Virus record (IMG/VR): IMGVR_UViG_3300045988_141143
Length of the DNA stretch: 64,000 nucleotides
Reading direction: 5' to 3' (one strand)
Source: a virus
Each line of letters opens with the position of its first letter. Positions within the stretch are counted from its first letter, which is position 1. Shown here piece after piece: positions 1-64,000 of the stretch. The position numbers and the translations under genes are program-made. The notes under the pieces are model-generated. The model did no database searches. It was not told where the DNA came from and worked only from the letters and a program-made list of their open reading frames with translations.

Positions 1-70
1 ACTAAGCATATACTATATACTTTTAATTTTTTATATACTTTTGCAATACAAAATACTAATATTATACGTT

Positions 71-361
71 ATGAATAGGATAAAGCAAATACTAAAAGAA
101 CGCAATATTACGCAAAAGGAGTTCGCCGCCCTGCTTGGTATCTCTCCAGTCGGTTTATACCAGCAAATTAAAAAGCCATCTTATCCCACGTTAGAAAAGT
201 GGGCGGCCGTGCTTAATATTCCGATGTGGCAACTTTTCGCCAGCCCTGAAGAGGTTGCAGCCAACACGCAGCAGGAGGGGCAAGGCGTGCGCCTTGTGTG
301 TCCTCATTGCGGAAAACCTTTGCACATTGATTTAGCCAAGAGCGAAGTGTACCAAAATTAA
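71..361 (+). CDS. XRE-family HTH DNA-binding protein with C-terminal CPHCG zinc-ribbon-like tail
   Basis: HTH signature ITQKEFAALLGIS...IKKPSYPTLEKWAAVLNIPMWQLF. C-terminal CPHCGKP. The track ORF starts at 41; an internal Met at 71 (MNRIKQIL) is the more likely start. Confidence 0.55.
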   Translation: MNRIKQILKERNITQKEFAALLGISPVGLYQQIKKPSYPTLEKWAAVLNIPMWQLFASPEEVAANTQQEGQGVRLVCPHCGKPLHIDLAKSEVYQN

Positions 362-366
362 AAAAG

Positions 367-711
367 ATGAAATCATACATTAAAGATATACTAACCGAAA
401 AGGGCATTACACAAAAAGAACTCGCCCAGCGCCTCGACGTTAGACAAGCGACGATTTCCGCCGTAATCTCGCGGCCATCGTTTCCAACCTTGGAGCGCAT
501 CGCCGCCGCCTTGGATGTAGAGCCGTGGCAGCTCCTCGCCCCTCCTGCAGTTGTGGAGGAGGTGAAGCAAGCCAGGGCGCAGCGCGAAAGCGGTGTAGGT
601 GGTGCCCTGGTTGGTGTCGTGCGTGTCGGCGGTGAGATCTACACAGCCGACACCGTGCAACAGCTCCGCGCCATCGTGGAGAGGCTGGAGAGAGAAGAAG
701 CAAAGAAGTAA
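367..711 (+). CDS. XRE-family HTH DNA-binding protein
   Basis: ITQKELAQRLDVRQATISAVISRPSFPTLERIAAALDVEPWQLL is a paralog of the upstream HTH. The C-terminal LRAIVERLEREEAKK is partly duplicated at 1594-1620. Confidence 0.55.
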   Translation: MKSYIKDILTEKGITQKELAQRLDVRQATISAVISRPSFPTLERIAAALDVEPWQLLAPPAVVEEVKQARAQRESGVGGALVGVVRVGGEIYTADTVQQLRAIVERLEREEAKK

Positions 712-751
712 AAAACAAAAAAAATCCCGACAGGGTGCAAACCTTGTCGGG
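712..751 (-). terminator. Rho-independent terminator downstream of hicB
   Basis: Hairpin CCCGACAGG(725-733)/CTTGTCGGG(743-751), followed on the minus strand by T-run ATTTTTTTTGTTTTTT. Confidence 0.4.
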
Positions 752-796
752 AAAACTTCGGCTAATTTCCTAAGCTGTCAAACAAATAAAACTAAC

Positions 797-1204
797 CTAA
801 AGTATAACGGCCGCCGCCAACTCACGGGCAAAACGGTGCAAAGCGTTTATAATTTTCTCTTTCTGTGCCTGTCGCGGTTTCTTGCGTCCGTGCATATAGG
901 CCCATAGTTGTTTTTGATTTATCCCCGTGATACGCTCCATACCTGCAAGAGATATAAAACTACCGTAATAATACAAAAAGCTTTCGGTATCATACCGCCA
1001 TATAATTGTATATTCGCCAGCCTTCAGAGGTTCGGGCCAGTCCTCGCGCGGCATGTTCTTTTTTATTAACTCGATAGCTCGCACGGTGTCGGCCTTGCAT
1101 GCTTCCACGGTGTCACCAGCCGCCCAAATTCCGGGGCAATTCTCAGAGCATGCGCCGAAACTGTCGGCACTTGCAGAAATAAGCATTATAATTTCGTTTG
1201 CCAT
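797..1204 (-). CDS. hicB: HicB-family antitoxin
   Basis: N-terminal HicB/UPF0150-like segment ENCPGIWAAGDTVEACKADTVRAIELI plus a C-terminal basic DNA-binding tail. Lies immediately downstream of a HicA-like ORF. Confidence 0.65.
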   Translation of the reverse strand: MANEIIMLISASADSFGACSENCPGIWAAGDTVEACKADTVRAIELIKKNMPREDWPEPLKAGEYTIIWRYDTESFLYYYGSFISLAGMERITGINQKQLWAYMHGRKKPRQAQKEKIINALHRFARELAAAVIL

Positions 1205-1233
1205 ATCCTTATATATATTATTTCGTTTGTTAT

Positions 1234-1267
1234 GAAAGAGGAAAGGGGCGCGCCCCTTTCCTCTTTC
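1234..1267. repeat. Perfect 34-bp palindrome with 17-bp arms between hicA and hicB
   Basis: GAAAGAGGAAAGGGGCG|CGCCCCTTTCCTCTTTC, centred at 1250/1251. No adjacent T-run. Confidence 0.85.
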
Positions 1268-1272
1268 TTCTG

Positions 1273-1451
1273 CTAAATTCCAATCGCTCGCGCTATGCTC
1301 CGCCGTAACGGCTCGGGCACCTCCTTTGCCCCATGAAAGGGGACAGGGGCGAGAGCTTTCCGCCCTTGGTGTAAAAGTAGTGCGAGCCTTCGGCGTGGTC
1401 GAACTTCCAGCCCTTGGCCTTGATTCTTCGGTGAAATTCTGTGTACTTCAT
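1273..1451 (-). pseudogene. hicA: HicA-family mRNA interferase toxin with an apparent frameshift after about codon 31
   Basis: MKYTEFHRRIKAKGWKFDHAEGSHYFYTKGG matches the HicA N-terminus. The in-frame tail SPLSPFMGQRRCPSRYGGA ends at 1293, whereas another frame gives a HicA-like C-terminus KALAPVPFHGAKEVPEPLRRSIARAIGI ending at 1273. Confidence 0.5.
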
Positions 1452-2193
1452 TGCTTTATATGTTTTATTTGTTTGACGTTGCAAAGGTAGTAAAATTTCT
1501 ACCTTTTACCAAATATTTTTGCAATTATTTTTGCTTTCGTCATTATTTTTTTCTTTTCACCTTATTATATAGGCGCACGGCTGCACCTCTGCGCCATCGT
1601 CGAGAGGCTGGAGCAGGGCAGCACACCACCACCGCGGACTACTTCGCCACCGTTCAGGCATCCACAGCAGCCACCGACGAGCAACAGCACACACGACCGC
1701 CACACCCTCGCCCCGTCTGGTATGCCTCACGCCCTGAGCTGCGCACCCTCTCCCCATCCAGGGCGCACCCTCTACCGCCTGAGTGCGTCCGCATATATGA
1801 TAAGTTTTAGCTAAATCGGGTGCACGCAAGGCTCTCCAGTGCGGCGGCGCTCTCGCCTGTGAATCGAAGTTGCAAGGGAAGTTTGCAGGATGCGATTGCT
1901 CTAATTATCAATTATTTAGGTGTTCCTCTTGGGATGGCTTTTACAGGAGTGATTTTTAGTTAAGACATTGATTATTAACTATTTATAGGGGTAAAATAAT
2001 AATTCAGATACAACAAAAAAAATAGATAATATGCCTCTATTTTTACAAAAAAATACAAAAGAAAACTCTGCGAACAGATAAAACTATACTCTTTTGAACA
2101 GAAATAAACGTATATAATAATTATTTTTCAGAAAAACTTGCAAAATACAAATATATGTATTAACTTTGCAGCCAAAACAATACTAATATAAAC

Positions 2194-2487
2194 ATGAGAA
2201 CGAAAATAGACATTCGTCGCGCCATAAAAGAGCGCGGTTACACCATTACGTCTTTCTGTCAGAAGTTCGACCTAAAGACGCAGAACATCATTCAGAATTA
2301 CATCAAAGGCAACCCTACAATAAAACGTTTGGAAGACCTTTGCGAGAAACTGGATTGCGACATCACTGATTTGTTCTATCCAATAGGCGATTCGAGCGAT
2401 GCACAGTCTACTATCAACACCACCGCTTTATGTCCTCATTGTGGTGCAAAGGTTCGGGTCGGTGTGGTGCTCCTGCCCGAAGAATAA
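2194..2487 (+). CDS. XRE-family HTH DNA-binding protein with C-terminal CPHCG zinc-ribbon-like tail
   Basis: HTH signature ITSFCQKFDLKTQNIIQNYIKG. C-terminal CPHCGAKVRVG, paralogous to the ORF at 71-361. Confidence 0.55.
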   Translation: MRTKIDIRRAIKERGYTITSFCQKFDLKTQNIIQNYIKGNPTIKRLEDLCEKLDCDITDLFYPIGDSSDAQSTINTTALCPHCGAKVRVGVVLLPEE

Positions 2488-2557
2488 GAAAATCCCACGG
2501 CAAGTCTTTTTGTGCATGCCGTGGGAAATGTTAAGGCTTTTGTGTGCAAGCCAGCCT

Positions 2558-3001
2558 TTAAGACTCCAGCTCGCCGCCAGGTTTCTGACCGCCGCCTTCA
2601 GTGGTGGAGCCGCCGGGCTTCACGCCACCCGTGAGGTCGTTGCCGGCAAGGATGACCTTGAGGTCATCGGTGACGAGGGAGCGCATGTAGCTGTAGGGGT
2701 TGCCGATTTTGTGCTGCGCCTTGTAGGCCTTCATCACGGCGAGGTAAGCCTCCGTGCCCTTGGCCGACGTAGCCGACGGGCGGTTCTGCTTCCACCAAGA
2801 GGAGGCGAACTGCGATTTCTTCGTAAACGAAGATTTCACCGTCTGCTGTTTCTCACTGTTCGGCTGCACGCATCCGTGATAGCCAGCCGAATACATCTTA
2901 CCCGTGCGTTTGTTGACACCAATATAAGTAGTGTCCTTTTTGCACAGTTTGCCACTAATGGAACTAACCAAGTGGCTTGGAACAATCTTTGCCATACGCA
3001 A
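2558..3001 (-). CDS. Hypothetical protein with a Gly-rich acidic C-terminal tail shared with the HU-like protein at 24288-24839
   Basis: Ends TTEGGGQKPGGELES, compared with TTGGGEQKPGGNPPEIES in the HU-like protein. The 3-prime ~35 nt are ~85% identical between the two genes. The opposite-strand ORF 2399-3004 is low-complexity. Confidence 0.4.
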   Translation of the reverse strand: MRMAKIVPSHLVSSISGKLCKKDTTYIGVNKRTGKMYSAGYHGCVQPNSEKQQTVKSSFTKKSQFASSWWKQNRPSATSAKGTEAYLAVMKAYKAQHKIGNPYSYMRSLVTDDLKVILAGNDLTGGVKPGGSTTEGGGQKPGGELES

Positions 3002-3173
3002 TAAATTTTTCCGTGAAACATTGTCCCTAAAAAGGGGCGTTAATACACTCAGAGCAAGTCTACTGAAAGTCTACTGAAAGTTCACTGACGTTGCTCATAG
3101 TGTAAAGGTACGAAAAACGTGCGTGAAACATCGGACATAAAAAATAATTACTAACTAAAATAACAGATTTATT

Positions 3174-3758
3174 ATGAAGAAAATTTTCAGTTTTTTGCTC
3201 ATGTTAGCCATGATGCTTGCCATGGGCGCGAGTGTAGCGAGCTGTAGCAGTAGCAGTGACGATGAAGGTGGAGAAAAAAATCCTCCAGAAGAAGAGTATG
3301 TCGCAAAAGAAAGCAAGTTTTGCGATGCCTTGAGAAAATTCAAGGTATCAGGGTTTGACTACCATCAATACCAATATGTCAGTAAATTCTCGCTGCATAG
3401 CGAGGCTCGCAGTGGAATAGATGCCACCGACCGATGGGAGATTGGAATGTATATAGCAAACGACCCAGGTCTGGATAAGTGGGACGGCACATACCAGTTA
3501 GACCAACTTTGGGGTACGCTCTACGGCTTTGAAAATGGGTACGAGGTGACAAAGGCATATTTAGGTACGGAAGATACTCTCCCAGTGAAAGGAGCATGGA
3601 TAAAATTCACCTACTTGCACAAAAACGACAAATACGGCAACAAGATATACACCATAGAGCTGCATATCGACGAAATGAAGGAGAAAAACGGCGACTACGC
3701 ACGCGACATCAACATCACATATACTGGTTCGATTAGTGGCGGCATGATAGAATATTAA
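3174..3758 (+). CDS. Lipoprotein
   Basis: Signal peptide MKKIFSFLLMLAMMLAMGASVASC with lipobox VASC, followed by an SSSSDDEGG linker. Confidence 0.55.
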   Translation: MKKIFSFLLMLAMMLAMGASVASCSSSSDDEGGEKNPPEEEYVAKESKFCDALRKFKVSGFDYHQYQYVSKFSLHSEARSGIDATDRWEIGMYIANDPGLDKWDGTYQLDQLWGTLYGFENGYEVTKAYLGTEDTLPVKGAWIKFTYLHKNDKYGNKIYTIELHIDEMKEKNGDYARDINITYTGSISGGMIEY

Positions 3759-3868
3759 AGATATATGGGTGAAAGTTTGCATGTTTCGCAAACTTTGCTT
3801 ACCTTTGCAGTGCTATAATGTGACTCGAAGTTTCAAATAGAGAGTCATAATCTAAAATTAAAAGTATG

Positions 3869-3916
3869 GATCCCTGCTATTCGTGAGAATGGCAGGGATT
3901 GTTATATGTTTTTTCT
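3869..3916 (+). terminator. Rho-independent terminator after the lipoprotein gene
   Basis: ATCCCTGC...GCAGGGAT hairpin followed by TGTTATATGTTTTTTCTTG. Confidence 0.5.
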
Positions 3917-3994
3917 TGAAACGACCAAATTTTTTCGTTTCCAATTATTTCCTAAGAAATAAAAGGAAATAAATGGAAACGAGTTCTGCCCCAA

Positions 3995-4276
3995 TCAACA
4001 GAGCACGACAATATGATTCATCTTCAAGATATAAGCAAAGATGAAATAGTTGATGATGCTTCCCAGGATGATGACGAGGGTGTATCGCACAATATCCTCC
4101 CACTCGAACTTTGCCAAATGATAGTGTTTGTATTGATATACCTCTCTACATATCATTACAGGCAAAGCAAGCGGACCTACAAATATACTGACAAACAGCC
4201 AACAGGCGAGACCGATGAGGTCGCGCTTGTTGAGGGTGATGAGGTTTCGGAGAAATGTCTTCATACGCAGAGCCAA
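3995..4276 (-). CDS. Small membrane protein
   Basis: Two or three hydrophobic segments. Overlaps the next minus-strand gene by 16 nt. The opposite-strand ORF is D/E-rich low complexity. Confidence 0.3.
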   Translation of the reverse strand: MALRMKTFLRNLITLNKRDLIGLACWLFVSIFVGPLALPVMICREVYQYKHYHLAKFEWEDIVRYTLVIILGSIINYFIFAYILKMNHIVVLC

Positions 4277-4788
4277 TAGGTGAAATATACGTCAATGAAG
4301 CCCGCCATCTCTGCCCAATACCAGGGTTTGTAGAATGATGCCCTGCGGTCGAAGATGTAGAGGCAGAGAAGGTACTCTGCCAGTACGATGAGTGTCATCA
4401 TCCAGCATACGGACAGACTCCAACCTACACATCCTATGGCGGCTACGATGGCTCCTCCCTTATGGACAGGGTAGGCGTCGGCATCGAGATAGTTGGGTGC
4501 CGCACCGACAAAGAGCAGTCCTGCGCAACCTATGAAGGCGAGGCACTGAATGCCCTTGCCCGTGTCGAGCATACATATCATCATGGCGATGGCTGTGAAG
4601 AACATGATAAAGGTGAAGAGAAGTCCATAGTTGTGCTTCGTCTTGTTGCCTATCACCTCGCTGCCCGTGCAGTTTTGCAACTGATAGTAAATGTCGCTTA
4701 TCATGTCGGGTGCTCCGAAGCGCATAAACGACAGAAGAAGGAATCCTCCAAGCAGGAGGAATGAGATAATACTTAATATACACATCAT
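4261..4788 (-). CDS. Polytopic membrane protein
   Basis: Five or six predicted TM helices (LLLGGFLLLSF, LLFTFIMFFTAIAMMICML, IVAAIGCVGWSLSVCWMMTLIVL). Confidence 0.45.
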   Translation of the reverse strand: MMCILSIISFLLLGGFLLLSFMRFGAPDMISDIYYQLQNCTGSEVIGNKTKHNYGLLFTFIMFFTAIAMMICMLDTGKGIQCLAFIGCAGLLFVGAAPNYLDADAYPVHKGGAIVAAIGCVGWSLSVCWMMTLIVLAEYLLCLYIFDRRASFYKPWYWAEMAGFIDVYFTYWLCV

Positions 4789-4880
4789 AATCTTTTTATA
4801 TTAATGGGTTTTGGGAATACTGACCATTTTCGTGAGGTCACGAATATGGTTATCATTTTCCCGGCATCAGGAAAATGATA

Positions 4881-5399
4881 TTATACACTCATCTCAAGCA
4901 TCTTCGGGTAGCCTGCCTTGTAGTCGTAGGCTTCCACCTCCTCGATGGTCGTCAGCTGACTGACTGCTTGCTTATGGCTCGCCGTAACGTTAAAACACTC
5001 GTAAGCATAGTTTTCGATGCTTCGCATGAGTACTTCGGCTTGCGCACATGGCATAGTAAAAGATACACCTTTTAGCCATATAGCGATATTTTCCTCGCCA
5101 AGCGCAAACTTGTCAGCAATATTCTGTCGTAAGTCCATGCGCTTTTCGACGTTAGGAGAATTAGTGTCATCCTTGTTCCATGAAATAAGCATACCGTTTA
5201 AAATAAAGCCGTTTACCTTGTCTGAGGTGTCGTAGGCTGTTATCTCTTCCTCCTTCTTTGAGATGGCATAAGCCAATTCTGCCGCCTTTACTCTTTCATC
5301 GAATTTAGCGTAAGCAGCCTTCACCTCGTCCTCATCGAATAGCGATGTCGGGATGCTACATTCATAACACCGATAAGCTCCTATCTCGCTATCCAACAC
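4881..5399 (-). CDS. Tail-fiber-associated protein (putative fiber assembly/chaperone), paralog A
   Basis: C-terminal YECFNVTASHKQAVSQLTTIEEVEAYDYKAGYPKML is paralogous to the ORF at 5974-6519. Located directly downstream of the fiber genes. Confidence 0.4.
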   Translation of the reverse strand: MLDSEIGAYRCYECSIPTSLFDEDEVKAAYAKFDERVKAAELAYAISKKEEEITAYDTSDKVNGFILNGMLISWNKDDTNSPNVEKRMDLRQNIADKFALGEENIAIWLKGVSFTMPCAQAEVLMRSIENYAYECFNVTASHKQAVSQLTTIEEVEAYDYKAGYPKMLEMSV

Positions 5400-5559
5400 C
5401 TCGCCAAGATGGTAGATGGTGATTGTTTCACTCTTGTCTGAACTACCGATTTCATATTTTTTTTAAAACTGGTCAGCAGGAATAATCGTACTGACAAACG
5501 AAATTGTTTTTTTCATAATTTTACCTTTCTTTTAAAGTTACTTTTTATTCTACTCTCTC

Positions 5560-5961
5560 TCAAAGAGGCAAATAGGTCAGCAAGCGTAGACAGGCAGAAA
5601 ACGAGTAGGCGACGGGCTTTCTGTTGGTGCCAATCTGATACGCGCAGTAAACAACAAACGTGGCACTACCCTGCGTTGAAGTCCATCTAATGGTTTTCTT
5701 AACGAAAGTTTCATAGGCTGTGGCAGTGCTTGCATCAAACAATTCCGTCAGAATTTCCTTGATAGTCTCAAGGTTAGCTACATGTACTAATTCCTGTCCT
5801 ATCGACATAATGAAACCACGCTGTTCTTCACCACCTAACGTAAGAATTGTGTTATATGCGTAGTCAAAGGCTGGCAAGGGGAAAGCCTGCGCTTGTCCCT
5901 CCACCATCTTCATCACTGGTATTCGCAGCGTGAAGTCGTTACCTTTAACGATTTTCTTCAT
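5560..5961 (-). CDS. Hypothetical protein
   Basis: ORF in the operon orientation. No recognisable motif. Confidence 0.35.
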   Translation of the reverse strand: MKKIVKGNDFTLRIPVMKMVEGQAQAFPLPAFDYAYNTILTLGGEEQRGFIMSIGQELVHVANLETIKEILTELFDASTATAYETFVKKTIRWTSTQGSATFVVYCAYQIGTNRKPVAYSFSACLRLLTYLPL

Positions 5962-5973
5962 ATAGCTATAAAA

Positions 5974-6519
5974 TTAAATTGTTAGTCGTACTTTTTCGGG
6001 ATAACCTGCCGTAATATCATAAGCTATCAATGAGTCTATCGTCTGTAACTCCGCAACCTTATCAAGATGGGTCTGCGTAACATTGTAGCAGTCTTTGGCG
6101 TAGACCTCTATCTTGCTGATAAGGTCTTGAGCTGTGTCAATAGGCAGGGTATAACACTCACCGTCGAGCCACAGGGTCGTTTCCGTTCTCCCCATTCGTC
6201 TCAGTCGCTCGTTGCCCTGATACACTCTGTCTCTTGTCTCGAAGTCGAGCCAGTGAGCCTCGTCGTTGAGATAAAACGTATTCACCTCTGCGCTCTTATC
6301 GTACTCCGTTATCTGCTCGATGCACTTGATTCTCAGAGCCTCTGTCAGCTGTTCTTCTGTGGGCACCTCATCGGTATTCATACCGAGCAGCACGCAGTCA
6401 TACAGATACTCACCGTCTTCAGTCTTGCGTTCGTTCACAGCAAGACGCACCTCATTATTTTTCCATGTCGCAACCTTCGTTTCCAAAGGCGTAGCATACA
6501 ATTCCTTATATGTTATCAT
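5974..6519 (-). CDS. Tail-fiber-associated protein, paralog B
   Basis: C-terminal KDCYNVTQTHLDKVAELQTIDSLIAYDITAGYPEKV matches paralog A. Confidence 0.4.
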   Translation of the reverse strand: MITYKELYATPLETKVATWKNNEVRLAVNERKTEDGEYLYDCVLLGMNTDEVPTEEQLTEALRIKCIEQITEYDKSAEVNTFYLNDEAHWLDFETRDRVYQGNERLRRMGRTETTLWLDGECYTLPIDTAQDLISKIEVYAKDCYNVTQTHLDKVAELQTIDSLIAYDITAGYPEKVRLTI

Positions 6520-6525
6520 ATTCGT

Positions 6526-9168
6526 TTAGTAATTATTGTTGCTCATTATTCCTACGTCAAGATTACCGAAAGTGGTTTCTGTCTGTATCGAATAGATTCT
6601 TCCATACCCTGCGAGTGTCATGTACTTAGCGCCGAAGGTGGCTATCTGTACATAGAAGGATGGCCTTGTCACGCTCTGCCCCTTCTTGATGGCAGGCACC
6701 AGCTTTGTGTTGTCGTAGGCCGTGGCATCCCCAGTAAGGAACACGCCATCCGCAAGATTTGTCAGCGCACCATTCTTCACCATTGTGCGGCTCGTAAAAG
6801 TCCTTCCGTCGGCTGCACTCGCAAGGTCGTAAGTACCCAATCCGTTTGCCGAGTCGGCTACTATCTTTCCGTTCACTCTTGGCGCTGAGTAACGATACAG
6901 GGTTGTCGTTTTGCCCGTCGCACCCTTAACGAAAAGAATGTAGTTGTTATCCTTCGTTGCCGTGTACCACGACTTGGTGGTATCAACCCACGGTAGGTCT
7001 ACATTCTCTCCGAGCGGAGTCGTCAGTCCTGCGTCCTCTGCTTTGATATATTGCGCAGAAGTTATCTTCGCGTCGGTCTTGCTTAGCGAGGCGATACCAG
7101 CAGGGCCGAGGTCATAGAGAAAGTTTCCGTTGTCGTCGTAGTACGACAGCACGGCCTGTCCCGAACTGTTCAGACCGAAGCGGATGTTTGCAGTTCCTGC
7201 CTTGCCGTAGATATTGATAAGGCCATCGGCTATCCTTACCATCTGTCCGTTGTGTCCTTGGGATGTAAGCATCTGCGCCAGTATCAGAGCCGCATTGATG
7301 GCTCCGTCTTTAAAGAGAGCGGCTGTCGTTGTCTGACCGGTAGAGAGCGTGTTCTCCACCTTGATTTTCTCGCCATACAGAGTTACTCCTCTCGACGTAA
7401 TCTCAAGTCCTGCCGCCTTTGCTGTGGCTCTGTCGATGAGGTCGGTCTTCCGTTCTGTATAATCAGTAAGTTGTGCGCCTTCCTCCAGTTTCGGCTTTGT
7501 CACCCAAGCCTCAGTATCGCCTGGAACACGTATCAGCACCTTGTCTGGGATTACCTCTGCTCCCTCGCCAGTATAGTCCTCTATTCGCCAATGCACCCAG
7601 TACCGCTTATAGGTCGAGGTGAGTGCGAGCTGTGCGTATCCGTCAGCCCAGCCGTCCGTATATTCGTTTCCTTCGCAGGTTTCTGTATATACATTTGCAT
7701 GAACGCTGTCTCCATAGAGAAAGACGTTGATGTTTCCGCTGCCCTTGGCAACGAAGGAGAACACATAGTCCTGATTCTTTACTATTCTCGCCTGCCCAGA
7801 AAGGGTAGCTGTTGTTGGAAATTTATATTGCAAGACTTCTGTGTACTGAGACTCTGCCGAGTTGTTTTTGTTGTACAATATACCGTAGCAGCCTTCGTAT
7901 TTTCCAAACATAATCAGTCCACTGGCAAGCTGGAGATTGCTTTTGTCAGACGATCTGGTCAGTGTCATCGTGTCCTCCATAAGGTTTCCTCCCACATAGT
8001 CGTAGTCCGTTTCCGCAGGAGTCCAGCCTGTGTACTCGCTTCCTTCTTCAAGCATTGGCATACATATCCATCCGTTGCCCGAGGCAGTATAACCAAAGGT
8101 TCCGTCCACGGTTATGCCATTGTAGACAAAGATATTCACCTCGATAAACTCTGCGTTGCTCGTATTGAAGGTGTAGTTCACCTGCCTCCACTGATTCACC
8201 TCGTTCTCCTTTGTCAGCCCGTACATGTTACCCGAGGTGGCAGTAATTCTGTCCCCTCTATCGCCATTCAGCGCAGCCATTTTGAACACCTCCGATATAA
8301 CCTGTAAGTCCTTCGTGTCGCACTTTATCCATGCCGAGAAAGTGTAGTCTGTATTCTTCTTCACAGCGATGCCGTTGACGGCCTGTCCCCAGAAAAGACC
8401 CTTGTACTGAGGCGTTCCGTTACCCGTCACCGAGAAGCGGATGGCATTATGGCCGTTTACGCCCTGTGTTATCGTAGGCTGGAAGATGCCGTTCATATAA
8501 TATATATCACCCTTCCTCGTCAGTGACGTATCTCGCAGTAGGTTATGCCGTCCTTGCTGGCTCTGAGTCACACTGAGAGTAATCTCCTTTGCTGTCTGCT
8601 TGATAGTAGATGTGTAGGCTTTGAGAACGGTAGGATTGCTTCCTTTGAGGTCGTTCTCCAATGCCTTAAATTGCGACTGATACTGCTTTGCCGTAGCCTT
8701 TACACTACCCATATACTTCGACACGTTCACCGAGAATGGAACTTGCGCAAAATAGAGAACACCAGTGTAAACAAATTGTGCGACCGCATAGCCTGATGTT
8801 GCAGAAACCTGTCCTTGATTTACCCCGTCAACAATTACATCGTTCTTTGCAATATTACTGCCTGATACAGATACTTCGATATATCCATCCTTCTGTGTTG
8901 CACTACATTTGCAATTTACACACAAATCATCCCTTGAGTTAATATTGCTGCATTCATTAGAGATATTCAGGTTACCCTTCATTATCTTTACCTTCGCAAC
9001 CTTTGATATGCTAACAGGTACAATTCCACTATCATCTGTGTCAAAAACGAGCGGAGCGTCTTCGACAATAATAGAAACGGCATCCTTGCCAGGCTTGCCT
9101 TGCGGGCCTGGCGCACCATCCTTTATCGCCGCTATCGTTATCTGGCCCCTCGCCAATAATACTGCCAT
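6526..9168 (-). CDS. Tail fiber / receptor-binding protein with a short collagen-like repeat
   Basis: 880 aa. N-terminal MAVLLARGQITIAAIKDGAPGPQGKPGKDA contains Gly-X-Y triplets. Shares its N-terminal motif with the ORF at 9214-10257. Antisense ORFs 6067-6888 and 7252-8307 are rejected. Confidence 0.5.
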   Translation of the reverse strand: MAVLLARGQITIAAIKDGAPGPQGKPGKDAVSIIVEDAPLVFDTDDSGIVPVSISKVAKVKIMKGNLNISNECSNINSRDDLCVNCKCSATQKDGYIEVSVSGSNIAKNDVIVDGVNQGQVSATSGYAVAQFVYTGVLYFAQVPFSVNVSKYMGSVKATAKQYQSQFKALENDLKGSNPTVLKAYTSTIKQTAKEITLSVTQSQQGRHNLLRDTSLTRKGDIYYMNGIFQPTITQGVNGHNAIRFSVTGNGTPQYKGLFWGQAVNGIAVKKNTDYTFSAWIKCDTKDLQVISEVFKMAALNGDRGDRITATSGNMYGLTKENEVNQWRQVNYTFNTSNAEFIEVNIFVYNGITVDGTFGYTASGNGWICMPMLEEGSEYTGWTPAETDYDYVGGNLMEDTMTLTRSSDKSNLQLASGLIMFGKYEGCYGILYNKNNSAESQYTEVLQYKFPTTATLSGQARIVKNQDYVFSFVAKGSGNINVFLYGDSVHANVYTETCEGNEYTDGWADGYAQLALTSTYKRYWVHWRIEDYTGEGAEVIPDKVLIRVPGDTEAWVTKPKLEEGAQLTDYTERKTDLIDRATAKAAGLEITSRGVTLYGEKIKVENTLSTGQTTTAALFKDGAINAALILAQMLTSQGHNGQMVRIADGLINIYGKAGTANIRFGLNSSGQAVLSYYDDNGNFLYDLGPAGIASLSKTDAKITSAQYIKAEDAGLTTPLGENVDLPWVDTTKSWYTATKDNNYILFVKGATGKTTTLYRYSAPRVNGKIVADSANGLGTYDLASAADGRTFTSRTMVKNGALTNLADGVFLTGDATAYDNTKLVPAIKKGQSVTRPSFYVQIATFGAKYMTLAGYGRIYSIQTETTFGNLDVGIMSNNNY

Positions 9169-9184
9169 ACTCTTTCATTTTTTT

Positions 9185-9229
9185 TATTAATAAAAAATAA
9201 GGGTGAGGTGCCCTTATTTAGACACCTCA
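9185..9229 (-). terminator. Rho-independent terminator
   Basis: Hairpin GTGAGGTG(9202-9209)/CACCTCAC(9222-9229) followed on the minus strand by CCTTATTTTTTATT. Confidence 0.4.
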
Positions 9230-10257
9230 CAAGTAAACGTGCCTCTCACTGCCACGTCAGCGTTGGACACCGTGACGTAAGGCTTGCTCGAAGCATTCAC
9301 CGCACTTGATGTACCGTTCCAGTTCGTGGCTACACCGCTGGCATTGTACTTCGTCCATTTGTAGATGTAGTTCGAGGCATGGTTGCTGTCTGCCTTCACC
9401 GCTGCACCATCCTCCACTACCTTGCCGTCTTTCCAGAGTCGGGCGTAAAGCTCCGTCGACTGCGAACCGTTCACTATCTTGTCGCCGGTCAGCGAATACA
9501 CCTCCACCACGTACGGGTCGCTCGCATCGAAGAACGTGATGATAGCGCTGGCCGTATCAGCACCGTCCTTCACCGTACAGCGGAAAGTCTGGAAGTTAAG
9601 CACGTCATTGGCGCTCACGTTCAGAGTGCTCACGCCGCCCGAAGTGCTCACGTTGCCCGAAGCCACGGCGTCCCATGTTCCTGCACTGATATTCAGCACC
9701 TCCCAAGTCATTGATGTCATGGTGGTGTCCTGCACGTTGCCACGGAAGAACTTGGCTATAGCACGCAGCTTATTGCTGTTGTTGGTCGAGTCGAACGTGT
9801 TGCCGTCGGGAGTCTCAATCTGCACCGTCTGAAGCGCACCGCCACTCTTAGCCAGCGAAATGGTCTTGTAGCCGATACACGTTGTCGTAGCCTTAGTTTC
9901 GGGGTCAGTATATTTGCACGACCACTCGATGTTCTTCACGCTGCCGTTCTTGTCGATGTTGCTGGCGAGGTTAAGCTGATACGACTTGCCGCTCACAGGA
10001 GTGGCAGCCACACCATCCAACTTCCACGACCATCCCGTACAAGCCGAGGTCGGAGCCTGGTCTGTAGCACTGCCCGTCACATATACACGGGCTGTTATCA
10101 CGTTTGGTTCACTCGACGAGTAGTTCGGAGTGTACACACCCGTGTCGGGGGTGTAAATCTGAGTCTCGCCCTTAGAGCATTGTGTAAAACACTGAACGGC
10201 CTTGCCGTCATTGAGGTCAACGATAGTAATCTGACCATTAGCTAATACTTTTGCCAT
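9214..10257 (-). CDS. Tail fiber-like protein
   Basis: 347 aa. N-terminal MAKVLANGQITIVDLNDGKAV resembles the N-terminus of the 880-aa fiber. Thr/Ser-rich, with a beta-rich composition. Confidence 0.45.
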   Translation of the reverse strand: MAKVLANGQITIVDLNDGKAVQCFTQCSKGETQIYTPDTGVYTPNYSSSEPNVITARVYVTGSATDQAPTSACTGWSWKLDGVAATPVSGKSYQLNLASNIDKNGSVKNIEWSCKYTDPETKATTTCIGYKTISLAKSGGALQTVQIETPDGNTFDSTNNSNKLRAIAKFFRGNVQDTTMTSMTWEVLNISAGTWDAVASGNVSTSGGVSTLNVSANDVLNFQTFRCTVKDGADTASAIITFFDASDPYVVEVYSLTGDKIVNGSQSTELYARLWKDGKVVEDGAAVKADSNHASNYIYKWTKYNASGVATNWNGTSSAVNASSKPYVTVSNADVAVRGTFTCEVSK

Positions 10258-10281
10258 AATCGTTTGTTTGTTTTAATATTA

Positions 10282-12597
10282 TTATATGTTACTATTAATA
10301 GTCTTTGTATCTGATACGCACACACTACATCCGAATTGTGCCTGTCTGTCTACGTCGTCACGTGTTATAAGACAGTTCCGGCCAATCCCCTCATGCAGCT
10401 TATTCCATACAGCATCATCTTCGGCATCAGCCGATTGTCGCCACCACGACCATGAGCTGTTGCCCACGGTGTCGCTTATGTCCTCGCCATTGCGTAGCAG
10501 CGTTGCCTTCAGCGTCATTTCGCCCGAACCGTTAATCATCACCGTGCCCGTATCGCTCGTTATCATTATCTGATAAGCCACGCCGTCCTCGCCCTTGTCT
10601 CCCTTCTCGCCTTTGCTTCCAGATAGAACTTTTTTCCATTGTGTCGAGCCGTCAGAAGGCTCACCTGTTACGTCCTCCTCTGAATTGGCAACACACACCC
10701 AAACGGCATTATTGTGATTTACTTGGTCGTTCTTATGATAGGTATTTCCTTCTACCCAGTCACCTCTATAATTGATGATATTAATAGTACTGCCGTCATC
10801 CGAAATCAATTCAAAGTGTGAGGAATTGATTTTCGTTCCACCCTTCGGTGAAGTCTCGAATACCGACAGAGATACTTCTTTGTTCTCGCCATTTACGCTT
10901 TTTGTGATAGTATGCTTGTACTCAGAGATATTAGCATAGCAAGCGATACGAGGAGCATAGTCGCCAGTTGTCTCAAGGATAATCACGTTCTGCCTGTCCG
11001 TCTTGTCGTACTCAAGATTGCCATTACGATGTCTGTTGCCGTCCAGCACGATTGTGTCGCCCTCAGCAGGGTCTCCCTTTATCTCAACAGGCGCATTCTT
11101 CTCTGTATATCCGTCTAAGCCTTCGGAATGCTTGCCAACGACAATCCAAGCAAACGCCTGACCATCGTACAATTCCACCTGTTCTTCTCTCGTCTGCTCC
11201 TTACCAGCTTCGTCAAGATAAGTCTCCGTTTTAGTGCCGTATATCTTCTCATTTTGCGTAGATACGCCACCATCAGGAATAGTACGCCAGTAACTCTTAT
11301 TACTTGTATCACTATATGCTCCACCAGCCACAATCTCGCCAATAGTCTGACAGCGCACTTGGTCGCCCTCCTGCCAGTAGTTCATCGTGGCAGTAGTTCC
11401 GTTGTCAGCTAAGAGATAGCATTTCCAGCCAGCGCATTCTGCATCATCCGCAGTTGTTTCTACCCAAGATATAACACCGTCAGCAGATACCGATTCCTTG
11501 ACAGGCACAACTTTGATAAGCTTGCTACCAGCTCCAGATAAATAGATGTTGCCTCCCGAATAAGACAGCTTGCGTACATCTAATTCGTGGAATATCGCCT
11601 TGCCCCAGATGGTGAGGTTCGTAACGAAGGCGTGATATTTTCCGTTATCCTTCTTAACAGCGAAACCCTGCTCTGCTTCGTTGTCGTAGTCGATGGACTG
11701 TAACGACTCAAAGATGGCACGTCCTGCCTCGTCTATCAACGCTCCTCCCTTACCAAAGTAAGCACCTCTGTTCAGCTTTACTAAAGCCTCGCTCACCAGT
11801 CCTTTGATAAAGGTAATCATGCCGTTTACCGTGTCATCATTCTCTTTGGATAAGAAATGGCGTACACCAAACTGCCCAAGGAACTCAGGAGTAACCACTT
11901 TGTTGGCTGACGTATCATCGGTGTTTTCTGTCGCTACGCCAACGATTTTATGTCCATTCAAGAAAAGGGTGGCGATAGTGGCTGTCGCTGCCTTGAGCGT
12001 AGTAAATGCTGCCACAGAGATGGTCTTCAGGAACTTGATGGTGTCGTGTACTGACTCATATCTCCACCACTGACCCTCGCCGCCGGAAGCTATCGCTTCG
12101 TCGGTGGCAAGAGAACCGTATTCCACAGTGAGAGTCCACTCACGATACTTTTCTATGATGTCCTGATCGTTCTCATCCTTACCTACATTTTTGGTCAGGA
12201 CCTCAGAGATTTCTCCTTGCAGATACACATAGTAATAGTCCTCGTTGCCCACCTGCTTGTCCGGAGATGCAATAGACTTACCGTAGATGTCAATGCGCTC
12301 GCTGGGGAATACCACCATTGCCGTACCGTTGACGCCATTGCTGACGCGCGGAATGGCTACGTAAACATACTTAGCCTTTGCATCAGGAAAGAGAGAGGGA
12401 TAAGCCACTAACGGCCAACGCTGATAGTTGTGCCCGGCATCGTAGCCCAGACCCTCAATGTCCTGCATATAGCATAGAATAGAAGCACCACTCGCCACGC
12501 TACACTGGATGTAGTTAGGCTCACCCATTGCGTTGAGTTGGATATAGAGCGCACTGCTCGAAATCCAATAATTCGTAATTTTGACTTCTGTTACCAT
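10282..12597 (-). CDS. Large virion structural protein (tail or baseplate)
   Basis: 771 aa, located in the structural gene run. No catalytic motifs seen. Confidence 0.4.
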   Translation of the reverse strand: MVTEVKITNYWISSSALYIQLNAMGEPNYIQCSVASGASILCYMQDIEGLGYDAGHNYQRWPLVAYPSLFPDAKAKYVYVAIPRVSNGVNGTAMVVFPSERIDIYGKSIASPDKQVGNEDYYYVYLQGEISEVLTKNVGKDENDQDIIEKYREWTLTVEYGSLATDEAIASGGEGQWWRYESVHDTIKFLKTISVAAFTTLKAATATIATLFLNGHKIVGVATENTDDTSANKVVTPEFLGQFGVRHFLSKENDDTVNGMITFIKGLVSEALVKLNRGAYFGKGGALIDEAGRAIFESLQSIDYDNEAEQGFAVKKDNGKYHAFVTNLTIWGKAIFHELDVRKLSYSGGNIYLSGAGSKLIKVVPVKESVSADGVISWVETTADDAECAGWKCYLLADNGTTATMNYWQEGDQVRCQTIGEIVAGGAYSDTSNKSYWRTIPDGGVSTQNEKIYGTKTETYLDEAGKEQTREEQVELYDGQAFAWIVVGKHSEGLDGYTEKNAPVEIKGDPAEGDTIVLDGNRHRNGNLEYDKTDRQNVIILETTGDYAPRIACYANISEYKHTITKSVNGENKEVSLSVFETSPKGGTKINSSHFELISDDGSTINIINYRGDWVEGNTYHKNDQVNHNNAVWVCVANSEEDVTGEPSDGSTQWKKVLSGSKGEKGDKGEDGVAYQIMITSDTGTVMINGSGEMTLKATLLRNGEDISDTVGNSSWSWWRQSADAEDDAVWNKLHEGIGRNCLITRDDVDRQAQFGCSVCVSDTKTINSNI

Positions 12598-12691
12598 GAT
12601 GATTTTTGATTATTTATTTTTAGATGTAGCAAAGTTACCGAAAACACTTTTCTTGATAGGGACAAAGCATGACGGGAGGGTGACACTTAGA

Positions 12692-12731
12692 TACAAAAAA
12701 ACGAAGGACACAGCCCTAAAGCCGATGTCCT
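12692..12731 (-). terminator. Rho-independent terminator
   Basis: Hairpin AAGGACA...TGTCCTT followed on the minus strand by CGTTTTTTTGTATC. Confidence 0.4.
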
Positions 12732-12763
12732 TTGCCAAACAAACTAAGAAAAAAAGTATTCTA

Positions 12764-13816
12764 TCAGAGTAGAAGTGAACCATTAATATCGATCACTACT
12801 TTAAACGACAAAGCATACATATTGGTGTTAGTGTCATCCTGGATAGTGGTCTCGTCTTCCAAAGTGATGGTGCATGGAATCCAAATGCCGTGCGATAGAA
12901 TCCATGCGTGTTCGCTCATGGCAAACTCGTGCAGATACCAGTCGAGCCAATTCTCGTCGAGTGGGTCAGTAGTGAGATTCCAAGTTTCTTGATCATTCTG
13001 TTTCTTGACCGACGCACGAGAGAAGGAGTTGAACGTCTCCTGCTTTGCCACAATATACGATTCTGTTGTAAGCGCCATCTTACGGCTGTTGGCTTTCGGC
13101 AGACTGACACTCTCAAGTACACCAAACAGATTGATGAAGCGTATGGTGTAACGGTTGCTCGCCTCTGTAGCAGGAAGCGCATAGAGTTGGTGAGTACCGA
13201 TGGTCTGTAGTCCTTCCTGCGTAATCTCCTTAGAGACAGACGTGGGAGGAACCAGGGTCGGACTGTTACTGAGCAGTTGTTCTGTCTCGTATGATGGAGT
13301 ATAAATAAAGGTGTCACCCACAACGACGGGTTGCGGCAATGTGTTCGGCTTTCGGGTAAACGAAACGACTCCCTTGCTGAGTCCAGACAGAAGGCGCACC
13401 ATATCAGAGAAAGCACCCGCTATGCTGCGAAGGTTCGTATTGCCGGTTTCGTCGGGGTTTTGAGGATAAAACACCTCGCCTACATTGGTATGTATCTCAC
13501 CATTGCTATCCATATATTCATCGTAGGCATGGACGTACCAGCTCACGAAAGGATAGGTTGTCGGCTCGGGAGTATATTCGTAGGAGTCGAGTGCCGCACG
13601 GAGAGCTGACGATACATCAAGCGATACATCAGTGCCCTCTTTGGTGACAGGCTCATTGAGTTGTATGACATCATAGCTGCCGTCATTGTCGAACATGACC
13701 TCTACGACGACACGATGAAAAGAAGGTGTATTATCTGGAACTGACGGCGAGATGGTAAAAGTAACCGGGTTGCCAGCAAGGATTGAACCAGATGTAAGTA
13801 AAATATTCTTTGCCAT
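12764..13816 (-). CDS. Virion structural protein
   Basis: 350 aa, within the tail module. Confidence 0.35.
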   Translation of the reverse strand: MAKNILLTSGSILAGNPVTFTISPSVPDNTPSFHRVVVEVMFDNDGSYDVIQLNEPVTKEGTDVSLDVSSALRAALDSYEYTPEPTTYPFVSWYVHAYDEYMDSNGEIHTNVGEVFYPQNPDETGNTNLRSIAGAFSDMVRLLSGLSKGVVSFTRKPNTLPQPVVVGDTFIYTPSYETEQLLSNSPTLVPPTSVSKEITQEGLQTIGTHQLYALPATEASNRYTIRFINLFGVLESVSLPKANSRKMALTTESYIVAKQETFNSFSRASVKKQNDQETWNLTTDPLDENWLDWYLHEFAMSEHAWILSHGIWIPCTITLEDETTIQDDTNTNMYALSFKVVIDINGSLLL

Positions 13817-13879
13817 ATCTATAGATAAAACAGGAGATGAATGTATGTGCTGAGATTTTTCTTTTGGCTGCGAAAGTCG

Positions 13880-14128
13880 CTAAGACATTTTCTTCTCTAC
13901 GATAGCTGTCACATCAGACACAAGCTGTAAGTCTTTTGCCTCTTCTGGCGAAATCTTGATATGGAACATGGTTTCGGTCTGAAGAACGAGGTCGAGAAAG
14001 TCAATAGACTCAAGAGCAAGATCATCACGCAGGTTAGCGCTGTCGGTCACTTCTGCTGTCGATGCCCAAGGTGTGCGCAGGCCTTCAACGATATTGAACA
14101 CCCGCTGACGTATATCTTCTTTGTTCAT
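13880..14128 (-). CDS. Acyl carrier protein
   Basis: 82 aa, acidic. DDLALESIDFLDLV resembles the phosphopantetheine-attachment DSL-type motif and helix II. Its start overlaps the ketosynthase stop (ATGA). Confidence 0.65.
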   Translation of the reverse strand: MNKEDIRQRVFNIVEGLRTPWASTAEVTDSANLRDDLALESIDFLDLVLQTETMFHIKISPEEAKDLQLVSDVTAIVEKKMS

Positions 14129-15339
14129 GATGGTTGATATTTAGAGATGATGAATGATGAGTTGGTGCCTCCGAAGCCAAAGGCATTGCAGAGGATATGG
14201 TGTGCTGAGTACTCGCGTGACTGCATGACGAGATTGAGTTTGGGAAAAGCATTCTCGGCTGTGGTAGCCGCACCGAAGACAGTGTCTGTGTTGAGCATCA
14301 TGGATGCTTGAACGGCCTGCGATACACCAGCCATCCAGCACTCGTGCCCCGTCATGCCCTTGGTGGCTACGATATAAGGGCTCTCGGGGAATACCTTTCC
14401 GATGGCTTCTGCCTCTGCAGCATCGCCCAGCTCTGTACCTGTGGCATGGGCAAGGAGTACATCTATCATTCCTGCATCGAGTCCTGCCGATTCTATGGCC
14501 TTAATCATTGCCACTTCTTCCTGATAAGCATCCGGGGTACAGATGTTGGTGCCGTTGGTGGAGAAGCCGCAGCCGGAAAGTTCTGCCACGGGCGAGACTT
14601 CATAATCCTCGAAACGCAAGCTGTCGGAAGGCTCAAGAATGACACAGGCTGCACCACCCGAAGGAGCAAGACCATTGCGGCCTTTGCCGAAGGGCTGCAC
14701 CTTGTCGGGCGAGAAAACGCCCATGGCATCAAACGACAGCATGGAGAAGGGACCTGTCTCCTGTGCGCCAACGACAATCACCATGTCGGTTTGGCGCGTA
14801 TCAAGAAGCATCTTGGCAAGACCGATGGCATGACCTCCTCCGGCACAAGCCCCGCTGACGGTAAGCGAAAGTCCTTTCAGTCCGTAGATAGAGGCGAGAC
14901 TCATGCTGACGGTGGAATTGAGTGTACGGAACACTGCGCCTGCCCCTAAACGTCGGGTGTCGCGCTGTGTAATGGCAGTTGTCATTGCCTGATAGTTGTC
15001 TCCAGCCGTAGTGTCGTTGCTGACGATGACCGATACATTGTGAGACTGCAAGAACTCGGGAAGAATATTGGCTTCCATCAGAGCCTCGTTGACGGCAGAT
15101 AAGGAATATAGGGTCGGTTCGGAAAGACATTGCCGTTGAGCCCTGGTGAGTTCGGATAGCTTCCAAGGGTTCGGGTCATTTATCTTTCCGCACAGGTCGG
15201 ACTGATAACCTTTCTCGCTACGTGCGGGGTCGTGGTGAAGACCGCACTCTCCATACGCCAGCTTCTGTGCGACGGAAAAGGTATCGTTGCCAAGACAGGA
15301 AACGATACCTGTGCCTGTGATTAATATTTTTCTATCCAT
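14125..15339 (-). CDS. Beta-ketoacyl-ACP synthase (KAS I/II-like)
   Basis: SGACAGGGHAIG aligns to the FabF STACTSGVHNIGHA active-site Cys. HATGTELGD and ATKGMTGHECWMAG align to the two catalytic His residues. C-terminal NAFGFGGTNSSFI. Confidence 0.8.
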   Translation of the reverse strand: MDRKILITGTGIVSCLGNDTFSVAQKLAYGECGLHHDPARSEKGYQSDLCGKINDPNPWKLSELTRAQRQCLSEPTLYSLSAVNEALMEANILPEFLQSHNVSVIVSNDTTAGDNYQAMTTAITQRDTRRLGAGAVFRTLNSTVSMSLASIYGLKGLSLTVSGACAGGGHAIGLAKMLLDTRQTDMVIVVGAQETGPFSMLSFDAMGVFSPDKVQPFGKGRNGLAPSGGAACVILEPSDSLRFEDYEVSPVAELSGCGFSTNGTNICTPDAYQEEVAMIKAIESAGLDAGMIDVLLAHATGTELGDAAEAEAIGKVFPESPYIVATKGMTGHECWMAGVSQAVQASMMLNTDTVFGAATTAENAFPKLNLVMQSREYSAHHILCNAFGFGGTNSSFIISKYQPS

Positions 15340-15368
15340 GATTATGTTTGTTTGATTAAAGAATACTC

Positions 15369-18182
15369 TTACAAAGCATAGACGGTCAGTTCCACCTCTC
15401 CAATGCCTTCCTTAGCCGTGATAGTTGTATTCACCTTGTCGATAAGACATTTCACACCTCCGATGTTCCACCACGTCTTCCAATGGTTAGGTATGTCGGC
15501 TATCTGTGCGACAGAAGCCGAACAGCGGATGATGTACTTCTTGCGGTTAAGCAGAAAATAGGCGTAGGGCAAAATGAAGGTATCAAAAAGACCGCGTGAG
15601 CGTATCTTGGTTATCACGTTGCCTTTGGCATCCACCTCGTCGGGGTCGCAGAGAGAAACATCCTTGTATTCCGGCTTACTGAGCCATGACGGCTCTTTGA
15701 AAGCGCGTATCTTGAGCGAGAAGCGTTCACCTTTGCCTCTGCCTTCCTGCACACCATTGTAGTCGAATACATTGCCCATCATGTCAAGAGAGTCGCAAGC
15801 AAGAGCATACTCGCCTGCTGCCGTGCGCCACTTGGAAGTACCGAAGTGGTCATAGTTATAGTCATAGGGCTCTGTGGTTGCATTCGTACCGCCGCCTCGC
15901 ATCATGGCCAAGGCAAATCCCCATCGTGAATCGTCTTGAAGAGGCGAGTTGCCGTCTTCGGTGTTTGACGGGTCGTAACTCTCGACGAGTTTCAATGACT
16001 GCTGCATATAGAAGTCGCAGAAAGGCGAGGAGATGGTCTGGTTGATGATTTGCTCGACAAACTCATGTTCCATTTCCTCGTCGACATAGGCGCAGAGGAT
16101 GGGCTGTCCTTCCTTGATAACGACACCATAGGTTGTTGTCTTTGAATCATCATAGTACTTTGCCGTATGAGAGCCGTAAGCAGCCTCTATCTCCTTGAAA
16201 TAGTTGACATCGTTGAACGGCACGGGAGTGAAGTCGATGGTGATGTCGTGGATGAAGTCTTCATTCTCCTCGCTGCAATCACCATACTCCACACCCTTGT
16301 ACTGGCCTACCTCGAAAAGTACAGGTTTGAGGTCGGCTGTAGTAGTGGCGTCGCCATTCACCTTCACGCGATAGGCATTGCCCGTCTTGCGGTCGATGTA
16401 GCATCTTTTATCTCCAGAACTTAAATTATGAAAGAAGTCAACGTAATCTCGATCGTAAACCGTTTCGTTGTCTCCACTTCCCGGTTCGGGATAGTCGATA
16501 TAGTCGTAATCGGTGGCATAGCCCATATTTTTATTCTTGCGGCTGTCCTTGACGTTCTGCTGCTGATCCTTGGCATCGCTCTCTTCGGAGTATCGCATAC
16601 GTACACCCGTTATCTTCTCGCTGACGGGAATGATAGAATGAATGTCTGCGCGGAACGTGCGTGCTGGCTGTCCACTCTCGCGAAGCACGTCACGGATGAG
16701 GTAGGCCGTGACTTTCTTTTGCTCATAGTCGTAGGAGAACTTGATGCCGAAGGCGCTTTCCAAGGATGAGATAATCGTGCTGACACTCTCATCGGGGAAG
16801 TTGTCGCTGTTGGCCACCATATAGAGCACGTTGGCCTGCACGTTGAACTTAGAGATTTGCGCCTCGATGCTGATACCAGTCACCTTGCCGCCCTCTTTTG
16901 TCGTCTCTCCCACCTGTATGTGTTCGGAAGTCCCTTCGTTAGTGGTGAGGGTGAGCTCGTTGACCGTCTTGTCCTCTGCCTTTACGATGTTGATTTTTCC
17001 ACCACAACCGCGCGACTCCAACCAGGAGTTGATATGATCTTGCTTCTTGAAATATCCTTCCTTAATCTCGCCTTCCTTCTTTTTCTTGGCGATGACTTCG
17101 GGGTCGTCCTTCTTGTAGTATGTTCCGTGATGTGGATGCTCTTTGGTATCGTAGGCGCAAACGGTGGTGAAGAAACAGAGGTGCTTCATATCCTCTATCT
17201 GCATCAGTGCCGACTTGTCGAAGGTGACACCCAAGTGAGCAAACAGGCAGTCGAGAAAATAGAGTACATAGAAACAAATGCCCGACTGCGGACGGCGTGC
17301 GTCCAACACCCAATAGGGATAAAGATCTTCGTTAGTCCACTTGCAATCCTTTGTGCTGATAATGTCGCTCGATGTGGTGCCATCGTCTGCCAGTCCGTGG
17401 TGCTTGTAGCAGATACGGGCATTGCAATAGGCTGCGGGACGGCCTGCGCCATCAGTCTCGCCATAGGCTGCCGATGTGTTGATATAGTCGCCATTCTTGG
17501 CGATGGCGGGCTCGTTGACTGAATTTCCGTTGGGGTAGGATCGTGACGACTTTCTCTTGGCATCGGCCTTCATGTGTAAAGGATAAAGGATATTGGTGGT
17601 GTACTCCTGGCACGATGCAGGATAGGAGAAGCCAAGAGCCTGCGGTTCGAGCACTTTACTTACACTTACGTGCTCAGCATGAATGGTTCGGGTGACAGTC
17701 TCGTCATCCTTATGCTTTCCTCCCTCCACAAATACACTGACATTTACAACAGGGTCGCTCTCGATGTCTACCATTACATTGCCTATCTTCTCGCCGATGA
17801 TCAGTTCATCCTTGATGGGGATGTCACGACAGTTGAGCGATCCGATGAGGTCGCTGAAACTCTGTCTGCCTGCATTAATACTCATAGAGAGCGAGTCTTT
17901 TATCTCTTCAGCATCCTGCATGACGAGCGTACCGTTGCGGAAGGGCAGTCCGTCGGCATGAATGCGCGTAGGCAAATGCTCCATGTTGACAGCACGAAAC
18001 GATGCCCGCACGTCATCGATGTTCTTTACCAGCCATCGGTTGCCGTCGAGCGGAATGGAAAACGGATAGGCGAACATCTCGTTATCATTGAACACAGGGT
18101 TTTGGTCCTCTATGTCGATAGAGAAATCATCGGGCAGCGACACAGGGCGGTCGTTGATAAGTATGGTGAGATGTGAGTTCAT
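15369..18182 (-). CDS. Large virion protein
   Basis: 937 aa, in the structural run. Confidence 0.4.
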   Translation of the reverse strand: MNSHLTILINDRPVSLPDDFSIDIEDQNPVFNDNEMFAYPFSIPLDGNRWLVKNIDDVRASFRAVNMEHLPTRIHADGLPFRNGTLVMQDAEEIKDSLSMSINAGRQSFSDLIGSLNCRDIPIKDELIIGEKIGNVMVDIESDPVVNVSVFVEGGKHKDDETVTRTIHAEHVSVSKVLEPQALGFSYPASCQEYTTNILYPLHMKADAKRKSSRSYPNGNSVNEPAIAKNGDYINTSAAYGETDGAGRPAAYCNARICYKHHGLADDGTTSSDIISTKDCKWTNEDLYPYWVLDARRPQSGICFYVLYFLDCLFAHLGVTFDKSALMQIEDMKHLCFFTTVCAYDTKEHPHHGTYYKKDDPEVIAKKKKEGEIKEGYFKKQDHINSWLESRGCGGKINIVKAEDKTVNELTLTTNEGTSEHIQVGETTKEGGKVTGISIEAQISKFNVQANVLYMVANSDNFPDESVSTIISSLESAFGIKFSYDYEQKKVTAYLIRDVLRESGQPARTFRADIHSIIPVSEKITGVRMRYSEESDAKDQQQNVKDSRKNKNMGYATDYDYIDYPEPGSGDNETVYDRDYVDFFHNLSSGDKRCYIDRKTGNAYRVKVNGDATTTADLKPVLFEVGQYKGVEYGDCSEENEDFIHDITIDFTPVPFNDVNYFKEIEAAYGSHTAKYYDDSKTTTYGVVIKEGQPILCAYVDEEMEHEFVEQIINQTISSPFCDFYMQQSLKLVESYDPSNTEDGNSPLQDDSRWGFALAMMRGGGTNATTEPYDYNYDHFGTSKWRTAAGEYALACDSLDMMGNVFDYNGVQEGRGKGERFSLKIRAFKEPSWLSKPEYKDVSLCDPDEVDAKGNVITKIRSRGLFDTFILPYAYFLLNRKKYIIRCSASVAQIADIPNHWKTWWNIGGVKCLIDKVNTTITAKEGIGEVELTVYAL

Positions 18183-18847
18183 TGTTTCTTGATATTTACT
18201 TGAGCGTTGTCGTATATAGAGATAAACTGACGGGTGAAGGAGTTGACGACGGCATTACCGAAAGCGTAGACAGCTCTGTGGCCATGGTCGGTGAGTGTGC
18301 CTGCCGTGATGTTGACCACCGACATGTCATAACACTCGGCAGAGGCATTGGTGGTCAGTCGGGACTGGTTGCGTGCCACGGCGTGACCTTCCTTGACGGT
18401 GGCCCGTGAGAAGTCGCGCAACTCTACATGGCAGTCGGGATTCATAACCAGGGCAGAGGCGATGTTGTGCAGCACGACACGGGCGTTGCCCAGGATATAG
18501 GCCGTGTGGGCATGATAGAGGTGGATGGTCTCTGTGCTGTCGCCGATGAGCACATTGCCCGTAGGCGAGTCCTCGTTGTAGAAGATGCCGGCAGCATTTA
18601 TCTCACTCTTATAGTCAGGATAGAAGTCCCGAAAAGCTGCCATGACCTGCTGTGGCACCTCGGTTATCATGCCGTGCCAATACTTGTGCCAGGCCGCGCA
18701 CATCTGCTGTATGCTCTCCGTGCCACGGAAGGCGAGTTGCGACTCCTGGCAGTTGCCGCTCTGGGCAAGAATGGCGATACACAATGCCTTAAACTTTTCG
18801 GACTTCTCCATATTCTGACTCTTCTCTATTATCGAATTTCCAGTCAT
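18179..18847 (-). CDS. Hypothetical (structural module)
   Basis: 222 aa. Its stop overlaps the start of the downstream gene. Confidence 0.35.
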   Translation of the reverse strand: MTGNSIIEKSQNMEKSEKFKALCIAILAQSGNCQESQLAFRGTESIQQMCAAWHKYWHGMITEVPQQVMAAFRDFYPDYKSEINAAGIFYNEDSPTGNVLIGDSTETIHLYHAHTAYILGNARVVLHNIASALVMNPDCHVELRDFSRATVKEGHAVARNQSRLTTNASAECYDMSVVNITAGTLTDHGHRAVYAFGNAVVNSFTRQFISIYDNAQVNIKKQ

Positions 18848-18884
18848 TTCTGACTAAAATAAGCACTAAACACAAAACGACATC

Positions 18885-19961
18885 TTAGACTCCCGCTTCG
18901 GCGATGGTCTTTGTAAGGATGGCCTCGTAGCCAGTGAGTTCGTCTTCGGTTACGATGTCGGCATACTCCTGGCGCAAACGGTCGATACGCTCCTTCAGTC
19001 CCTTAACCCTTGCCTTGGTACTTGGCTTGTCCTTGCGGATAATATACTTGATGATGGCATCAGCTTCGGCCTTGTGCTTGGCTGCCTTGTCGCGTGCGGC
19101 TTTCACCTCGGGGCGGTCGGCTGCGATTTTCTCTGCTATGCTGACAGCAAAGCGAGGATCACGCTCTTGGGCTTTCTCATAGAAGGGCTTGAGCTGAGTA
19201 CGCAGTTCCTGTGGCGACAAACTGAAAGTCTTTTCCACATAAGAGATAAATTCAGGATCGCCGTTGCGCTGATTCAATCGGAGATAGACTTCACCCATTT
19301 CACGGTCCACTGCCATGTAGATGTCGGGCAGGATGTGGCTCTCTATCTCTGTCGCACGGGTGGCGAGCAGCGCTATCTCGGCTTCAGTGTAGAGGATGCC
19401 CTTGTTCTGCTGTTGCGATTTCTCGTTGGCTTCTGCCATTGTCTTGGCTTGCTCGGCCTTGCTCGCCATTTCGTTGCGGAGGTCGCGCACGGTATTGACG
19501 CGCTGTTGAAGGGCGGGACTGAGGAAGGGACGTATCTGTGCGAGGTTGGGCATGGTGGCGGCGATGCTCTCGCCGTTGGGGTTGGCCACGATGCCGCCAT
19601 AGGTGAGTAGCTGTACGGCTACGTTGGGCTTCACCTCGGGGAAGAGCGACTGGCGGGCTTCGTCGAGGGCTTTCTGCTTCTGCTGTTCGTTGTATCGTGC
19701 CTGTTCCTCCTTGGTGGGTCTGCCCACGTGGCGCTTGGCTTCGGCAGCCTCGGGGATGGGGATAATCTGCAGGCTGGTGATCAACTGACGCACACGGCGG
19801 TGGTAGTCGCGAAAACGATGCGAGTCGCGCACGAAAGCCTGTGCGCTGGGCACGCTTTCGAGCAGTGTCAGTCCCTGCTCGAAGGCTTCTTTCTGTTCGG
19901 CAGTCAGCATTCGGGTGTTGAGTGCCGGCGTGAGTATCTGAATGATTTGCTCTTTGTTCAT
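18885..19961 (-). CDS. Hypothetical (structural module)
   Basis: 358 aa, alpha-helical and charged. Confidence 0.35.
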   Translation of the reverse strand: MNKEQIIQILTPALNTRMLTAEQKEAFEQGLTLLESVPSAQAFVRDSHRFRDYHRRVRQLITSLQIIPIPEAAEAKRHVGRPTKEEQARYNEQQKQKALDEARQSLFPEVKPNVAVQLLTYGGIVANPNGESIAATMPNLAQIRPFLSPALQQRVNTVRDLRNEMASKAEQAKTMAEANEKSQQQNKGILYTEAEIALLATRATEIESHILPDIYMAVDREMGEVYLRLNQRNGDPEFISYVEKTFSLSPQELRTQLKPFYEKAQERDPRFAVSIAEKIAADRPEVKAARDKAAKHKAEADAIIKYIIRKDKPSTKARVKGLKERIDRLRQEYADIVTEDELTGYEAILTKTIAEAGV

Positions 19962-19991
19962 ATTGTTGTGTCTTTTATTGTTGTCGGGGTT

Positions 19992-21101
19992 TTAGAACAT
20001 GAGTGGTGTGACGAATATCTTGCCGCCCTCCTGGTTATTCTCGTAGCTGCCGGATTTGTCTGCAGCGGATGATGAGGAAGCGGAGGACGTGGTGGAAGTG
20101 GAGGAGGAAGCGTTGCCTGCGGCGGCTTCCTGAGCCTGCTTCTCGTCCTTGAGGAGGCGATAGACGGAATCGCGGAGCGAGATGGACTCGTTGTGCGCCA
20201 GCAGACGGGTAGCCTTGTCGAAGGCGATGACGGTGGTTCGCTCCACGAGGTAGGCGGTCATCAGTCGGCGCACCTTGCGGAGGAGTTTGTCGCGGTCGTC
20301 AGCGTGCTGAAGACGGTCGATGAGCTCGTCGCCGAATACGTCGGCTATGTATTCGTCCTGCACGTAGCGGAGGTCGGGCAGCAAACGGATGAACTTGTCG
20401 CGGTTGTCGTAAATGTCGAGGTACTGCTGAAGGATGCTGCACGTAGGGATGAGGAGGTCGTGGTGCAGGTAGTAGTACTTACTCTCCTGCCACAACAGCA
20501 CTATTTCCTCGATAGCTGCGAGGCGCTCGGTACTTTCGTCCTGTGGTATGTCGGATTTTCCGTCGTCAGGTACTTCTGTACTTTCGCCCTTTGGTACTTC
20601 GGTACTTGCGCTGCCGTCTTTCGGGGCGGCTGTTTCGGCTGGCGTGTTGATGCTGACTGCCCAGTTTTCGAGAAGTATGAGGAGGTTGTTGAGTGACACC
20701 ATGGCCTCCTTTTTATATCCCGCAACTCCCTTGTCGAGGAGTTTCTCTGTAGCGGGGTCGTAGTCGGTAGAGGAGGCGATGTTGACGCCTGCGCCGTTAA
20801 CCGAAAGGATTTGCTGGTAGGCGTATCGCGCCATGGCATCGTTGACCACCATACGCTGTGCGAGGACGAGGAGGACGCTCCATGGCTTCATGACATAGGT
20901 GCCGTCGGTCATCTGCTGATAGAAGCCGTCGCCGCCCAGGGTGGTATAGTATTCGCAAAGCCGTGTGTAGAGCGGCTTGCCCAATTTGTCCTGCAGGAAG
21001 TCCTTCTCGCTGTTGTCGAGCACGCCCTGCAGGTTGGCTATCTCGTCCACGGCATTGCTGGGCAGGATAAGCCGAAGTTCTTGATTGGTGGAAAGTATCA
21101 T
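19992..21101 (-). CDS. Hypothetical (structural module)
   Basis: 369 aa. C-terminal Ser/Thr/Ala-rich low complexity. Confidence 0.35.
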   Translation of the reverse strand: MILSTNQELRLILPSNAVDEIANLQGVLDNSEKDFLQDKLGKPLYTRLCEYYTTLGGDGFYQQMTDGTYVMKPWSVLLVLAQRMVVNDAMARYAYQQILSVNGAGVNIASSTDYDPATEKLLDKGVAGYKKEAMVSLNNLLILLENWAVSINTPAETAAPKDGSASTEVPKGESTEVPDDGKSDIPQDESTERLAAIEEIVLLWQESKYYYLHHDLLIPTCSILQQYLDIYDNRDKFIRLLPDLRYVQDEYIADVFGDELIDRLQHADDRDKLLRKVRRLMTAYLVERTTVIAFDKATRLLAHNESISLRDSVYRLLKDEKQAQEAAAGNASSSTSTTSSASSSSAADKSGSYENNQEGGKIFVTPLMF

Positions 21102-21173
21102 GATGTGTTGTGCTGTTATGTGCTGAGTGAAAAAAATGTTGTTGTCGGGACGGAAGTCAGGGAGGGGGGAGGG

Positions 21174-22967
21174 TTACTCCTGTTCCTGCTTCTTGACGCC
21201 TGTCTTCGAGTTGTCGAGGGTGGTGAGCACCTCACGGTCTATCTGCCATTCGAGGTGTGTGTCCCATTCATTGACATCGTCGATTACCTCCAAGGCGCGG
21301 AGCATGAGCTGCTGCAATGGGGCAAACTGTATCTGCTTGACGAGGAAACGCTCACGGAGGTCGGTGCCGCCCGATGAGGTTGCGTCGCCAGGGGTGTTGC
21401 CGATGAGCTTGGAGTCGAGACCCATGGCGAAGAAGATGATGCTCGTAATCTCCTGCAGCTCGGTCTTCTCGGCTTGCGCTTGCGAGTTGGCCTTGCTCTC
21501 TATCTCCACAATCTCCCATGCCTTGTGCTCCTTGCCGTCGGCGCCGGTGAACACGGCAGAGATGAGCGCCTGACCTGCATTGTCGGGATTGGAGAGCCAC
21601 GTGTTGATGTCGCTGAACACTTCCTGCTGAAGCTGCGCCATGGTCTTGGTCTTCTTGTCGCCCTGCTGGGTGTAGAGGTTCTTGAGATATTCCTGGTGAA
21701 TGTAGATGACGCGACCGATGATGTTGGAGTTGCGCTTACGGGTGAGTCGGTCGTCGACAATGGTGAAGGCATACTCGTAGATGCTTCCGGCAAAGATGGA
21801 ATGCCAGAGGGCATCGGCATAGTAGGGACCGCCATAGTCGCGTGGCGACATGATGAAGCGGGTGGGGCGGTCCTTGCGGCTTACCCGCTGCTGACGGGCA
21901 CGGCGCACGGCTGCCTGGAGGTCTTTCACTGCCGACACGGTGGGAAGATAGGGCACGGCGGCGATGCTCTTGTCGAGGTCGGCGAACTGGGCGGTGCGGT
22001 CTTGCGTGGGGTCGAGCCACTGGTTCGACACGTAGGCATAATTGATGCGATAGTTGGTGTCCTGTCGCTCCAGTCGGGTGGTGAAGATGCTGCGGTGTTT
22101 CAGTCCTACGACCTTGGGGGTCCACTGGCTGGTGGGTACCGGCTTGCCATCGTCGGAGAGTTGCCGCTGGTTGAGTTGCAGCTCGACGAAGCACTGCGAC
22201 ATGAGCGACATGTCGCCCGCCATGTTGAGGAAGGTCTGCATCAGGTCGTTGTCCTTCATGAATTTCTGCACCTCGCGGTTGGTCTGTTCCCACTTGGCGA
22301 GGGCATCCTTCAGTGCTTTCATCTCATCGCTGTCCTTTGGCTGGCCTTCGGTCTGCTGACTGACGGAATGCAGAGGGTCGTCGGGGTCGCCGCTGACGCC
22401 GTTCTGTTGTTGTGCCTGACGTTCTGCTGCCTCCTGTGCCTTGAGGTCGGCTATCTGTCCGCGGAGCAGTGTGCCAGCCGATGCGTAGGGGATGTATTTC
22501 TCGGTGATGTTGCCGCCTACGTACTGGGTGTAGTGGTATTTGGGCGAGGGTCCGTGGCCTACGAGTATCTTCTTGATGAAGTCGACGCCGGCAGCGGTGA
22601 AGGGCGACATCCGTGAGAGAATCCAGACGAGGTTGGGCAGTCGGTTGCCCACGCCCCATTCCATGTAGCCCAGTCCGGGTGTTCCCACGCCGTTGGGCTT
22701 GGCCTTGTTCTCGCCGCCGCTGGAGGCGAAGATGGTGGAAATCTGTCGTCGTGCTCCCGATGAGGTAGTCGAGCTGCCCTGCGCTGTCATGCCGGCTGTC
22801 TCGAAGAGCATGGAGCGGACGTAATCGTTCCATGAGAAGACTTGTGCGCCGCTGTTGGGATTGATGAAAGCAGAGGGCGACACGGCCACATATCCATCGC
22901 GCTTCAGCTCCTCACTACGATCTTGGAACTGCTGTAAGTTGGTAACTCTGTTCTTGTTGCGTGACAT
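21174..22967 (-). CDS. Large virion protein, portal candidate
   Basis: 597 aa. Size and position (first gene after a strong promoter cassette) are compatible with a portal protein, but no diagnostic motif was recognised. Confidence 0.3.
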   Translation of the reverse strand: MSRNKNRVTNLQQFQDRSEELKRDGYVAVSPSAFINPNSGAQVFSWNDYVRSMLFETAGMTAQGSSTTSSGARRQISTIFASSGGENKAKPNGVGTPGLGYMEWGVGNRLPNLVWILSRMSPFTAAGVDFIKKILVGHGPSPKYHYTQYVGGNITEKYIPYASAGTLLRGQIADLKAQEAAERQAQQQNGVSGDPDDPLHSVSQQTEGQPKDSDEMKALKDALAKWEQTNREVQKFMKDNDLMQTFLNMAGDMSLMSQCFVELQLNQRQLSDDGKPVPTSQWTPKVVGLKHRSIFTTRLERQDTNYRINYAYVSNQWLDPTQDRTAQFADLDKSIAAVPYLPTVSAVKDLQAAVRRARQQRVSRKDRPTRFIMSPRDYGGPYYADALWHSIFAGSIYEYAFTIVDDRLTRKRNSNIIGRVIYIHQEYLKNLYTQQGDKKTKTMAQLQQEVFSDINTWLSNPDNAGQALISAVFTGADGKEHKAWEIVEIESKANSQAQAEKTELQEITSIIFFAMGLDSKLIGNTPGDATSSGGTDLRERFLVKQIQFAPLQQLMLRALEVIDDVNEWDTHLEWQIDREVLTTLDNSKTGVKKQEQE

Positions 22968-23007
22968 ATTCTGTTATCCTGTTTTTAGGGGTTGATGTAT
23001 GTTGTTG

Positions 23008-23031
23008 TTGCTTTTTTCGACTACAAATGTA
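23008..23031 (-). promoter_or_regulatory. Bacteroidetes-type promoter element (-7 TAnnTTTG) upstream of the 597-aa gene
   Basis: The minus strand reads TACATTTGTAGTCGAAAAAAGCAA. The identical 24-mer recurs at 24969-24992. Confidence 0.45.
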
Positions 23032-23326
23032 CTAAGAATTGTCTTAGTGGTACGGACATGAGTCAGAACTGCGAGAGCTGCACGGTGCGGTTGCCTCATT
23101 CGGCGCACCGCGTATGAGCGAAAAAACTGCGGTCCCGTCGGTTCTCCCTTCCCTTTTCCGTCCACTTCATAGAATTGGAAAGTTCGAGAGTGTTGGTAGT
23201 CTTCGGGAATGAAGCCGTGCGAGCCGCAGTTAATCTAACAATATGTTTCACGTTTTTGCATTATGGCCTATATTATGTTGTTGTCGGGGTGTTGTGTTGC
23301 GTCCGCCTACATATCGTAGTCGTACA

Positions 23327-24145
23327 TTATCGTTTGATATTCCACATGTGCTCTGCCGGACCAACGAGCACGTCGATGTTTGCGCCCTGCTTCAGGGCCA
23401 CCGTCTCCACCCATTTAAGTTGAATAAACTGCTGTGGGTTAAGATTCATCTCGTTCATATACGCCTTGTCTGCCACAGCCTTTTGGCGTTCAGCCTTCTC
23501 GCGTGCCAACTGCACCTCATATTCACGTTCCTGCGTCTGCTTGGCCTGTACCATCTTTGCCGTGCGGTTCATTTCGGCAAGCTGTTCCTTGTTTGGGGTT
23601 GCCTTGCCGATGATAACGTCCTTGATGATGACGGGCATCGGCTTGTGCTTTGAGAGGGCAGCCACGTAATCCTGCATCTGCTTCAGAATCTTCTTGTCGA
23701 TGGTGCTCAATACCTGTCGGTTAGACATCAAATCGAATGGACTGTACTGCGAGATATGGTCTCTGATAAGATTGCAGAAATAGTTGTAGAGGTTGGTGTC
23801 AAACCAGTCGCGTCCATAGTTCTGCAACAGTATGGGAGACTTGCCTTGCTCCACCTGAGTGACTATGACAGAATGGAAGTCGAGTGGCGTGTTATCGTCG
23901 GAGAAGATGTCGTCAAGAACAACCTCGTGGCGTACAGGCACAATCTTGAATGTTTCAGAATGAGTACTCAGGGCACACCATGTCAAGCCACTCTGAACTG
24001 GGTCGTTGTCAACACCTCCGTGTCCGAAGAACCATGGTTTCTTTACCAACACGGTTTCCTCGTCAGCATCGGGCGACACAAAACAGCACGAGGATAACAT
24101 CACTACTGCGATAAGCGCAAAAAGAATTGAAAATAATTTTTTCAT
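23327..24145 (-). CDS. SPFH/band-7 domain lipoprotein
   Basis: Lipoprotein signal MKKLFSILFALIAVVMLSSC. SPFH-like core with a C-terminal coiled coil QAKQTQEREYEVQLAREKAERQKAVADKA. Start chosen at Met83 of the track ORF. Confidence 0.6.
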   Translation of the reverse strand: MKKLFSILFALIAVVMLSSCCFVSPDADEETVLVKKPWFFGHGGVDNDPVQSGLTWCALSTHSETFKIVPVRHEVVLDDIFSDDNTPLDFHSVIVTQVEQGKSPILLQNYGRDWFDTNLYNYFCNLIRDHISQYSPFDLMSNRQVLSTIDKKILKQMQDYVAALSKHKPMPVIIKDVIIGKATPNKEQLAEMNRTAKMVQAKQTQEREYEVQLAREKAERQKAVADKAYMNEMNLNPQQFIQLKWVETVALKQGANIDVLVGPAEHMWNIKR

Positions 24146-24287
24146 AATTGTTTTTTGTTTATATTGATTCATTAAAATCCTTATATATGACAATCGTACA
24201 TTGTCAATAGAGTGTCTGTAGGTATTCCAGTTCTTTCCAATTCTTTCAAAACTGGAAAGAACGGGAATGGCTATACACCCGCTGCCT

Positions 24288-24839
24288 TTACGACTCAATC
24301 TCGGGAGGGTTGCCACCAGGTTTCTGCTCGCCGCCTCCAGTGGTGCCGGAATCGCCCGTGCCGGGAGTTGCTGGAGCATCCGTTGCAGCATCGCCCACTC
24401 GCTTGAACGAGCCGTGCTGTGCGAAGGCGGCGGTGAACTTCTTGGAGAAGTCGATGGCTACGCCTGCGGTGAGGTCCTTTGTGGTGAGGTCGGCGGCGGT
24501 AATCTCTCGGTTCACGTCAACGTCCTCGCCTGCTGCCTTACGTGCTTCGAGCTTCGCCTTGAGCTGGCTCTGAGTGAGCGAACCGCTGACGGTAGGACGT
24601 ACCGTCATGCCCTCGGCAGACACCTGTACCTTGGTGCCCAGTGCCAACAGAAGCGGCAGCTTTTTCTCCAACTGCGTCATCACGGCCATTACGTCCGCTG
24701 CGCCTACTGTAGAGTCCTGCGCCATGTAGTCGCAAAATTCAGGGAATGACATCTGCTGCAAGTCAACGATCTGTGCGCTTGCAACCTTTTCTTTCGTGAA
24801 ATTATTCACACGAACTGCAATTCTTGTTTTGATTGCCAT
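24288..24839 (-). CDS. HU-family (Bacteroidetes-type) DNA-binding protein
   Basis: MAIKTRIAVRVNN...AQIVDLQQMSFPEFCDYMAQDSTVGAADVMAVMTQLEKKL fits the Bacteroidales HU-like N-terminal pattern. Gly-rich acidic tail. Confidence 0.55.
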   Translation of the reverse strand: MAIKTRIAVRVNNFTKEKVASAQIVDLQQMSFPEFCDYMAQDSTVGAADVMAVMTQLEKKLPLLLALGTKVQVSAEGMTVRPTVSGSLTQSQLKAKLEARKAAGEDVDVNREITAADLTTKDLTAGVAIDFSKKFTAAFAQHGSFKRVGDAATDAPATPGTGDSGTTGGGEQKPGGNPPEIES

Positions 24840-24910
24840 AGGTTATTTTTTGTTTGGGCGTTAATACTTCCCTCTCTGTTTTTACCCGATTCCACAAAGA
24901 GGTTTTTTGC

Positions 24911-24992
24911 AATGTGCCGACACTTTTTATCGAATGTGCCGACACTTTTTGTCAAATGTGCCGACACATTGCTTTTTTCGACTACAAATGTA
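24911..24992 (-). promoter_or_regulatory. Promoter (-7 TACATTTG) plus three 16-bp dyads AATGTGCCGACAC(A/T)TT at 22-bp spacing
   Basis: Dyad starts at 24911, 24933 and 24955. GTG-N4-CAC architecture between the -7 element and the HU-like gene. Confidence 0.5.
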
Positions 24993-25024
24993 GGGAGAAA
25001 ATTTTGAGCGGTGCGGACATAAAT

Positions 25025-25795
25025 TCAGAACAGCGTGAGCTGTGCTTGCTCCAACTTGATGCGCTTGCAAGCCTTGTCGTAATACTCCTTGTTGAGCTCA
25101 AAGCCGATGAAGTTGCGCTTCTCTTTTATACAAGCAATGGCGGTGGTGCCGCTGCCCATGCAGTTGTCTAATATGGTGTCGCCCTCGTTGGAGTAAGTAC
25201 GGATGAGGTACTGGATGAGAGCGACAGGCTTTTGAGTGGGGTGGAAGCTGTTGTGAATATCCCTCTGAAATAAGACAATATCGGTTGGATATTTTTCGTC
25301 GGTTATCATATCCTTCACTTTGCCATAATTTCCGTAACATCTGTTGGTTTGCTCTTTCTCTTGCTTTCCTCTGCTGTGATTGCGTTCATGTGGAAGACAT
25401 TTGCGCATTTGTGGATGATAGGTTGGCTGTCCGTCGTAGAAAACGGAAATCATCTCCGTTTGCTTTAGAGGCATCTTCTTTGTGTTCAAAAAGCCAGTTG
25501 TACGGCATTTATCCCACGTGATATTATAGCGCCACATCTTTTCATTGCTCATCATCAGTTTTGCCGTGAACATACCCTGTCCGAACAATATTATAGCCGC
25601 ATTGGGCTTACTGATACGAAGATATTGCTTCCATAAAGAATCAAGTGGAATAATACTATCCCATCCTCCTCCTTCGCTCTGCTTATTGAGGACACCATAC
25701 GGCAAATCGCACACAATGCAATCCACGCTTCCGTCTGGAATCCTTTTCATTCCTTCGAGGCAGTCTTCATTATATATTTTGTTCAGTTCTATCAT
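25025..25795 (-). CDS. DNA methyltransferase (beta-class N6A/N4C)
   Basis: Motif IV VCDLPYG precedes motif I DNCMGSGTT. N-terminal IYNEDCLEGMKRIPDGSVDCIV. Confidence 0.8.
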   Translation of the reverse strand: MIELNKIYNEDCLEGMKRIPDGSVDCIVCDLPYGVLNKQSEGGGWDSIIPLDSLWKQYLRISKPNAAIILFGQGMFTAKLMMSNEKMWRYNITWDKCRTTGFLNTKKMPLKQTEMISVFYDGQPTYHPQMRKCLPHERNHSRGKQEKEQTNRCYGNYGKVKDMITDEKYPTDIVLFQRDIHNSFHPTQKPVALIQYLIRTYSNEGDTILDNCMGSGTTAIACIKEKRNFIGFELNKEYYDKACKRIKLEQAQLTLF

Positions 25796-25802
25796 TGTCT
25801 TT

Positions 25803-26837
25803 TTACTTTTTCCTTATCTTTTCCATTTCCTCATTCTCCACCGTCAGGCGTTCCAGGTGCTCCAGCACGAGGGAATAGCTTTGGTTGTTCACCTGGTCCT
25901 CCGTCAGTCCGGCATACTTCTGCATGGTGGCGGTGGTGGCAGTGTAAATCTCCAAGGGCGTGGTGGGCTTCTGCGACTTGAGGGGCTGCACCTTGAACAC
26001 ATGACGATAACGATGAGCGAGGGTGTGCATCACGCCCGTCCACCAAAAGAGTATCACCTGCCATGCCGTTTCGGGAAAATCGCGGAAATAGGACTGGTTC
26101 GTCTCCCACTGGTTCAACTCGTAGTGGAAGTCGTGCTTCACCATGCCCGTGTTACTGTCCACATAGTCGGTCGTGCCGTTGAAGATGGTGGCGAGAAACA
26201 TCGTCCGGGCAGAACTCACGTTCTCCATCTGCCGCTGCATCTGCTCGTCGGTGAAAGTGCCGCGCTGCTGCATCTTCAAGAGGCTGTTGCTAAGTCGGGT
26301 GTAGGTCTGCATCATGTCGGAGGCGAAGCGATACTGCGCCCACGAGAATCCGTCGAGGTCGTTGGCAGGACCGCTGAACACCTTCTTGCGTCGCCACCAC
26401 GCGCGGCGTCGCCGGATGACAGGGTAGGGAAAACGGGTGAGGAAAGCACCGTTCTCGTTATCAAGCCAGTCGAGCAAGCCTGCTCCCTGAGCGATATACT
26501 CTGCCGACTTTCGGGCGTCGGTCTTTGCCTTGGGCGTCAGCCAATAGTTGATTTGCCACAGATACAGCGGAAAGGTGCCGCTGTCCTCGTCGTCCTGCAT
26601 ACGGCAGAGGTAATACTGCTCGCTGAGGTCGAGGCGAGTGTCGGGCGCTGCCACTATCTCCAAGCCCGACAGGGCAAAGAAGATCGCCACCTTCACATTG
26701 CGCATGTCGAAGGGGTGGTATCTGTCCTGCCGTTCCACCTGCTCACGTATCACGTCGGCTATCAGCTCCAACTGTTTCGTAGAGCAGAGGTTCCAGTGGC
26801 GGGGAAGATGTAAGTCTATTTTTTTTGGATTGTTCAT
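25803..26837 (-). CDS. Hypothetical protein
   Basis: 344 aa with an RRRRAWWRRKK basic patch. No recognisable family. Confidence 0.4.
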   Translation of the reverse strand: MNNPKKIDLHLPRHWNLCSTKQLELIADVIREQVERQDRYHPFDMRNVKVAIFFALSGLEIVAAPDTRLDLSEQYYLCRMQDDEDSGTFPLYLWQINYWLTPKAKTDARKSAEYIAQGAGLLDWLDNENGAFLTRFPYPVIRRRRAWWRRKKVFSGPANDLDGFSWAQYRFASDMMQTYTRLSNSLLKMQQRGTFTDEQMQRQMENVSSARTMFLATIFNGTTDYVDSNTGMVKHDFHYELNQWETNQSYFRDFPETAWQVILFWWTGVMHTLAHRYRHVFKVQPLKSQKPTTPLEIYTATTATMQKYAGLTEDQVNNQSYSLVLEHLERLTVENEEMEKIRKK

Positions 26838-26993
26838 TTTTACAGAATCCTAAGTTTTTATCCCAAAAATGCCAAAATTGGATTATTTTAGTCCAGAAAA
26901 ATCCAAAAATGGACGAATTTAATCCCAAAAATCCAAAAGCTGGACCAGATTTATCCAGAAAAATCCAAAAATGGATGGGAAAGTTATCAAAAA

Positions 26994-27548
26994 CTACCAG
27001 GTGATTTCCATTCCTCGGTTGTCGACGAGCGAGCCGTATCGGATGCCGTCGAGTCGACGAAGCCATCCGTCGAGGAACCGCCTCTGCGAAGGTTTGCTCT
27101 TCACCAACCGCTCATAGTACAACTTGCGGCGAGCCTTGAGGCGCGAGAAGAAAGTTTCGGGGTTCTGTCGGTTCAGGGCGGCGAGGGTGTTCTTGCCCAT
27201 GATGCCGTCGGCTTTCACACCCAGTAAGGCTTGGGTGAGGGTGACGGCAGGCGTACCGCTGATCCACAGCCAGTCCACAAGTAGGTTGGCGATGCTCTGG
27301 TCTTTGATTTCATCGGCACGGCATCGGCGCCAGTAGCATCGGCGCAGGATTTCCGTAGCATCAGTATCTGAGATAAGTCGGAGGTCGCGCACGTCTATCC
27401 GTCCGTCGCCGTTCTTGTCGTACCCCTGCTGCCGCCATGTGCCGATGGTCACGCCCTTGTTTGTAGCACCGCCACGGTCTTTCGGGTCGTTCACGAAACC
27501 GCCCTCAAACGAGAGAATGAATTTAGCTAAAGGTTCAATCTTTACCAT
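26994..27548 (-). CDS. Endolysin, GH108-type lysozyme with a peptidoglycan-binding C-terminal region
   Basis: N-terminal FEGGFVNDPKDRGGATNKGVT is the GH108 signature. C-terminal LRRLDGIRYGSL. Contains an insert DKNGDGRIDVRDL that looks like an EF-hand or dockerin calcium-binding loop. Confidence 0.7.
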   Translation of the reverse strand: MVKIEPLAKFILSFEGGFVNDPKDRGGATNKGVTIGTWRQQGYDKNGDGRIDVRDLRLISDTDATEILRRCYWRRCRADEIKDQSIANLLVDWLWISGTPAVTLTQALLGVKADGIMGKNTLAALNRQNPETFFSRLKARRKLYYERLVKSKPSQRRFLDGWLRRLDGIRYGSLVDNRGMEITW

Positions 27549-27847
27549 AGTTTATCGTTTTCTTGTTCTGTTATGTATAAATGTAGGGCAAAGATACAAA
27601 AAAGTCATCCATCGTGCGGGACAAAAATATCCCAGATACTTTGCATGGCAGACTGCGCACCGTGGTCGGCGCAGCCGGAAAACAATGGAAGCCGCAATGC
27701 TGCACTCTTCGTGGAGCAAAGCGGCTTCTGAAACGAAATATTATCCTGAAAAGGAAAGATTACCATTTTGCTGACGCCAGCAAAATGATATTCGGCTCTT
27801 TTTACCTTTTTACTTTTTTGTCTTAGAAATCAGCAAGAAAGCTCTTT

Positions 27848-28375
27848 TTACCTTTTTACCTTTTTACTTTTCAAACATGGCCTCATGTATTCCCATATTT
27901 TCGTACAGTCGAGTACATCTGTGTCCTTCCAGTCGGCATCACAGAAGTAGAACAAGTATGCGGCCTTGATAATCTCCTCTTCGCTCATCTCGGCGCAGAG
28001 GTCAGCATACATGGCATTGAAGGCTACATACTTGTCCCAACAATTCACCTTGCTTGGGAAGTCGAAGTCCTTGGTGGCTTGCTCAATCTCCGATTTAGTC
28101 CAGTGAGCGCCCCTGCCCATAGGCACACCCTCATCGTCCAACTTGCTGTAGAGAAGTCGGTCGACATCATGATGGGCAAACATCTCGCTGTAGTGGCGGT
28201 CGTAGAGCACGGCATGCTGGTGACGGATAATCTTCCAGTAAAGTTCAGGATTCTCATTCTCCACCTTCATCAGGTCGCACGACAACTGCTCCAAGGCAGC
28301 ATTGAGTTTTTTGTCTGTCATCTGTCCGTCAACACGGGCCTGGTTGATTAATTGATTGTACTTCATGATTTTCAT
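27848..28375 (-). CDS. Hypothetical protein (lysis cluster)
   Basis: 175 aa. Ends KSKKVKR*, the same tail as the ORF at 37100-38077. Confidence 0.4.
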   Translation of the reverse strand: MKIMKYNQLINQARVDGQMTDKKLNAALEQLSCDLMKVENENPELYWKIIRHQHAVLYDRHYSEMFAHHDVDRLLYSKLDDEGVPMGRGAHWTKSEIEQATKDFDFPSKVNCWDKYVAFNAMYADLCAEMSEEEIIKAAYLFYFCDADWKDTDVLDCTKIWEYMRPCLKSKKVKR

Positions 28376-28522
28376 TTATTTTTTTAAGAATTAATGGTCT
28401 AACAATTGGGGCAAGCGCCACGGAAATGTGGAATGACGGGAAGCGCCGTCGCCTGTCCCGAATCGGGAAGAAAGAAAGAAACTTGCTCTAACTTTCTTTC
28501 TTTCTTATTTTCTCTTAGGTCA

Positions 28523-28852
28523 TCACTCGATGGTTCTGTCAGAGCCTCGGGCATGACCTTCACTTTCTTTTCTTTCATAATCGTATAGTCTTGTGAATAA
28601 TCTCTGCAGCCAAAGCAGCAAAAGCAAAAGCCAGTTGGAACAATAAGCTGCAAGAATGGACAACAGCGCAGCCCCGACGGGAGGACAACGCATACAAACA
28701 AGTACGGCAAGCACGCTCCAGAACGTAAGGCACTGAGGGCATGATGCTACCTTGTTCAACACCTGGGCTACGGCTTCAGCCAATCCCAGATGCTGAATGA
28801 GCGTCGCGGCCGTCAGGACTGCGAGGGTTACTAACAGGTACTCCGTCATCAT
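28523..28852 (-). CDS. Small 3-TM membrane protein, holin candidate
   Basis: 109 aa with three hydrophobic helices and a charged C-terminus. Adjacent to the endolysin cluster. Confidence 0.4.
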   Translation of the reverse strand: MMTEYLLVTLAVLTAATLIQHLGLAEAVAQVLNKVASCPQCLTFWSVLAVLVCMRCPPVGAALLSILAAYCSNWLLLLLLWLQRLFTRLYDYERKESEGHARGSDRTIE

Positions 28853-28861
28853 CGTCAGAGT

Positions 28862-29293
28862 TTAAGCGGTCGCTGTGATGGTGAGGGTGAGAGGCGCATC
28901 GCACACAAAGGTCTTACTGCAGCTGCAACAAGCCACACGGGCTATGCCGTTCTGAATCGCACCTACCGAAGCAGACACGGCTGTAATTGCTGTAGCACTG
29001 AACACGGGAATGGTGAAGTCCTGACTCACCACCTGGGAGCGGGTGCAGCACGTGCCGCAGTTGCAGGGCACGTAGTTGATGACACCCTCGGCGTGCATCA
29101 CCACGAGATACTGCGAAGTGCCTACCTTGACAATATTCTTCACCGAAAACTGGGGCACGAACACGGGTGTCTCGTCCACACAGGCAGGTGTGCAGAGCTG
29201 CTGCGTGATGTTCACATCATAATAAGGGGCAGTGGCTGTCGCACCTACTGCCAGAGTAGCCGTAATGACGGCTGGAATGGTTCTTTTGTTCAT
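28862..29293 (-). CDS. Secreted Cys-rich protein
   Basis: Signal peptide MNKRTIPAVITATLAVGATATA. Motifs CTPAC, CNCGTCC and CCSC. Confidence 0.4.
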   Translation of the reverse strand: MNKRTIPAVITATLAVGATATAPYYDVNITQQLCTPACVDETPVFVPQFSVKNIVKVGTSQYLVVMHAEGVINYVPCNCGTCCTRSQVVSQDFTIPVFSATAITAVSASVGAIQNGIARVACCSCSKTFVCDAPLTLTITATA

Positions 29294-29401
29294 AATCTTT
29301 TTCTTTTTTAATAAAGCGACGAAACTTGCCGCCGCATTCTTTTTAATTGATAAATAGTGCAGGACGTATCTCCTACTGTCAGAGAAAAGGCGAGGCACAC
29401 G

Positions 29402-29824
29402 TTAATGTTTCACCTGATAGCCTGTCGATGACTCCACAGGGAGGTTCTTCTGCAGAAGGTCTGCCAGCTCGTCGAGGTCATCCTCGTCGAAGGTGATCAT
29501 GCCCTCAAGGATAGAGAGCGACCCCTTGAAGCGCAACTGGTCCACCACGTCGTGAGCCATCTGCGGAATGCTCTCGTCGGGAATGTTACCGAAGTACTTG
29601 CATAGCATCGGCGTGACGAGCGCATTCACTATGGGCTGAATCATGGGTTCCATGTCGGCCTGCAGCGAGTAGTTGCCGCTCACCAGTCCCATGCTGCCGA
29701 TGGTGGCTTGCAACGACTGGAGCATGGGCAGACGCATCAGGTTGCTGGCAGCAATCTGCGAAATGGCTGGCCGTGCCCACTCGGACACGACCGCCGCCAA
29801 AATCTGAGAATTGGTGTAATCCAT
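29402..29824 (-). CDS. Hypothetical protein
   Basis: 140 aa, acidic C-terminus. Confidence 0.35.
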   Translation of the reverse strand: MDYTNSQILAAVVSEWARPAISQIAASNLMRLPMLQSLQATIGSMGLVSGNYSLQADMEPMIQPIVNALVTPMLCKYFGNIPDESIPQMAHDVVDQLRFKGSLSILEGMITFDEDDLDELADLLQKNLPVESSTGYQVKH

Positions 29825-29836
29825 ATCTCACGCCGA

Positions 29837-30355
29837 TTACTGGTTACAGCCACAACCACAACCGCAGCCGGTCTGGCATACGTTGGAGGAAGGGATAAAC
29901 ACCTTGGTGACACTCGCAAGAGATGCCACCTGCGACTTCAGCACGTCGATGTTGGCATTGGCAGCAGCATTGTATGCCACCTGCTGTGCGTTGATCGCCT
30001 GCTGTGCGTCCTTGTTGGCATCCACCTTGTCTTCCACACGGCGCAACTTCGTGTCGAGATACTGGGTTACCTCCACCAACTTCTTGTCGGTGTAGTTCTC
30101 GCTCTTCTGGATGGCGAGCTCAGTCTTGAGTGTAGAGTTCTCCTGAATGAGGTTGGTCTCACTCTTGGTGACAAAACGTGCATCGGGGTCGGAAGGGTTG
30201 GCAGTAGCCGGACCGCCGTTTCTCGTCATGCCCAACAGCGAAGCGCCACCGCCCAAAAGGCTGGTAGCCAATCCCGCAATACCAAGGCCAAGGGCTGTGT
30301 TACCTAAGCCTTTGCTGGCAACATCATAGTTGCCGTCATTAGTTTTTACTTGCAT
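29837..30355 (-). CDS. Membrane-anchored coiled-coil protein with a C-terminal CGCGCGC tail (spanin-like candidate)
   Basis: Glycine-zipper TM GLGIAGLATSLLGGGASLLG, a long heptad-rich segment, and an ending CQTGCGCGCGCNQ. Confidence 0.4.
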   Translation of the reverse strand: MQVKTNDGNYDVASKGLGNTALGLGIAGLATSLLGGGASLLGMTRNGGPATANPSDPDARFVTKSETNLIQENSTLKTELAIQKSENYTDKKLVEVTQYLDTKLRRVEDKVDANKDAQQAINAQQVAYNAAANANIDVLKSQVASLASVTKVFIPSSNVCQTGCGCGCGCNQ

Positions 30356-30530
30356 AATGATTGATATTTAAAAAAATTCTTCCAATATCGGAATCATCTG
30401 CAAAAGTAAAGGGAAACAGACAAAAAGAAAAGGGAAGTTTATGAAGTATTCTTACAGGAAAACCACGAAACAGAAATGCTTATGAAAACATAAACAGGCA
30501 CTATATATAAAGGTATAATAAGAATATCTT

Positions 30531-31439
30531 TTATCGCATGGCTTCCTCAAGAGTTCTAATATAAGGTATGGCTTCGTTGCGCACAATGTCGAGAAAAAGT
30601 TGTGCTGACCGCTTCATCGGCACGTCCTTCATCCAGTGGGCATTGCTCATCAGGTCGTGCTCAAGCCCAGCGATGGGACGGACGGTAAGGGTGGGGTGAC
30701 TCTTCAGATAAAGTTTAGGCATGAAAGTAACACAATGGGTTTCTTCCACGATGGCAAGGTCTTCGTTGGGGTCGCTCACAATACATTTTACATTCAGTTT
30801 CATCAAGTCGTATCTCAGATATTGCTGGAAGGTATTGAACACCCTTTCGCCTACATCGGGCATAATCACGTTGTGCCTTAACAAATCCTCGTATGACACC
30901 TTTTCCAGTCGGGCCAAAGGATGGGTGTCCCGCATCATCGCATAGATACGGAAAGGAATACAGGGTTCTGACTTGATACCCTCATTCTTGTAGGCAGAGT
31001 TCAGAGTGAAGGCGAGGTCAATGGAGTGGCTTCTCAACAGGTGGTTCAAGTTCGCTGCCTTGGCAAACTCGGCGTTGATTCTCACATTCGGGTATCGCTC
31101 CATGAAGATAAGTGCAGCCATCCGAATGTAAGGTGCGATAAAAGAGCCTACACCTATCCTCAGCTCGCCCACAAGGCAGTTGTTGAGCGCATTGATTTGC
31201 TCCTTGCAGTCATCCGTCTGCTTCAGTATCTCCTTGGCGCGAGGCAAAAGCGCCTCGCCGCTCTCGGTGAGCATGATGCTGTGCGAGGTGCGGATAAGCA
31301 GCTTGCACCTCAGTTCATCCTCAAGAGCCTTGATGTGCTGACTGATGGCGGACTGAGTGACACAACAGCGCGTGGCTGCAATGCTGAAAGATAAAGTTTC
31401 AGCGACATATACAAATGAGCGCAAATGACGAAGTTCCAT
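30531..31439 (-). CDS. LysR-family transcriptional regulator
   Basis: N-terminal HTH MELRHLRSFVYVAETLSFSIAATRCCVTQSAISQHIKALEDEL followed by a LysR substrate-binding-like domain. Confidence 0.75.
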   Translation of the reverse strand: MELRHLRSFVYVAETLSFSIAATRCCVTQSAISQHIKALEDELRCKLLIRTSHSIMLTESGEALLPRAKEILKQTDDCKEQINALNNCLVGELRIGVGSFIAPYIRMAALIFMERYPNVRINAEFAKAANLNHLLRSHSIDLAFTLNSAYKNEGIKSEPCIPFRIYAMMRDTHPLARLEKVSYEDLLRHNVIMPDVGERVFNTFQQYLRYDLMKLNVKCIVSDPNEDLAIVEETHCVTFMPKLYLKSHPTLTVRPIAGLEHDLMSNAHWMKDVPMKRSAQLFLDIVRNEAIPYIRTLEEAMR

Positions 31440-31540
31440 AATAGTTAAATGTTAATAGACCAATAATAAATTCATGCCGCAAATTTACACAAAATATTTA
31501 AAGATAACAGAAACCTCGCATTAAAATTGCTAATATTATA

Positions 31541-31587
31541 ATAACAAAAAACCCGGTATCATAGACTTATTAGCCAAGATACCGAGT
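31541..31587 (-). terminator. Rho-independent terminator
   Basis: Hairpin CGGTATC/GATACCG followed on the minus strand by GTTTTTTGTTAT. Confidence 0.45.
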
Positions 31588-31642
31588 CTTTGAAAGTATA
31601 AATTTTAAAATCGTAAATGTTATGCCTTACAATTTAGAGCGA

Positions 31643-31822
31643 TCAATCATCATCAATCAATGTACTGGCGGTGCTTGTCGGAGTTGTACTTGCGTCTGTC
31701 GGCTTCACACTTGCAGAGCTCGTCCTTCCCGCAGTCGCTCTCGCAGCCGCTTTCTTTGCTGCTGATGTTCCTGGGTCGGCGGAATCAGTCTCGCCCTTAT
31801 CAGTTCCGCCCGTTATCCCCCC
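31643..31822 (-). other. Putative -1 programmed-frameshift extension of the upstream 188-aa structural protein
   Basis: Heptamer GGGGGGA (minus strand, 31822-31816) lies at the last codons before the stop. The -1 frame stays open for about 58 codons (ITGGTDKGETDSADPGTSAAKK...TLIDDD) within a GC-rich island. Confidence 0.3.
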
Positions 31823-32379
31823 ACTGCCTTGGAAGCAAGGAGTGAATCCCATCCTTCCGTTGCAGGATCGGTCACGTAGAGGTTAGGATAAAGCACACCG
31901 GACAATTTTGCCTCGTAGGTGGTTTTACGCTCGTCGCCGATTTTTGCGCCAGTGTCCGTTTTAATTCCACCATTGTCGAACTTCACCTTGATGTTAGGAT
32001 CGTACATGATCTGCGTCTTGTCGTTTCCCTTACCTGTTACAATGATGAAAATATCCAGGTTGTTGGCGGCGCGGGCAAGCTTGCCGGCGACCTCGTTCAC
32101 AGCGGCGACAGCAAAGTTAGAGGTGATCTCGAAGCCACCTTTATAACCAGCCGAAGAACCCTGAATCTGCTGTGTGTCATCGCTGGCTTCAACCTTGTAA
32201 AGTCCCTTACCGCTCTTGAAGGTAGGAGTAGAATAAGTGCTGCCGGTGAGAGTCAGTGGCGCAGCCAAATCACTCTTCAGACCGATATACACATTATTGC
32301 CCATACCTGCGATATTCTCCAAGCACTCGTTTTCGTTCAGTACATCCACGAGCTCAGGACATGTTGCTTTTTCTGCCAT
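31813..32379 (-). CDS. Virion structural protein (major tail or decoration-like)
   Basis: 188 aa, beta-rich and Gly/Thr-rich. Immediately downstream of the capsid gene. Confidence 0.4.
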   Translation of the reverse strand: MAEKATCPELVDVLNENECLENIAGMGNNVYIGLKSDLAAPLTLTGSTYSTPTFKSGKGLYKVEASDDTQQIQGSSAGYKGGFEITSNFAVAAVNEVAGKLARAANNLDIFIIVTGKGNDKTQIMYDPNIKVKFDNGGIKTDTGAKIGDERKTTYEAKLSGVLYPNLYVTDPATEGWDSLLASKAVGG

Positions 32380-32490
32380 AGTCGTATCTTGTTTTAATGG
32401 TTTAATAAGAAAAGGCGGCGACCGACATTTTCCGTCAGGTCAGCCGACCGCCGCCCGTGAATTTATTATTATGAGCAGTCGTGCCGATGA

Positions 32491-33777
32491 TTACTCACTT
32501 GCCTTGAAGAAGGCAGTAAGACCCATACTCATACCAGTAGCGGTGATGGTGATGGACTTCTCCTTGCTGCCGTTGCTCCAATGTGAGAACTTATCCTTTG
32601 TACCGTCCTTTGCCTCAAGAGTCAGGATCTGGTTAGGAGTGGTTTCTACGGCCTTGTCGTATTTAGTACCGTTGACGGTTACTGAAGCGTCGGTAATCTC
32701 CTTGCCTTCAGTTTCTGCGATAGTCACTACAAGGTTAGAGTTGGTATAGTCGCCAGATACGAAGTCAGTGCAGCGCAGCTCACCATCCGTAACAGCCAAA
32801 GCCCATGAGAATGGATTTTCGATACCGTAGCCCTGAATACTCTGACACTGGAACTGCAGGTCACGTGTATCGTTGTCAGAGCCGAGGCGTACATCGACGA
32901 AAGTCTGATTACCCTCTGAATCAACAGCGAACACGAGGTTGCCGGCAACAGAGAAGATGATGCGGTCGCCTTCACCCATACCGTCTACAGGAGCGATAGT
33001 TACCTTTGGCAACTCAGGAATCTTGTAGTTACCGTCTGCTACTACGTCGAGCTTGTGAGTACCGTATGACTGGAGAGCATAAGCATCAGAGATATTGATA
33101 GCAGTCTCTGTAGTCATGTAAGCGAAAATCTGCTGACGACGAAGACGTGGATCAAGCTTCATGTAAGCTTCACGGAAGTTCTTGTAAGCAGAACTATCTG
33201 TGGAAGACGTAGGAGCTGAGATGGCTTCACAATGAATGAGGTTATGGTTAGCCTCACTGATCAAGCCGTCCTCGATGTCATGGTTGATACAGGTAATCCA
33301 GCCATCAGCCAAGCCCATAGCCTTCTCCTCTTCGGTAGCGCCCTCGTGATCGTTGTCGATGTCACCCCACCAGGCGTTATTGTAGATGTCATCTGCATGG
33401 GTTTTGATTACGGCCTCTACAGCAACAGTAGAAAGAGGATAAGCACCCTGCGCGTCTGTACCATGGATTGTCTCGCAATATCTGTCGATATTATCAGAAC
33501 CATGGAACCAAGCGAGCTTGGCAGTAAGTACGCGCTCTTTCAGGAAGCCCACCTCGCTGTTCATCTTAGGATTGACATCCTTTCGGCGAGTGGTGCCACC
33601 TTTACGCAAGAAGATGTTAGTTGTACGCTGATACTGGATGCCACTGATAACTTTTACTCCAAGACGCTGCATATCTTCAGGAGCTGCATACTGTGGTCCC
33701 ATCACGACGCTTTTAAAAACTTGGTTAGCTACCTGCTGAAGGACATCAATACCAATAAAGTTTTTAGGTGTATTCAT
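32491..33777 (-). CDS. Major capsid protein (HK97-fold candidate) with a C-terminal Ig-like extension
   Basis: 428 aa, directly downstream of the protease/scaffold gene. C-terminal Thr/Lys-rich beta domain. Confidence 0.55.
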   Translation of the reverse strand: MNTPKNFIGIDVLQQVANQVFKSVVMGPQYAAPEDMQRLGVKVISGIQYQRTTNIFLRKGGTTRRKDVNPKMNSEVGFLKERVLTAKLAWFHGSDNIDRYCETIHGTDAQGAYPLSTVAVEAVIKTHADDIYNNAWWGDIDNDHEGATEEEKAMGLADGWITCINHDIEDGLISEANHNLIHCEAISAPTSSTDSSAYKNFREAYMKLDPRLRRQQIFAYMTTETAINISDAYALQSYGTHKLDVVADGNYKIPELPKVTIAPVDGMGEGDRIIFSVAGNLVFAVDSEGNQTFVDVRLGSDNDTRDLQFQCQSIQGYGIENPFSWALAVTDGELRCTDFVSGDYTNSNLVVTIAETEGKEITDASVTVNGTKYDKAVETTPNQILTLEAKDGTKDKFSHWSNGSKEKSITITATGMSMGLTAFFKASE

Positions 33778-33830
33778 AATACTTTACTTTTTAAAAATGT
33801 GAATGAAAGTTTGAAAAAATAGAAATGATG

Positions 33831-35552
33831 TTAGAGAAGACCATTATCACGTTTATACTTCTCGATAGCCTTCTTTGAGCCAACAGGATCTGAAGGGTTC
33901 CAAGTGGGGTAGGCTGTATGAGGTTCGGTTACCTGTGCGCCTTCTCCGTTGTTACCTGGTGCAGTTCCTGCCGCAGGTTCCTTGCCAGCCTCTTCGGTAA
34001 GGGCGGCTATCTGGGCGTCCTTGTCGGCAATGGTCTGCTCGGCTGTAGCGAGCGATTCCTTTGCGCCTTTCAGTTCCTCTTCGACCTTGGCTTTGTCGGT
34101 TGTCAGGGCAGCTATCTCCTCATCCTTCTTGGTTGTCAGGGCAGCTATCTCCTCGTCCTTCTTGGCAGTAAGAGTTGTCAGTTCCTCGTTCTTCTTGGCG
34201 AGAGTTGCAGCCGTTTCATCAGAAAGAGTCTTAGCTGCATCGTGTTCTTTCTGAAGAGCATCAAACTTAGCCTGAAGGTCGGCGAGCTTTTGCTCTGCTG
34301 TAGTGGCTTTCTGCTTGGCATCGGCCACAGCCTGCTCGTTGGTGTTCAACTTGGTTTCGAGAGAGTCGAGCAATGGAGCATTCATGAATGTGCCTTCTGC
34401 ATTGACTTCAATCTCGCCTTCCTTGATACCACAAGCAGCGCTAATCAATGGGTAATTTTTCATATCAATATGAGTTTGGTTAAAATTGTTGTTGTTATCC
34501 TTTTTTGAAGATGGAGCGGTTGTTGGCTCTTGTGCTGAACTGGCTACTGTAGCTGAGGTAGAGGCGTTCTTAGGCTCTTTTTCTGTGCCTTCGGTATCAG
34601 TACCTTGGTCATCAGTGGTGATTTCTCTCTCGATAGGCTTTGCTGTACCATTGTAGAGATCGAAGCAGCGGTGGATGCAGTCAAGGAAAGTAGATTGACC
34701 ATCCACCAAAATGCCCTTTGCCTCTTCGGCTGTGAATATCTTTCCATGGAGATGCTCCTTTTTAGCTTTCGGGCAAGCCTTCTTTACATCTCTGCGGAAC
34801 TCGACGCCCAGTTCAGCCAACTCTGCCACGAACTTCTTCGTATTGCCGTCGTTGGCAATATCACGGAACTCGCGATTCTTGTCATAAGACTCCGGATCGT
34901 AAATCTCGTGATAAGTCTTGTTGGTGAACTTGTTGGTACTGCCGTCGGCCTCAGTATAAAAAGCACCCATCACACCGATGCAGCCTACACCGTCCTTCGG
35001 GTGCATGTAATATCGCTCATCGCAGAGAGAGGCGAGATACATACCGGCAGAATAGCAGTCGCCATCGATAAAACACAGAACTGGCTGGCCAAGTGAACGT
35101 GCGTAATTGATGGCCTGTTCATAATCATTCTTAGCCCATGCTGTACCGCCAGGTGTGTCAATAATAAAGATATGACCACGACACAAAGGATGATTGGCTG
35201 CATTAATCATTATGTTACGATGATCGACGGAACCATACGAGCAACCGCCGCCATTGCGGGTGATAGGACCATCAACTGTAAGGACAGAGACAAAAGGAAA
35301 ATTTTGTGCATCATCATCTTTGAGAGCCCACTGACTTCTCACCTGATTACCATCCTCTGAGATCTGATATTCCTCGGGATAGTAGACGCATCCGTTCTCG
35401 TCTATAGCAGTGACAAAACCGCAAGTCTTCTGAGGCTTCTCGAAAGCAGCATGAGTGTTCAGGTTCTGCTCTAAGGCCTTACGTATTCCGTGTACGAACT
35501 CGGGGTTGATCATCCACTCCTTGTTGGTCATAATTTCAAAAAGACCTTTCAT
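33831..35552 (-). CDS. Prohead protease (S49/ClpP-like) fused to a coiled-coil scaffold domain
   Basis: IFIIDTPGG serine-protease motif and FIDGDCYSAGMYLA. C-terminal repeats KKDEEIAALTT x3 within a long coiled coil. Confidence 0.65.
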   Translation of the reverse strand: MKGLFEIMTNKEWMINPEFVHGIRKALEQNLNTHAAFEKPQKTCGFVTAIDENGCVYYPEEYQISEDGNQVRSQWALKDDDAQNFPFVSVLTVDGPITRNGGGCSYGSVDHRNIMINAANHPLCRGHIFIIDTPGGTAWAKNDYEQAINYARSLGQPVLCFIDGDCYSAGMYLASLCDERYYMHPKDGVGCIGVMGAFYTEADGSTNKFTNKTYHEIYDPESYDKNREFRDIANDGNTKKFVAELAELGVEFRRDVKKACPKAKKEHLHGKIFTAEEAKGILVDGQSTFLDCIHRCFDLYNGTAKPIEREITTDDQGTDTEGTEKEPKNASTSATVASSAQEPTTAPSSKKDNNNNFNQTHIDMKNYPLISAACGIKEGEIEVNAEGTFMNAPLLDSLETKLNTNEQAVADAKQKATTAEQKLADLQAKFDALQKEHDAAKTLSDETAATLAKKNEELTTLTAKKDEEIAALTTKKDEEIAALTTDKAKVEEELKGAKESLATAEQTIADKDAQIAALTEEAGKEPAAGTAPGNNGEGAQVTEPHTAYPTWNPSDPVGSKKAIEKYKRDNGLL

Positions 35553-35757
35553 ACGGGTTTAAAAATTAAGATTGTGAATGTAAGTTATCCTGTAAACAAT
35601 TCTTTTTACCAAAGAATGTACTATGTCAAATGTTTCTGTTTGCAAAGGTAATAGATTGAAGGTAGGCAAAAAGGACAAAAAAACGCCGCTATCCTCACGG
35701 ACAACGACGTTGACAACTAAATACTATTTCTGATATTTAACGAATATATTATAAAAT

Positions 35758-36246
35758 TTATTCCAACTGAATAGGAATAAAATCGGACATTGCTTTACAA
35801 GTGGCTGTTATGGTTCTCGACTCCGAACTGTTTGTAGCAGTCGAAGATGTGGCAAGTCGGAAAGTATGAGCAAGCGTATAACAGAGCCAAAACGATTCGT
35901 CTCGCCTACGAAGTACTATATAATAGTCCTTACCCTTCATTAGTTTAGACGCTTCGCATACAAGATTACCACCAGTCAACACATTTACACTCACCTCAAA
36001 GGTATAAACAGTTCCGTTTCCACCTTGCGATGGAGTTTCTTTTGCTGTAATGCTGCTTGCCAATACCGTATGTTCTCCTTCAGACATGGCGATATGCAGC
36101 GCTGGCTCGGAAAAATTGCAGTTGTTTATCTGCATAATCTGAGCGACAAATGGCGGAACAGGGATAGAGGAATGTTCCACATCATGAAAGTAAACGTCGG
36201 TTACGCCATCGAGAAACGTCTCCCTACAATTATCTGGTACAAACAT
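35758..36246 (-). CDS. Hypothetical protein
   Basis: 162 aa. Confidence 0.35.
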   Translation of the reverse strand: MFVPDNCRETFLDGVTDVYFHDVEHSSIPVPPFVAQIMQINNCNFSEPALHIAMSEGEHTVLASSITAKETPSQGGNGTVYTFEVSVNVLTGGNLVCEASKLMKGKDYYIVLRRRDESFWLCYTLAHTFRLATSSTATNSSESRTITATCKAMSDFIPIQLE

Positions 36247-36318
36247 ATATATCGAATATTATAATTAAACTTTTAACTTATTTTACTTTTCTTATTAACA
36301 CATTTTTAAAGGCGGTAT

Positions 36319-37050
36319 TTATAGCCATTGTATCTCGTCAATGTGCATACAGCTTTCTTTTGCGTCGCCATACTGCATATCGAAACACGAAAACGACTTA
36401 TAATTGGCGTGTTCGGTACTCAACCAGCGGTTGACGATGCGGCGAAGATTATCCTTTTCTTCGGTTGTCGGTTCTATGCCATATCTCATTAAGTATCGCT
36501 CCAGCGCAGCAGCCCTGGAACGAGCTATCAGACGGCCTTTTGACGTGCAATAATCGAAAGTAGAAAGCGACCACTCCACAATGCTTCGCTTGAAGTCATT
36601 GTTTATGGATGTAAGCAGGCGACGCACACCATGGGTATCAATCGTCCAGGAAGGAGTAACCGACTTGACTACATCTACCATCTCCACCTCATTCGGAAGT
36701 TTAATGCAAAGATAATCTTCATTGTTGGTTTTAGCGTAATCAAGTTTACCGTTCAAGTATTGAACTTCGCCATAAGAAAGATATTGGTGAACATCTCTCT
36801 TGATGACAATACTTCCACCTAAAGGATGTCTGCCTTGCATCATGTTTCGCCACTGCTGTTGCGAAAAACAAGTCATATTGATTTGCTTACAATTAGCCAC
36901 AGCCGGGGTCAGTGAATTGCGCAGAATGAAATGCTCCGGCATATAACTGTTAAAGACCAGAGGATCACACTCGGACAATACGTGGTTAGGGTCTCGATTC
37001 CTGATAAACTGGCACCGACTCAACGGAAGCCGAAGATAGATATTTGGCAT
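36319..37050 (-). CDS. Hypothetical protein
   Basis: 243 aa. Confidence 0.35.
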   Translation of the reverse strand: MPNIYLRLPLSRCQFIRNRDPNHVLSECDPLVFNSYMPEHFILRNSLTPAVANCKQINMTCFSQQQWRNMMQGRHPLGGSIVIKRDVHQYLSYGEVQYLNGKLDYAKTNNEDYLCIKLPNEVEMVDVVKSVTPSWTIDTHGVRRLLTSINNDFKRSIVEWSLSTFDYCTSKGRLIARSRAAALERYLMRYGIEPTTEEKDNLRRIVNRWLSTEHANYKSFSCFDMQYGDAKESCMHIDEIQWL

Positions 37051-37099
37051 CTTAAAAAATGTTTACTTTTTACATTCAGATTGGCAAGAGGGTCTTTTT

Positions 37100-38077
37100 T
37101 TACCTTTTTACTTTTTTACCTTTACTTCTATGGTAGTACAACAGGATAATATCTGTTACTCTAAAGCAATAGTTGGCTGGATCTTTATCCGCTGTGACAG
37201 TACATCCCGCCTCTTTCATCACCTTGTCGAGCCTTTCTGTCTGACTGGGCGATAAAACTTTGACGAGCGATAAAGCATCTATATACGTTCCTCCACTTTC
37301 CGTATGCTTGATAAATTCCTTATCAAAATGGGTTTCATTGTAAAAAAACAGGTTAATGGCTTCTACCATCTGCTCTGCAGTATAAACTGGCAACATGGGT
37401 GTCAGTTTACGAAGCTTCTTGCTGTAGGTAGTCAAACGTTTGCTGAGGTAATCGTCGATACTGTCAGAATATTCAAAATACAGCTGTGCTTTAGGAGTGT
37501 TGTCATCCTTACCAATAACAGACTGATAAAAGCCACGAAGTTGCTGTATCATTTTGATAACACCGTCGAACTGATGGAACTCAGTAGTATTGCCGAAGAC
37601 TGCATACATATTCGACCTGACATCCTTCACGACGCATTCCAGCATGTCGGAAAGAAACGCTACCTTATCAAGGTTGAGTGACAATGTATCTACCTTCTCT
37701 TGCATACCATCCTGAGAATAATCTACAAAATATCTCAGTAGAGTACCGAAGGAGAAAAAGTCGAAGGTAACGTTGGAACGAACATTCGCCAACACAACGG
37801 AGGAATACATCGTATAAGCCAGCTCTAAATCGCGCTTCTGTATCTGCTTCACCAGATTTTGAATTTCCGATGAACCTTGCTTCAACCGACTTGCCACCTT
37901 CGCGAGGTTGTTGCGTCTCGTCATCAACTCATTAAAGTCAGGATCACGAAAGAGTAGGTCAAGCGACTCGGTATATTTCTCCAAAGGTACGTCTTTGAAG
38001 TTAATGGAATAAATGGTAGGCTGCGCATAGATGGCATCTATGCGCTTTGCCTCTTGTTGCTTTTTGCTTTTGCCCAT
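37100..38077 (-). CDS. Hypothetical protein
   Basis: 325 aa. Ends SKGKKVKR*, matching the C-terminal end and 3-prime flank of the ORF at 27848-28375. Confidence 0.35.
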   Translation of the reverse strand: MGKSKKQQEAKRIDAIYAQPTIYSINFKDVPLEKYTESLDLLFRDPDFNELMTRRNNLAKVASRLKQGSSEIQNLVKQIQKRDLELAYTMYSSVVLANVRSNVTFDFFSFGTLLRYFVDYSQDGMQEKVDTLSLNLDKVAFLSDMLECVVKDVRSNMYAVFGNTTEFHQFDGVIKMIQQLRGFYQSVIGKDDNTPKAQLYFEYSDSIDDYLSKRLTTYSKKLRKLTPMLPVYTAEQMVEAINLFFYNETHFDKEFIKHTESGGTYIDALSLVKVLSPSQTERLDKVMKEAGCTVTADKDPANYCFRVTDIILLYYHRSKGKKVKR

Positions 38078-38156
38078 ATTAAAATCTACTATTTATCATA
38101 ACGTCCATTAATGACCAAACGGAAAACGCATCTTTAGCCATGATTATCAAATACGA

Positions 38157-38546
38157 TTATCTCTCGTCACCATCGCCGGCAATGACATTTCGCTGCTTGC
38201 GAGAGGCAAGTTTAGCCAGGTTTTCCTCAGCCACTTCTTCGAGCGTAACACCCATCACTTTTGCCAGTCCTGCTGTCTGCCAAAGAATGTCGCCGATTTT
38301 AGAAAGCATCAGATGGCGTTCCTCGTCACTGACGTTCCACACCTGTGTATGCAGGATCTTGCCTTCCTCGTCGCGCTGGGTAGTGGTGATATGCAGCTTG
38401 CCTTTGCGCATGTGCTTACCGGCTTTGCTTGCAAACTCACCAACCTCGCCAACGAGATTGGCAAGCATATAGAAGAGGTTGTCACTCTCAGGAAGACAAG
38501 TACTCATTGCCTTGTCCTGATATTCGTTTAATGTTAAATTTGCCAT
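38157..38546 (-). CDS. MazG-like nucleotide pyrophosphohydrolase
   Basis: LANLVGEVGEFASKAGK and IGDILWQTAGLAKVMGVTLEEV match the MazG EEXXE motifs. Start taken at MANLTL. Confidence 0.65.
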   Translation of the reverse strand: MANLTLNEYQDKAMSTCLPESDNLFYMLANLVGEVGEFASKAGKHMRKGKLHITTTQRDEEGKILHTQVWNVSDEERHLMLSKIGDILWQTAGLAKVMGVTLEEVAEENLAKLASRKQRNVIAGDGDER

Positions 38547-38571
38547 GATATATATATGTTTATATTGATGA

Positions 38572-39468
38572 TTATATGTCAAACTCATCACAATACTGGC
38601 GCATACGCTCGATGATGATGTTGCGTATCTTCTCACCAATAATCTTGGCATTGGGATGCGGTGTGCCCGTCTTGCCATGATAGCGAAGGTCGAGAATATG
38701 GCTCCAGTCGGAAAGCGTATAGGTATATGCCACAACGGTATAGGTATCGAGAGGCAGAACACCTCGTGCGTCCTGCGGCTTCAAGCCGGACTTCAGAAGT
38801 CGGTTGTAGCCCCACTCGCATACTCGGCATACAAGGCCATAGACCATGCGCTGCCAACGACTGCCTTCTACGTGCCAATGCGGACGTGCTATCTGTACGC
38901 CTCCCTTCTTCTCTAAATAGCAATAGCGTGTGCTCTGTTCGGCGATGCTGTTGGGCGACGTGCGGTTGAGCTCACGCGAGGTACTTATCTGCGTGGTTAC
39001 TACCAGCGTCATGCGGATAATAGAGAATGCCTCCTCGCACTCGTACTTCAGTGCCTTCTCGATAAACTCGTCTTCGCTGACACCATACTGACTAAGCGTA
39101 TTCATTATGTCCTCGTGCTCAAGCGCAAACTGAGTATTGGTACTGAACCATACCTTATGATTCTTGGTGGCATAGTTGATGTAAGGCGATGCCTCCAGAT
39201 ATGCCCAGATGTGGTTAGGAAGACCCCTTTCGTTGGGCATAAAGAAATAGACTGTGCCGTGGCGAAACATCGAGCGATGTCCGCTTTCCCAGAAGCCTTT
39301 GCAGCGTTCCTCGTCACGCTTCTGGATGAAAGTTTTCTCTTCCTCTTCGGTCATTCCTTCTTCGGGCTGCTTGCCCTTTGCCTTGTAGCATATTCTGCCC
39401 ACTCTTGCTATATGTTGTGCAAGAGTAGTCTGCTGCCACCATTCTACTTGTGGTTCGATGAATTTCAT
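38572..39468 (-). CDS. ThyX-fold (FAD-dependent thymidylate synthase-like) protein with a degenerate RHR motif
   Basis: HRSMFRHGTVYFF aligns to ThyX HETPFEHIVFTF. TSRELNRTSPNSIAEQSTRY aligns to RQWFRHRIASYNELSGRY, with RHR replaced by RTS. The C-terminal LDLRYHG region is conserved. Confidence 0.55.
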   Translation of the reverse strand: MKFIEPQVEWWQQTTLAQHIARVGRICYKAKGKQPEEGMTEEEEKTFIQKRDEERCKGFWESGHRSMFRHGTVYFFMPNERGLPNHIWAYLEASPYINYATKNHKVWFSTNTQFALEHEDIMNTLSQYGVSEDEFIEKALKYECEEAFSIIRMTLVVTTQISTSRELNRTSPNSIAEQSTRYCYLEKKGGVQIARPHWHVEGSRWQRMVYGLVCRVCEWGYNRLLKSGLKPQDARGVLPLDTYTVVAYTYTLSDWSHILDLRYHGKTGTPHPNAKIIGEKIRNIIIERMRQYCDEFDI

Positions 39469-39509
39469 TATGGATGAATTTTAATTTGTTATTAAAAGAT
39501 AGTGCATTC

Positions 39510-40016
39510 TCATATTTTCCGAAGTTTACTCAATACTCGTCGCTGCACCTTGTCACACAGACTTTCGAGCGAGCCGTTATTGAAGATTACTGCATCGTAG
39601 AAGAACAAGGACAGAAGATTGCGCTGTTGGTCGCGGTCTAAGCGTTCCTGCGACACCCCTCGGCGCAGTCGAGTTGCTTCCCATGCCGTCACACAAATCT
39701 TGAATAGCTCGATGTCGGGGAATTTCTCGCACAAGGCTTTCAGTCCGTCCTCGTCAATGACGTAAATAGCCTTGTCCGTCACCTGGTCGATGGTGGTCCA
39801 ATACTCATAGCCGCCATACTGGGTGTATGCCAACATCTTGTCGTGCGGTACGTCGCACTTCTCTACAAAATAATGCTGCCAACCGTCAATTTCGCCTTCA
39901 CGCTTCGGACGAGTGGTATAAGAACATATCACTTTATAGCCGCCCATGTCGGACAGCATCTGAGCCACAGTGTCCTTTCCTGCACCACTCGGACCAGTAA
40001 TTGTTATCAGTTTCAT
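39510..40016 (-). CDS. Guanylate-kinase-like P-loop nucleotide kinase
   Basis: GPSGAGKDT Walker A. YTTRPKREGEIDGWQHYFV aligns to guanylate kinase HTTRQPRPGEVHGEHYFFV. Confidence 0.65.
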   Translation of the reverse strand: MKLITITGPSGAGKDTVAQMLSDMGGYKVICSYTTRPKREGEIDGWQHYFVEKCDVPHDKMLAYTQYGGYEYWTTIDQVTDKAIYVIDEDGLKALCEKFPDIELFKICVTAWEATRLRRGVSQERLDRDQQRNLLSLFFYDAVIFNNGSLESLCDKVQRRVLSKLRKI

Positions 40017-40194
40017 ATATTTTTTGTTTGAATTTTAACATTTGAGCAATCAGTAAACAATCAGTAAACAATCAGTAGACATGAAGTAAATACGCATAGG
40101 CTTCACTCTTTGCGAAAATCGGGGCTTTTTTTGCCGTTTTTCGAGTTTTTGATTTAACACTTGTGAAAAAGTGTTTTTATGTGATTACGACCCT

Positions 40195-41280
40195 TTAGCC
40201 ATAGATTTCCTGCATATCCTCCCTCGAAAGTGTTACCTTGGCTCTTTTGCAAAACATGAAAAAAGTATTTGCTCTTACTCTTTCGTATTTTCCGAATGAC
40301 TTCCAAGGAGCCACAAAGTCTGATTCACGGTGTCCGTGGTTGGCATCAAAGGGACGGAAACGAGAAACTCGCTTCCACATATCATAGCCTTCATTCGGAT
40401 CGATACTGTATAAAGACATTCCGCATTTAACCCAGTCATCATAGTTTTCCATAATGTCAACAGCATTCTGCTCTACCTTACGTACAAGGACACGCGCTTT
40501 GCGCAAGATGATGTCGGGTGTATCATTTTCCCAATCACCAGTATAACCCGACCTCTGACCTGACGACGTATTTTCGTAATGCGTAGCAACTTTAGTTACA
40601 GGAATTAGCGATGGCAACACAGCCATATCTTCCAGTCCCTTATACGGCACCACATTTTCATTGATATATATATGTTCGGGATCGTCCCAGGAGGCGAAGC
40701 GCACACGACCGATGTTGCTGCAAGCCTTGTCGAGCATGATGCCGATAGCGGCATATTCTTTGAGCAGAGCTTTGAACTGGTCTTTGTGTCTTTCGGGATA
40801 GGCCAGACGAACCAGACCGAAATAACCAGTACCAGAGCAAGACCGCATCATTAATCCTATCTCAGGACGAAAACGGGCAAGCTTAAATATACTTTCAAAA
40901 TCAGTTATCTGAAGATTGTCCTGCAGATCAATGTCGATGGCGAGCCAGCCCGTGTGCTGTTTCAGGTGGCTCTCTCGTCGGCTCACCATGACACGCTGCC
41001 CTGGATGCGTCAGACTGTCATCTTCATAGAGAGCGAACAAGCCGCTAAGAGTGGCACCAGGTAACATCTTCTTGGTATTGATGTACTCAGGCATTTTCTT
41101 TGCCTTGCTGCCAAATTCCTGACGCATAGCACGAAGACGCTGCACATACGGCTTCCATCTATCCGTAAGACAGAACTCGCGGATGGTCATCTGCTGAATG
41201 CACTCACCCGTCTCGCGGTCTACGAAACGGCCATAAGCATCTTGGGCAGACTCATAAATAGAGCAAACTTCGTCAAACAT
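40195..41280 (-). CDS. Primase-polymerase (AEP-like) domain protein
   Basis: GWLAIDIDLQD (DxD), CSGTGYFGLVRL and NIGRVRFAS resemble archaeo-eukaryotic primase motifs I-III. Adjacent to an iteron-rich region. Confidence 0.45.
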   Translation of the reverse strand: MFDEVCSIYESAQDAYGRFVDRETGECIQQMTIREFCLTDRWKPYVQRLRAMRQEFGSKAKKMPEYINTKKMLPGATLSGLFALYEDDSLTHPGQRVMVSRRESHLKQHTGWLAIDIDLQDNLQITDFESIFKLARFRPEIGLMMRSCSGTGYFGLVRLAYPERHKDQFKALLKEYAAIGIMLDKACSNIGRVRFASWDDPEHIYINENVVPYKGLEDMAVLPSLIPVTKVATHYENTSSGQRSGYTGDWENDTPDIILRKARVLVRKVEQNAVDIMENYDDWVKCGMSLYSIDPNEGYDMWKRVSRFRPFDANHGHRESDFVAPWKSFGKYERVRANTFFMFCKRAKVTLSREDMQEIYG

Positions 41281-42199
41281 ATCTTAGTTATTATACTTAA
41301 TACTTTCACTGCAAAATTAAGAAATAAAACCTAAATAACAAAATATCTGGGGTATTTTCTTGTGTATTTAAGATATATTAAAAGAAATTTAATCGAAATA
41401 TCCCAGTTGTTTCACGTAATGATAGGTATTTTTGAGTGATGAGAAGGAGCATAAAATAAAATGAGACCAAAAAGAAGACTCTGGTCTCATTTCTGTATCA
41501 AAAAGTCCCATTTTTCAAAAATGAACCAAAAAGCAAAAGTCCACTCATCCTATTTTTCTCCTTTTTAGTCCCATGATTGTCTCACGATTATCACCCTGTT
41601 GCCCACTTATTTCTTGCTGTTACTTGCTTACTAATTAGCTTTTTATATTATTTTGGTCTCAAAATGATTATTTTTTTTATAAACTAATATGCGCATAAGA
41701 AATAAAATATTTATCTAAAAGATATAAAATACAGCAAAATTGGCTCAAATCCATCTTATACTTTGCTCCATTTCAATCTTGTAAGTAACTTATTGTCTGA
41801 TGTTTACGGCAAAGCCGTTAATGCTACTAACTTCTAAATTGAGGTTAGGGGCTTTTGATTTTAGGAGAATAAAAAAATTACCCAAAATTCTGATATAGTA
41901 TGCTTAGGATTCATGAAAAATGCGACCAAAACCCTGAAATGAGACCAAAAATGCGAATAAAGTCCCAATAAATGAGACTGTTACACCACTACTCTACCCT
42001 GTCACATTCATATTTGCGAAATGCGACCAGATTATTCGGATTCCATATTGACTATCGTTTTATAGCCGTTCACACCTCACAGCGAAAGAGAAAAACACTG
42101 CGTTTCACAACGAAAAAAGACCACCACGTTTCACAACGGAGCGGTCTCATCAGAAAATACTAACTAATAAATAAGATAAAGAAAATAAAATTCGTAAAC
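41281..42199. promoter_or_regulatory. AT-rich non-coding region with ATG(A/C)GACCAAAA iterons, putative replication origin
   Basis: Copies at about 41461, 41480 (inverted), 41521, 41653 (inverted), 41919, 41939, 42021 and 42141 (inverted). Inverted repeat GAGACC...GGTCTC at 41463-41488. AAAGTCCCA repeats. Confidence 0.4.
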
Positions 42200-45100
42200 T
42201 TAGCCCTTGCCTTTCATAAACTGGTTGGCTTTTGTCATGCTGTCATAAAGATTACCACGGCCATACATGTCTATCTTTGCGTAGATAGGTTCATTCAGTC
42301 GGTCGAGGAGGGTCTTGACGGCTTGCATGAGAGCGGCTTGGCTGGCTGTGTTGTTAGCGATTACATTGTTGGCCGCTGGTGCGCCCAACAGAAGATTACC
42401 ATTTTCTGCTGTAAAGCCCGCTGCTGCGTCCCCCATTGCGCTCGCAAGCTCGCCGACATTACCATTGTCAAATGCGCGTCTTGCTGCACGTCTGCCTGAA
42501 TAGTTGCTGTCGTAGTTGACGAGAGCCTTGAGGAGTGCCGGATTGTTCATCATCATGGCGTGTGTCGTCTCACGACCGATTACTATCTCGGGTCCATTCT
42601 CTGCTACAAGAGAAGGCTGGCCATTGATGGTAGTAGCCCTTGGAGTAGTTATCATTTGCACGCCAGTTTTTTGCCTGCCGTCATCCTCTGTTGCCCAATA
42701 AATATCACCATTGTCGGCTACAAATGGCTTCAGGTCTTGCACGTTACCGCTGTCATACGTAAGCATACCTGAAACGAGCTTCGTGTTTTTAGATACAGAA
42801 GAAGATTTCTTACTGCTGCTGCTGAAAGCCGAATTAAGTGCCCACTGAAGCAAGCCCATCAGAGTAGCCATCACTCCTGCTGCAGCAATAGGACCAGCAA
42901 TAGGACCTAAGAACTCAAAACACTTCGCCATTGCTCCCGCGATAGAGAATGTCACCTCTTGGTCGGTGCGGGCCGCGTCCGAGTTTGCCACATCCTGATT
43001 GTTCTGTTCTTTAGCTGCAAGATTGGTGGTCATAGCCGTCTGGGTCATATCAAGAATGGCATTCTGCGCTATCTCCGTACTCTTACTTTGCTCTTTATTG
43101 CCGGCATCGGTGATGTCAGTTATATTCTTGACACCTTGATGGGTTTCTTTCTCTCTATCCTTAGCTCCCTTTTTAACCTCTTTGCTGAGTTCTTTTTGAT
43201 GCTTCCTTTCTTTCTTGAGCTGCTTGGCTTTTTCCTTGTCGTCTCCAGTTTTCTTTGAAGAACCGCCAAGAGTGAAATTGGTATTCATCAAGTCACCCAC
43301 AAGGCTGCCTCCGATACCGGCTACGGCATCGGACAGAGTAGTACCACCTGTAATAGCACCAGCAACGGCTGTTCCCGCTTGAGAGGCTGTATCAATACCG
43401 TAAGTCTCCTTGTTATAATCATGGATAGTACCGTTTGGATGACGTTTCTTCCATGCAGCAGGAGGCTCAGTATTTGCAAGATTGTTGCCGTTGGCATCAA
43501 TATACTGACCTCCTACGACACGTACCCACATCGGGTTTTCAGCCGTGCCCAGGTTACGCCAATCCATATCAATGGTAGTAGCATTAGCATTAGCATTGGC
43601 TCTCGCTGCATCAATGCCAGGCTGTGCGTTTTTCTTGCCTTGTTTCGCTCCGGCATCATTGATGGCTTTCCACATTTGGGTGTTCACGTCATTTAGCGCC
43701 ATATTAGCCCACGACTCAATCATAGACTTCAGGGCATTCTTGATGCTCTCCTGTGCGCTTGATACGTCAGACTCCATCATGGCGAAAGCCTTGCCTACCT
43801 CTGCACCGAAGGTTTCAATAGGCTGTACGAGCTGCTGCATCTGCGAAAGGCGGTTCTTCATCGCCGTCGCCATTTGGTTGGCATAAGCAAGTTCGGCCTC
43901 CTGGCGAGCCTTATCCGCCTCGTCTACCAACTGCTTGTTACGAGAGTTCTTCAGACAGAAGGCATAGTAATCTTCTGCCAGCTGCATCTTCAGCTTCAGT
44001 AGTTCTACCTCTGGGTCAGCGGTAAGGTCGGCAAGACCGAGGTTGGAAAGAAGGTTGGTCCGCTTGCCGAAGAGAGAACTTTCCTGCTGCATCTTGCGCA
44101 GCTTTGCCTGCTGATCGAGATTGCGTTTGTTGTTTTTCCAAAGAAAATCAGAAATCTTCTTGGCTTCATCGTATTCTTTTTTCTGTGCAGCTGTATATTC
44201 ATCAACATATTGGATAAGCTTGTGATAGAATAGCTTTACATTCTGCTCAGTCTCGCCCATCAACGCAAGAAAGACAGAAGGCATCTGCATATAGTCTTTT
44301 CCAAATAAGAACTGAAGCAGCTTCTGCTTCTCCCCGTTTGTCTCAAAAAGTGCCGCCATTTGTGTGCGAGCCTTTTCCAAAACTTTTATAACATCAGCCC
44401 TATCTTTATTTAGCGTTTCAAGCGAAACGTCTGCAAAACGAGAATTTATTAATCCCAAGAAAGAATTTTGTTGAACTATGCCTGTGTAATCATGTTCAAG
44501 TAGCTCCTTCCGACGTTGCTCTATGCGTTTTTGAATCACATTGCTTGAATCGTTCTCTTTTGATGAAGCATTCAGCCACATTCGGTCAAGATAAGCACGG
44601 TCGCGTTCATCTGATTTATATCCGACAACTTGCCCTTTCTTAATTTTAGGCATTTGCTTTAATAAATCAGAACGAAGTTGTGCTACATTAGTATTCAATA
44701 TGGCATCCTCAAGCATACGAGACTGAGATTGTCCAAACTCATCGTCTTTTTCCTTGCGATATTTGTCTATTGATTTTTTAAATTTATCCCAAGTTTTATT
44801 TCCAAAGACAATAGACTGCTGCGCAGCTGCAAGGGCAGCATCCATTTGTATTTGAATGTCATTAACTGCCTGTTCTTGTAATTCTTTCTCTACACCCTTC
44901 TTTGAAAGATCCTCAACAGTAGCTGTCATTTGGCGCTTATAGAAATTCTTTATCTTCGTAATAAACTCAGATATGTTGTTGCGAGCATCATCTTCAGGAG
45001 TAGTTGTGTTACCTCCACCACCGTTGCCGCCATAAACTTTTTGACCTACAGCCATTCCATCTCCTACATCAAGTTTAGCCCCAAACTTTTTCCGTAAGGC

Positions 45101-48100
45101 TTCTTCTTGTGCGTTTATTTCATCCAGTCTTGACTGAGCCTTATCTCGCTCGCGTTTCGCAGCCGCACGTTGTCCTGCCTGTCCGATTGCACCCTGTGCC
45201 TGCCCTGGCATCATAGCACCACCAGAGGTCTGAATATATCTTCCATTAGGAGCGTTCACGTGTGTATTTGCATACGCATCTTCTTTTTTCTGCAAATCAA
45301 GAATAGCATCCACTTTCTCACGACCCAATTCTGCCAACTTAGAACGAGCGCCCTCAAGTTCGTAGTAATCTTGTAGACGTTGAAAGTTTTTCTCCCATGC
45401 CTTAGTGTTTTCCTTAACAACACCCGTCTCTGTGTTAATTTTAGCGTTGAGGTTAGGAATAGCGCCATTCAATTTATTCATAGCTTCGAGGCGAAGATTC
45501 ATTGACGCAGAAGTATCGTGCATAACATTATGCAGACGCTTCAACGATTCTTGTTCCTCCATAGCCTTACGCTTACCTTCTTCTTGTACTTCGTTAAGCA
45601 CGCGCTGTCCTGCGGATAAACCGTTCAAAGAGGAAGAATATTCGGCAAGTTTTACGACCAATATACCCAATAATCCAATTAATCCTCCCATAATACCCGC
45701 CTGCTTGGCAAACGACAAGCCATTAAATGCAGCTTTAGTTTTGGCAACAACAGCCCCCAGAGACAACATACCTCCCTCTAATCCCTGAACATAAGTAAGC
45801 AGTTTTGCAAAGCCACCCGCTAATCCTGCCATACTAATCATGGTGATCAACGTAGGAAGTATGCTCAGTAGCATCTTTATAGAGGCAAAGAGCAGCGCTA
45901 ACGCTACACGAACCTCTGTCATAAAACTCATACTGGTTGTAAGTTCCTTTACAACTTCAAACCAAGCTTTTGCTATATCACGAATAGGTCCCGAAGCCGC
46001 ACTTGAAGAAACAAACTGTTTTTCAAGAAGGTTGTTAGCCCTCTCCATATACGCGGCTGCAGTTTCCTGCTGCATATTATACTCAACCGTAACAGCAGAA
46101 CCTTCATTAAAAGCTTTATTAGACTCCTTTACCGCTTTAGTAAGCATACCATTCTTGGCAGCCATTGTTACCATAGTTTTTACCAAACGAGCGCCATCTG
46201 AGCCTAAGTCCTTAAATAAGCCATCAAGAGCAAAAAGGTTTTTAGTTTCGCCCATTCTGCGGAAAATGGTTAAGATTGCATCCATACCTCTTCCACTCTC
46301 GATCATCTTCTTCAAAGAACCAGAAGCTATACCGAGTGATTTTTCAATAGGGCTTGTACCTTTACGAAGCTCTACAACCAACTTTCCAAAAGCTGTTGCT
46401 GCAACTTCTGGCTCAAGGGCCATTGAGTCAACAGCCGCACCAAGAGCCAAAATATCTGGGGTTGTTAAAGCCGCCTGTTCGCCCAATGCAAGCATACGAT
46501 TAGAGAAATCCACAATCTTTCCGCTTGTCGCTGTAGATGTAGATGCCAGTCGGAAAATCGCAGAGCCTGTTTTCAGCATAGCCTGCTCCACTCCATATTT
46601 ATCCGCAAGACCCATCACCTCAGTAATCTTAGCAAGAGCCGTCAACGCTTCATCGCCCAAATCCTCTTTCAATGCGACGTTCACCTGGTCTGCGGCACGG
46701 ACGAAGCCAGCTAAATTTTGAGTTGTAACACCAAGTTTAGCTCCCGCATAGGCCAAGTTGTTCAGTTCTTCTATGCTTGTACGGGTATCGATTTTAGCAA
46801 GTTCCTTTGATAAATTTGCTACTTCGTCAGTTGTAGATAAAGCGACCTTACGAATATTAGTAAGCTGTTCGCTATACTTCATATTAAGACGAAACAAATC
46901 CATAAAGTACGTTTTAAGCTGATTGAACATCGCAAACAATCCGACATAAGCCGTGAGGTTCTTCAGTGCTGTCTGCCATGCGCTGCCATGCTTGTTGGCC
47001 GCACCCGTCGCCTCGTCGATGTTCTTCTTCAGCTCCTTCATCGACTTCTGCTTGTCGGCAAACTCCTTACTCTTGGTATTGATTTGGTTCAGTTCCTCTT
47101 CGAGTTGCTTGTAGGCACGGCGCAGTTCGTCGAGGGAGGCCTTACCCTGCTTGCTACGGGCGAGAATGTCGTTAAGGGCACTCTGCGACATACGGGTCCC
47201 CTTGAGGGTCTGTTCGAGCATGGAGTATTGGCGACGGAGGTCGGCCACATACTTGCTGCCAGCAGGGAGTTGCTGAATCTTCTGCTGTATCACTTCCATC
47301 GTGCGCTTGATGTCTTCGCCCGAAGCCTTGTTAGGTTCAGCCAATACCTGCTTCATCTGCTTCCAGCTCATTGATGCTTTCTGAGTCTTACCCGACACAG
47401 CCTCCAGCCGCTTCTCTATCTCCTGGAGCTCGCTGTTGTATTTTGCAATATCAGCCGAATTGCCTGTAGGTGTGTTGTCGCGAGCCTCAGTAAGCGTAGA
47501 CTTGGCTCGGCGCAAATCAGATGCTGAAGCGTTTTGACTGGTTACAGTCTGATGTGCCTCTGCCACGCCCATTTTGCCCTTGCGTCTGTCCTCCTCGGCT
47601 TCAAGTTGCTTCAATGTGGCGAGATTCTGCTGATAGGACGCATCCGATTTTTGCAGCGAACCTACGAGGTCACGCTGTTGTTTGATGGCCTTGTCGAGCC
47701 ATTGATCGGATTGGTTCTTTACATTATTCAAGCCATCGGCTATCTTGACATACTGACCTTCAATAAGGCGCATTTGATCGCCCACTTGCTTCATCTCGCT
47801 TCGTATCTGCTCTGCCTTCTTCAGGTCGGCATCCGAGCCGGTGAGCTTAGCAAGAGCCGACTTGCCCGAACCCATAGCACGACGCAGGTCACGAAGCTTA
47901 GTGTTGGTGAGGTCTTGCACCACCTCGCTCAATCGCTTCGTGTCCTCGATATTGTCACGCTGCACTTGCGACAACGCCTTCAATGTGCTCTCTGCCCTCT
48001 TACACTCAGCAGTGTTAGCCTGTCCTGCGGCAGTCATCTTCTGGATGTCGGCAGTATATTTCTGCACAAGATTGTCAATCTCTTCCAACACCTTCTTGGC

Positions 48101-48151
48101 TGTAGAGGCATTGGCCGTGATTACTACTTTTGCTAATTTTTGTGTTGCCAT
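42200..48151 (-). CDS. Tail tape measure protein
   Basis: 1983 aa, extensive coiled coil with a central hydrophobic/glycine segment. Antisense ORFs are rejected. Confidence 0.7.
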   Translation of the reverse strand: MATQKLAKVVITANASTAKKVLEEIDNLVQKYTADIQKMTAAGQANTAECKRAESTLKALSQVQRDNIEDTKRLSEVVQDLTNTKLRDLRRAMGSGKSALAKLTGSDADLKKAEQIRSEMKQVGDQMRLIEGQYVKIADGLNNVKNQSDQWLDKAIKQQRDLVGSLQKSDASYQQNLATLKQLEAEEDRRKGKMGVAEAHQTVTSQNASASDLRRAKSTLTEARDNTPTGNSADIAKYNSELQEIEKRLEAVSGKTQKASMSWKQMKQVLAEPNKASGEDIKRTMEVIQQKIQQLPAGSKYVADLRRQYSMLEQTLKGTRMSQSALNDILARSKQGKASLDELRRAYKQLEEELNQINTKSKEFADKQKSMKELKKNIDEATGAANKHGSAWQTALKNLTAYVGLFAMFNQLKTYFMDLFRLNMKYSEQLTNIRKVALSTTDEVANLSKELAKIDTRTSIEELNNLAYAGAKLGVTTQNLAGFVRAADQVNVALKEDLGDEALTALAKITEVMGLADKYGVEQAMLKTGSAIFRLASTSTATSGKIVDFSNRMLALGEQAALTTPDILALGAAVDSMALEPEVAATAFGKLVVELRKGTSPIEKSLGIASGSLKKMIESGRGMDAILTIFRRMGETKNLFALDGLFKDLGSDGARLVKTMVTMAAKNGMLTKAVKESNKAFNEGSAVTVEYNMQQETAAAYMERANNLLEKQFVSSSAASGPIRDIAKAWFEVVKELTTSMSFMTEVRVALALLFASIKMLLSILPTLITMISMAGLAGGFAKLLTYVQGLEGGMLSLGAVVAKTKAAFNGLSFAKQAGIMGGLIGLLGILVVKLAEYSSSLNGLSAGQRVLNEVQEEGKRKAMEEQESLKRLHNVMHDTSASMNLRLEAMNKLNGAIPNLNAKINTETGVVKENTKAWEKNFQRLQDYYELEGARSKLAELGREKVDAILDLQKKEDAYANTHVNAPNGRYIQTSGGAMMPGQAQGAIGQAGQRAAAKRERDKAQSRLDEINAQEEALRKKFGAKLDVGDGMAVGQKVYGGNGGGGNTTTPEDDARNNISEFITKIKNFYKRQMTATVEDLSKKGVEKELQEQAVNDIQIQMDAALAAAQQSIVFGNKTWDKFKKSIDKYRKEKDDEFGQSQSRMLEDAILNTNVAQLRSDLLKQMPKIKKGQVVGYKSDERDRAYLDRMWLNASSKENDSSNVIQKRIEQRRKELLEHDYTGIVQQNSFLGLINSRFADVSLETLNKDRADVIKVLEKARTQMAALFETNGEKQKLLQFLFGKDYMQMPSVFLALMGETEQNVKLFYHKLIQYVDEYTAAQKKEYDEAKKISDFLWKNNKRNLDQQAKLRKMQQESSLFGKRTNLLSNLGLADLTADPEVELLKLKMQLAEDYYAFCLKNSRNKQLVDEADKARQEAELAYANQMATAMKNRLSQMQQLVQPIETFGAEVGKAFAMMESDVSSAQESIKNALKSMIESWANMALNDVNTQMWKAINDAGAKQGKKNAQPGIDAARANANANATTIDMDWRNLGTAENPMWVRVVGGQYIDANGNNLANTEPPAAWKKRHPNGTIHDYNKETYGIDTASQAGTAVAGAITGGTTLSDAVAGIGGSLVGDLMNTNFTLGGSSKKTGDDKEKAKQLKKERKHQKELSKEVKKGAKDREKETHQGVKNITDITDAGNKEQSKSTEIAQNAILDMTQTAMTTNLAAKEQNNQDVANSDAARTDQEVTFSIAGAMAKCFEFLGPIAGPIAAAGVMATLMGLLQWALNSAFSSSSKKSSSVSKNTKLVSGMLTYDSGNVQDLKPFVADNGDIYWATEDDGRQKTGVQMITTPRATTINGQPSLVAENGPEIVIGRETTHAMMMNNPALLKALVNYDSNYSGRRAARRAFDNGNVGELASAMGDAAAGFTAENGNLLLGAPAANNVIANNTASQAALMQAVKTLLDRLNEPIYAKIDMYGRGNLYDSMTKANQFMKGKG

Positions 48152-48171
48152 TGTTTTCTGTTTTTGTGTTG

Positions 48172-48699
48172 TTAGAGAGTGATATGGATGTCATAATCCT
48201 CGAAAGCCTTAATTATCTGTGCTTCGCCCTGGAATCCGTAGAAATCTACGAGATATTTTTGCATACGCGTTTGCAGGTGTCGAAGCTCCATCATAATGGC
48301 AGGACGCTGAGAGCGACCCGCTCCGTAGCGTTTCCAAGAACGGACATAGCGGCGAGAATAGTTGGCCTTTCGTGCGCTATCCACATCGTTGTACTTAGTA
48401 CCGAGACCTACACCCATATCCACAAAGCGCATATAGTCGTTGTAGGTAAATTCGTAGGTCCAGCCTTCGGGAGTATCGTTCACAATCCTGCCTTGGAAAG
48501 AGTTTACGCCCACTCCCTCGGCGTGCCATTGTCCGCGTGCTCCACGGGCATCGTTTATAGCCCGAAAGCCGCTGTAAATCTCCTTCGGGAAGATGCACTG
48601 CGTCTCGGTGTTTATCTTGAGCTGACGCAATACGTCGCCAAGATACCATCGTGCGGTGTCCTTGAAATCAAAGGCCGGGGCTTGTATTGGTTTTGGCAT
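48172..48699 (-). CDS. Hypothetical protein (tail-assembly-chaperone position)
   Basis: 175 aa, immediately upstream of the tape measure gene. Confidence 0.3.
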   Translation of the reverse strand: MPKPIQAPAFDFKDTARWYLGDVLRQLKINTETQCIFPKEIYSGFRAINDARGARGQWHAEGVGVNSFQGRIVNDTPEGWTYEFTYNDYMRFVDMGVGLGTKYNDVDSARKANYSRRYVRSWKRYGAGRSQRPAIMMELRHLQTRMQKYLVDFYGFQGEAQIIKAFEDYDIHITL

Positions 48700-48705
48700 G
48701 ATGTT

Positions 48706-49311
48706 TTACTTTTTTTTATCATCCGAGTTTTCATCTTTCGGCACGATATACTTTCCGTTGCTGCCACACGCGAAGTTGTATAGCGGTTGCAGGCTCTTCC
48801 AGTCCATGCCCACCACGAGCCATTGTCCGGCATAGATGTCGCCCACCATGCCGAAGGAGATGGAGCTGGTGTCGATGCTTTGCAACTCTGCCATCATTAC
48901 GGCATCATCGGCGAAGCTGCGCTTTGTGACGGGACAGCGGCCTGTGCGCTTCACCTCGATAAGCCAGGCTATGAGGTCCTTGCAGTAGTCGGTGAGGTCG
49001 TTGGCCGTGCGTTCTATCTTGTTGCCGTCGTAACGGCCAAGGGTCTGCGGCGTGTCCTTCACCTTAGCGAGAAACCACACCTGGTGAGAGACCGATGCCT
49101 TCTTTGCGTCAACGAGTTCGCCGGTGGTGAGTACGCTGTATAGCATACACGGTGAGTGAACGACGTTGGCGTTTCGGGAGAAAATGTTCTCAAGGTCGAT
49201 GTAGCGGATGCGGAAGAAGCTCTGGTCTTCGAGGCGCTTGCTCTCGGGGTTGTGAGACAGGGGCTTGTAGATGGAAGCCCAATGCTCAAGAATGTTGCTT
49301 ATTGTTGCCAT
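48706..49311 (-). CDS. Hypothetical protein
   Basis: 201 aa. Confidence 0.3.
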   Translation of the reverse strand: MATISNILEHWASIYKPLSHNPESKRLEDQSFFRIRYIDLENIFSRNANVVHSPCMLYSVLTTGELVDAKKASVSHQVWFLAKVKDTPQTLGRYDGNKIERTANDLTDYCKDLIAWLIEVKRTGRCPVTKRSFADDAVMMAELQSIDTSSISFGMVGDIYAGQWLVVGMDWKSLQPLYNFACGSNGKYIVPKDENSDDKKK

Positions 49312-49367
49312 ACTCTTTTCACTTTATTAGGGTTGCCGGGCGGCGAACCGCCCATGCTGCTATATGA

Positions 49368-49898
49368 CTATTCGGGGTCGGGGGATTTTTCTTTATTCAT
49401 CTCCTCATCATCCCGCATGAGTTCCTTCAACTTGATATTGAAATGTCGCTCGGTCTTGTCGGCTACTATCTTCTGCATCACTCTCGCCCATCCTGCTCCG
49501 TTGCAGGTGCTTTCGTTCTCAAGGATGCTGACGAACTGGACTCCGCAGTAAAGGGCGGCGAGATAGTTGGCGAGGTGGAGCGGATTCATATAGTCGAGTA
49601 CGATGGTGTCGATGGCGGTGGCGAGGAAAATGGCGAGGATGAGGACGGAGAAGTCCTGCACCATCTTGGTCATCTTCTTGGATTTCAGTTTGCCGTCCAT
49701 CTGGCATTTGGGGTTCTTCTTGATGGCCTCACGATACCGGCTGTAGATACGGCGGTTGAGCCGCCATGCCGTGTAGCAATCCAGTAGAAGGGCGAAGAAG
49801 CATACACCGATGTAGTTGAGTGAGGGTTCGATGTAGCACCACAGCAGACCTATTGCGGCTGCTATGAATCGGGTAATGTTGGGTAAGATCGTTTGCAT
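49368..49898 (-). CDS. Membrane protein (4 TM)
   Basis: Hydrophobic helices FIAAAIGLLWCYI, IGVCFFALLLDCY, FSVLILAIFLATAI and LANYLAALYCGVQFV. Confidence 0.4.
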   Translation of the reverse strand: MQTILPNITRFIAAAIGLLWCYIEPSLNYIGVCFFALLLDCYTAWRLNRRIYSRYREAIKKNPKCQMDGKLKSKKMTKMVQDFSVLILAIFLATAIDTIVLDYMNPLHLANYLAALYCGVQFVSILENESTCNGAGWARVMQKIVADKTERHFNIKLKELMRDDEEMNKEKSPDPE

Positions 49899-50096
49899 TG
49901 TTGTGTTTGATTTTTAATGTGTGAAGTAAATGTGAAGTGTTATCCTGTTTTGATTAAGATACGATGCAAAGGTAACGAAAGGCGAAAAAACGGGTGGGAC
50001 ATATTATTTCGCCATGGGGACGGGCAGCGAGGCTTGTCCCAATCGTTTTGGGACGATTTCGTAACTTTGCCGACGTAACAAACAACATAAACAAAG

Positions 50097-50900
50097 ATGA
50101 GTCAGATAACACAAGGCACATTGGCACGCATCGACAAATGGTTGGCGCAAGGCATCAGTATCGAGACGATGTTCCCGAACCTGGAGCAGCGCTATCGTAT
50201 GCAACTCTGTGCGGAATATTACAAGAGGTGGGTGCAGAACAAGGACATTGACCCTCGTACCACCTGTCGCAACATTGCCAGACGCGACTACGAGTTGTTT
50301 ATCAACCAGGCCGCGCAGGGCAACAAGGAGGCTGTGGCGATGATTCAGGCGCTGGGCATCACGGTGGATGACGAGGGCAATGTGAGAAATCGCACCATCA
50401 CGGAACTCAACAACGACGTGGCGGTGTGCAATCACATCATCCGCTTCTTCACCACCGACGAGAGTCCGCGCCACAAAGCCATGTACCTCAATTCGGCAGA
50501 ATGGTTGATACGCACGGGCAAGCAGCAGAACAACGACCGTGCCGTGGATAAGGGTATGCAGGCCTTGGCCAACATATACAGCAACTTCATCGAGGAGAAG
50601 GACGCTACGGACGAGATGCCGGACATGAGCCGCATTGCCATCACGCAGGACGTGAGCATCGTGAAGCGCGACCGCATCAACTACACCGAGGAGGAGAAGC
50701 TTCGTCTGGCCCGCAAGTATGGTCTTACGGCAAAGGATATGCGGGATATAGCCGAAGAGGAATCCCTGCAGGCTGTAGGCAAAGAGAATGAGCCCGACTA
50801 CTTCGAGTACATGGAGAAGAAAGACGAGGAGGAGGACGTGATTAGACACGGGTACATGAAAGAAAGCGAAATGACGGATTCCGAAACGACGGATGAGTGA
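50097..50900 (+). CDS. Hypothetical acidic protein
   Basis: 267 aa. First gene of the plus-strand block that ends in the large terminase. The overlapping minus ORF 50004-51011 is Leu/His-rich and judged antisense. Confidence 0.4.
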   Translation: MSQITQGTLARIDKWLAQGISIETMFPNLEQRYRMQLCAEYYKRWVQNKDIDPRTTCRNIARRDYELFINQAAQGNKEAVAMIQALGITVDDEGNVRNRTITELNNDVAVCNHIIRFFTTDESPRHKAMYLNSAEWLIRTGKQQNNDRAVDKGMQALANIYSNFIEEKDATDEMPDMSRIAITQDVSIVKRDRINYTEEEKLRLARKYGLTAKDMRDIAEEESLQAVGKENEPDYFEYMEKKDEEEDVIRHGYMKESEMTDSETTDE

Positions 50901-50977
50901 AAACGAAACAGAAGTATCTGTTTGATGCAAACATAAGTATCTGTTTGATATAAACAATGGGCATCGTTTGAAAAACA

Positions 50978-51145
50978 ACTTGCCGACACTTTTCATCGAA
51001 TGTGCCGACACATTAAAACGAAGGTGTTAGCACTTTTTGCCAAAAGTGTTAGCACATTTTACCAAAAGTGTTAGCACATCAAAAAAACGGAGGTTCAGTT
51101 GATTTCATCAAAAGAGTCGGCTGATTTCGCCAAAAGAGTCGAACC
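50978..51145. promoter_or_regulatory. Array of seven phased 22-bp repeats (GTG-N4-CAC dyads) upstream of the plus-strand operon
   Basis: TGCCGACAC at 50981 and 51003. TGTTAGCAC at 51025, 51047 and 51069. CAAAAGAGTCG at 51111 and 51133. All at exact 22-bp phasing. Confidence 0.5.
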
Positions 51146-51193
51146 TCGGCAAATATATAGTGCATAAATGCGCTATAAAAACACTATAAAAAT

Positions 51194-52044
51194 ATGTTAA
51201 ACGAACAACTGCAGAAAAAGGTAAAACAGTCGATAAAACTCCTGCAGAGTGTGCAGAAGCGATACGACGGCGAGATAGAGATAGCCTACTCGGGCGGTAA
51301 GGACTCCGACGTGATCCTTCAGCTGGCGAAAGAGGCAGGCATCAAGTATCGGGCCATATACAAGAATACGACCATCGACCCGCCAGGCACGTTGGGGCAC
51401 GTCAGAGAAATGGGAGTGGAGATACTGCGGGCCAAGACATCCTTCTTTCATCTCGTGGCACAGAAAGGATTTCCATCTCGCTTTACTCGTTTCTGTTGTG
51501 AAGAACTGAAGGAATACAAGGTGCTCAACAAAAGTATTATCGGCGTGCGCAAGGCTGAGAGCCGGAAACGAAACGAAAGATACAACGAGCCGACAGAGTG
51601 CCGATACTTCGGAAAGAAGAAAGAGGAAAATCACGTAGAACAGATTTATCCTATTCTGGAATGGACCGATGAGGACGTGCGTGACTTCATCATAGACAGA
51701 AAGTTGAAACTCGCACCCATTTATTACAATTCGGGGGGCAAATCGACGTGTCGAAACGTCTTGGCTGTATGTGCTGTCCTCTTGCCTCAAGGCGCAAGCG
51801 CATTATCGAGTTTCAGAAATATCCCAAGATAGCAAAGGCTTATCTCCGTGCGGGGCAACGATTTATGGAAACGCATCCTGACAGCAAGGCGTGCCAGAGG
51901 TACGACAATGTTTACGAATGGTTCGTTCGCGACGTATTTTACAGCTCCAATGCAGATTGGAGCAAGGTAAGCACAGGGCTGTTCGGTAAGCCGGACTTCA
52001 AGAAATTCTTGGAGGACAAGTTCGGTATTGACTTGACATTATAA
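51194..52044 (+). CDS. PAPS-reductase-like (phosphoadenosine phosphosulfate reductase family) protein, frameshifted at a G6 run
   Basis: IAYSGGKDSDV PP-loop motif. The reading frame breaks at GGGGGG (51733-51738). The downstream frame continues with RLGCMCCPLASRRKR, the family's Cys cluster. Confidence 0.55.
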
Positions 52045-52065
52045 ACAACACAAAACAATAACGAT

Positions 52066-52395
52066 ATGGCAAAGATTATTTATTTCGGGACAGAAGGCAA
52101 CGGGCGAGCAGGACACTACCCTATGGGTATCGACAAATACCTTACCCTCGAAGAATGCAAAATATGGACTGAATGTGACAACGAGACGTGGATCAATAAC
52201 ATCTACAAGAATCCCGGTCGTCACTTGATAAAACATCACGGTGTTGTATATACCAACTATGCCGTGCCGTTCTCCGTAGATGATGAAAGGGGTGGGTCGC
52301 ATACTGAAGTATTTTGGGAAGGAATACACTCCGAGGAGGAAATGATAGAGCTTATTAAAAGCAACACTTTCTTGAAAAAACAATTCAAAATGTAA
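52066..52395 (+). CDS. Hypothetical protein
   Basis: 109 aa. Confidence 0.4.
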   Translation: MAKIIYFGTEGNGRAGHYPMGIDKYLTLEECKIWTECDNETWINNIYKNPGRHLIKHHGVVYTNYAVPFSVDDERGGSHTEVFWEGIHSEEEMIELIKSNTFLKKQFKM

Positions 52396-52401
52396 GCGAC
52401 A

Positions 52402-52683
52402 ATGATAACAATAAAAATCAAAACATGGAAGGACTGGAAGAAGGACTTCATCGATTGGGTAAAGGAGCCGCGGCGCAAGACGTGCAAGGAGTATGTGGAC
52501 TATATGGAGGCTTTACAAAAAAATACTCTCTACCAAATAATAGAGGACACTTGTGATAAATACAACAATATGCGTGAGGATCAAATCAAAGACATCACAG
52601 AAGCAGTAGAAAAATGCGTGGCTGCTTGTGCTGAAGAAGCTCGCAAGTTAATCGATGAAAGTCAGCCCGTAAAATTCTTCTAA
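52402..52683 (+). CDS. Hypothetical protein
   Basis: 93 aa. Confidence 0.35.
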   Translation: MITIKIKTWKDWKKDFIDWVKEPRRKTCKEYVDYMEALQKNTLYQIIEDTCDKYNNMREDQIKDITEAVEKCVAACAEEARKLIDESQPVKFF

Positions 52684-52724
52684 GACTGGAACTTTCATTA
52701 TAAGCAACAAAAACTCTACACAAC

Positions 52725-53333
52725 ATGAATAACAACATAAAAAGAAAGGACTGGGTAGGCGGCTCGGCTGCTGTATTCAAGACGTTGGGCGCGAGCAACC
52801 ATACGAATGCGGATAGACAGCGTGAGGATTACTATGCCACTGAGCCGAAGGCTACGGAATGGCTGTGCAAGCTGGAGAGGTTTGAGGGCAGGATTCTTGA
52901 GCCTTCGTGTGGCGAGGGCCACATGAGTAGAGTATTGGAGGCAGCAGGGTATGAGGTGGTGAGCCGCGATCTTGTGGATAGAGGGTACGGCGAAGTTGCC
53001 GACTTTCTCTCTATTGACAATATGGAGTGGGATGGCAATATCGTGACTAATCCACCCTACAAATACGCACAGGAATTTGTGGAGAAGGCTCTAAGCATCA
53101 TTCCCGAAGGAAAGAAGGTGGCGATGTTTCTAAAGCTGACTTTCCTCGAAGGCAAGGGTCGACGCGCTCTCTTCCGTTCTACTCCCCCCATTCGTGTTTG
53201 GGTAAGTTCATCACGACTGAAATGCGCCATGAATGGCGACTTCGAGGCTTACGGCAGCAGCGCCGCGGCTTACGCATGGTTCGTGTGGGAGAAAGGATAT
53301 AAAGGCGAGACAACTGTAAAATGGTTTAACTGA
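52725..53333 (+). CDS. Small N6-adenine DNA methyltransferase
   Basis: Motif I ILEPSCGEGHMS and motif IV IVTNPPYKY. Confidence 0.65.
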   Translation: MNNNIKRKDWVGGSAAVFKTLGASNHTNADRQREDYYATEPKATEWLCKLERFEGRILEPSCGEGHMSRVLEAAGYEVVSRDLVDRGYGEVADFLSIDNMEWDGNIVTNPPYKYAQEFVEKALSIIPEGKKVAMFLKLTFLEGKGRRALFRSTPPIRVWVSSSRLKCAMNGDFEAYGSSAAAYAWFVWEKGYKGETTVKWFN

Positions 53334-53372
53334 CGGAAAATAGAACAACTAACAACAACACAAAAACAACAC

Positions 53373-53603
53373 ATGAGTAACAACCGACACAAATACTTCA
53401 ACAAGGTACCGCCGTTCAAGCCGGACCCTGAACACTACACTCGCAAGCAACACTCTTGGAAAGCGAAGGAGGCCTACGAGACGGAAGATGATGCTTGGGA
53501 ATATCTCAATCAGAACCCGAAGCTGCGGGCGCAGGGCATGACGGCGTACCGATGCAGGACGTGCAACAAATGGCACATAGGACATAAGACGCACAGCGAA
53601 TAA
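53373..53603 (+). CDS. Small zinc-finger protein
   Basis: 76 aa. CRTCNKWHIGH plus upstream His residues. Immediately precedes the terminase gene. Confidence 0.4.
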   Translation: MSNNRHKYFNKVPPFKPDPEHYTRKQHSWKAKEAYETEDDAWEYLNQNPKLRAQGMTAYRCRTCNKWHIGHKTHSE

Positions 53604-53632
53604 GCTACACAACACAAAATCAGGATAACACA

Positions 53633-55627
53633 ATGCAGCAAGCACACAACATATACTTAACCAAATTCCAGCAGCAGTCACTATACATGGGAGCCAAGGA
53701 TGAGCGAGTGATTGCTGCCCGCCGTGTGGGTAAGACCGACGGACTTGTGGCTCCTTACGTCTGGACGGCAAGCAACTCCATGCCTGGTATGCTCGGCGCA
53801 TGGGTGGCTGTGTCACGTCAGCAGGGCTTCGGCAAGACCATACCGAGTACGATGGCGGCCATGGAACGTATGTTCGGATTTACGCAGGGCATTCACTTCG
53901 GTTGGGGTCGCCCACCGAAGCACGCTCGCGAGAGTATCTTCAAGCCTAAGAACTACGACAACTACATTTGGTTGGCCAATGGTGCGGGATGGGTTCTTAT
54001 CTCCCTCTCGCAGACCGCCTCTGCCAACTCCTACACGTTCTCTGCGATGGTGGGCGACGAGGCGAGATTCTTTCCCTATAAGAAAGTGACCGACGAGCTG
54101 ATGCCGGCGCTTTCAGGACAGACGCACCCCTTGGGCGACATCAACTTCTCTGACCACAACCCGATGTATAAAAGTACGCGCTTTCTCTCGGATGCCTCGC
54201 TCACAGCCAAAGGTTCGTGGTTGGAGAAGGAGGAGGAGAAGTTGGATATGACGGTGGAGACGGGTCCATTCAAGGGCAAGACCTACCGATGGGTACAGGA
54301 GCAGCTGGAGGATTATGCCGACAAGGTGATACGCTACAACGACCTGTTGTATAACGCCAAGAAGACCGGTCACGGGGTGCATGTGGTGCCGAAGGAACTG
54401 CGCACGATGATACGCGCCGTGGCGCTGAAGATGATGAAACATGAGGGGCAGTTCCGCATCATGCCCAACCATGGCCAACACGTCACGAAGGGCATGGTGG
54501 AGATGGCTGTCAACTACAAACTCATTCCGCAGGAGGATGCCGAACTGATTTACGATTACGAATACCTTATCACGCCGGAAGAGGATTTCGAGATGCAGAT
54601 GTTTCTGCGGTCGAAGAAATTCTCTGAAAACTATCTGCGTGAGCTGCGCCGTGTGGCTTTCTGCGTGCGCCGTGCGTCATCGCTCGACAATGTGGATATT
54701 CTGGGTGAAGACTATATTCGCCAGATGAAACGAGATTTGCCTCCGATGACCTTCGCTATTTCAATCCTCAACATCAAAGTAAAGAAGTCAAACGACGGAT
54801 TTTACTCCAACCTCGACATCGATCATGTTCACGGATATATCCCCGACGAGATAGACCCCTTATCGTCTGCCAAATTTTCCACGCAAAAGGTATCGGGCAT
54901 CATCGGTGGCAAGAAAGTCACGAGCGAGAGTTATCAGCCCGACTTCAAGGAGTTGGGCGAGCGCAACGACTCGCGCCAGGACTCCGACTGCATCAACTCC
55001 CTTCCTTTATATATAGCCCTCGATTACAATGCCAATATCAATACGTTGGTGGTCGGGCAGATGTACGAGCGCGACGGCATGGAATGTCTGAACGTCATCA
55101 AGAGTTTCTATGTAAAGAACGAGCGCAAGTTGCGTGAAGTGATAGCCGATTTTTCCGACTATTACGCACCGAAGCGAGCCATCAACCGTGACGTGACGTA
55201 TTTCTATGATGCTACGGCAAAGCAGGGAGCATCCTATGCTTCGTCGGACGAGCGATTCTATATGACCGTGATTGCTGAATTGGAGAAGCACGGCTGGAAC
55301 GTGACGGCCATTGATATGGGCGCACCAGAGAAGCACGAGGTGAAGCACAAGATTATCAACGACGGACTGGCTCACCTCTCCTACCCTGCCATCCGCATTA
55401 ACCAGGTGAACAATCCCGACCTTATCATCGCCATGCAGCTGTGTGAGGTGCAGATTTCGTACAAGGGATTCCACAAAGACAAGAGTCAGGAGAAGAAGCC
55501 CGAAAGCGAGGACACGCTGCCCCTGCAGCAACGTACCGACTTCACGGATGCCTTCGATACGCTGTACTTAGGTTGCAAGTTCTTCCGTGTCGGTGGCGGT
55601 TGGTTTGTGCTGCCGAGTGGAAGATAG
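53633..55627 (+). CDS. Terminase large subunit
   Basis: Walker A AARRVGKTD and Walker B MVGDEARF in the N-terminal ATPase domain. 664 aa with a C-terminal nuclease-sized domain. Confidence 0.65.
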   Translation: MQQAHNIYLTKFQQQSLYMGAKDERVIAARRVGKTDGLVAPYVWTASNSMPGMLGAWVAVSRQQGFGKTIPSTMAAMERMFGFTQGIHFGWGRPPKHARESIFKPKNYDNYIWLANGAGWVLISLSQTASANSYTFSAMVGDEARFFPYKKVTDELMPALSGQTHPLGDINFSDHNPMYKSTRFLSDASLTAKGSWLEKEEEKLDMTVETGPFKGKTYRWVQEQLEDYADKVIRYNDLLYNAKKTGHGVHVVPKELRTMIRAVALKMMKHEGQFRIMPNHGQHVTKGMVEMAVNYKLIPQEDAELIYDYEYLITPEEDFEMQMFLRSKKFSENYLRELRRVAFCVRRASSLDNVDILGEDYIRQMKRDLPPMTFAISILNIKVKKSNDGFYSNLDIDHVHGYIPDEIDPLSSAKFSTQKVSGIIGGKKVTSESYQPDFKELGERNDSRQDSDCINSLPLYIALDYNANINTLVVGQMYERDGMECLNVIKSFYVKNERKLREVIADFSDYYAPKRAINRDVTYFYDATAKQGASYASSDERFYMTVIAELEKHGWNVTAIDMGAPEKHEVKHKIINDGLAHLSYPAIRINQVNNPDLIIAMQLCEVQISYKGFHKDKSQEKKPESEDTLPLQQRTDFTDAFDTLYLGCKFFRVGGGWFVLPSGR

Positions 55628-55663
55628 GGGATTTTTTGAGTTTTGATATTAGAATAGAAAGGC

Positions 55664-55702
55664 GAAGGGCAGACGTTATCACAACGGCTGCCCTTCTTTT
55701 TG
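55664..55702 (+). terminator. Rho-independent terminator after the terminase gene
   Basis: Hairpin GAAGGGCAG...CTGCCCTTC followed by TTTTTG. Confidence 0.5.
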
Positions 55703-55750
55703 TAAAATAATGAATAAATGTGCAATCTTTTGATATGATATGATTAGATA

Positions 55751-56395
55751 TTACTTATTTCTTTGTTTACCATGACGATATTTGTGCGTCTTAAAAAGAG
55801 GACGAGTAAGTCTTGCGGAGACTGAGTAATAAGACGGAGTATTGAATACCTCTGCTTTAAATCTTACCGTATAGCCCACCTTCTTTATATAACCGTTGAT
55901 GTGCTTCACATCCTCCATCGTGAGGGTAGCCATTTTGTATGTCTCCCGTAGACGCAAAGACGCATGCCTGCCAATAAGATTACAGAAACCCATCGAATAG
56001 TCACTATATGGTATCGACAAAGTATCGTCTGCCACATAGAGAGTATCAATGTTATTCGACTCGTGTACCAAAAAAGCGTAACACATGACCGTCTTCCCTT
56101 TCTCACAGGGACTTTTCAAAATGGCAATAATATACGTCCCAGGATGTTCGGAATCTAAAAACTTGTAATATATGCCGTTAGCAGCATCATAACGGTCGCG
56201 ATCTCCGAGGGCAGCACTCCCCATACTAAACTCTATATGCTTGTTCCTCTCAACACCACTGCCCTTTGCGGACAACTGACTTATGCGCTGTTCCAGCTCT
56301 TTAATGCTCTTAGCGTGCTCGTCGAGCGTATCTATTACAGACCCCATATTGTCCATCAATGCCTGCAATAGTTTTTCTTTTAATTGTTTACACAT
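55751..56395 (-). CDS. Hypothetical protein
   Basis: 214 aa. Confidence 0.35.
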   Translation of the reverse strand: MCKQLKEKLLQALMDNMGSVIDTLDEHAKSIKELEQRISQLSAKGSGVERNKHIEFSMGSAALGDRDRYDAANGIYYKFLDSEHPGTYIIAILKSPCEKGKTVMCYAFLVHESNNIDTLYVADDTLSIPYSDYSMGFCNLIGRHASLRLRETYKMATLTMEDVKHINGYIKKVGYTVRFKAEVFNTPSYYSVSARLTRPLFKTHKYRHGKQRNK

Positions 56396-56470
56396 GTCTT
56401 TTATGTTTAAAATTCACTCTTTTTCTTCCTTCAGCATTACAAATTGCTTTGTGGGTGGGGATGGTTATCA

Positions 56471-57142
56471 TTACAAGAACACTGGCAGTCTGCGCCACAC
56501 GCCTCCGTTCGGCTGAAACTCCTCATGCCATTCCCGATATTCCACTTCAAACTTTGCACCATAATAAGCCAAACCTTTGAGAGGTAGGCTCTTGATATAT
56601 TTCTCCTGCTCCTCACGAGTCATAAAGTCGTTAGGCATGAGAATGATGCGATTGCTACGGACATGAATAAAGAACTCTATCGCAAAATTACTATTCGTCA
56701 GCATTCTCTTAATCGCGTCATAGTCCCACTTGCCTTTAGGCGAAAAGTTTATGCCATCCACATAAGGGTAAAAACGTTCGGGAAAGTTGTTTATATCCAC
56801 GTTGGCAAACATCCATCTACCAGAAGTGTAGATATAGAGCTGCTTGATGTTAGGATAATCATGGCGCAGGTGTGAGCATATATCTATGATACCAGTCACA
56901 TAGAATGGGTCTCCACCAGTAAGCATAACAGTATGTGCTGCCTTCAACTCCTCTACAGTTGCCACAGGCACCGTATCGAGGTCGTACTGCTTGTTGCAGT
57001 ACACGGGACAGGAGTTAGTACATGTACGGTTAATAATCAAGTGTATGGCTTCCTTATCGGAGCCCGGCTCGTCAGCATATTTACGTTTTGTTTCCATTAA
57101 CTTTTTCATATCTATATGTATTAGTTTTATTACTTCTAACAA
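56471..57142 (-). CDS. Radical-SAM-like 4Fe-4S protein (NrdG/QueE-like activase size), non-canonical Cys spacing
   Basis: CTNSCPVYC has Cx3Cx3C spacing rather than Cx3Cx2C. Followed by VMLTGGDPF, which resembles the glycine-rich SAM-binding motif. Confidence 0.35.
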   Translation of the reverse strand: MLEVIKLIHIDMKKLMETKRKYADEPGSDKEAIHLIINRTCTNSCPVYCNKQYDLDTVPVATVEELKAAHTVMLTGGDPFYVTGIIDICSHLRHDYPNIKQLYIYTSGRWMFANVDINNFPERFYPYVDGINFSPKGKWDYDAIKRMLTNSNFAIEFFIHVRSNRIILMPNDFMTREEQEKYIKSLPLKGLAYYGAKFEVEYREWHEEFQPNGGVWRRLPVFL

Positions 57143-57259
57143 TATATAAGGCTTTTGCCCTTACAGGGCGCATTACCAATTGCCATTACACCCAGTGCGA
57201 TGCCCTGGGCTAAGAGCTTCTGCCCCCTTCAGGGCGTGCTGATTATATGACCTTTGCCT

Positions 57260-58363
57260 TCAGGGTGTGGTGACTCTGGAGCTGCCCGATGGGTTGTCAG
57301 ATACTTCTTGGCTCTTCTGCTGTTCCTTTACCGCACTGGACGCAGGCTTCTCATAAATATCGAACTTGCGTGTGGTTGGACACCAACTGATTCCGGCGGC
57401 GTGCAGCGCATTGTCTATTGTGATTTCAGTCGCAAGATCGGCTGGAATGATAGACAGAGGAACGCCACCTTGATAGAGGTGGTCGAGATAGATACACGGT
57501 CCAAAGTATATGCCGTTATTAAAACCAATAAAGGTCATGCTGTAATCTAAACCCCTAATGTCTTTGTTTTTCTTTACCATGGAATGCAGGTGGATGGTTC
57601 TGCTCTCCACATCGTAGCAGTTGAAGATAGCTGCATAAGAAGCCAGTCCGCAGCCAGGCCTTGCGTAGGTAAGCTCTACGTACTGACCAGTCTTGAATGC
57701 CGGAAGGAGCTTATAACCTTTACGACTGGAGAAAAGACGACCCGTAAACTTTTCTATTTTACGGTAAAGCTCTCGGGTGTCTTCTTCGTTGAGCTTGCTG
57801 TAGCTATTGACGGAAATCTTACACTTTTCGCCATCCGAGGTCTTGGGGCATTCCTCTATACTCTGAATTTCTGAATATCTGTCCTCAAATACTTCCACCA
57901 GCGGAGTAAAGGTGTTATAATCATCATTGTTTACCTTATCGACAATAAAGAATGGGCCGTCGTATTCGTAAGGACGTCTCACTACCGTGCCCTTGCGCCA
58001 TGTAAGCACGTCCCATTTCGCTTTACTTGGATTGGGATGTATCACGCAGTCGGAACCTAAAAGGTCTGAGATTTCGATGTTTCCTACCTTGAGTTTCAGA
58101 CAGCCCTCCTTATTGAACGTAAGGTAGGCGGTCTTTGGGTCGGCTTTTTTATCGGCGATGGCACAGAAAATCTCGTCATCCGTCACGTCTATCAACGTCA
58201 TCCAACCGCACAGGTCGCACCACACTTGCATTCCTACCCTGCCGTATTGAAACAGAACCTCCTTCACGTTCTCTAAATTTCTCTGGCTCATAATATATAC
58301 ATTTAATAAATTGATTAAACATGCTGTTCTCTTTACTGGTCGCTGTCCGAACATCAACGCCAA
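57260..58363 (-). CDS. Hypothetical protein
   Basis: 367 aa. An alternative start at 58291 (MSQRNLENV) is possible. Confidence 0.35.
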   Translation of the reverse strand: MALMFGQRPVKRTACLINLLNVYIMSQRNLENVKEVLFQYGRVGMQVWCDLCGWMTLIDVTDDEIFCAIADKKADPKTAYLTFNKEGCLKLKVGNIEISDLLGSDCVIHPNPSKAKWDVLTWRKGTVVRRPYEYDGPFFIVDKVNNDDYNTFTPLVEVFEDRYSEIQSIEECPKTSDGEKCKISVNSYSKLNEEDTRELYRKIEKFTGRLFSSRKGYKLLPAFKTGQYVELTYARPGCGLASYAAIFNCYDVESRTIHLHSMVKKNKDIRGLDYSMTFIGFNNGIYFGPCIYLDHLYQGGVPLSIIPADLATEITIDNALHAAGISWCPTTRKFDIYEKPASSAVKEQQKSQEVSDNPSGSSRVTTP

Positions 58364-58409
58364 TCCACGAGCCGCTACATGGCGTTCATCTCATCCCACT
58401 TCTTCTTCA

Positions 58410-59048
58410 TCACTCATCGGCGGGAAAGCTGATCTTTGCATCTGCCAGTCTTTTCTTGCAGATCACACCAAGGCCTTCAATGACACCCAAACATGAGCTA
58501 CAATCCAAACAGTAAGCATAGCCAATCATGGCGCTAACGGTATTGTATGGGCATTTCTCCCCCTTTATCGCATAAAGGTGTTTGTCCTCCATAAAGGCGT
58601 GGATTTCTTTTTTTAACCCATTCAGTATTTTGTTCTCTCTTTCCAGCTCGTCGCAATGGTCGCGCATCTGCTGCATCTCAACAAGCGACTGCCTTGACTC
58701 GCGCTCCTCCTTACTGCCCAACTGGTGAGCGACATCGTTGTAATCATCCGTGAGCTTATGCACAAGCTGCTCAAGTTCTCCGTTCTTTCTTTCCAGCTCA
58801 TCACAATGGTCGCGCATCTTCATCATCTCGCCAAGCGTCTGCTTGGAAGAGTTTTCATCCTTGCGTGCCTCCAGTCCATGCTGTTGGCGCACGGCATCGT
58901 TGTAATCGTCCATGAGCTGATGCACACGTTGCGTCATCTCAATGTTCTCTGCCTTCAAGTCGGCTACGATATAGGAAAGAGCCAACATACGTTTGTTTTC
59001 TTCTGTTGTCATTGTTTCTTGGGTTTTATGTTTGTTATTCATATTCAT
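58410..59048 (-). CDS. Coiled-coil protein with an internal ~40-aa tandem repeat and a C-terminal Cys cluster
   Basis: Repeat units HQLMDDYNDAVRQQHGLEARKDE...MRDHCDELERKNGELEQLV and HKLTDDYNDVAHQLGSKEERE...MRDHCDELERENKIL. C-terminal CPYN...CLDCSSC. Confidence 0.4.
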   Translation of the reverse strand: MNMNNKHKTQETMTTEENKRMLALSYIVADLKAENIEMTQRVHQLMDDYNDAVRQQHGLEARKDENSSKQTLGEMMKMRDHCDELERKNGELEQLVHKLTDDYNDVAHQLGSKEERESRQSLVEMQQMRDHCDELERENKILNGLKKEIHAFMEDKHLYAIKGEKCPYNTVSAMIGYAYCLDCSSCLGVIEGLGVICKKRLADAKISFPADE

Positions 59049-59213
59049 ATACTATATGCGATGTGGTATTGCCCAGTCCGTCGCGAGGGTCGGTAATACC
59101 TATCCCGACCATTGTCGTCACGGCATTGGCTATCTGCTTGCGCGGTCGACTCTTTACGAGGCCCTTGCCGTCCTTGCCGCTGCGTACCCAACCGATGTAA
59201 TACTTGTCAATCA
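59034..59213 (-). CDS. Small ORF (59 aa) ending VYEYE, overlapping both neighbours by ATGA-type junctions
   Basis: MIDKYYIGWVRSGKDGKGLVKSRPRKQIANAVTTMVGIGITDPRDGLGNTTSHIVYEYE. ATGATTGA and ATGAATATGAATAA overlaps. Confidence 0.25.
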
Positions 59214-60019
59214 TCGGTCTGTGGTATGGTCAGATACATTCGTTCATTAGCCTTGCACGACTCCCCTTGCATTCTACCTGCCTCTAACCCTGCTTTCTTT
59301 AGAGCTTCGTCACGCTCATGCTCCAGTTTTATGCAATATTCAGTCAGGCGATTATATTCTTTCTGCAAGGCGTTGAAATCCTCGCGCAGTTGCTCGGGAG
59401 TGTGAGTTTCTGAATCTAATGGCACAAGACGCTGCTTTCTCTTGTCCCATATTTTCCCGATTCTCTCCACGGCATTGTTGAGAAGTTTTTCTTCCGTAGG
59501 CGTGGCGTATCTCAGTTCGATGCTTACTTCTTCTGCGCATGTACCGAGAAGATCAAGATGGACGTTAGGAGTAAGTTCGTCGCTGTTTTTGCACAAGCAG
59601 GCGTATGTTCTTATCTTGGGATAAGAATCTATAAAATCCACTTCATTGAAAATCACAATGTAGGTCAGGATGTTGCCATCTTTATTTTTAATATCCATTG
59701 CCACGATGTCGCCGGGCTGGAAGTTGAGCACATTCCAATGCCGGTAAAGATGCGAGAGAAACAGCATACACTCTCCTTTTTCAAAGTTCGCTAAACGCCC
59801 ATTGCAACGAAAAAGAATGTAGTGTGCTTCATCCTCGTCAGGAATGGAGGGACCCACCAAAATACCCGAAGCGTTTGTTTCTTTCACATTCAGATAGCCA
59901 AACAAAGGTGAGTAAAGCGTGTCACCTTCAGTCAAGCCGTAGAGGAAGGCTGCCATTTTTTCAATCTCGAATAATTTAGCTTTTATCTCAGGGATGCTTC
60001 TTGTTGCTTTTTGTTTCAT
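59207..60019 (-). CDS. Hypothetical protein
   Basis: 270 aa. Confidence 0.35.
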   Translation of the reverse strand: MKQKATRSIPEIKAKLFEIEKMAAFLYGLTEGDTLYSPLFGYLNVKETNASGILVGPSIPDEDEAHYILFRCNGRLANFEKGECMLFLSHLYRHWNVLNFQPGDIVAMDIKNKDGNILTYIVIFNEVDFIDSYPKIRTYACLCKNSDELTPNVHLDLLGTCAEEVSIELRYATPTEEKLLNNAVERIGKIWDKRKQRLVPLDSETHTPEQLREDFNALQKEYNRLTEYCIKLEHERDEALKKAGLEAGRMQGESCKANERMYLTIPQTDD

Positions 60020-60072
60020 AATGTCTCTATTTTAAATTATCACTCATATTCTATCTTGTGATGTTATTCATA

Positions 60073-60363
60073 TTACCCTTTTTCTACTAATTCCCAGGTC
60101 TTTTCATCGTGAGAGGAATAGACGGTATAGGTAAGTTCACAACAGTTCTTGGCTGTCCTCACTTCATGCAACATTTCTCTCGTATAGAAGCAACGCTCCA
60201 TAAGGTACGCCAATGCCTTAAACTGGTCTTGAGTAAGAAAGACCTCCTGCTCGCCGCAAGTGATACCAACATTATCAGTAATGGTAGAATAGAAGAGCTT
60301 TACGTCCTCTTCCTTCCCTGTGTCCTCGTTCTTTACGATTATCTTTTCTGTATTGAAACTCAT
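60073..60363 (-). CDS. Hypothetical protein
   Basis: 96 aa. Confidence 0.3.
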   Translation of the reverse strand: MSFNTEKIIVKNEDTGKEEDVKLFYSTITDNVGITCGEQEVFLTQDQFKALAYLMERCFYTREMLHEVRTAKNCCELTYTVYSSHDEKTWELVEKG

Positions 60364-60503
60364 AATTTATTTCTCCTTTTATAATTCAACAAACACGCAA
60401 ATTCCACCACTTGCAGCGATCAGTGCGTTTACAAGCTTACTCCCATCCTCGCCATTCGAGCCGATGGCTAACGGGATGCACGGAAATGTAGATGTGGGTC
60501 ATG

Positions 60504-60965
60504 TTACTCTTGAAGATACTCGCCGTATAGTTTCCACTCCTTATCATGGATGTTGCCGACAACCTCAAAGCTCTTCATCTTCTCTTGCAAGAGATCATCT
60601 GGGATGCCGTCTTCAAGACCACCTACGTCAGAGTAGGGATTTTTTACCGTAACGATACCAAAGCAAGCTTTCTTCTCACAATAATACACTACGGCATAGT
60701 AGTCGTCGCAAGTATTGTATTCGATTCTGCTATACGGATATTCGTTCGATCGCAATACGTCGCCTTCATAAATCTCCTTGCCGTTCTTGTCGGTGAAGCC
60801 AGTGAACTGGCATACAGTAGAGGGGTCAACAGCAAACGTAAAAACAGGCCGTCCATCACTGACTGGATTATTTTTTACGAGAGTCTGGTCACCCACATGG
60901 GACAAATCGCCGTAATTCCACTTCCCGTCCTCTATACTCTTAGCCTTAAACTTAATTGTTCTCAT
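60504..60965 (-). CDS. YopX-family phage protein
   Basis: MRTIKFKAK...GKWNYGDLSHV and FTGFTDKNGKEIYEGDVL match the YopX N-terminal signature. Confidence 0.55.
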   Translation of the reverse strand: MRTIKFKAKSIEDGKWNYGDLSHVGDQTLVKNNPVSDGRPVFTFAVDPSTVCQFTGFTDKNGKEIYEGDVLRSNEYPYSRIEYNTCDDYYAVVYYCEKKACFGIVTVKNPYSDVGGLEDGIPDDLLQEKMKSFEVVGNIHDKEWKLYGEYLQE

Positions 60966-61125
60966 AATTCTCTATTTTAAATTGTTACTCATATTCTATC
61001 AATACAATGGTGTGCTGTCCGTGCTCGTCGTAGAGTCCTGCCATCCGTCGTAGCGGGCGGACAATGCCGTGGAATACCCCCGACGAGGGCAAAGCTGGGA
61101 TGTGCGTAACACGAAAGGAATTTGG

Positions 61126-61296
61126 TTACACATAATCGGGATTGAAAAATATGCCATTTACACCTTCAATATCGATGGTGTTTCTGTTACAGTCAAAATC
61201 AGCATCACAAAACTCGTCGCCATTGACTGTTACTTCCAATTCGCCATGTTCTTTACGCAAAAGTTCAAGGCGGTTTATAAGTTCGCTTATATTCAT
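61126..61296 (-). CDS. Small ORF (56 aa)
   Basis: MNISELINRLELLRKEHGELEVTVNGDEFCDADFDCNRNTIDIEGVNGIFFNPDYV. Preceded by an upstream fragment ending ALIEYL*. Confidence 0.2.
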   Translation of the reverse strand: MNISELINRLELLRKEHGELEVTVNGDEFCDADFDCNRNTIDIEGVNGIFFNPDYV

Positions 61297-61306
61297 ATTA
61301 TTTTCT

Positions 61307-61928
61307 TTACAAATATTCTATCAATGCCATATTATCCTTGCCTACTGACGTAAGGGTGTTGGTTGTACTTCCCCCGTTTATCTCCATTCGCTGACAGAAG
61401 CGTCCGTTGGAGGGATGCTTGCGGTCGGACGGATTGTCGGGGTCACGGCCTCGGAAGGCTGCTATGCGAAAGTGTAGCATAGGAGGTTGTCTTTTGTTAC
61501 TGTTGTTATCGAATTGCTCCACGCCCACGGACTTGGGCGGTGATACTTGTCGCTGTATTTGCACCCTCCCCGGTCGCCATGTTCACGACGGAAGGTTTTG
61601 GCTTCCTCGGTGCGGTAGTGGACGAGGACGGAACGATTAATCATACTCTATCAATATTTTCGGTTTATCCACGTCGTGACCTTTACCTCCCCCGGCTATG
61701 CACAAGGCTATGCCGCGCGGCGACACGATGATGCCGTTCTGCGAGGGGCTGTAGGAGCCGAGGATGATGGGGCGAGGGTTGTTATTCATATATTACAATT
61801 ACGCCAGTGGCTTTGAAATTTGCTCCTTGGGTTGAAACGTCAAGAACATCGTATGCACCCTTCTTGAAATAATTGGCTTTGATAGTGCGTGATGTGCCAT
61901 CGGATTCGGTGTTGAAAGGGAATGTCAT
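61307..61928 (-). pseudogene. Chain of overlapping small ORFs resembling C5-methyltransferase target-recognition-domain fragments
   Basis: Translations include GIIVSPRGIALCIAGGGKG (compare M.HhaI STRGIAITLSAYGGG) and GGSTTNTLTSVGK (TL motif). Stops and starts overlap as ATGAATAA and ATGATTAA. ORFs at 61782-61928, 61637-61789, 61462-61644 and 61307-61564. Confidence 0.3.
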
Positions 61929-62103
61929 AATTCTACTGCTACAAAGAACACGTCGCTGCAATCGGTGCGCGACATGATAGTTACTGCTATACCGTGAAAT
62001 GCTCCGTTGAAGCGTTCTGCGCTGAACATCGAGGCAGGGCAGGTGAGCAAACTACCCCCCAATCATATCAGCTATGATACGGATTACACGGTCGGGTGGA
62101 TTA

Positions 62104-63419
62104 TCAGTTCTCATTCTTCCTCTCCATATTCTCCTTGAACATTTCTCCGAAACCATCCCAATAATGAGCGTCCATCCATTCGGGCGAGGATAAAAACTGC
62201 TCATACATCATTGTCGCAGGTATCGTCCGTAGGTATTTCTCGCAAGCCTTAACGTCTTTGTCCCACAAATCCATCCGCTCCATTTCTATCTGAAAATACG
62301 TCTTGAGGAACATTGCCGCCTCATGTGTCGGTGGCAGGTCGAATTGAAGGAATAAGGCATTGTCGGAGTCGTTTGCCTTGAGGAACTTGCTCACGGCATC
62401 GTCCTTGAGGAAATAGCGGTCAGACACTTCCTCTTCGAGCACGTCTTCCAATCGGGTAAGCAGCTCGAAAGGTTCTGGGAACTGATAGTCGAATGCCACG
62501 TCTCGGCGCATGGAGAGGCAGAACACACGGTCGCGGTTTTGTGGCACACCGTAGTTCTTGGCGTTGAGTCGCGTCCAACGGCTCACATAGCCGAGCGACG
62601 AGAGTTTGTCGAGCCACTTCTGAAAGTCTGGCAAGAACTTCTGGCTTACCAGTGCCGCCACGTTCTCCTGCAAGAGATACTTCGGGCGAAGCACCTCCAC
62701 AGCATCCGCCACACGCCAAAGCAGTGCGCTTCGGGTGTCGCTGCCCTCCTGCAAGCCCATTTGCTTGCCCGCCTGACTGATGTCCTGGCAAGGCGAGGAA
62801 TAGGTGAAGAGGTCTACTTCGCGGCCTTCGAGCGAGCTTTCCACCTCGTGCCAGTCAATCTTGGTGATGTCGCCCAGGGCGCAGTCGGCAAACTGAGGGA
62901 AGACGAGGTTGTGCATCTGACAGGCGTATTTGTCGATGTCGCTCCATCCTATACATGTCCATCGGAAGTCGGGATGCCACTCGCGGAGCACATCGGCTGC
63001 CATAAGCTGCGAGTCGTAGCCGAAGAACGTGGTAAGGAATATCTTCTCCTCGTTCTTGTTGGCTGCGGTGGGCGGCAGGGCGGGTAATGTGTCTTCGAGG
63101 TCGTCGAAGAGCGAGAGTTGCTTTTGCTTACGAGGTTTGGGCGTAGGATAGAAAAGTTGCTCGTAGATGTGGGCCAACACGTCCACCACGATGCTGTTTC
63201 CGGCTTGCTTGTACTGCTGTGAGGCAGATATAGCCATGTCTTCGGGCTTGCCCTTGCCTTTCCAGTCGGGCAGACGTTCGGCTGCTTGAGCATTGCTGCT
63301 CTGCATCGTGCCGATTACATTGTCACGAACGCCATCAGACGAAAACACTCCTTGGGTGTGAGCTTGCGGATGGCATAGCTCTTGATGGTGCGGTCGGTGA
63401 AATTGAGTTTTGTAATCAT
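62104..63419 (-). CDS. DNA (cytosine-5)-methyltransferase with motifs IX-X at the N-terminus and an apparent frameshift
   Basis: Motif IX RKLTPKECFRLMAF lies in an ORF starting at 63419 and ending at 63315. The next frame carries motif X YKQAGNSIVVDVL, then SSPCQDIS (PCQ), LQENVAAL (ENV), QNRDRVF, and a TRD start DVAFDYQFPEP...VSDRYFL. Confidence 0.55.
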
Positions 63420-63432
63420 ATTGTTGCTGTTA

Positions 63433-63585
63433 TTATTCGTATTCTATTAAAATTCCTGGAGCATGATTATCTGCCTTGACGCATCTATTTATTCCTTCTA
63501 ACGGAGGTCTTTTATAGTCAGGCGAAACATTCCAATAAATGCTCGATATTGCATGAGCGTGATAGTCTATTGTGATGTTATTCAT
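63433..63585 (-). CDS. Small ORF (50 aa) ending ILIEYE
   Basis: MNNITIDYHAHAISSIYWNV...PGILIEYE. Its start overlaps the upstream ORF stop (ATGAATAA). Confidence 0.25.
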   Translation of the reverse strand: MNNITIDYHAHAISSIYWNVSPDYKRPPLEGINRCVKADNHAPGILIEYE

Positions 63586-63709
63586 ATTCTTCAATCAAAA
63601 ATACATTTTGCTGCCACGAGTTGATTGTTACGGTCGGGCAAACGTCTGTACCTAATCGACCTCCATCGTTATTGCCACGAGGATATTGGTAGAAGTCAAG
63701 ATTAATCAT
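63578..63709 (-). CDS. Small ORF (43 aa), C5-methyltransferase TRD-like fragment
   Basis: MINLDFYQYPRGNNDGGRLGTDVCPTVTINSWQQNVFLIEEYE. CPTVT resembles the sPTLt TRD motif. Confidence 0.25.
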   Translation of the reverse strand: MINLDFYQYPRGNNDGGRLGTDVCPTVTINSWQQNVFLIEEYE

Positions 63710-63718
63710 ATTCTTCAA

Positions 63719-63976
63719 TCAAAAGAACGCTTCAGATTGCAAGTCGCCAATATAACAATAACGCTGCACTTCGTATTCGCTGATAAACATTCGCCAATTC
63801 TGTTCGTCATGATCGAAATGTTCATGTACGAAGCATGTACCACCGAGTCGCCAACAGAGAAGCGATCCTATGCAATGCGGTTGTTCTCTGGCTGGATGCC
63901 ATAACTGAACGATATTACGATATTCGGCTCTTTTATCCGTTTCTACATCGTCAGACAAGGAATCCTTAAAGCTCAC
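63719..63976 (-). CDS. Hypothetical protein
   Basis: 85 aa with several His/Cys. Confidence 0.3.
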   Translation of the reverse strand: MSFKDSLSDDVETDKRAEYRNIVQLWHPAREQPHCIGSLLCWRLGGTCFVHEHFDHDEQNWRMFISEYEVQRYCYIGDLQSEAFF

Positions 63977-64000
63977 GCCTTTTTTATCGGAATCGACAAA

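What the first reader, a model, noticed from the sequence alone, without database searches (positions are those of the whole stretch)
50978..51145. Seven operator-like elements at exact 22-bp phasing upstream of the terminase-containing operon, with the same dyad repeated in the HU-like gene promoter (24911-24970)
Three motif families occupy a strict 22-bp register: AATGTGCCGACAC(A/T)TT (dyad GTG-N4-CAC), AAAGTGTTAGCAC(A/T)TT (dyad GTG-N4-CAC with a different centre), and CAAAAGAGTCG. Two helical turns between sites places bound dimers on one DNA face. This is typical of cooperative repressor arrays, TerS-binding pac sites or partition centromeres. The first family recurs three times at 22-bp spacing between the -7 promoter element and the HU-like gene at 24911-24970. 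That recurrence argues for a shared transcription factor, possibly one of the CxxC-tailed XRE proteins at 71-361 or 2194-2487. Because the array sits right before the packaging genes, a pac-site role is the alternative.
Basis: seen in the sequence. Interest (0 to 1): 0.6.

Follow-up and report, generated by a model that had tools for sequence, protein, structure and literature searches.

The report
Operator arrays for phage HU-like protein
The 22-bp-spaced repeats are real and are most likely binding sites for a histone-like (HU-family) protein that this gut phage encodes itself; across related phages a short N-terminal stretch of that protein changes in step with the repeat sequence, which suggests a sequence-specific member of a protein clade thought to lack sequence specificity.

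Summary
Window 50977-51148 carries eight 16-bp quasi-palindromic units: 2 C (GTG-CCGA-CAC), 3 D (GTG-TTAG-CAC) and 3 E (GAG-TCGG-CTG). Spacing is 22 bp, with one 24-bp step between D3 and E1. Three perfect C units lie at 24911-24970, between the -7 box and the start of the HU-HIG gene (24288-24839, minus strand).

Comparative data change the interpretation. In 39 related HU loci the leader array is swapped among at least 8 core types. Every type goes with its own version of HU residues 11-23, while the rest of the protein is almost invariant. Synonymous codon changes within a type show the constraint is on the protein. Eight loci chosen for unseen peptides gave matching or new cores as predicted. 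C, D and E are each the cognate array of some HU variant.

The large array is accessory: 97 of 115 relatives lack it, including phages with a 93-96% identical terminase. This argues against a pac site or an origin. It co-occurs with an intact HU gene in all 3-4 genomes where both sites are visible.

Best reading: operators for a sequence-specific phage HU-like dimer that autoregulates and gates read-through into the PAPS-reductase-to-terminase operon. Binding is inferred, not shown. The XRE candidates are unsupported.

The parts
50977..51014 (.). C block: units C1 (50977-50992, AACTTGCCGACACTTT, degenerate left arm) and C2 (50999-51014, AATGTGCCGACACATT), 22 bp apart.
   Evidence: Same core as the HU-gene leader array. 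The centre is flipped (TCGG) in the near-identical relative L007.
51021..51080 (.). D block: three units AA(G/A)GTGTTAGCAC(T/A)T(T/C) at 51021, 51043 and 51065, with exact 22-bp steps and in register with the C block.
   Evidence: The D core is the leader array of HU variants carrying V11-N-H-L-T-Q-E-K-L (L090, L108-L116, L120, L122, L126, L159).
51089..51148 (.). E block: E1 51089-51104, E2 51111-51126 (AAAGAGTCGGCTGATT), E3 51133-51148. Units are 22 bp apart, 24 bp after D3. The block is flanked by the inverted repeat CGGAGGTTC (51088-51096) / GAACCTCGG (51141-51149).
   Evidence: About 50 nt are homologous to the leader array of HU variants with S11-N-S-I (L092, L121-L125, L154, L155, L158).
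24911..24970 (.). HU-gene operator array: three C units (24911-24926, 24933-24948, 24955-24970), 22 bp apart, in the transcribed leader of the HU-like gene.
   Evidence: In relatives this position carries C, D, D'', G1, G2, E, E' or K units, always between the -7 box and a conserved leader.
24288..24839 (-). HU-HIG family gene (183 aa). An N-terminal extension (about residues 1-24) holds the hypervariable positions 11, 13, 14, 16, 19, 20 and 23. The C-terminal tail is glycine-rich. This is the proposed cognate binder.
   Evidence: Pfam PF18291 34.7 bits; TIGR01201 weak hit; HU core aligns from residue 26 to PDB 2NDP; entropy profile; co-variation.
24985..25019 (-). Promoter of the HU-like gene: -7 box TAcaTTTG (reverse complement of 24985-24992) and an upstream TGTCC element (GGACA on the + strand, 25015-25019).
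   Evidence: TAnnTTTG scan: 19 of 53 hits lie in the 12% of the window that is intergenic. Conserved in relatives.
50035..50069 (+). Promoter of the 267-aa gene: TGTCC 50035-50039 and -7 box TAacTTTG 50062-50069. It is the only plus-strand Bacteroidota-type box upstream of the array and of the PAPS-reductase-to-TerL genes.
   Evidence: No plus-strand TAnnTTTG lies between 50900 and 51193.
50097..50900 (+). Conserved 267-aa protein of unknown function whose stop codon precedes the array.
   Evidence: No Pfam, PHROG, NCBIfam or PADLOC hit. More than 340 close homologs, none named. AF2 pLDDT 62 and no fold match.
51194..55627 (+). Downstream co-directional genes that the array could gate: PAPS-reductase-like 51194-51832, small ORFs at 52066-52395 and 52402-52683, DNA methyltransferase 52725-53333, zinc-finger protein 53373-53603, TerL 53633-55627.
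50906..50976 (.). Separate upstream modules: A (2 x 23 bp, AAAC-A-G/T-AAGTATCTGTTTGAT, 50906-50951, dyad TGTTTG-ATG-CAAACA) and B (quasi-palindrome AAACAATGGGCATCGTTT, 50952-50969). They are probably not part of the HU system.
   Evidence: Present in relatives that have no HU-type units (L014, L259, L262). Dyad arms covary in L014.
51150..51157 (-). Minus-strand -7-like box TAtaTTTG that would read leftward into E, D and C. On that strand E is a long hairpin followed by T7 (51081-51087).
   Evidence: Conserved in L023/L083, imperfect in L013/L002, absent in L078 and L054.

Best explanation
The repeats are operators for the phage's own HU-HIG family protein (24288-24839).

Each 16-bp unit (A-rich flank, 3-nt arm, 4-nt centre, 3-nt arm, T-rich flank) is proposed to bind one HU-like homodimer. 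The N-terminal extension, residues 11-23, would read the core. Units two helical turns apart would put neighbouring dimers on one DNA face, giving a cooperative, bent nucleoprotein block.

Three units just downstream of the HU gene's -7 box would give autorepression by occlusion or roadblock.

The eight-unit composite (C, D, E) lies inside a co-directional transcription unit, between the 267-aa gene (promoter at 50062) and the PAPS-reductase-to-terminase genes. There it would act as a protein-dependent roadblock or architectural gate on read-through.

Shown: the anatomy, the co-variation and the genomic co-occurrence.

Inferred: physical binding, the dimer stoichiometry, the sign of regulation, and why units of three specificity classes sit together when this phage encodes only the C-class protein.
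For: 1. The same unit, spacer (TTTCATCAAAAG-like) and 22-bp phasing occur at both sites.

2. In 39 HU loci the leader array core is one of at least 8 types. Each type pairs with one peptide class: C = V11,N13,F14,Q23; D = V,H,L,L19,Q; D'' = V,H,L,V19,R23; G1 = E,H,L,N; G2 = D,H,L,N; K = D/E,H,L,A; E = S,S,I,T/S/A/Q; E' = S,S,I,N. There are no exceptions.

3. The leader segment that lies physically between the array and the codons assorts differently. Leader I carries C or D, leader II carries D or G2, and leader III carries C or G1.

4. Within a type the peptide is kept through synonymous codon changes. The constraint is therefore on the protein, not on nucleic-acid pairing.

5. Across 121 homologs, variability is confined to positions 5-8, 11, 13, 14, 16, 19, 20 and 23. 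Residues 24-149 are almost invariant.

6. Prospective test: eight loci were picked only for unseen peptides. They gave either the expected core or a new one (K, D''). H13-L14 goes with a TAG-containing centre in five types, in both arm contexts. N-F or S-I goes with TCG(G/A).

7. The centre can be flipped within an array (CCGA/TCGG in L007; GATAGC/GCTATC in L095 and L128). This fits a two-fold symmetric dimer on DNA.

8. All intact-HU genomes whose second site is visible have the large array, and it includes their own type: window, contig 134987, contig 171405 (E' HU, three E'-like units), and the sample 3300014943 pair. Background frequency is about 10% (11 of 115). HU-deleted contigs have collapsed arrays or none.

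9. No plus-strand promoter box lies between the 267-aa gene and the PAPS-reductase gene.
Against: No binding data exist.

The structure model of the HU-like protein was unusable (pLDDT 38), so the position of residues 11-23 relative to DNA is unknown.

Classical IHF/TF1 footprints (about 35 bp, from general knowledge) would overlap at 22-bp spacing.

In the window-versus-L108 comparison, the array, the leader and codons 12-19 could belong to one exchanged tract of about 200 nt. Linkage therefore contributes to some pairs.

The window's own-type C block is the weakest of the three blocks (2 units, one degenerate). The D and E units have no cognate protein in the window or in the 91-kb relative.

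At least two long contigs (151591, 138321) have the array but no detectable HU of this family.

Four contigs with a deleted HU gene still keep intact D arrays.

Burroughs et al. 2017 (PMC5499826) argued that HU-HIG proteins are unlikely to be sequence-specific transcription factors.
Confidence: 0.55

Rival explanations
1. Another phage or host transcription factor binds the units, for example one of the three XRE-type HTH proteins (two with C-terminal zinc ribbons) or an unidentified protein. Under this reading the HU N-terminal variation travels with the array only because the two lie about 150 nt apart.
For: Three XRE HTH genes lie at 41-361, 367-711 and 2194-2487. The array, leader and codons 12-19 may form one exchange tract in the window/L108 pair. 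Arrays persist where HU is deleted and in contigs without detectable HU.
Against: The intervening leader types assort independently of the array type, while the peptide does not. The peptide is conserved within a type through synonymous changes. The prospective test succeeded. The rest of the HU protein is invariant, so the variable patch is under type-specific selection. No data tie any XRE allele to a unit type, and the LysR gene is present only in the closest relatives.
Confidence: 0.15
2. The elements act as RNA. Either the units form hairpins in the HU mRNA leader and in the inter-cistronic transcript, or a small RNA of about 60 nt is made leftward from the minus-strand box at 51150-51157 and ends at the E hairpin plus U7.
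For: The arrays are transcribed at the HU locus. C, D and G units can form 6-8 bp hairpins. Folding is more stable than shuffles (z = -3.8 and -6.4). A minus-strand TAtaTTTG is followed by the CGGAGGTTC...GAACCTCCG stem and T7.
Against: E and K units are not self-complementary. Centre orientation varies within arrays and between strands, so the loop sequence would differ. Units 2 and 3 keep AAAG...CATT, which breaks stem extension. There is no Rfam match. The minus-strand box is not conserved in all array-bearing relatives. The low folding energies follow trivially from repeated palindromes.
Confidence: 0.1
3. The large array is the packaging recognition site (pac or cosB-like). The small terminase would bind it, perhaps with the HU-like protein as a bending cofactor in the way IHF acts at lambda cosB.
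For: It lies in the packaging-gene neighbourhood, 2.5 kb upstream of TerL. It follows a conserved 267-aa protein of unknown function that could be a TerS. It has phased repeats next to an A/T-rich stretch.
Against: 97 of 115 relatives have no array here. L008, L015-17, L019, L024-28, L035 and L050 have TerL 93-96% identical and no array. In L008 the array and most of the PAPS-reductase gene are deleted. The array shrinks to one unit in L054/L063. The 267-aa protein shows no TerS-like family or fold match. A pac role does not explain the array in the HU leader.
Confidence: 0.05
4. The array is a set of iterons of a replication origin or a partition centromere, with the copy at the HU gene serving autoregulation.
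For: 22-bp tandem repeats are the classical iteron format, and an A/T-rich stretch follows (51150-51193). Tandem 22-bp repeats are common in unrelated genomes.
Against: No initiator, ParA or ParB gene is adjacent. Most close relatives lack the array. GC skew shows no clear extremum beyond what gene orientation gives. Several unit families sit in one array.
Confidence: 0.05

Closest known systems
TF1 of Bacillus phage SPO1 (phage-encoded HU-family protein with preferred sites; from general knowledge)
   Same: A phage-encoded HU-superfamily homodimer that acts on the phage's own DNA at preferred sites near promoters and affects transcription.
   Different: TF1 preference depends on hydroxymethyluracil DNA and flexible sites of about 37 bp. 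It does not use tandem 16-bp palindromes at 22-bp phasing. No swappable recognition patch or operator/protein co-variation is known for TF1. The protein here belongs to the Bacteroidota HU-HIG clade, with an N-terminal extension and a glycine-rich tail.
IHF and Hbb (sequence-specific members of the HU/IHF superfamily; IHF at lambda cosB/attP)
   Same: HU-fold dimers that recognise defined sites with A/T-rich flanks and act as architectural factors, including next to packaging genes.
   Different: IHF is a heterodimer that reads an asymmetric consensus, mostly by indirect readout through its arms and body. Here the sites are dyad-symmetric and tandem, and the specificity-linked residues lie before the HU core.
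Ribbon-helix-helix regulators on tandem sub-sites (MetJ, Arc/Mnt, omega of pSM19035, ParG; from general knowledge)
   Same: Small dimers bind arrays of short repeats cooperatively in several promoters, autoregulate, and read DNA with an N-terminal segment.
   Different: The fold family differs: Pfam assigns HU-HIG, not RHH. The repeat period is 22 bp rather than 7-11 bp. An N-terminal beta-ribbon for this protein is only my speculation.
Phage repressor operator arrays (lambda/186 CI, P1 C1) and immunity-specificity swapping among lambdoid phages
   Same: Phased palindromic operators at more than one locus. Operator and recognition residues change together among relatives. The module is accessory and mosaic.
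   Different: The candidate binder is not an HTH repressor. The operators lie downstream of the promoter or between cistrons. One array combines units of three specificity classes.
Iteron/Rep systems (22-bp iterons plus operator copies in the rep promoter)
   Same: 22-bp tandem repeats, with a second smaller set at the promoter of the gene for the presumed binder.
   Different: There is no Rep-family gene, the array is absent from most relatives, and several unit families occur together.

Membership tests
Tandem operator array of a sequence-specific DNA-binding protein | Repeated units with a conserved core at helical phasing, beyond chance | tested here: met
   Eight units at 22-bp steps with one 24-bp step, and three exact units at the second site. 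The exact 13-mer occurs only at these loci.
Tandem operator array of a sequence-specific DNA-binding protein | Position overlapping or just downstream of a promoter | tested here: inconclusive
   Met at the HU gene: the first core starts 17 nt after the -7 box. The large array is about 0.9 kb downstream of the nearest plus-strand box (50062) and abuts only a minus-strand box (51150). No TSS data are available.
Tandem operator array of a sequence-specific DNA-binding protein | Operator sequence co-varies with recognition residues of a cognate protein | tested here: met
   39 loci, at least 8 core types, no discordance with HU residues 11-23. Synonymous variation occurs within types. The prospective test on 8 loci succeeded.
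Tandem operator array of a sequence-specific DNA-binding protein | Physical binding and a regulatory effect | not testable with these tools
   Needs EMSA or footprinting and reporter assays.
HU/IHF superfamily, HU-HIG clade (PF18291) | Profile match above the curated threshold | tested here: met
   PF18291 34.7 bits against a cut-off of 26.2. Precomputed PF18291/PF14848 hits on 120 homologs. TIGR01201 scores 28.6, below its cut-off of 68.6.
HU/IHF superfamily, HU-HIG clade (PF18291) | HU core fold (two helices, beta arms, C-terminal helix) | tested here: inconclusive
   The profile aligns residues 26-71 to HU chain 2NDP at E = 0.034. The AF2 model has pLDDT 38; its secondary-structure order is compatible but unreliable.
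HU/IHF superfamily, HU-HIG clade (PF18291) | C-terminal glycine-rich motif, and Bacteroidota distribution | tested here: met
   The tail reads GTGDSGTTGGGEQKPGGN. Sources name homologs as Prevotella sp.. Clade definition as in PMC5499826.
pac/cos recognition site for the small terminase | Conserved in phages that share the terminase | tested here: not met
   Relatives with TerL 93-96% identical lack the array. In L008 it is deleted together with most of the PAPS-reductase gene.
pac/cos recognition site for the small terminase | Packaging termini map to the site | not testable with these tools
   No virion read data. Contig ends near the region fall inside methyltransferase genes and look like assembly breaks.
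Iteron origin / partition centromere | Adjacent initiator or ParA/ParB genes, and conservation among relatives | tested here: not met
   No such families in neighbouring genes. 84% of relatives lack the array. GC skew is uninformative.
Structured RNA / sRNA | Match to a known family, or compensatory changes that support one structure | tested here: not met
   No Rfam hit. E and K units are not self-complementary, and centre orientation varies. Covariation was not modelled formally.

The most novel reading that the evidence does not exclude
HU-HIG proteins of these Prevotella-type gut phages would form a family of programmable, sequence-specific DNA binders. A short N-terminal 'code' (positions 11, 13, 14, 19, 23) would set the operator core. 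The composite C+D+E array would be a multi-specificity landing pad, through which the packaging-side operon of one phage is controlled, or sabotaged, by HU variants made by co-infecting relatives. Specificity classes would then behave like immunity or incompatibility groups in an inter-phage conflict.
Probability: 0.15. Interest if true: 0.85.

Novelty: new variant of a known kind. Interest (0 to 1): 0.68.

Why it matters
HU-HIG proteins are a large, fast-evolving Bacteroidota expansion with no assigned function. The paper that defined them judged them unlikely to be sequence-specific transcription factors (PMC5499826).

This finding offers a natural experiment: at least eight operator types, each paired with a distinct 13-residue patch on an otherwise invariant protein. 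That gives a concrete, cheaply testable recognition rule, for example H13-L14 for TTAG centres against N13-F14 or S13-I14 for TCGG.

If confirmed, it would add a new mode of sequence recognition to the HU/IHF superfamily. It would assign a function to a moron-like cassette in an abundant lineage of roughly 100-kb human-gut phages. It would also explain a mosaic regulatory region in front of the DNA-modification and packaging genes.

If the protein does not bind, the arrays remain a clear case of concerted operator swapping whose factor is still to be found.

Tried and rejected
1. 267-aa protein as TerS or the binder. There was no Pfam, PHROG, NCBIfam or PADLOC hit. 340 homologs are all unnamed. 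AF2 gave pLDDT 62 and Foldseek against the PDB found nothing below E = 0.5.

2. LysR regulator (30531-31439) as the binder. It is present only in the two closest relatives, so it is accessory.

3. A second HU paralog in the window that could serve the D or E units. None was found.

4. Structure of the HU-like protein, to place residues 11-23. The model had pLDDT 38 and was not used for fold search. phmmer against the PDB found nothing.

5. HU cassette in reference bacterial genomes. No hit.

6. D-array pattern in bacterial genomes, and two IMG/VR contigs (L143/L144, upstream of an RHH-like gene). All are unrelated 22-bp tandem repeats that share the 10-mer. I judged them coincidence, given how common such repeats are.

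7. A J-type array (GGATTGCGTTCG) at a second locus. There is only one locus per contig.

8. Contig ends as packaging termini. They fall inside paralogous methyltransferase genes.

9. GC skew for an origin. Uninformative.

10. Rfam. No match.

11. A 21-bp array near HU in relatives. It is a coding heptad-like repeat.

12. Literature searches for HU-HIG or TIGR01201 function and for Prevotella phage operators. They returned only the 2017 clade paper and one preprint that mentions the Pfam family.

Full report
**What is in the sequence**

The window is a tailed phage of the Bacteroidota type.
- The large terminase is at 53633-55627 (weak PHROG 2 hit; tblastn to Microcystis, Polaribacter and Porphyromonas phage TerL).
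- A 1983-aa tape measure, a protease and tail fibre genes lie on the minus strand.
- The motif TAnnTTTG is strongly enriched between genes (19 of 53 hits in 12% of the sequence).
- Sources name homologs of its proteins as Prevotella sp..
- More than 146 IMG/VR contigs of 50-110 kb carry the neighbouring 267-aa gene.

The finding's array lies between that gene (50097-50900) and a PAPS-reductase-like gene (51194-51832). Reading it with the repeat tools gives eight units of one design: an A-rich flank, a 10-bp core of 3-nt arm, 4-nt centre and 3-nt arm, then a T-rich flank and a short spacer.

| Unit | Coordinates |
|---|---|
| C1 | 50977-50992 |
| C2 | 50999-51014 |
| D1 | 51021-51036 |
| D2 | 51043-51058 |
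| D3 | 51065-51080 |
| E1 | 51089-51104 |
| E2 | 51111-51126 |
| E3 | 51133-51148 |

Steps are 22 bp, except 24 bp between D3 and E1.

Upstream lie two unrelated modules: A (2 x 23 bp, 50906-50951) and B (50952-50969). Two CTATAAAAA copies precede the ATG.

At 24911-24970 three exact C units sit 17 nt downstream of a minus-strand -7 box (24985-24992), in the leader of an HU-HIG gene.

**Relatives show a swappable module**

I fetched the HU locus from three sources:
- IMG/VR;
- metagenomes;
- contigs chosen by protein.

The promoter, the leader and the protein are conserved. The array between the -7 box and the leader is one of at least eight types.

| Type | Core |
|---|---|
| C | GTG-TCGG-CAC |
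| D | GTG-TTAG-CAC |
| D'' | (G/T)TG-TTAG-CAA |
| G1 | GGGC-TA-GCCC |
| G2 | GGGG-ATAG-CCCC |
| K | GAG-TTAG-CTG |
| E | GAG-TCGG-CTG |
| E' | GGT-TCGA-ACC |

Arrays usually have three copies at 22 bp. The three families in the window's large array are thus exactly the kinds of unit that serve as HU-leader arrays elsewhere. The E block is homologous over about 50 nt to the E-type leader.

**The protein changes with the array**

- In all 39 loci, each core type goes with one version of residues 11-23 of the HU-like protein.
- Across 121 homologs, variability is confined to positions 5-8, 11, 13, 14, 16, 19, 20 and 23. Residues 24-149 are almost invariant.
- The HU core starts near residue 26, so the variable patch lies in the N-terminal extension typical of this clade.

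Three observations argue that this is more than hitch-hiking of neighbouring DNA.
1. The leader segment that lies between the array and the codons assorts differently. The same leader type carries C or D, D or G2, or C or G1.
2. Within a type the peptide is preserved through synonymous changes, for example AAT AAT TTC against AAC AAC TTC. This places the constraint on the protein and argues against RNA or DNA pairing.
3. The prediction held in a prospective test. I picked eight homologs only because their peptide was new. Their contigs showed either the expected core or a new one.

A partial rule emerges. H13-L14 accompanies TAG-containing centres in five types and in both arm contexts. N13-F14 or S13-I14 accompanies TCG(G/A). 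Positions 11 and 23 follow the arms.

One caveat applies. In the closest C/D pair, the array, the leader and codons 12-19 could be a single exchanged tract.

**Symmetry**

The centre is found flipped inside otherwise identical arrays: CCGA/TCGG in L007, and GATAGC/GCTATC in L095 and L128. Orientation is therefore neutral. A two-fold symmetric dimer on DNA would tolerate this; a loop-specific RNA element would not.

**What the large array is not**

Of 115 distinct relatives with enough sequence after the 267-aa gene:
- 97 have no such units;
- 11 have HU-type units, from one unit to more than eight;
- 7 have a different 22-bp unit, type J.

Phages with TerL 93-96% identical and the same 267-aa protein lack the array. 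In L008 it is deleted along with most of the PAPS-reductase gene. An essential pac site or origin should not behave this way, and no initiator or partition genes are nearby.

**Link between the two sites**

The HU cassette is also accessory: about 11 of more than 146 contigs carry it. It has its own promoter and a terminator hairpin, so it looks moron-like.

| Genome | HU state | Large array |
|---|---|---|
| Window | intact, C | C2 D3 E3 |
| Contig 134987 | intact, C | C2 D'2 D1 E3 |
| Contig 171405 | intact, E' | C1, one TTTAGCCC unit, three E'-like units |
| Sample 3300014943 pair | intact, D | C1 D3 plus E/K units |
| Contigs 108496, 104445 | deleted | collapsed single copies |
| Contig 102495 | deleted | none |

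 In every genome with an intact HU gene where the second site can be seen, the array is present and includes the genome's own type. This is a strong association against a 10% background, though it rests on few genomes.

It is not absolute. Contigs 151591 and 138321 have arrays without a detectable HU of this family.

**Mechanism proposed**

Shown: the anatomy, the phasing, the co-variation and the co-occurrence.

Inferred:
- the HU-like homodimer binds each unit;
- three units just after its own promoter give autorepression;
- the eight-unit composite forms a roadblock or architectural gate.

The composite sits inside a co-directional unit with no plus-strand promoter box between 50900 and 51193. 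That is why I read it as a gate between the 267-aa gene and the PAPS-reductase, methyltransferase and terminase genes.

Unexplained: why units of three specificity classes are kept when only the C-class protein is encoded, and why the C block is the weakest. The options are cross-talk with co-infecting relatives, relaxed specificity, other binders, or recombination history.

A minus-strand -7 box at 51150-51157 reads into the array. On that strand the E block is a hairpin followed by T7. This leaves room for a small leftward RNA.

**Comparison with known systems**

The closest analogues are listed below.
- SPO1 TF1 and IHF/Hbb: site-preferring HU-family proteins.
- RHH regulators on tandem sub-sites.
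- Operator/repressor specificity swapping in temperate phages.

This case differs in three ways. The clade is HU-HIG, predicted in PMC5499826 not to be sequence-specific. The recognition-linked patch lies outside the HU core. One array combines several specificities.

I therefore class it as a new variant of a known kind, of fairly high interest, resting on comparative inference that a gel-shift experiment could confirm or refute.

Noticed in passing
window 12630(-), 24985(-), 27589(-), 35643(-), 49967(-), 50062(+): Six of the 19 intergenic TAnnTTTG boxes have a TGTCC(C/G) element about 24-27 nt upstream (for example ATGTCCGCACC before the HU gene). This may be a phage-specific promoter class. 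The HU gene and the 267-aa gene both belong to it.
   Followed up: partly
window 30531-31439 (-): A full-length LysR-type regulator (HTH_1 plus LysR_substrate) is encoded inside the phage. It is present only in the two closest relatives (L098, L099), so it is an accessory gene.
   Followed up: partly
window 26857-26975: About four copies of a 31-bp repeat (TTTATCCAGAAAAATCCAAAAATGGACCAA-like) lie upstream of the minus-strand gene 25803-26837. This is another intergenic array, with a different unit.
   Followed up: no
window 40047-40090 and 3056-3088: 11-bp tandem repeats lie in intergenic regions just upstream of genes 39510-40016(-) and 3174-3758(+): TTTACTGATTG x3-4 on the minus strand, and AAGTCCACTGA x3.
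   Followed up: no
window 50906-50951; L014, L078, L259, L262: The 23-bp A module (AAGTATC flanked by dyad arms such as TGTTTG-ATG-CAAACA) varies from 1 to 4 copies. In L014 the arms change together (CTCCTTGACGCGAGGAG). It occurs in relatives without HU-type units. On the minus strand it contains a TAtgTTTG box (50928).
   Followed up: partly
L020, L022, L033, L044, L046, L049, L074, L132, L133: At the equivalent position, upstream of a divergent PAPS-reductase gene, other relatives carry 2-4 copies of a non-palindromic 22-bp unit (CCGATTGGATTGCGTTCGCCGT). There is one locus per contig and no partner site.
   Followed up: partly
L096/L097 (contigs 108496, 104445); L147/L148 (102495, 111964): The HU gene is internally deleted, either codons about 1-102 or nearly the whole gene. 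The promoter, the 2-3 D units and the leader remain intact.
   Followed up: partly
window 41-361 and 2194-2487: Two XRE-type HTH proteins carry a C-terminal CPHCG...zinc-ribbon-like tail. A third XRE (367-711) lacks it. No link to the repeats was found.
   Followed up: partly
window 53373-53603: A 76-aa CxxC zinc-finger protein lies directly upstream of TerL. In many relatives it directly follows the 267-aa gene. The array, the PAPS reductase, two small ORFs and a methyltransferase therefore look like insertions between two conserved neighbours.
   Followed up: partly
window 51194-51832: The PAPS-reductase-like protein gives weak PADLOC hits to BrxP and DndC. In relatives its position moves upstream or downstream of the 267-aa gene, and two types only about 30% identical alternate.
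   Followed up: no
L143/L144 (IMG/VR) and L271-L275 (bacterial genomes): The 10-mer GTGTTAGCAC recurs in 22-bp tandem repeats in unrelated elements. One case lies upstream of an RHH-like gene. Others are in Prevotella, Clostridium, Planctomycetota, Sulfitobacter and Aminicenantes contigs. I judged this coincidence, because such repeats are frequent.
   Followed up: partly
window 24840-24910 and relatives: The conserved leader between the array and the HU start codon contains an inverted repeat (CCTCTTTGTGGAATCGGGTAAAAACAGAGAGG) kept in most leader types. This may be an RNA element of its own.
   Followed up: no

What the first reader, a model, noticed from the sequence alone, without database searches (positions are those of the whole stretch)
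56471..57142. Radical-SAM-like protein with non-canonical Cx3Cx3C cluster spacing in the early region
CTNSCPVYC followed by VMLTGGDPF resembles the activase or QueE-type small radical SAM enzymes (cluster motif plus glycine-rich SAM motif). The spacing between the second and third Cys is 3 rather than 2. No partner (NrdD, QueC/D, DpdA) is recognisable in the window. If functional, it could contribute to a DNA or nucleotide modification or to anaerobic nucleotide reduction alongside the ThyX-like, kinase and MazG module.
Basis: inference. Interest (0 to 1): 0.5.

Follow-up and report, generated by a model that had tools for sequence, protein, structure and literature searches.

The report
Phage radical-SAM protein, mutated cluster cysteine
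The gene encodes a small phage radical-SAM-fold protein from an uncharacterised family also found in crAss001, and its odd Cys spacing comes from one base change that replaced the third iron-sulfur cysteine with tyrosine, so it is a variant allele and not a new type of cluster motif.

Summary
A minus-strand ORF (56471..57142; probable ATG start at 57109, 212 aa) contains CTNSCPVYC followed by VMLTGGDPF.

The protein belongs to a large family of about 180-210 aa proteins found almost only in phages. crAss001 gp56, annotated "HxsC-like", is a member. The AlphaFold model (pLDDT 89.8) matches only radical SAM enzymes among its top structural hits.

The family consensus is the canonical CX3CX2C followed by an extra, nearly invariant Cys (CX3CX2CC-N). 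None of more than 250 relatives has CX3CX3C. The closest relatives read CPVCC, and the window reads CPVYC through a single TGC>TAC change. The same allele is 100% identical in three independently assembled contigs, so it is not an assembly error.

In this about 100 kb gut-phage lineage, 20 of 68 protein clusters have lost a canonical Cys. Outside the lineage about 1% have.

I found no NrdD, glycyl-radical, QueC/D or Hxs partner in the window or in nearly all of the rest of a related genome. Across several phage lineages the gene sits in replication and recombination modules.

The biochemical function is unknown. Either the neighbouring Cys38 takes over as the third ligand, or this allele is defective in cluster binding. 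Interest is modest.

The parts
56471..57109 (-). Coding sequence of the 212-aa radical-SAM-fold protein. ATG at 57109, stop at 56471-56473. The maximal ORF from TTG reaches 57142.
56996..57022 (-). Cluster-loop motif C30-x3-C34-x2-Y37-C38. The codons are TGT ACT AAC TCC TGT CCC GTG TAC TGC.
   Evidence: Read directly from the sequence. Relatives have TGC or TGT at codon 37. The family consensus is CX3CX2CC.
56999..57001 (-). Codon 37, TAC (Tyr), where relatives have TGC or TGT (Cys). The changed base is plus-strand position 57000.
   Evidence: Codon alignment with L009, L007, L010 and L018. The allele is 100% identical in L087, L088 and L089.
56903..56920 (-). T64-G-G-D-P-F69, the GGE-type SAM-binding motif on predicted strand beta2.
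   Evidence: T64, G65 and P68 are 100% conserved and G66 99% across 140 relatives outside the window's lineage. Strand E60-64 is in the AF2 model. The motif aligns to the GGEP motif of MoaA and AbmM.
56474..56506 (-). C-terminal family signature G-G-V-W-R-R-L-P-V-F-L. It forms the last strand of the model and carries two conserved arginines.
   Evidence: R206 and R207 are invariant in alignment A1. [FW]RR[LI] is seen at the C-terminus of most family representatives. Strand E204-207 is in the model.
55751..56395 (-). Downstream 214-aa gene with no recognisable family. It is syntenic with the radical SAM gene within this phage lineage only.
   Evidence: The order [343 aa]-[212 aa]-[214 aa]-TerL (convergent) recurs. 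It has no Pfam or PHROG hit. It is not conserved next to the family in other lineages.
57260..58363 (-). Upstream gene (367-aa maximal ORF, called as 343 aa in relatives) with no recognisable family. It is syntenic within the lineage only.

Best explanation
The ORF encodes a 212-aa member of a phage-restricted family of minimal radical-SAM-fold proteins, the family of crAss001 gp56. In that family the loop after strand beta1 carries the canonical three-Cys motif followed at once by a fourth, nearly invariant Cys and an Asn (C-x3-C-x2-C-C-N). Strand beta2 carries the GGE-type SAM motif.

In this phage strain one G>A transition (TGC>TAC) replaced the third canonical ligand, Cys37, with Tyr. That leaves C30, C34 and the extra C38, which reads as Cx3Cx3C. 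The unusual spacing is therefore a derived point variant of a canonical motif.

**Inferred mechanism of the family.** A site-differentiated [4Fe-4S] cluster on the three Cys binds and reductively cleaves SAM. The enzyme acts on a substrate that is not encoded next to it, probably a host or nucleic-acid/nucleotide-related one, because the gene sits in replication/recombination/nucleotide modules of several unrelated phage groups.

**Inferred state of this allele.** The canonical site is broken. A cluster can form only if the adjacent Cys38 serves as the third ligand. Relatives in this about 100 kb gut-phage lineage have repeatedly lost canonical cysteines that cannot be rescued this way. I therefore judge this allele more likely to be weakened or inactive for radical chemistry, in a lineage where that chemistry is dispensable or decaying, than to be a purpose-built non-canonical enzyme.
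For: **Shown**
- Family: 113 clusters and 785 representatives. 59 of 93 members hit PF04055 and 46 of 93 hit Fer4_12. crAss001 gp56 matches the family profile with probability 100% and E 2e-44.
- Motif: 134 of the 146 best representatives have CX3CX2CC, 3 have CX3CX2C, and none has CX3CX3C. Outside the window's lineage C30, C34 and C37 are 99% conserved and C38 97% (n=140).
- Point change: the closest relatives read CPVCC (P0001, 93% identity). The codons are GTT TGC TGC in L009 against GTG TAC TGC in the window.
- Real allele: the exact protein is on 7 contigs, and ENA ERZ28594631, SRR3993044 and SRR3993002 are 100% identical to the window.
- Lineage erosion: 20 of 68 clusters have lost at least one canonical Cys, for example C30R with C34F or C34R, and P0053 with C34N plus C37P. 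One relative has a frameshifted gene (L027). The TGG[ED]P motif and most other invariant residues are kept, and dN/dS is 0.2-0.3.
- Context: SNF2 helicase, SSB, NinB, an O-like initiator and a RecE-like exonuclease are nearby in other lineages. ThyX, PNK and DNA polymerase are nearby in crAss001. RecT, a resolvase and a methyltransferase are nearby in PV4-TP1.

**Inferred**
- Cluster binding, SAM cleavage, the class of substrate, and the functional effect of Y37.
Against: - No biochemical data exist for any family member.
- The window protein itself misses the Pfam threshold (PF04055 E 0.15, 12.6 against 29.5 bits). Superfamily membership therefore rests on the fold and on relatives.
- Coordinates of the model are not available, so the geometry of C30, C34 and C38 could not be measured.
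- Cys38 is 97% conserved and directly adjacent. Tandem cysteines back each other up in the radical SAM enzyme Dph2 (PMC11048331). The allele may therefore be fully functional.
- dN/dS below 1 argues against simple pseudogenisation.
- The tree with the motif columns masked suggests mosaic alleles. This weakens the dN/dS argument in both directions.
Confidence: 0.7

Rival explanations
1. Functional ligand swap. Cys38, the family's conserved fourth Cys, coordinates the cluster in place of Cys37, so this allele is an active radical SAM enzyme with a working Cx3Cx3C site.
For: - C38 is 97% conserved outside the lineage and adjacent to C37.
- A few relatives lack C38 but keep C37 (CPLCY in P0041, P0046 and P0065; CPFCR in L008). 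Each member of the doublet can therefore be lost singly.
- The ORF is intact, the SAM motif is intact, and dN/dS against canonical relatives is 0.26.
- Tandem Cys residues act cooperatively in Dph2 (PMC11048331).
Against: - No other sequence among more than 250 relatives uses this arrangement.
- The same lineage tolerates loss of C30 and C34, which no neighbouring Cys can replace.
- All copies of the allele found are 100% identical, so it may be very recent and not yet tested by selection.
Confidence: 0.3
2. The family is an NrdG-type or glycyl-radical-enzyme activase that activates the host's anaerobic ribonucleotide reductase, or another host glycyl radical enzyme, to boost dNTP supply.
For: - The size (180-212 aa) and motif pattern (C-x3-C-x2-C-x-N-K, [ST]GG[DE]P, Y-x-Y-T-S-G, V-D-G) resemble NrdG.
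- There are weak hits to TIGR02491/TIGR02495 in 24-28 of 93 members, to PHROG 626 at E 0.0098, and to Fer4_12 in 46 of 93.
- JGI names one relative 'organic radical activating enzyme'.
- The hosts are likely anaerobic Bacteroidota. The closest genome hit is binned as Prevotella, and crAss001 and LoVEphage infect Bacteroides.
Against: - The window protein scores 13.8 bits against a 126.1-bit cut-off.
- HxsC and MoaA models are hit by more members than the NrdG models.
- There is no NrdD, Gly_radical or PFL Pfam hit in the window or in the rest of a related genome, and no RVxG[YFW] motif in real ORFs.
- crAss001 carries a B12-dependent class II reductase and no NrdD.
- The conserved C-terminal RR strand is not an NrdG feature.
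Confidence: 0.15
3. It is a QueE-like enzyme of a 7-deazaguanine DNA-modification pathway.
For: - 3 of 93 members give weak QueE hits.
- DNA methyltransferases and a PAPS-reductase-like gene lie within 5 kb.
Against: - The window protein gives no QueE hit.
- No QueC, QueD, FolE or TGT/DpdA family appears in the window or in the rest of the related genome.
- The gene's neighbours differ between lineages.
Confidence: 0.03
4. It is an HxsC-type peptide maturase, or a phage counter-measure to the bacterial HXS defence system.
For: - crAss001, LoVEphage and PV4-TP1 homologues are annotated 'HxsC-like'.
- 80 of 93 family members weakly hit TIGR03977, with a best E-value of 1.4e-9.
Against: - HxsC has a second Fe-S domain (C342/C345) and works with HxsA, HxsB and HxsD in a fixed four-gene locus (PMC13128918).
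- This protein ends at residue 212 with no second Cys cluster.
- No second radical SAM gene or Hxs partner is nearby.
- The window protein gives no TIGR03977 hit even at E up to 10.
Confidence: 0.05
5. The tyrosine is a sequencing or assembly artefact, or the cysteines are zinc ligands of an unrelated fold.
For: A single-base difference from relatives is what an error would look like.
Against: - The identical allele occurs in assemblies of at least two different runs plus an ENA assembly.
- The fold is unambiguously a radical SAM partial barrel.
Confidence: 0.03

Closest known systems
crAss001 gp56 and its homologues in LoVEphage and Phocaeicola phage PV4-TP1, annotated 'HxsC-like His-Xaa-Ser system radical SAM maturase' and functionally uncharacterised
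   Same: They belong to the same protein family (hhalign probability 100%, E 2e-44; tblastn 25-27% identity). They share the size class, the CCN motif, the TGGEP motif, the Y-x-Y-T-S motif and the C-terminal FRR motif. They sit in the DNA and nucleotide metabolism region of the phage genome.
   Different: Those proteins have the canonical CX3CX2CC, while the window has Tyr at the third Cys. The window's lineage carries about 30 extra residues (N-terminal extension and inserts). The neighbouring genes are unrelated.
NrdG / COG0602-type small activases (TIGR02491, Fer4_12)
   Same: They are minimal radical SAM cores of about 150-210 aa with the cluster motif followed by x-N-K. The GG[DE]P and downstream beta3/beta4 motifs are similar. 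There are weak profile hits.
   Different: Scores are far below the family cut-off. No phage NrdD is present. The C-terminal GGVWRRLP strand is specific to this family. Other models (HxsC, MoaA) are hit at least as often.
Viperin, MoaA and EpeE radical SAM cores (PDB 5vsl, 1tv7, 8ai1)
   Different: Those enzymes are 260-340 aa and have C-terminal substrate-binding extensions or second clusters that are absent here. Sequence identity is 12-16%.
HxsC of the HXS antiphage system (PMC13128918)
   Same: The N-terminal radical SAM core gives the most frequent NCBIfam hit for family members (80 of 93).
   Different: HxsC has a second Fe-S domain and obligatory HxsA, HxsB and HxsD partners. None of these is present here.
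Tandem-cysteine cluster motifs in Dph1-Dph2 (PMC11048331)
   Same: A Cys adjacent to a cluster ligand is conserved. Single loss is tolerated and double loss is not. This is the precedent for Cys38 backing up Cys37.
   Different: The fold and the cluster motif are unrelated, since Dph2 is a non-canonical radical SAM enzyme. No experiment has been done on this family.

Membership tests
Radical SAM superfamily | Partial (beta/alpha)6 TIM-barrel core | tested here: met
Radical SAM superfamily | Three-Cys CX3CX2C motif in the loop after beta1 | tested here: not met
   The window has C30-x3-C34-x3-C38, with Tyr at the third canonical position. The family consensus does meet the feature: 137 of 146 representatives have CX3CX2C.
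Radical SAM superfamily | GGE-type SAM-binding motif on beta2 | tested here: met
   TGGDPF at residues 64-69 is invariant or nearly invariant across relatives. It aligns to the GGEP motif of MoaA and AbmM.
Radical SAM superfamily | Pfam PF04055 above the gathering score | tested here: not met
   The window protein scores E 0.15 and 12.6 bits against a 29.5-bit cut-off. 59 of 93 relatives match at E up to 0.01, with a best E-value of 1.1e-9. Several relatives carry a precomputed PF04055 hit.
Radical SAM superfamily | [4Fe-4S] binding and reductive cleavage of SAM | not testable with these tools
   This needs anaerobic biochemistry. The model coordinates could not be inspected for Cys geometry.
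NrdG (class III RNR activase) | TIGR02491 or TIGR02495 above the curated cut-off | tested here: not met
   The window protein scores 13.8 bits against a 126.1-bit cut-off. Only 24-28 of 93 relatives give weak hits.
NrdG (class III RNR activase) | Cognate NrdD or other glycyl radical enzyme encoded with it | tested here: not met
   There is no NRDD, Gly_radical or PFL Pfam hit in the window or in about 36 kb of the related genome outside the window. No Gly-radical motif is present. crAss001 has only a class II RNR. A host-encoded target cannot be excluded.
QueE (7-carboxy-7-deazaguanine synthase) | QueE model hit and co-occurring QueC/QueD/FolE/TGT-DpdA genes | tested here: not met
   The window protein gives no QueE hit, and 3 of 93 relatives give weak hits. 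No pathway genes were found.
HxsC (His-Xaa-Ser system maturase) | Second, C-terminal Fe-S domain, with a protein of about 350 aa or more | tested here: not met
   The protein is 212 aa with no C-terminal Cys motif. HxsC mutants C342A/C345A define the second cluster (PMC13128918).
HxsC (His-Xaa-Ser system maturase) | hxsD-hxsB-hxsC-hxsA gene neighbourhood | tested here: not met
   No second radical SAM gene or other recognisable partner is in the window or the related genome. The immediate neighbours have no family hits.
Phage minimal radical-SAM family of crAss001 gp56 (PHROG 31524 region) | Full-length similarity with the signature motifs H-L-x5-C-x3-C-x2-C-C-N, TGG[ED]P, Y-x-Y-T-S, G-x3-P-K, S-N-R and [FW]-R-R | tested here: met
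   E 1e-136 to 1e-19 against 113 clusters. phrog_31524 matches at E 2.2e-5 over residues 33-208. The profile matches crAss001 gp56 at E 2e-44. All motifs are present except the third Cys.

The most novel reading that the evidence does not exclude
In this lineage of about 100 kb human-gut phages the radical-SAM-fold protein may be evolving away from the canonical cluster site while keeping its fold and SAM motif. Two routes fit the data.
- **Rewired ligation.** The cluster could be held by the tandem Cys38 or by newly acquired cysteines at positions 94, 98 and 102.
- **Cluster-independent protein.** It could be a pseudoenzyme, for example a SAM-binding protein.

The window's Cx3Cx3C allele would then be one of several natural experiments in rewiring or abandoning a radical SAM cluster.
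Probability: 0.2. Interest if true: 0.6.

Novelty: new member of a known kind. Interest (0 to 1): 0.3.

Why it matters
For this finding alone, the unusual Cys spacing is explained by one base change, so it should not be catalogued as a new radical SAM cluster motif.

More broadly, the family is widespread in human-gut phages (crAss-like phages, LoVEphage and about 100 kb siphovirus-like phages). It is one of the smallest radical SAM cores known. It is almost entirely phage-restricted and has no known substrate, so working out its chemistry would fill a recurrent blank in gut-phage early regions.

The repeated loss of cluster cysteines in one lineage, with the ORF and the SAM motif kept intact, offers a cheap test of whether the cluster is needed for the protein's role during infection.

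Tried and rejected
- **Direct family scans of the window protein.** Pfam, NCBIfam and PHROG gave only sub-threshold hits. PDB sequence searches with the close-relative profile were not significant.
- **Megablast of the region against the phage collection.** No match.
- **The search for related loci with the broad alignment A2.** It failed because no stretch was conserved enough.
- **The afdb50 fold library.** It was not available.
- **A conserved neighbour or partner.** Across 84 loci and 11 sequence clades, no gene keeps a fixed position next to the family.
- **A phage-encoded glycyl radical enzyme, deazaguanine pathway or Hxs partner.**
  - Pfam and PHROG scans of 49 further window ORFs found none.
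  - Scans of 43 ORFs from the part of related contig IMGVR_UViG_3300045988_151591 that lies outside the window found none. About 2.4 kb of that contig was not retrieved.
  - A regex for RVxG[YFW] hit only an antisense ORF.
- **Look-up of an 85-aa end-of-window ORF to extend the contig.** The protein is not on record.
- **Promoter and terminator scans around the gene.** Counts were at chance level.
- **Literature.** Searches found no functional study of crAss001 gp56, the LoVEphage homologue, or any Cx3Cx3C radical SAM family.
- **dN/dS as a test of constraint after Cys loss.** It was computed (0.30). I give it little weight because degenerate-motif alleles are scattered in the tree with the motif masked, which suggests recombination.
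- **Cys-Cys distances in the model.** They could not be measured because coordinates are not exposed.

Full report
**1. Observation**

The minus strand of 56471..57142 holds an ORF of 223 codons from a TTG. Relatives and public gene calls start at the ATG at 57109, giving 212 aa. In that numbering the protein reads ...H23-L-I-I-N-R-T-C30-T-N-S-C34-P-V-Y37-C38-N-K-Q-Y... and then ...V-M-L-T64-G-G-D-P-F69.

**2. Family**

- The window protein alone is barely recognised by curated libraries: PF04055 E 0.15, TIGR02491 NrdG E 0.041, phrog_31524 (unknown function) E 2.2e-5.
- It has 113 homologous 90%-identity clusters of about 208-212 aa, mostly on 50-107 kb metagenomic contigs.
- A profile of 26 of them finds 785 50%-identity representatives in a 1.84-billion-protein library, typically 170-210 aa.
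- Translated search of cultured and annotated phages finds crAss001 gp56, many crAss001-like isolates, LoVEphage and Phocaeicola phage PV4-TP1. In these the gene is annotated "HxsC-like His-Xaa-Ser system radical SAM maturase".
- The family profile matches crAss001 gp56 with hhalign probability 100% and E 2e-44.
- When 93 diverse members are scanned one by one, 59 hit PF04055 and 46 hit Fer4_12. 80 give weak hits to TIGR03977 (HxsC), 57 to MoaA, 24-28 to NrdG models and 7 to prokaryotic viperin.
- The family profile reaches MoaA (E 7.9e-6) and viperin-like enzymes (4.7e-5) among solved structures.
- A scan of one genome per prokaryotic species finds only seven loci. All are on 59-135 kb MAG contigs that look like binned phage genomes, and the closest is binned as Prevotella. 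With the narrow search patterns used, the family is essentially phage-restricted.

**3. Fold**

An AlphaFold2 model built on 26 sequences is confident (mean pLDDT 89.8, pTM 0.87). Only the N-terminus and the Cys loop are weaker, with the block at residues 31-40 averaging 65. The model shows six beta-alpha units plus a final strand.

**4. The motif**

- Nearly every close relative reads C-x3-C-x2-C-C-N.
- Among the 146 best distant representatives, 134 have CX3CX2CC, 3 have CX3CX2C, and none has CX3CX3C. The remaining 9 are mostly fragments lacking the N-terminus.
- Outside the window's own lineage C30, C34 and C37 are 99% conserved and C38 97% (n=140).
- The nearest relative (P0001, 93% identity) reads CTNSCPVCC, and the window reads CTNSCPVYC.
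- At the DNA level L009 has GTT TGC TGC where the window has GTG TAC TGC. The tyrosine is one G>A transition on the coding strand, at plus-strand position 57000.

The Cx3Cx3C spacing therefore exists only because the family has an extra Cys directly after the third ligand.

**5. The allele is real**

The exact 212-aa protein is in public collections (DAU81178.1, "MAG TPA: hypothetical protein [Caudoviricetes sp.]") on seven contigs. An ENA scaffold of 102,463 bp and contigs assembled from runs SRR3993044 and SRR3993002 are 100% identical to the window over 6.6, 3.6 and 1.6 kb. This excludes an assembly artefact. It also means that only one strain carrying the allele has been seen.

**6. The lineage**

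The window belongs to a group of about 95-102 kb gut phages. They have a 1983-aa tape-measure-like protein, and a 664-aa terminase gene converges on the end of the operon that holds the radical SAM gene.

- Within this group 20 of 68 protein clusters have lost at least one canonical Cys.
  - A common allele type has C30>R with C34 kept, >F or >R (R[GS]SI[CFR]PFCC). Some of these clusters have 100-190 member sequences.
  - One cluster has C34>N and C37>P.
  - The window has C37>Y.
- Three clusters and one IMG/VR locus have instead lost C38 (CY, CR).
- One relative has the gene split by a frameshift (L027).
- These proteins stay full-length and keep TGG[ED]P and most other family-invariant residues. 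The number of violations does not differ from canonical relatives (Mann-Whitney p=0.2).
- Pairwise dN/dS is about 0.20 among canonical pairs, 0.30 among degenerate pairs and 0.26 for the window against canonical relatives.
- In a tree built with the motif columns masked, the degenerate alleles are not monophyletic. This suggests mosaic recombination, so the dN/dS of degenerate pairs is weak evidence for constraint after the loss.
- The R-type alleles are enriched for extra cysteines at positions 94, 98 and 102. The C98-x3-C102 segment also occurs in three canonical proteins, so I cannot tell linkage from compensation.

**7. Partners and context**

- No Pfam or PHROG family of class III ribonucleotide reductase, glycyl radical enzymes, the QueC/QueD/FolE/TGT pathway, or a second radical SAM enzyme appears among the window's ORFs.
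- I walked a related 100.6 kb contig (83% identical radical SAM protein, 99% identical methyltransferase) to recover the roughly 36 kb not covered by the window. That stretch encodes a ParA-like ATPase, a DnaN clamp, YopX and HTH regulators, and no partner. About 2.4 kb was not retrieved.
- No glycyl-radical motif occurs in real ORFs.
- crAss001 encodes a B12-dependent class II reductase and no NrdD.
- The immediate neighbours (343/367 aa upstream, 214 aa downstream) have no family hits and are conserved only within the lineage.
- Across 84 loci in 11 sequence clades no neighbour keeps a fixed position.
- What recurs is the type of module:
  - SNF2 helicase, SSB, NinB, an O-like initiator and a RecE-like exonuclease in other lineages.
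  - ThyX, PNK, PRTase and DNA polymerase in crAss001.
  - RecT, a resolvase and a DNA methyltransferase in PV4-TP1.
- In the window itself ThyX (38572..39468), guanylate kinase (39510..40016) and a primase-like gene lie 16-18 kb away, beyond the tape-measure gene. The gene is not part of that module here.

**8. Mechanism**

*Shown:* a radical SAM fold, a SAM-motif, a family-wide canonical cluster motif, and a point substitution of the third ligand in this allele.

*Inferred from established radical SAM enzymology:* canonical family members bind a [4Fe-4S] cluster through C30, C34 and C37, bind SAM at the unique iron and the GGE motif, and generate a 5'-deoxyadenosyl radical. The substrate is unknown. 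The very small core, the absence of a dedicated partner gene and the module context point to a host-supplied or nucleic-acid/nucleotide-related substrate. The conserved basic residues (K125, R154, R192, R206, R207) fit an anionic substrate, but I could not place them in space.

For the window allele there are two readings.
- **(a) Cys38 replaces Cys37 as ligand.** This is plausible because the residue is adjacent and conserved, and because tandem cysteines cooperate in Dph2 (PMC11048331).
- **(b) The allele is impaired.** I lean towards this reading, at roughly 0.5 against 0.3. The same lineage tolerates losses of C30 and C34 that no neighbouring Cys can rescue, and the allele is seen only in one clonal strain.

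**9. Comparison with known families**

- It works like a minimal activase/QueE/viperin-type radical SAM core but is a member of none of them.
  - NrdG and QueE model scores are far below cut-off and their partners are absent.
  - HxsC proper has a second Fe-S domain and a fixed HxsD-B-C-A locus (PMC13128918), neither of which is present.
  - Viperin, MoaA and EpeE have C-terminal domains that are missing here.
- It is a member of the uncharacterised phage family typified by crAss001 gp56.
- I found no described radical SAM family with a Cx3Cx3C motif in the searchable literature.

**10. Verdict**

The gene is real and the radical-SAM reading is right. The feature that made it look special is a strain-level Cys>Tyr substitution in a canonical motif. 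I rate it a new member (variant allele) of a known but uncharacterised kind, of modest interest. The more interesting by-product is the repeated erosion of the cluster motif in this phage lineage while the ORF stays intact. That is testable but unexplained.

Noticed in passing
Relatives of window 56471..57109: P0023, P0032, P0043-45, P0049-51, P0053-58, P0060-64; loci L014, L020, L022-L024, L053: About 29% of protein clusters in this phage lineage have lost one or two canonical cluster cysteines (C30>R; C34>F, R or N; C37>P). They stay full-length and keep the SAM motif. Outside the lineage the cysteines are 99% conserved.
   Followed up: partly
Same relatives, residues 94, 98 and 102 (region Y-x-Y-T-S-G-x-E-M-x-C): The degenerate-motif alleles are enriched for extra cysteines. 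Y94C is in 8 of 9 RF-type alleles, and C102 is in 16 of 18 R-type against 3 of 45 fully canonical (CCCC) proteins. Some form a new C98-x3-C102 pair. That pair also exists in three canonical proteins, so compensation and linkage cannot be told apart.
   Followed up: partly
L027 7893..8626 (IMGVR_UViG_3300045988_101454): The radical SAM gene is split into two ORFs (132 and 113 aa) by a frameshift in one relative.
   Followed up: no
L044 and L045, 6484..7119 and 7995..8612: Some about 110 kb relatives carry two full-length paralogues of the family about 0.9 kb apart. Both have the canonical CX3CX2CC motif.
   Followed up: no
window 14125..15339 (-) and 30531..31439 (-): A beta-ketoacyl synthase (PF00109 7.7e-26, PF02801 5.8e-20) and a LysR-type regulator (PF03466 2.1e-28) are encoded inside the phage genome. 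The 16-24 kb stretch is richer in G+C (0.52-0.55 against about 0.46).
   Followed up: no
window 61637..63718 (-): The 414-codon cytosine-5 methyltransferase ORF (62104..63348) begins with a motif-X-like segment (QYKQAGNSIVV). It is flanked by four short ORFs that all end in ...IEY[ED]. This looks like a fragmented or multi-part methyltransferase region.
   Followed up: no
window 51194..53333 (+); L002 (PV4-TP1) 6658..11591: A PAPS-reductase-like gene and DNA methyltransferases lie within a few kb of the radical SAM gene, both in the window and in the unrelated Phocaeicola phage PV4-TP1.
   Followed up: no
window 57143..57259: The intergenic region upstream of the gene contains short G+C-rich hairpin-like repeats. 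CCYTWCAGGG occurs twice here and nowhere else in the window, against 0.23 expected by chance.
   Followed up: partly
L259 918..1787 and other ORFs of IMGVR_UViG_3300045988_151591: The part of a related genome outside the window encodes a ParA-like ATPase (AAA_31, 1.4e-34) and a DnaN sliding clamp. No integrase domain appeared in the Pfam scans. This may mean a plasmid-like prophage lifestyle.
   Followed up: no
window 38572..41280 (-): ThyX (PF02511 5.9e-20), guanylate kinase and a primase-like protein (BT4734-like_N, PriCT_2) lie directly downstream of the 1983-aa tape-measure-like gene. That is an unusual place for nucleotide-metabolism genes.
   Followed up: no

What the first reader, a model, noticed from the sequence alone, without database searches (positions are those of the whole stretch)
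59030..63710. Family of small overlapping ORF cassettes bounded by conserved ATGAATAAC starts and ..IEYE* ends, with a collapsed 50-nt scar at 60020-60072
At least seven junctions on the minus strand reuse nearly the same sequence, GATAGAATATGA(A/G)TAA or TTGATTGAAGAATATGA(A/T)TAA. In each, the upstream ORF ends in (I/V)(E)Y(E/D)* and the next starts MNN or MIN, with the ATG inside the stop region. Examples are 59034, 59048, 61637/61644, 61782/61789, 63433, 63578/63585 and 63709. At 60020-60072 only the start (ATGAATAACATCACAA) and the end (GATAGAATATGAGTGATAA) of a cassette remain fused, which looks like a deletion scar. Two longer ~35-nt copies (TCTCTATTTTAAATT..ACTCATATTCTATC) precede the 270-aa gene and the YopX gene. 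The conserved boundaries could be substrates for cassette gain and loss (PeSL-like shuffling in T4-type phages is the analogy) and would enforce translational coupling.
Basis: seen in the sequence. Interest (0 to 1): 0.65.

Follow-up and report, generated by a model that had tools for sequence, protein, structure and literature searches.

The report
Phage methyltransferase with separate specificity minigenes
The repeated "cassettes" are real: each is a 43-60 codon gene for one DNA-recognition module of a cytosine methyltransferase whose catalytic core, encoded in the middle of the array, has no such module, so this gut phage seems to run one enzyme with about ten exchangeable specificity subunits, which I found described nowhere.

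Summary
GAATATGANTAA-type junctions occur 8 times on the minus strand of 59035-63713, against 1.15 expected in the whole window.

- ORF 63419..62104 is a circularly permuted C5 DNA methyltransferase core (motifs IX-X-I-IV-VI-VIII) with no target recognition domain (TRD).
- The small ORFs ending in (L/M)IEY(D/E)* are single TRD modules. They are homologous to the tandem TRDs inside one-piece multispecific C5 methyltransferases.

In 80 related viral contigs the core is flanked by a median of 10 such minigenes, from more than 20 families. They are chained by 8-nt (ATGAnTAA) or 4-nt overlaps and are under purifying selection (dN/dS 0.07-0.25).

The junction sequence follows from the conserved last strand of the TRD, the overlapping start and stop, and A/T-biased codons that leave the junction unstructured.

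The PeSL analogy does not.

My best model, which is inferred and not shown, is that the TRD peptides dock onto the core in trans and give many specificities against host restriction.

G-runs in the arrays vary in length. In this window they break the core and two cassettes.

The parts
63702..63722 (-). Orphan cassette tail (..LLIEEYD*) in an alternative frame at the 3' end of the upstream non-methyltransferase gene. It supplies the overlapping ATG of the next minigene.
   Evidence: (D12)
63578..63709 (-). TRD minigene, family G08, 43 aa (MINLDFYQYPRGNNDGGRLGTDVCPTVTINSWQQNVFLIEEYE). Intact.
   Evidence: Present in 53 ORFs of related loci. dN/dS 0.20. Its HMM hits internal segments of long proteins retrieved with the G03 TRD profile.
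63433..63585 (-). TRD minigene, family G20, 50 aa (..ADNHAPGILIEYE). Its start overlaps the stop of G08 by 8 nt. Intact.
   Evidence: dN/dS 0.25; 12 of the long G03-profile proteins hit, best iE 6e-14
62104..63419 (-). Catalytic core: a circularly permuted C5 DNA methyltransferase (motif IX RKLTPKECFRLMG, X QAGNSIVV, I FFGYDSQ, IV SPCQD, VI ENV, VIII QNRDR) with no TRD, plus a C-terminal helical extension. In this window it is broken by a 1-nt deletion (GGG to GG) at about 63333.
   Evidence: (PF00145, E 1.3e-49)
61925..62114 (-). TRD minigene, family G00 (tail ..FVAVEL*). Its start overlaps the core stop by 11 nt. In this window a G6 tract (62055-62060) brings a stop into frame; L001 has G8 there and an intact ORF.
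61782..61928 (-). TRD minigene, family G13, 48 aa (..SRTIKANYFKKG..GVIVIYE). 4-nt overlap with G00. Intact.
61637..61789 (-). TRD minigene, family G02, 50 aa (MNNNPRPIILGSYSPSQNGIIV..KPKILIEYD). Intact.
   Evidence: dN/dS 0.08
61462..61644 (-). TRD minigene, family G06, 60 aa (..HYRTEEAKTFRREHG..SNSITTVTKDNLLCYTFA). Intact.
   Evidence: 41 of the long G03-profile proteins hit
61307..61480 (-). TRD minigene, family G03, 57 aa (MLHFRIAAFRGRDPDNPSDRK..NTLTSVGKDNMALIEYL). A conserved 19-nt overlap with G06. Intact.
61126..61296 (-). 56-aa non-TRD gene inserted in the array. It is absent at this position in L001. Its stop overlaps the next ATG by 8 nt.
60985..61133 (-). TRD minigene, family G04 (..GLYDEHGQHTIVLIEYE*). 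It is frameshifted in this window by TGGG to TGG at about 61041; 51 related loci have TGGG.
60969..61000 (-). First ~32-nt composite repeat: the G04 tail plus the generic gene-start motif, just upstream of the YopX-like gene.
   Evidence: (D4)
60504..60965 (-). YopX-like gene (153 aa). A non-TRD passenger inside the array.
60379..60502 (-). Second scar: the start of a G14 cassette (MTHIYISVHPVSHRLEWRGW) joined to the tail of a G07 cassette (..KLVNALIAASGGICVFVEL*).
60073..60363 (-). 96-aa non-TRD passenger gene. In relatives it usually sits in the array upstream of the core, after G07.
60040..60071 (-).
   Evidence: (D14)
60024..60055 (-). Second ~32-nt composite repeat: a cassette tail plus the generic gene-start motif, just upstream of the 270-aa gene. 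Its 3' half overlaps the scar above.
   Evidence: (D4)
59207..60019 (-). 270-aa non-TRD passenger gene. Its stop (GATGATTGA) overlaps the next minigene's ATG by 8 nt.
59035..59214 (-). TRD-like minigene, family G05, 59 aa (MIDKYYIGWVRSGKDG..GLGNTTSHIVYEYE). Intact. Last cassette of the array.
   Evidence: (dN/dS 0.20)
58410..59048 (-). 212-aa repeat-containing gene whose start (ATGAATATGAATAAC) overlaps the tail of the last cassette. This is the end of the coupled chain.
   Evidence: (D1, D6)

Best explanation
The region is a split, multispecific cytosine-C5 DNA methyltransferase system of a gut phage. The host is probably Prevotella.

One gene encodes a circularly permuted catalytic core. Motifs IX-X are fused in front of motifs I-VIII, so the chain starts and ends where the target recognition domain (TRD) would normally sit. 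The core contains no TRD.

On both sides of it, on the same strand, lie 43-60 codon minigenes. Each encodes one TRD module of the kind that one-piece multispecific methyltransferases carry in tandem.

The minigenes are read one after another from a single transcript. Each stop overlaps the next ATG (ATGAnTAA or ATGA) in an A/T-rich, unstructured junction, so a terminating ribosome can restart.

Each TRD peptide then docks non-covalently into the gap between the two ends of the core. Its conserved last strand (h-I-E-Y-D/E) lies next to the core's N-terminal segment that leads into motif IX. Each peptide directs methylation of its own target sequence.

A phage with about 10 minigenes would therefore methylate about 10 motifs and escape many host restriction enzymes.

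The array changes by gain, loss and occasional relocation of whole minigenes, with breakpoints in the conserved junctions. Variable G-runs may switch single modules on and off.

Shown here: the identity of the core and the modules, the lack of a TRD in the core, the operon-like chaining, purifying selection, and indels at the junctions.
Inferred, not shown: separate translation, assembly in trans, one specificity per module, anti-restriction benefit, and phase variation.

The confidence of 0.55 is for the whole model including assembly in trans. For the identity of the parts alone it is about 0.95.
For: The core:
- It matches PF00145 at E 1.3e-49.
- Against M.MpeI (4dkj), core residues 192-350 align to chain residues 116-277 (motifs IV-VIII) and residues 15-49 to chain 333-367 (motif IX). 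The order is therefore permuted.
- 69 of 80 relatives carry MITK..-PCQD-QNRDR in a single ORF.
- The 28 cassette HMMs built find nothing in 71 cores (all iE above 1 with filters off), yet find 2-4 tandem modules in each of seven long control proteins (PF00145 matches; three span all or most of the domain, the others only its C-terminal part).

The cassettes are TRDs:
- A profile of the 57-aa cassette at 61307-61480 hits 1033 representative proteins.
- 9 of 10 long hits tested are PF00145 proteins.
- In P0242 and P0256 the module lies between motif VIII and motif IX.
- HMMs of about 20 other cassette families hit other internal segments of the long proteins retrieved with that profile.
- In the one-piece enzymes the modules also end in h-h-h-E, for example VVEP and VLEQ.

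They are real genes:
- dN/dS is 0.07-0.25 in frame for 17 families, and pN/pS is about 1 or above (0.83-2.9) in shifted frames.
- The 57-aa protein exists as more than 100 clusters of constant length.
- 376 of 494 cassette ends have an ATG 5 nt before the stop that opens a further ORF.
- The 8-nt and 4-nt overlaps are the commonest spacings.
- There is a median of 10 cassettes per locus.

The junction:
- Tail codons are biased beyond what the protein needs. TAT is 97% against 57% background, ATC 1% against 35%, and TTR for Leu about 88% against 31%.
- The junction is unstructured.

Against read-through:
- All three stop codons are used, and the next frame differs between junction types.
- No tRNA gene is present in the window.

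Against: - No experiment or structure shows that a free 43-60 aa TRD peptide binds the core.
- AlphaFold2 on the core gave a poor model (mean pLDDT 42.5), because the available alignment was shallow. No multimer prediction was possible.
- Engineered [X-I..VIII] + [TRD-IX] fragments of M.MpeI and M.SssI did not complement (PMC5944983), so assembly in trans is not automatic.
- Motif I of the core is FFGYDSQ/FSGYDSQ rather than the canonical FxGxG.
- In this window the core and two cassettes are frameshifted, so this copy may be inactive or mis-assembled.
- Unrelated genes (YopX-like, 270 aa, 96 aa, 56 aa) sit inside the array, which a dedicated enzyme operon would not need.
Confidence: 0.55

Rival explanations
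1. The junctions are conserved mainly as DNA. They would be short recombination sites, analogous to PeSL, that shuffle unrelated small ORFs, and translational coupling would be a side effect.
For: Cassettes are gained and lost cleanly at the junctions. A few families (G34, G39, G40, G45) occur on either side of the core. Tail codons are more uniform than the protein requires. Two scars join the start of one cassette to the tail of another.
Against: The tail is a protein feature shared with TRD modules of one-piece enzymes. The ATG and stop follow from the Y-D/E-stop codons. There is no stem-loop and no excess of promoter-like sites. Cassette order is largely collinear between phages, so there is little true shuffling. 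The ORFs are not unrelated: they are all TRDs.
Confidence: 0.15
2. The array is the wreck of a one-piece multispecific methyltransferase that accumulated stop codons. On this view the small ORFs are non-functional relics.
For: In this window the core and two cassettes are frameshifted and three cassette remnants are present. Tandem duplication followed by truncation is a plausible origin for the permuted layout.
Against: 17 families show strong purifying selection, with starts and stops conserved across 80 loci whose cores are 65-99% identical. 69 of 80 cores are intact. Thousands of intact cores of constant length 436-451 aa exist. Overlapping start/stop architecture dominates over simple in-frame stops.
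Confidence: 0.07
3. The stops are bypassed by frameshifting, hopping or read-through, so that the cassettes and the core are made as one polyprotein equivalent to a one-piece multispecific enzyme.
For: Module order (TRDs, IX-X-I-VIII, TRDs) resembles a duplicated one-piece gene. The overlaps place the next frame within reach.
Against: 8-nt overlaps need a +1 shift and 4-nt overlaps a -1 shift, while other junctions have gaps of +2 to +30 nt. All three stop codons are used. The junctions have no slippery sequence or stimulatory structure. No suppressor tRNA gene is present. Ten or more consecutive recoding events would give a negligible yield.
Confidence: 0.04
4. The TRD peptides are made but work without the phage core. 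They might cap a host methyltransferase, block restriction sites, or act as small DNA-binding regulators.
For: They are independent ORFs under selection. Some lie several kb from the core, separated by unrelated genes.
Against: They always occur with a TRD-less core on the same strand in one coupled chain. A TRD module alone has no catalytic or known independent DNA-binding capacity (established knowledge of C5 methyltransferase structure, not tested here).
Confidence: 0.1

Closest known systems
Multispecific C5 methyltransferases of Bacillus phages (M.SPRI, M.Phi3TI, M.Rho11sI, M.H2I), and the uncharacterised multi-TRD PF00145 proteins found here (P0124, P0179, P0242, P0256)
   Same: They are phage-encoded. 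Several short TRD modules are each thought to give one target sequence. The modules are homologous to the cassettes here and end in the same h-h-h-E strand. The presumed role is protection from many host restriction enzymes.
   Different: In those enzymes all TRDs are in one polypeptide between motifs VIII and IX. Here each TRD is its own ORF with its own start and stop, and the core has none.
Natural circularly permuted C5 methyltransferases (M.BssHII, M.Alw26I, M2.Eco31I, M.Esp3I, M2.BsaI; PMC5944983)
   Same: Motifs IX-X come before motifs I-VIII, and the permutation point lies in the variable region.
   Different: Those enzymes keep their TRD in the same chain and have one specificity. This core has no detectable TRD.
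Naturally split C5 methyltransferases (M.AquI alpha/beta; M.EcoHK31I alpha/beta) and engineered split M.HhaI, M.SssI and M.MpeI
   Same: Activity is reconstituted from separate polypeptides split at or near the variable region (the M.EcoHK31I and M.HhaI details are from my own knowledge).
   Different: Those have two fixed halves and one specificity. The piece carrying the TRD also carries conserved motifs. None has a library of alternative TRD-only subunits.
Type I and Type IIB specificity (HsdS / S) subunits, including multi-hsdS phase-variable loci
   Same: A catalytic methyltransferase takes its sequence specificity from a separate, exchangeable subunit. Several alternative specificity genes lie side by side.
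   Different: Those are N6-adenine enzymes with two-TRD S subunits of 400 aa or more. Switching is by inversion or recombination between hsdS copies, and the genes are not homologous to these.
T4-type PeSL (promoter-early stem-loop) mediated gene shuffling
   Same: Short repeated sequences between small phage genes coincide with the boundaries of gene gain and loss.
   Different: PeSLs are intergenic promoter plus stem-loop elements. Here the repeat is coding sequence plus an overlapping start and stop, with no stem-loop and no excess of promoter-like sites.

Membership tests
C5 cytosine DNA methyltransferase (PF00145) | Score above the Pfam gathering threshold | tested here: met
   169.9 bits against a cut-off of 22, for the core with the 1-nt frameshift repaired. 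Relatives are pre-annotated PF00145.
C5 cytosine DNA methyltransferase (PF00145) | Catalytic motifs IV (PCQ), VI (ENV), VIII (QxRxR), IX and X (GNSV-like) | tested here: met
   SPCQD, QENV, QNRDR, RKLTPKECFRLMG and QAGNSIVV are read directly in the sequence.
C5 cytosine DNA methyltransferase (PF00145) | Canonical motif I, FxGxG (AdoMet binding) | tested here: inconclusive
   The family has an invariant F-(S/F)-G-Y-D-S-Q, in which the second Gly is replaced. The best-scoring Pfam stretch starts at profile position 23.
C5 cytosine DNA methyltransferase (PF00145) | Intact reading frame in this window | tested here: not met
   A 1-nt deletion in a G run at about 63333 splits the gene. The 98.4%-identical L001 and 69 of 80 relatives are intact.
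Circularly permuted C5 methyltransferases (M.BssHII type) | Motifs IX-X N-terminal to motifs I-VIII | tested here: met
   Alignment to M.MpeI in two pieces in swapped order, and direct reading of the motifs.
Circularly permuted C5 methyltransferases (M.BssHII type) | TRD retained in the same polypeptide | tested here: not met
   No cassette or TRD HMM hits any of 71 cores (iE above 1), while the positive controls are hit. The C-terminal 70 residues are predicted helical.
Multispecific phage C5 methyltransferases (SPR / phi3T type) | Several different TRD modules serving one catalytic domain | tested here: met
   7 intact and 2 broken TRD minigenes around one core in the window. Median of 10 per related locus, from more than 20 families. 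Homology to TRD modules of multi-TRD enzymes.
Multispecific phage C5 methyltransferases (SPR / phi3T type) | TRDs contiguous in one polypeptide between motifs VIII and IX | tested here: not met
   Every module is a separate ORF with its own ATG and stop, usually in a different frame from its neighbour.
Multispecific phage C5 methyltransferases (SPR / phi3T type) | Each TRD confers methylation of a distinct target sequence | not testable with these tools
   This needs methylome or enzyme assays.
Split (heteromeric) C5 methyltransferases (M.AquI type) | Activity needs two or more separately encoded polypeptides | not testable with these tools
   Inferred only, from a TRD-less core plus TRD-only ORFs. 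No multimer prediction was available, and the AlphaFold2 model of the core was poor.
PeSL-type recombination elements (T4) | Intergenic early promoter plus stem-loop repeated between genes | tested here: not met
   The junctions are coding, are less structured than cassette interiors (MFE -4.1 against -10.6 kcal/mol), and promoter-like hits are not enriched (11 against 8.0 +/- 2.9).
Simple-sequence (homopolymer) phase-variable methyltransferase loci | Homopolymer tracts within the coding sequence whose length varies between close relatives and changes the frame | tested here: inconclusive
   G tracts of 7 or more are about 25 times enriched in the arrays and vary in length in 27 of 36 flank-matched sets. 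Their per-tract indel rate is 7-15 times that of A/T tracts in near-identical pairs. Sequencing error cannot be excluded, and no within-population data were available.

The most novel reading that the evidence does not exclude
A natural C5 DNA methyltransferase takes its sequence specificity from a library of exchangeable 43-60 aa TRD peptides supplied in trans. This would be the cytosine-methylase counterpart of HsdS subunits, but far smaller. Individual modules would be switched on and off by hypermutable poly-G tracts, giving each phage population a combinatorial, phase-variable methylome.
Probability: 0.4. Interest if true: 0.9.

Novelty: new variant of a known kind. Interest (0 to 1): 0.78.

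Why it matters
C5 cytosine methyltransferases are generally treated as single-chain enzymes whose specificity domain is built in. The known exceptions are a few two-piece enzymes and the one-piece multispecific phage enzymes.

Here the catalytic core has no TRD and is surrounded by about ten separately encoded TRD modules. The layout is conserved under purifying selection in thousands of gut-phage contigs. It implies that specificity can be supplied as a small plug-in peptide.

If that is true, three things follow:
- Abundant gut phages that probably infect Prevotella would have a way to protect their DNA against the many restriction systems of their hosts, and to adapt by gaining or losing a 150-nt gene.
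- The annotation of thousands of 'hypothetical' 45-60 aa phage proteins would change.
- There would be a natural template for programmable m5C writers: one core with swappable 50-aa recognition peptides.

It also gives a concrete case in which the sequence of a gene junction is set jointly by protein structure, translational restart and cassette turnover.

Tried and rejected
- Pfam on the small ORFs found nothing. They are too short and variable, and homology appeared only with family profiles.
- A nucleotide search of annotated phage genomes gave only a 67-nt YopX match. No close annotated relative exists.
- A PDB search with the TRD profile found nothing meaningful.
- AlphaFold2 on the core with 35 homologues at 86-95% identity gave mean pLDDT 42.5. 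Only the C-terminal helices were confident. I did not run fold searches on this model.
- Rfam found no RNA family in 58000-64000. The promoter and terminator scans were at background. No tRNA gene is present in the window. I therefore rejected recoding, RNA elements and alternative genetic codes.
- The genome-collection scan gave only 7 metagenome-bin contigs with inconsistent taxonomy: 2 Prevotella, the others Oscillibacter, an uncultured Oscillospiraceae bacterium, Clostridium, Anaerobutyricum and one unclassified bacterium. The host assignment stays tentative.
- Six full-text literature searches and three papers found no description of stand-alone TRD genes for C5 methyltransferases. The Trautner 1996 paper on TRD organisation is not held.
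- An inversion or shufflon mechanism is unlikely. All cassettes are in direct orientation, none of the ten neighbouring ORFs scanned against PHROGs matched a recombinase, and every cassette ends in a stop, so deletion would not create fusions. I did not run an inverted-repeat search.

Full report
**1. The observation.**
On the minus strand of 59030-63710 the window carries a chain of small ORFs whose stops and starts share one junction. GAATATGANTAA with at most 1 mismatch occurs 10 times in the 64-kb window, and 8 of these lie on the minus strand between 59035 and 63713. Dinucleotide-preserving shuffles give 1.15 (maximum 4).

The similarity reaches 14-24 nt (repeat families D2, D3, D7 and D12). 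The 19-nt exact repeat 60056-60074 = 63570-63588 ties the 'scar' to the start of the cassette at 63585.

**2. What the ORFs are.**
A three-frame translation shows that the 414-aa ORF inside the array (62104-63348), together with the short ORF 63315-63419, is a C5 DNA methyltransferase with its motifs in the order IX-X-I-IV-VI-VIII. With one G restored it matches PF00145 at E 1.3e-49.

Against the solved M.MpeI structure it aligns in two pieces in swapped order. It is therefore circularly permuted, like M.BssHII and a few others (PMC5944983).

A scan of IMG/VR found 144 relatives, of which 80 loci were kept. In 69 of them the gene is one ORF starting MITKLNFTDRTIKSYAIRKLTPKECFRLMG, that is, directly before motif IX. 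More than 7800 homologues of 436-451 aa exist in the protein collection. They are named cytosine methyltransferase of Caudoviricetes, and once of Prevotella sp..

The small ORFs end in (L/M)IEY(D/E) and contain strings typical of C5 target recognition domains, such as CPTVT, NTLTSVGKDN and TIKANYFKKG. Three results establish what they are:
- A profile of the 57-aa cassette at 61307-61480 (alignment A1) hits 1033 representative proteins. Nine of ten long hits tested are PF00145 proteins. In P0242 and P0256 the module lies between motif VIII and motif IX, often next to other modules.
- HMMs of about 20 further cassette families hit other internal segments of the long proteins retrieved with that profile.
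- The 28 cassette HMMs I built find 2-4 tandem modules in each of seven long control proteins with PF00145 matches (three span all or most of the domain, the others only its C-terminal part). They find nothing (iE above 1, filters off) in 71 phage cores.

The cassettes are therefore single TRD modules of the multispecific type, and the core has none. The modules in the one-piece enzymes also end in a hydrophobic strand plus Glu (VVEP, VLEQ, and LEY before motif IX in P0134). The conserved tail is thus an inherited protein feature.

**3. Are the minigenes real?**
Across the 81 loci, 494 ORFs end in such tails (TAA 302, TGA 136, TAG 56). In 376 of them an ATG lies 5 nt before the stop and opens another ORF of at least 25 codons. 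An 8-nt overlap (ATGAnTAA) is the commonest inter-ORF spacing (406 cases) and a 4-nt overlap is next (175).

For 17 cassette families dN/dS is 0.07-0.25 in the annotated frame, with overlap codons excluded. In shifted frames pN/pS is about 1 or above (0.83-2.9). The 57-aa protein occurs as more than 100 clusters of constant length, all unnamed or 'hypothetical'. Full-flank loci carry a median of 10 cassettes (range 2-16) from more than 20 families.

In the window there are:
- seven intact cassettes (63578-63709, 63433-63585, 61782-61928, 61637-61789, 61462-61644, 61307-61480, 59035-59214);
- two frameshifted cassettes (61925-62114, 60985-61133);
- three remnants (63702-63722, 60379-60502, 60040-60071).

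**4. Why the junction looks the way it does.**
The codons Tyr-Asp/Glu-stop (TAT GAx TAA) contain ATG in the +1 frame.

Codon choice in the tail is more uniform than the protein requires:
- TAT 97% against 57% background;
- ATC 1% against 35%;
- TTG/TTA about 88% of Leu against 31%.

Windows of 50 nt around the junctions have 37% GC and a mean MFE of -4.1 kcal/mol. Cassette interiors have 53% GC and -10.6 kcal/mol (p about 1e-85). This fits termination-restart coupling in an organism without strong Shine-Dalgarno use, which is an inference on my part. It does not fit a stem-loop element.

Promoter-like and terminator-like sites are at background. No Rfam family matches. No tRNA gene is present in the window.

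**5. Cassette turnover.**
About 50 different configurations show one cassette present between two others in some loci, while those two are joined directly with the usual overlap in others. Examples are G02-[G45]-G06 (5 against 35 loci), G04-[G19]-G05 (7 against 14) and G13-[G23]-G02 (8 against 13). Order is largely collinear, but G34, G39, G40 and G45 occur on either side of the core.

The window and L001 are 98.4% identical over 2.7 kb, and similarity stops inside the ..ATTGATA.. tail of the 57-aa cassette. The window then has an extra 56-aa gene. It lacks two genes that L001 has after the next cassette, where the break falls right after TTGATAGAATATGA.

The two ~32-nt copies are a cassette tail plus a generic gene-start motif (AAAAyATAGAGAnnn-ATG). 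That motif precedes YopX-like, 270-aa and 212-aa genes in many genomic positions.

The scar at 60040-60071 is a G20-type start fused to a cassette tail. Where the preceding gene is identifiable, 6 relatives have an intact cassette before the 270-aa gene, and L001 carries the same scar.

**6. Mechanism.**
My best model is a core enzyme plus exchangeable TRD subunits. The permutation puts both ends of the core at the place where a TRD is normally inserted, so a free TRD module could fill that gap. Its last strand would lie next to the N-terminal segment of the core that leads into motif IX.

[quoted passage not shown] One engineered permuted split did not (PMC5944983). Assembly in trans is therefore plausible but unproven.

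I could not model the complex. AlphaFold2 on the core alone gave mean pLDDT 42.5 with the shallow alignment available. Only the C-terminal helical extension, roughly residues 366-433, was confident.

I consider the rivals less likely, for the reasons given in their entries:
- a recombination-site-only reading of the junctions;
- a decayed one-piece gene;
- a recoded polyprotein;
- peptides that act without the core.

My confidence in each step is:
- identity of the parts, about 0.95;
- separate translation, about 0.8;
- specificity supplied in trans, about 0.5.

**7. Comparison with known systems and novelty.**
The closest systems are:
- the multispecific Bacillus-phage methyltransferases (same modules, but in one chain);
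- the permuted C5 enzymes (same topology, but with their own TRD);
- M.AquI and M.EcoHK31I (split, but with two fixed parts);
- HsdS subunits (same logic, but unrelated proteins).

Six full-text searches found no description of stand-alone TRD genes for a C5 methyltransferase. The library does not hold most subscription journals. I rate this a new variant of a known kind.

**8. Caveat for this window.**
Three frame-breaking differences from relatives are all shortened G runs:
- core, GGG to GG at about 63333;
- first downstream cassette, G8 to G6 at 62055-62060;
- G04 cassette, TGGG to TGG at about 61041, where 51 of 51 relatives have TGGG.

These may be real inactivation, phase variation, or homopolymer errors in the assembly.

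Noticed in passing
Loci L001-L080, within 1.5 kb upstream and 2 kb downstream of the core; window 62055-62060: Poly-G tracts of 7 or more on the coding strand are about 25 times denser in the TRD arrays (0.51-0.54 per kb) than in the flanks (0.02 per kb); poly-C is not enriched. Tract length differs between loci with identical flanks in 27 of 36 sets (A tracts 11 of 30). In near-identical locus pairs the per-tract indel rate of G tracts is 7-15 times that of A/T tracts. This looks like phase-variable switching of single TRD modules, but sequencing error is not excluded.
   Followed up: partly
window about 63333, 62055-62060 and about 61041: The core and two cassettes are frameshifted in this window. 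Each time a G run is shorter than in relatives. Three out of three in G runs suggests either systematic homopolymer miscalling (possibly at methylated sites) or slippage.
   Followed up: partly
window 60966-60985 and 60020-60040; many positions in L001-L080: A generic motif, AAAAyATAGAGAnnn, lies directly before the ATG of many non-cassette genes (YopX-like, 270-aa, 212-aa, G18, G70) wherever they occur in these phages. It is probably a translation-start or promoter element of this phage group.
   Followed up: no
window 60379-60502: A second deletion scar. The first 20 codons of a G14 cassette are joined to the last ~19 codons of a G07 cassette, just upstream of the 96-aa gene. In relatives the block G14-G07-96aa sits upstream of the core, so it seems to have been copied downstream here.
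   Followed up: partly
window 62104-62370 (core residues about 350-438): The C-terminal ~85 residues of the core lie outside the methyltransferase domain match. They are the most variable part of the core among relatives and the only part AlphaFold2 predicts with confidence, as a helical bundle (pLDDT 72-90). This is a candidate docking platform for the TRD peptides.
   Followed up: no
window about 63010-63030 (core motif I): Motif I reads F-(F/S)-G-Y-D-S-Q in the whole family instead of FxGxG. I could not judge whether this variant binds AdoMet normally.
   Followed up: no
window 61462-61480: The G06 cassette always ends ..LLCY(T/V)FA*. The G03 (or G30) cassette then starts 19 nt before its stop in 42 junctions across the loci. 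This is a different, but equally conserved, coupling geometry.
   Followed up: no
window 58410-59048: The 212-aa gene that closes the chain contains two ~150-nt internal direct repeats (81 nt at 78% and 48 nt at 81% identity) encoding a repeated ..DDYNDV..MRDHCDELERxN.. unit. It has no PHROG match.
   Followed up: no
window 56471-57142: A 223-aa ORF with a CxxxCxxC-like string (CTNSCPVYC), reminiscent of radical-SAM activases. Its only match is a weak hit to a PHROG of unknown function.
   Followed up: no
L101-L107: Near-identical phage cores sit in metagenome bins labelled Prevotella (2), Oscillibacter, uncultured Oscillospiraceae bacterium, Clostridium, Anaerobutyricum and 'bacterium'. These are probably phage contigs mis-binned into bacterial MAGs, so host labels for this phage group should be treated with care.
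   Followed up: no
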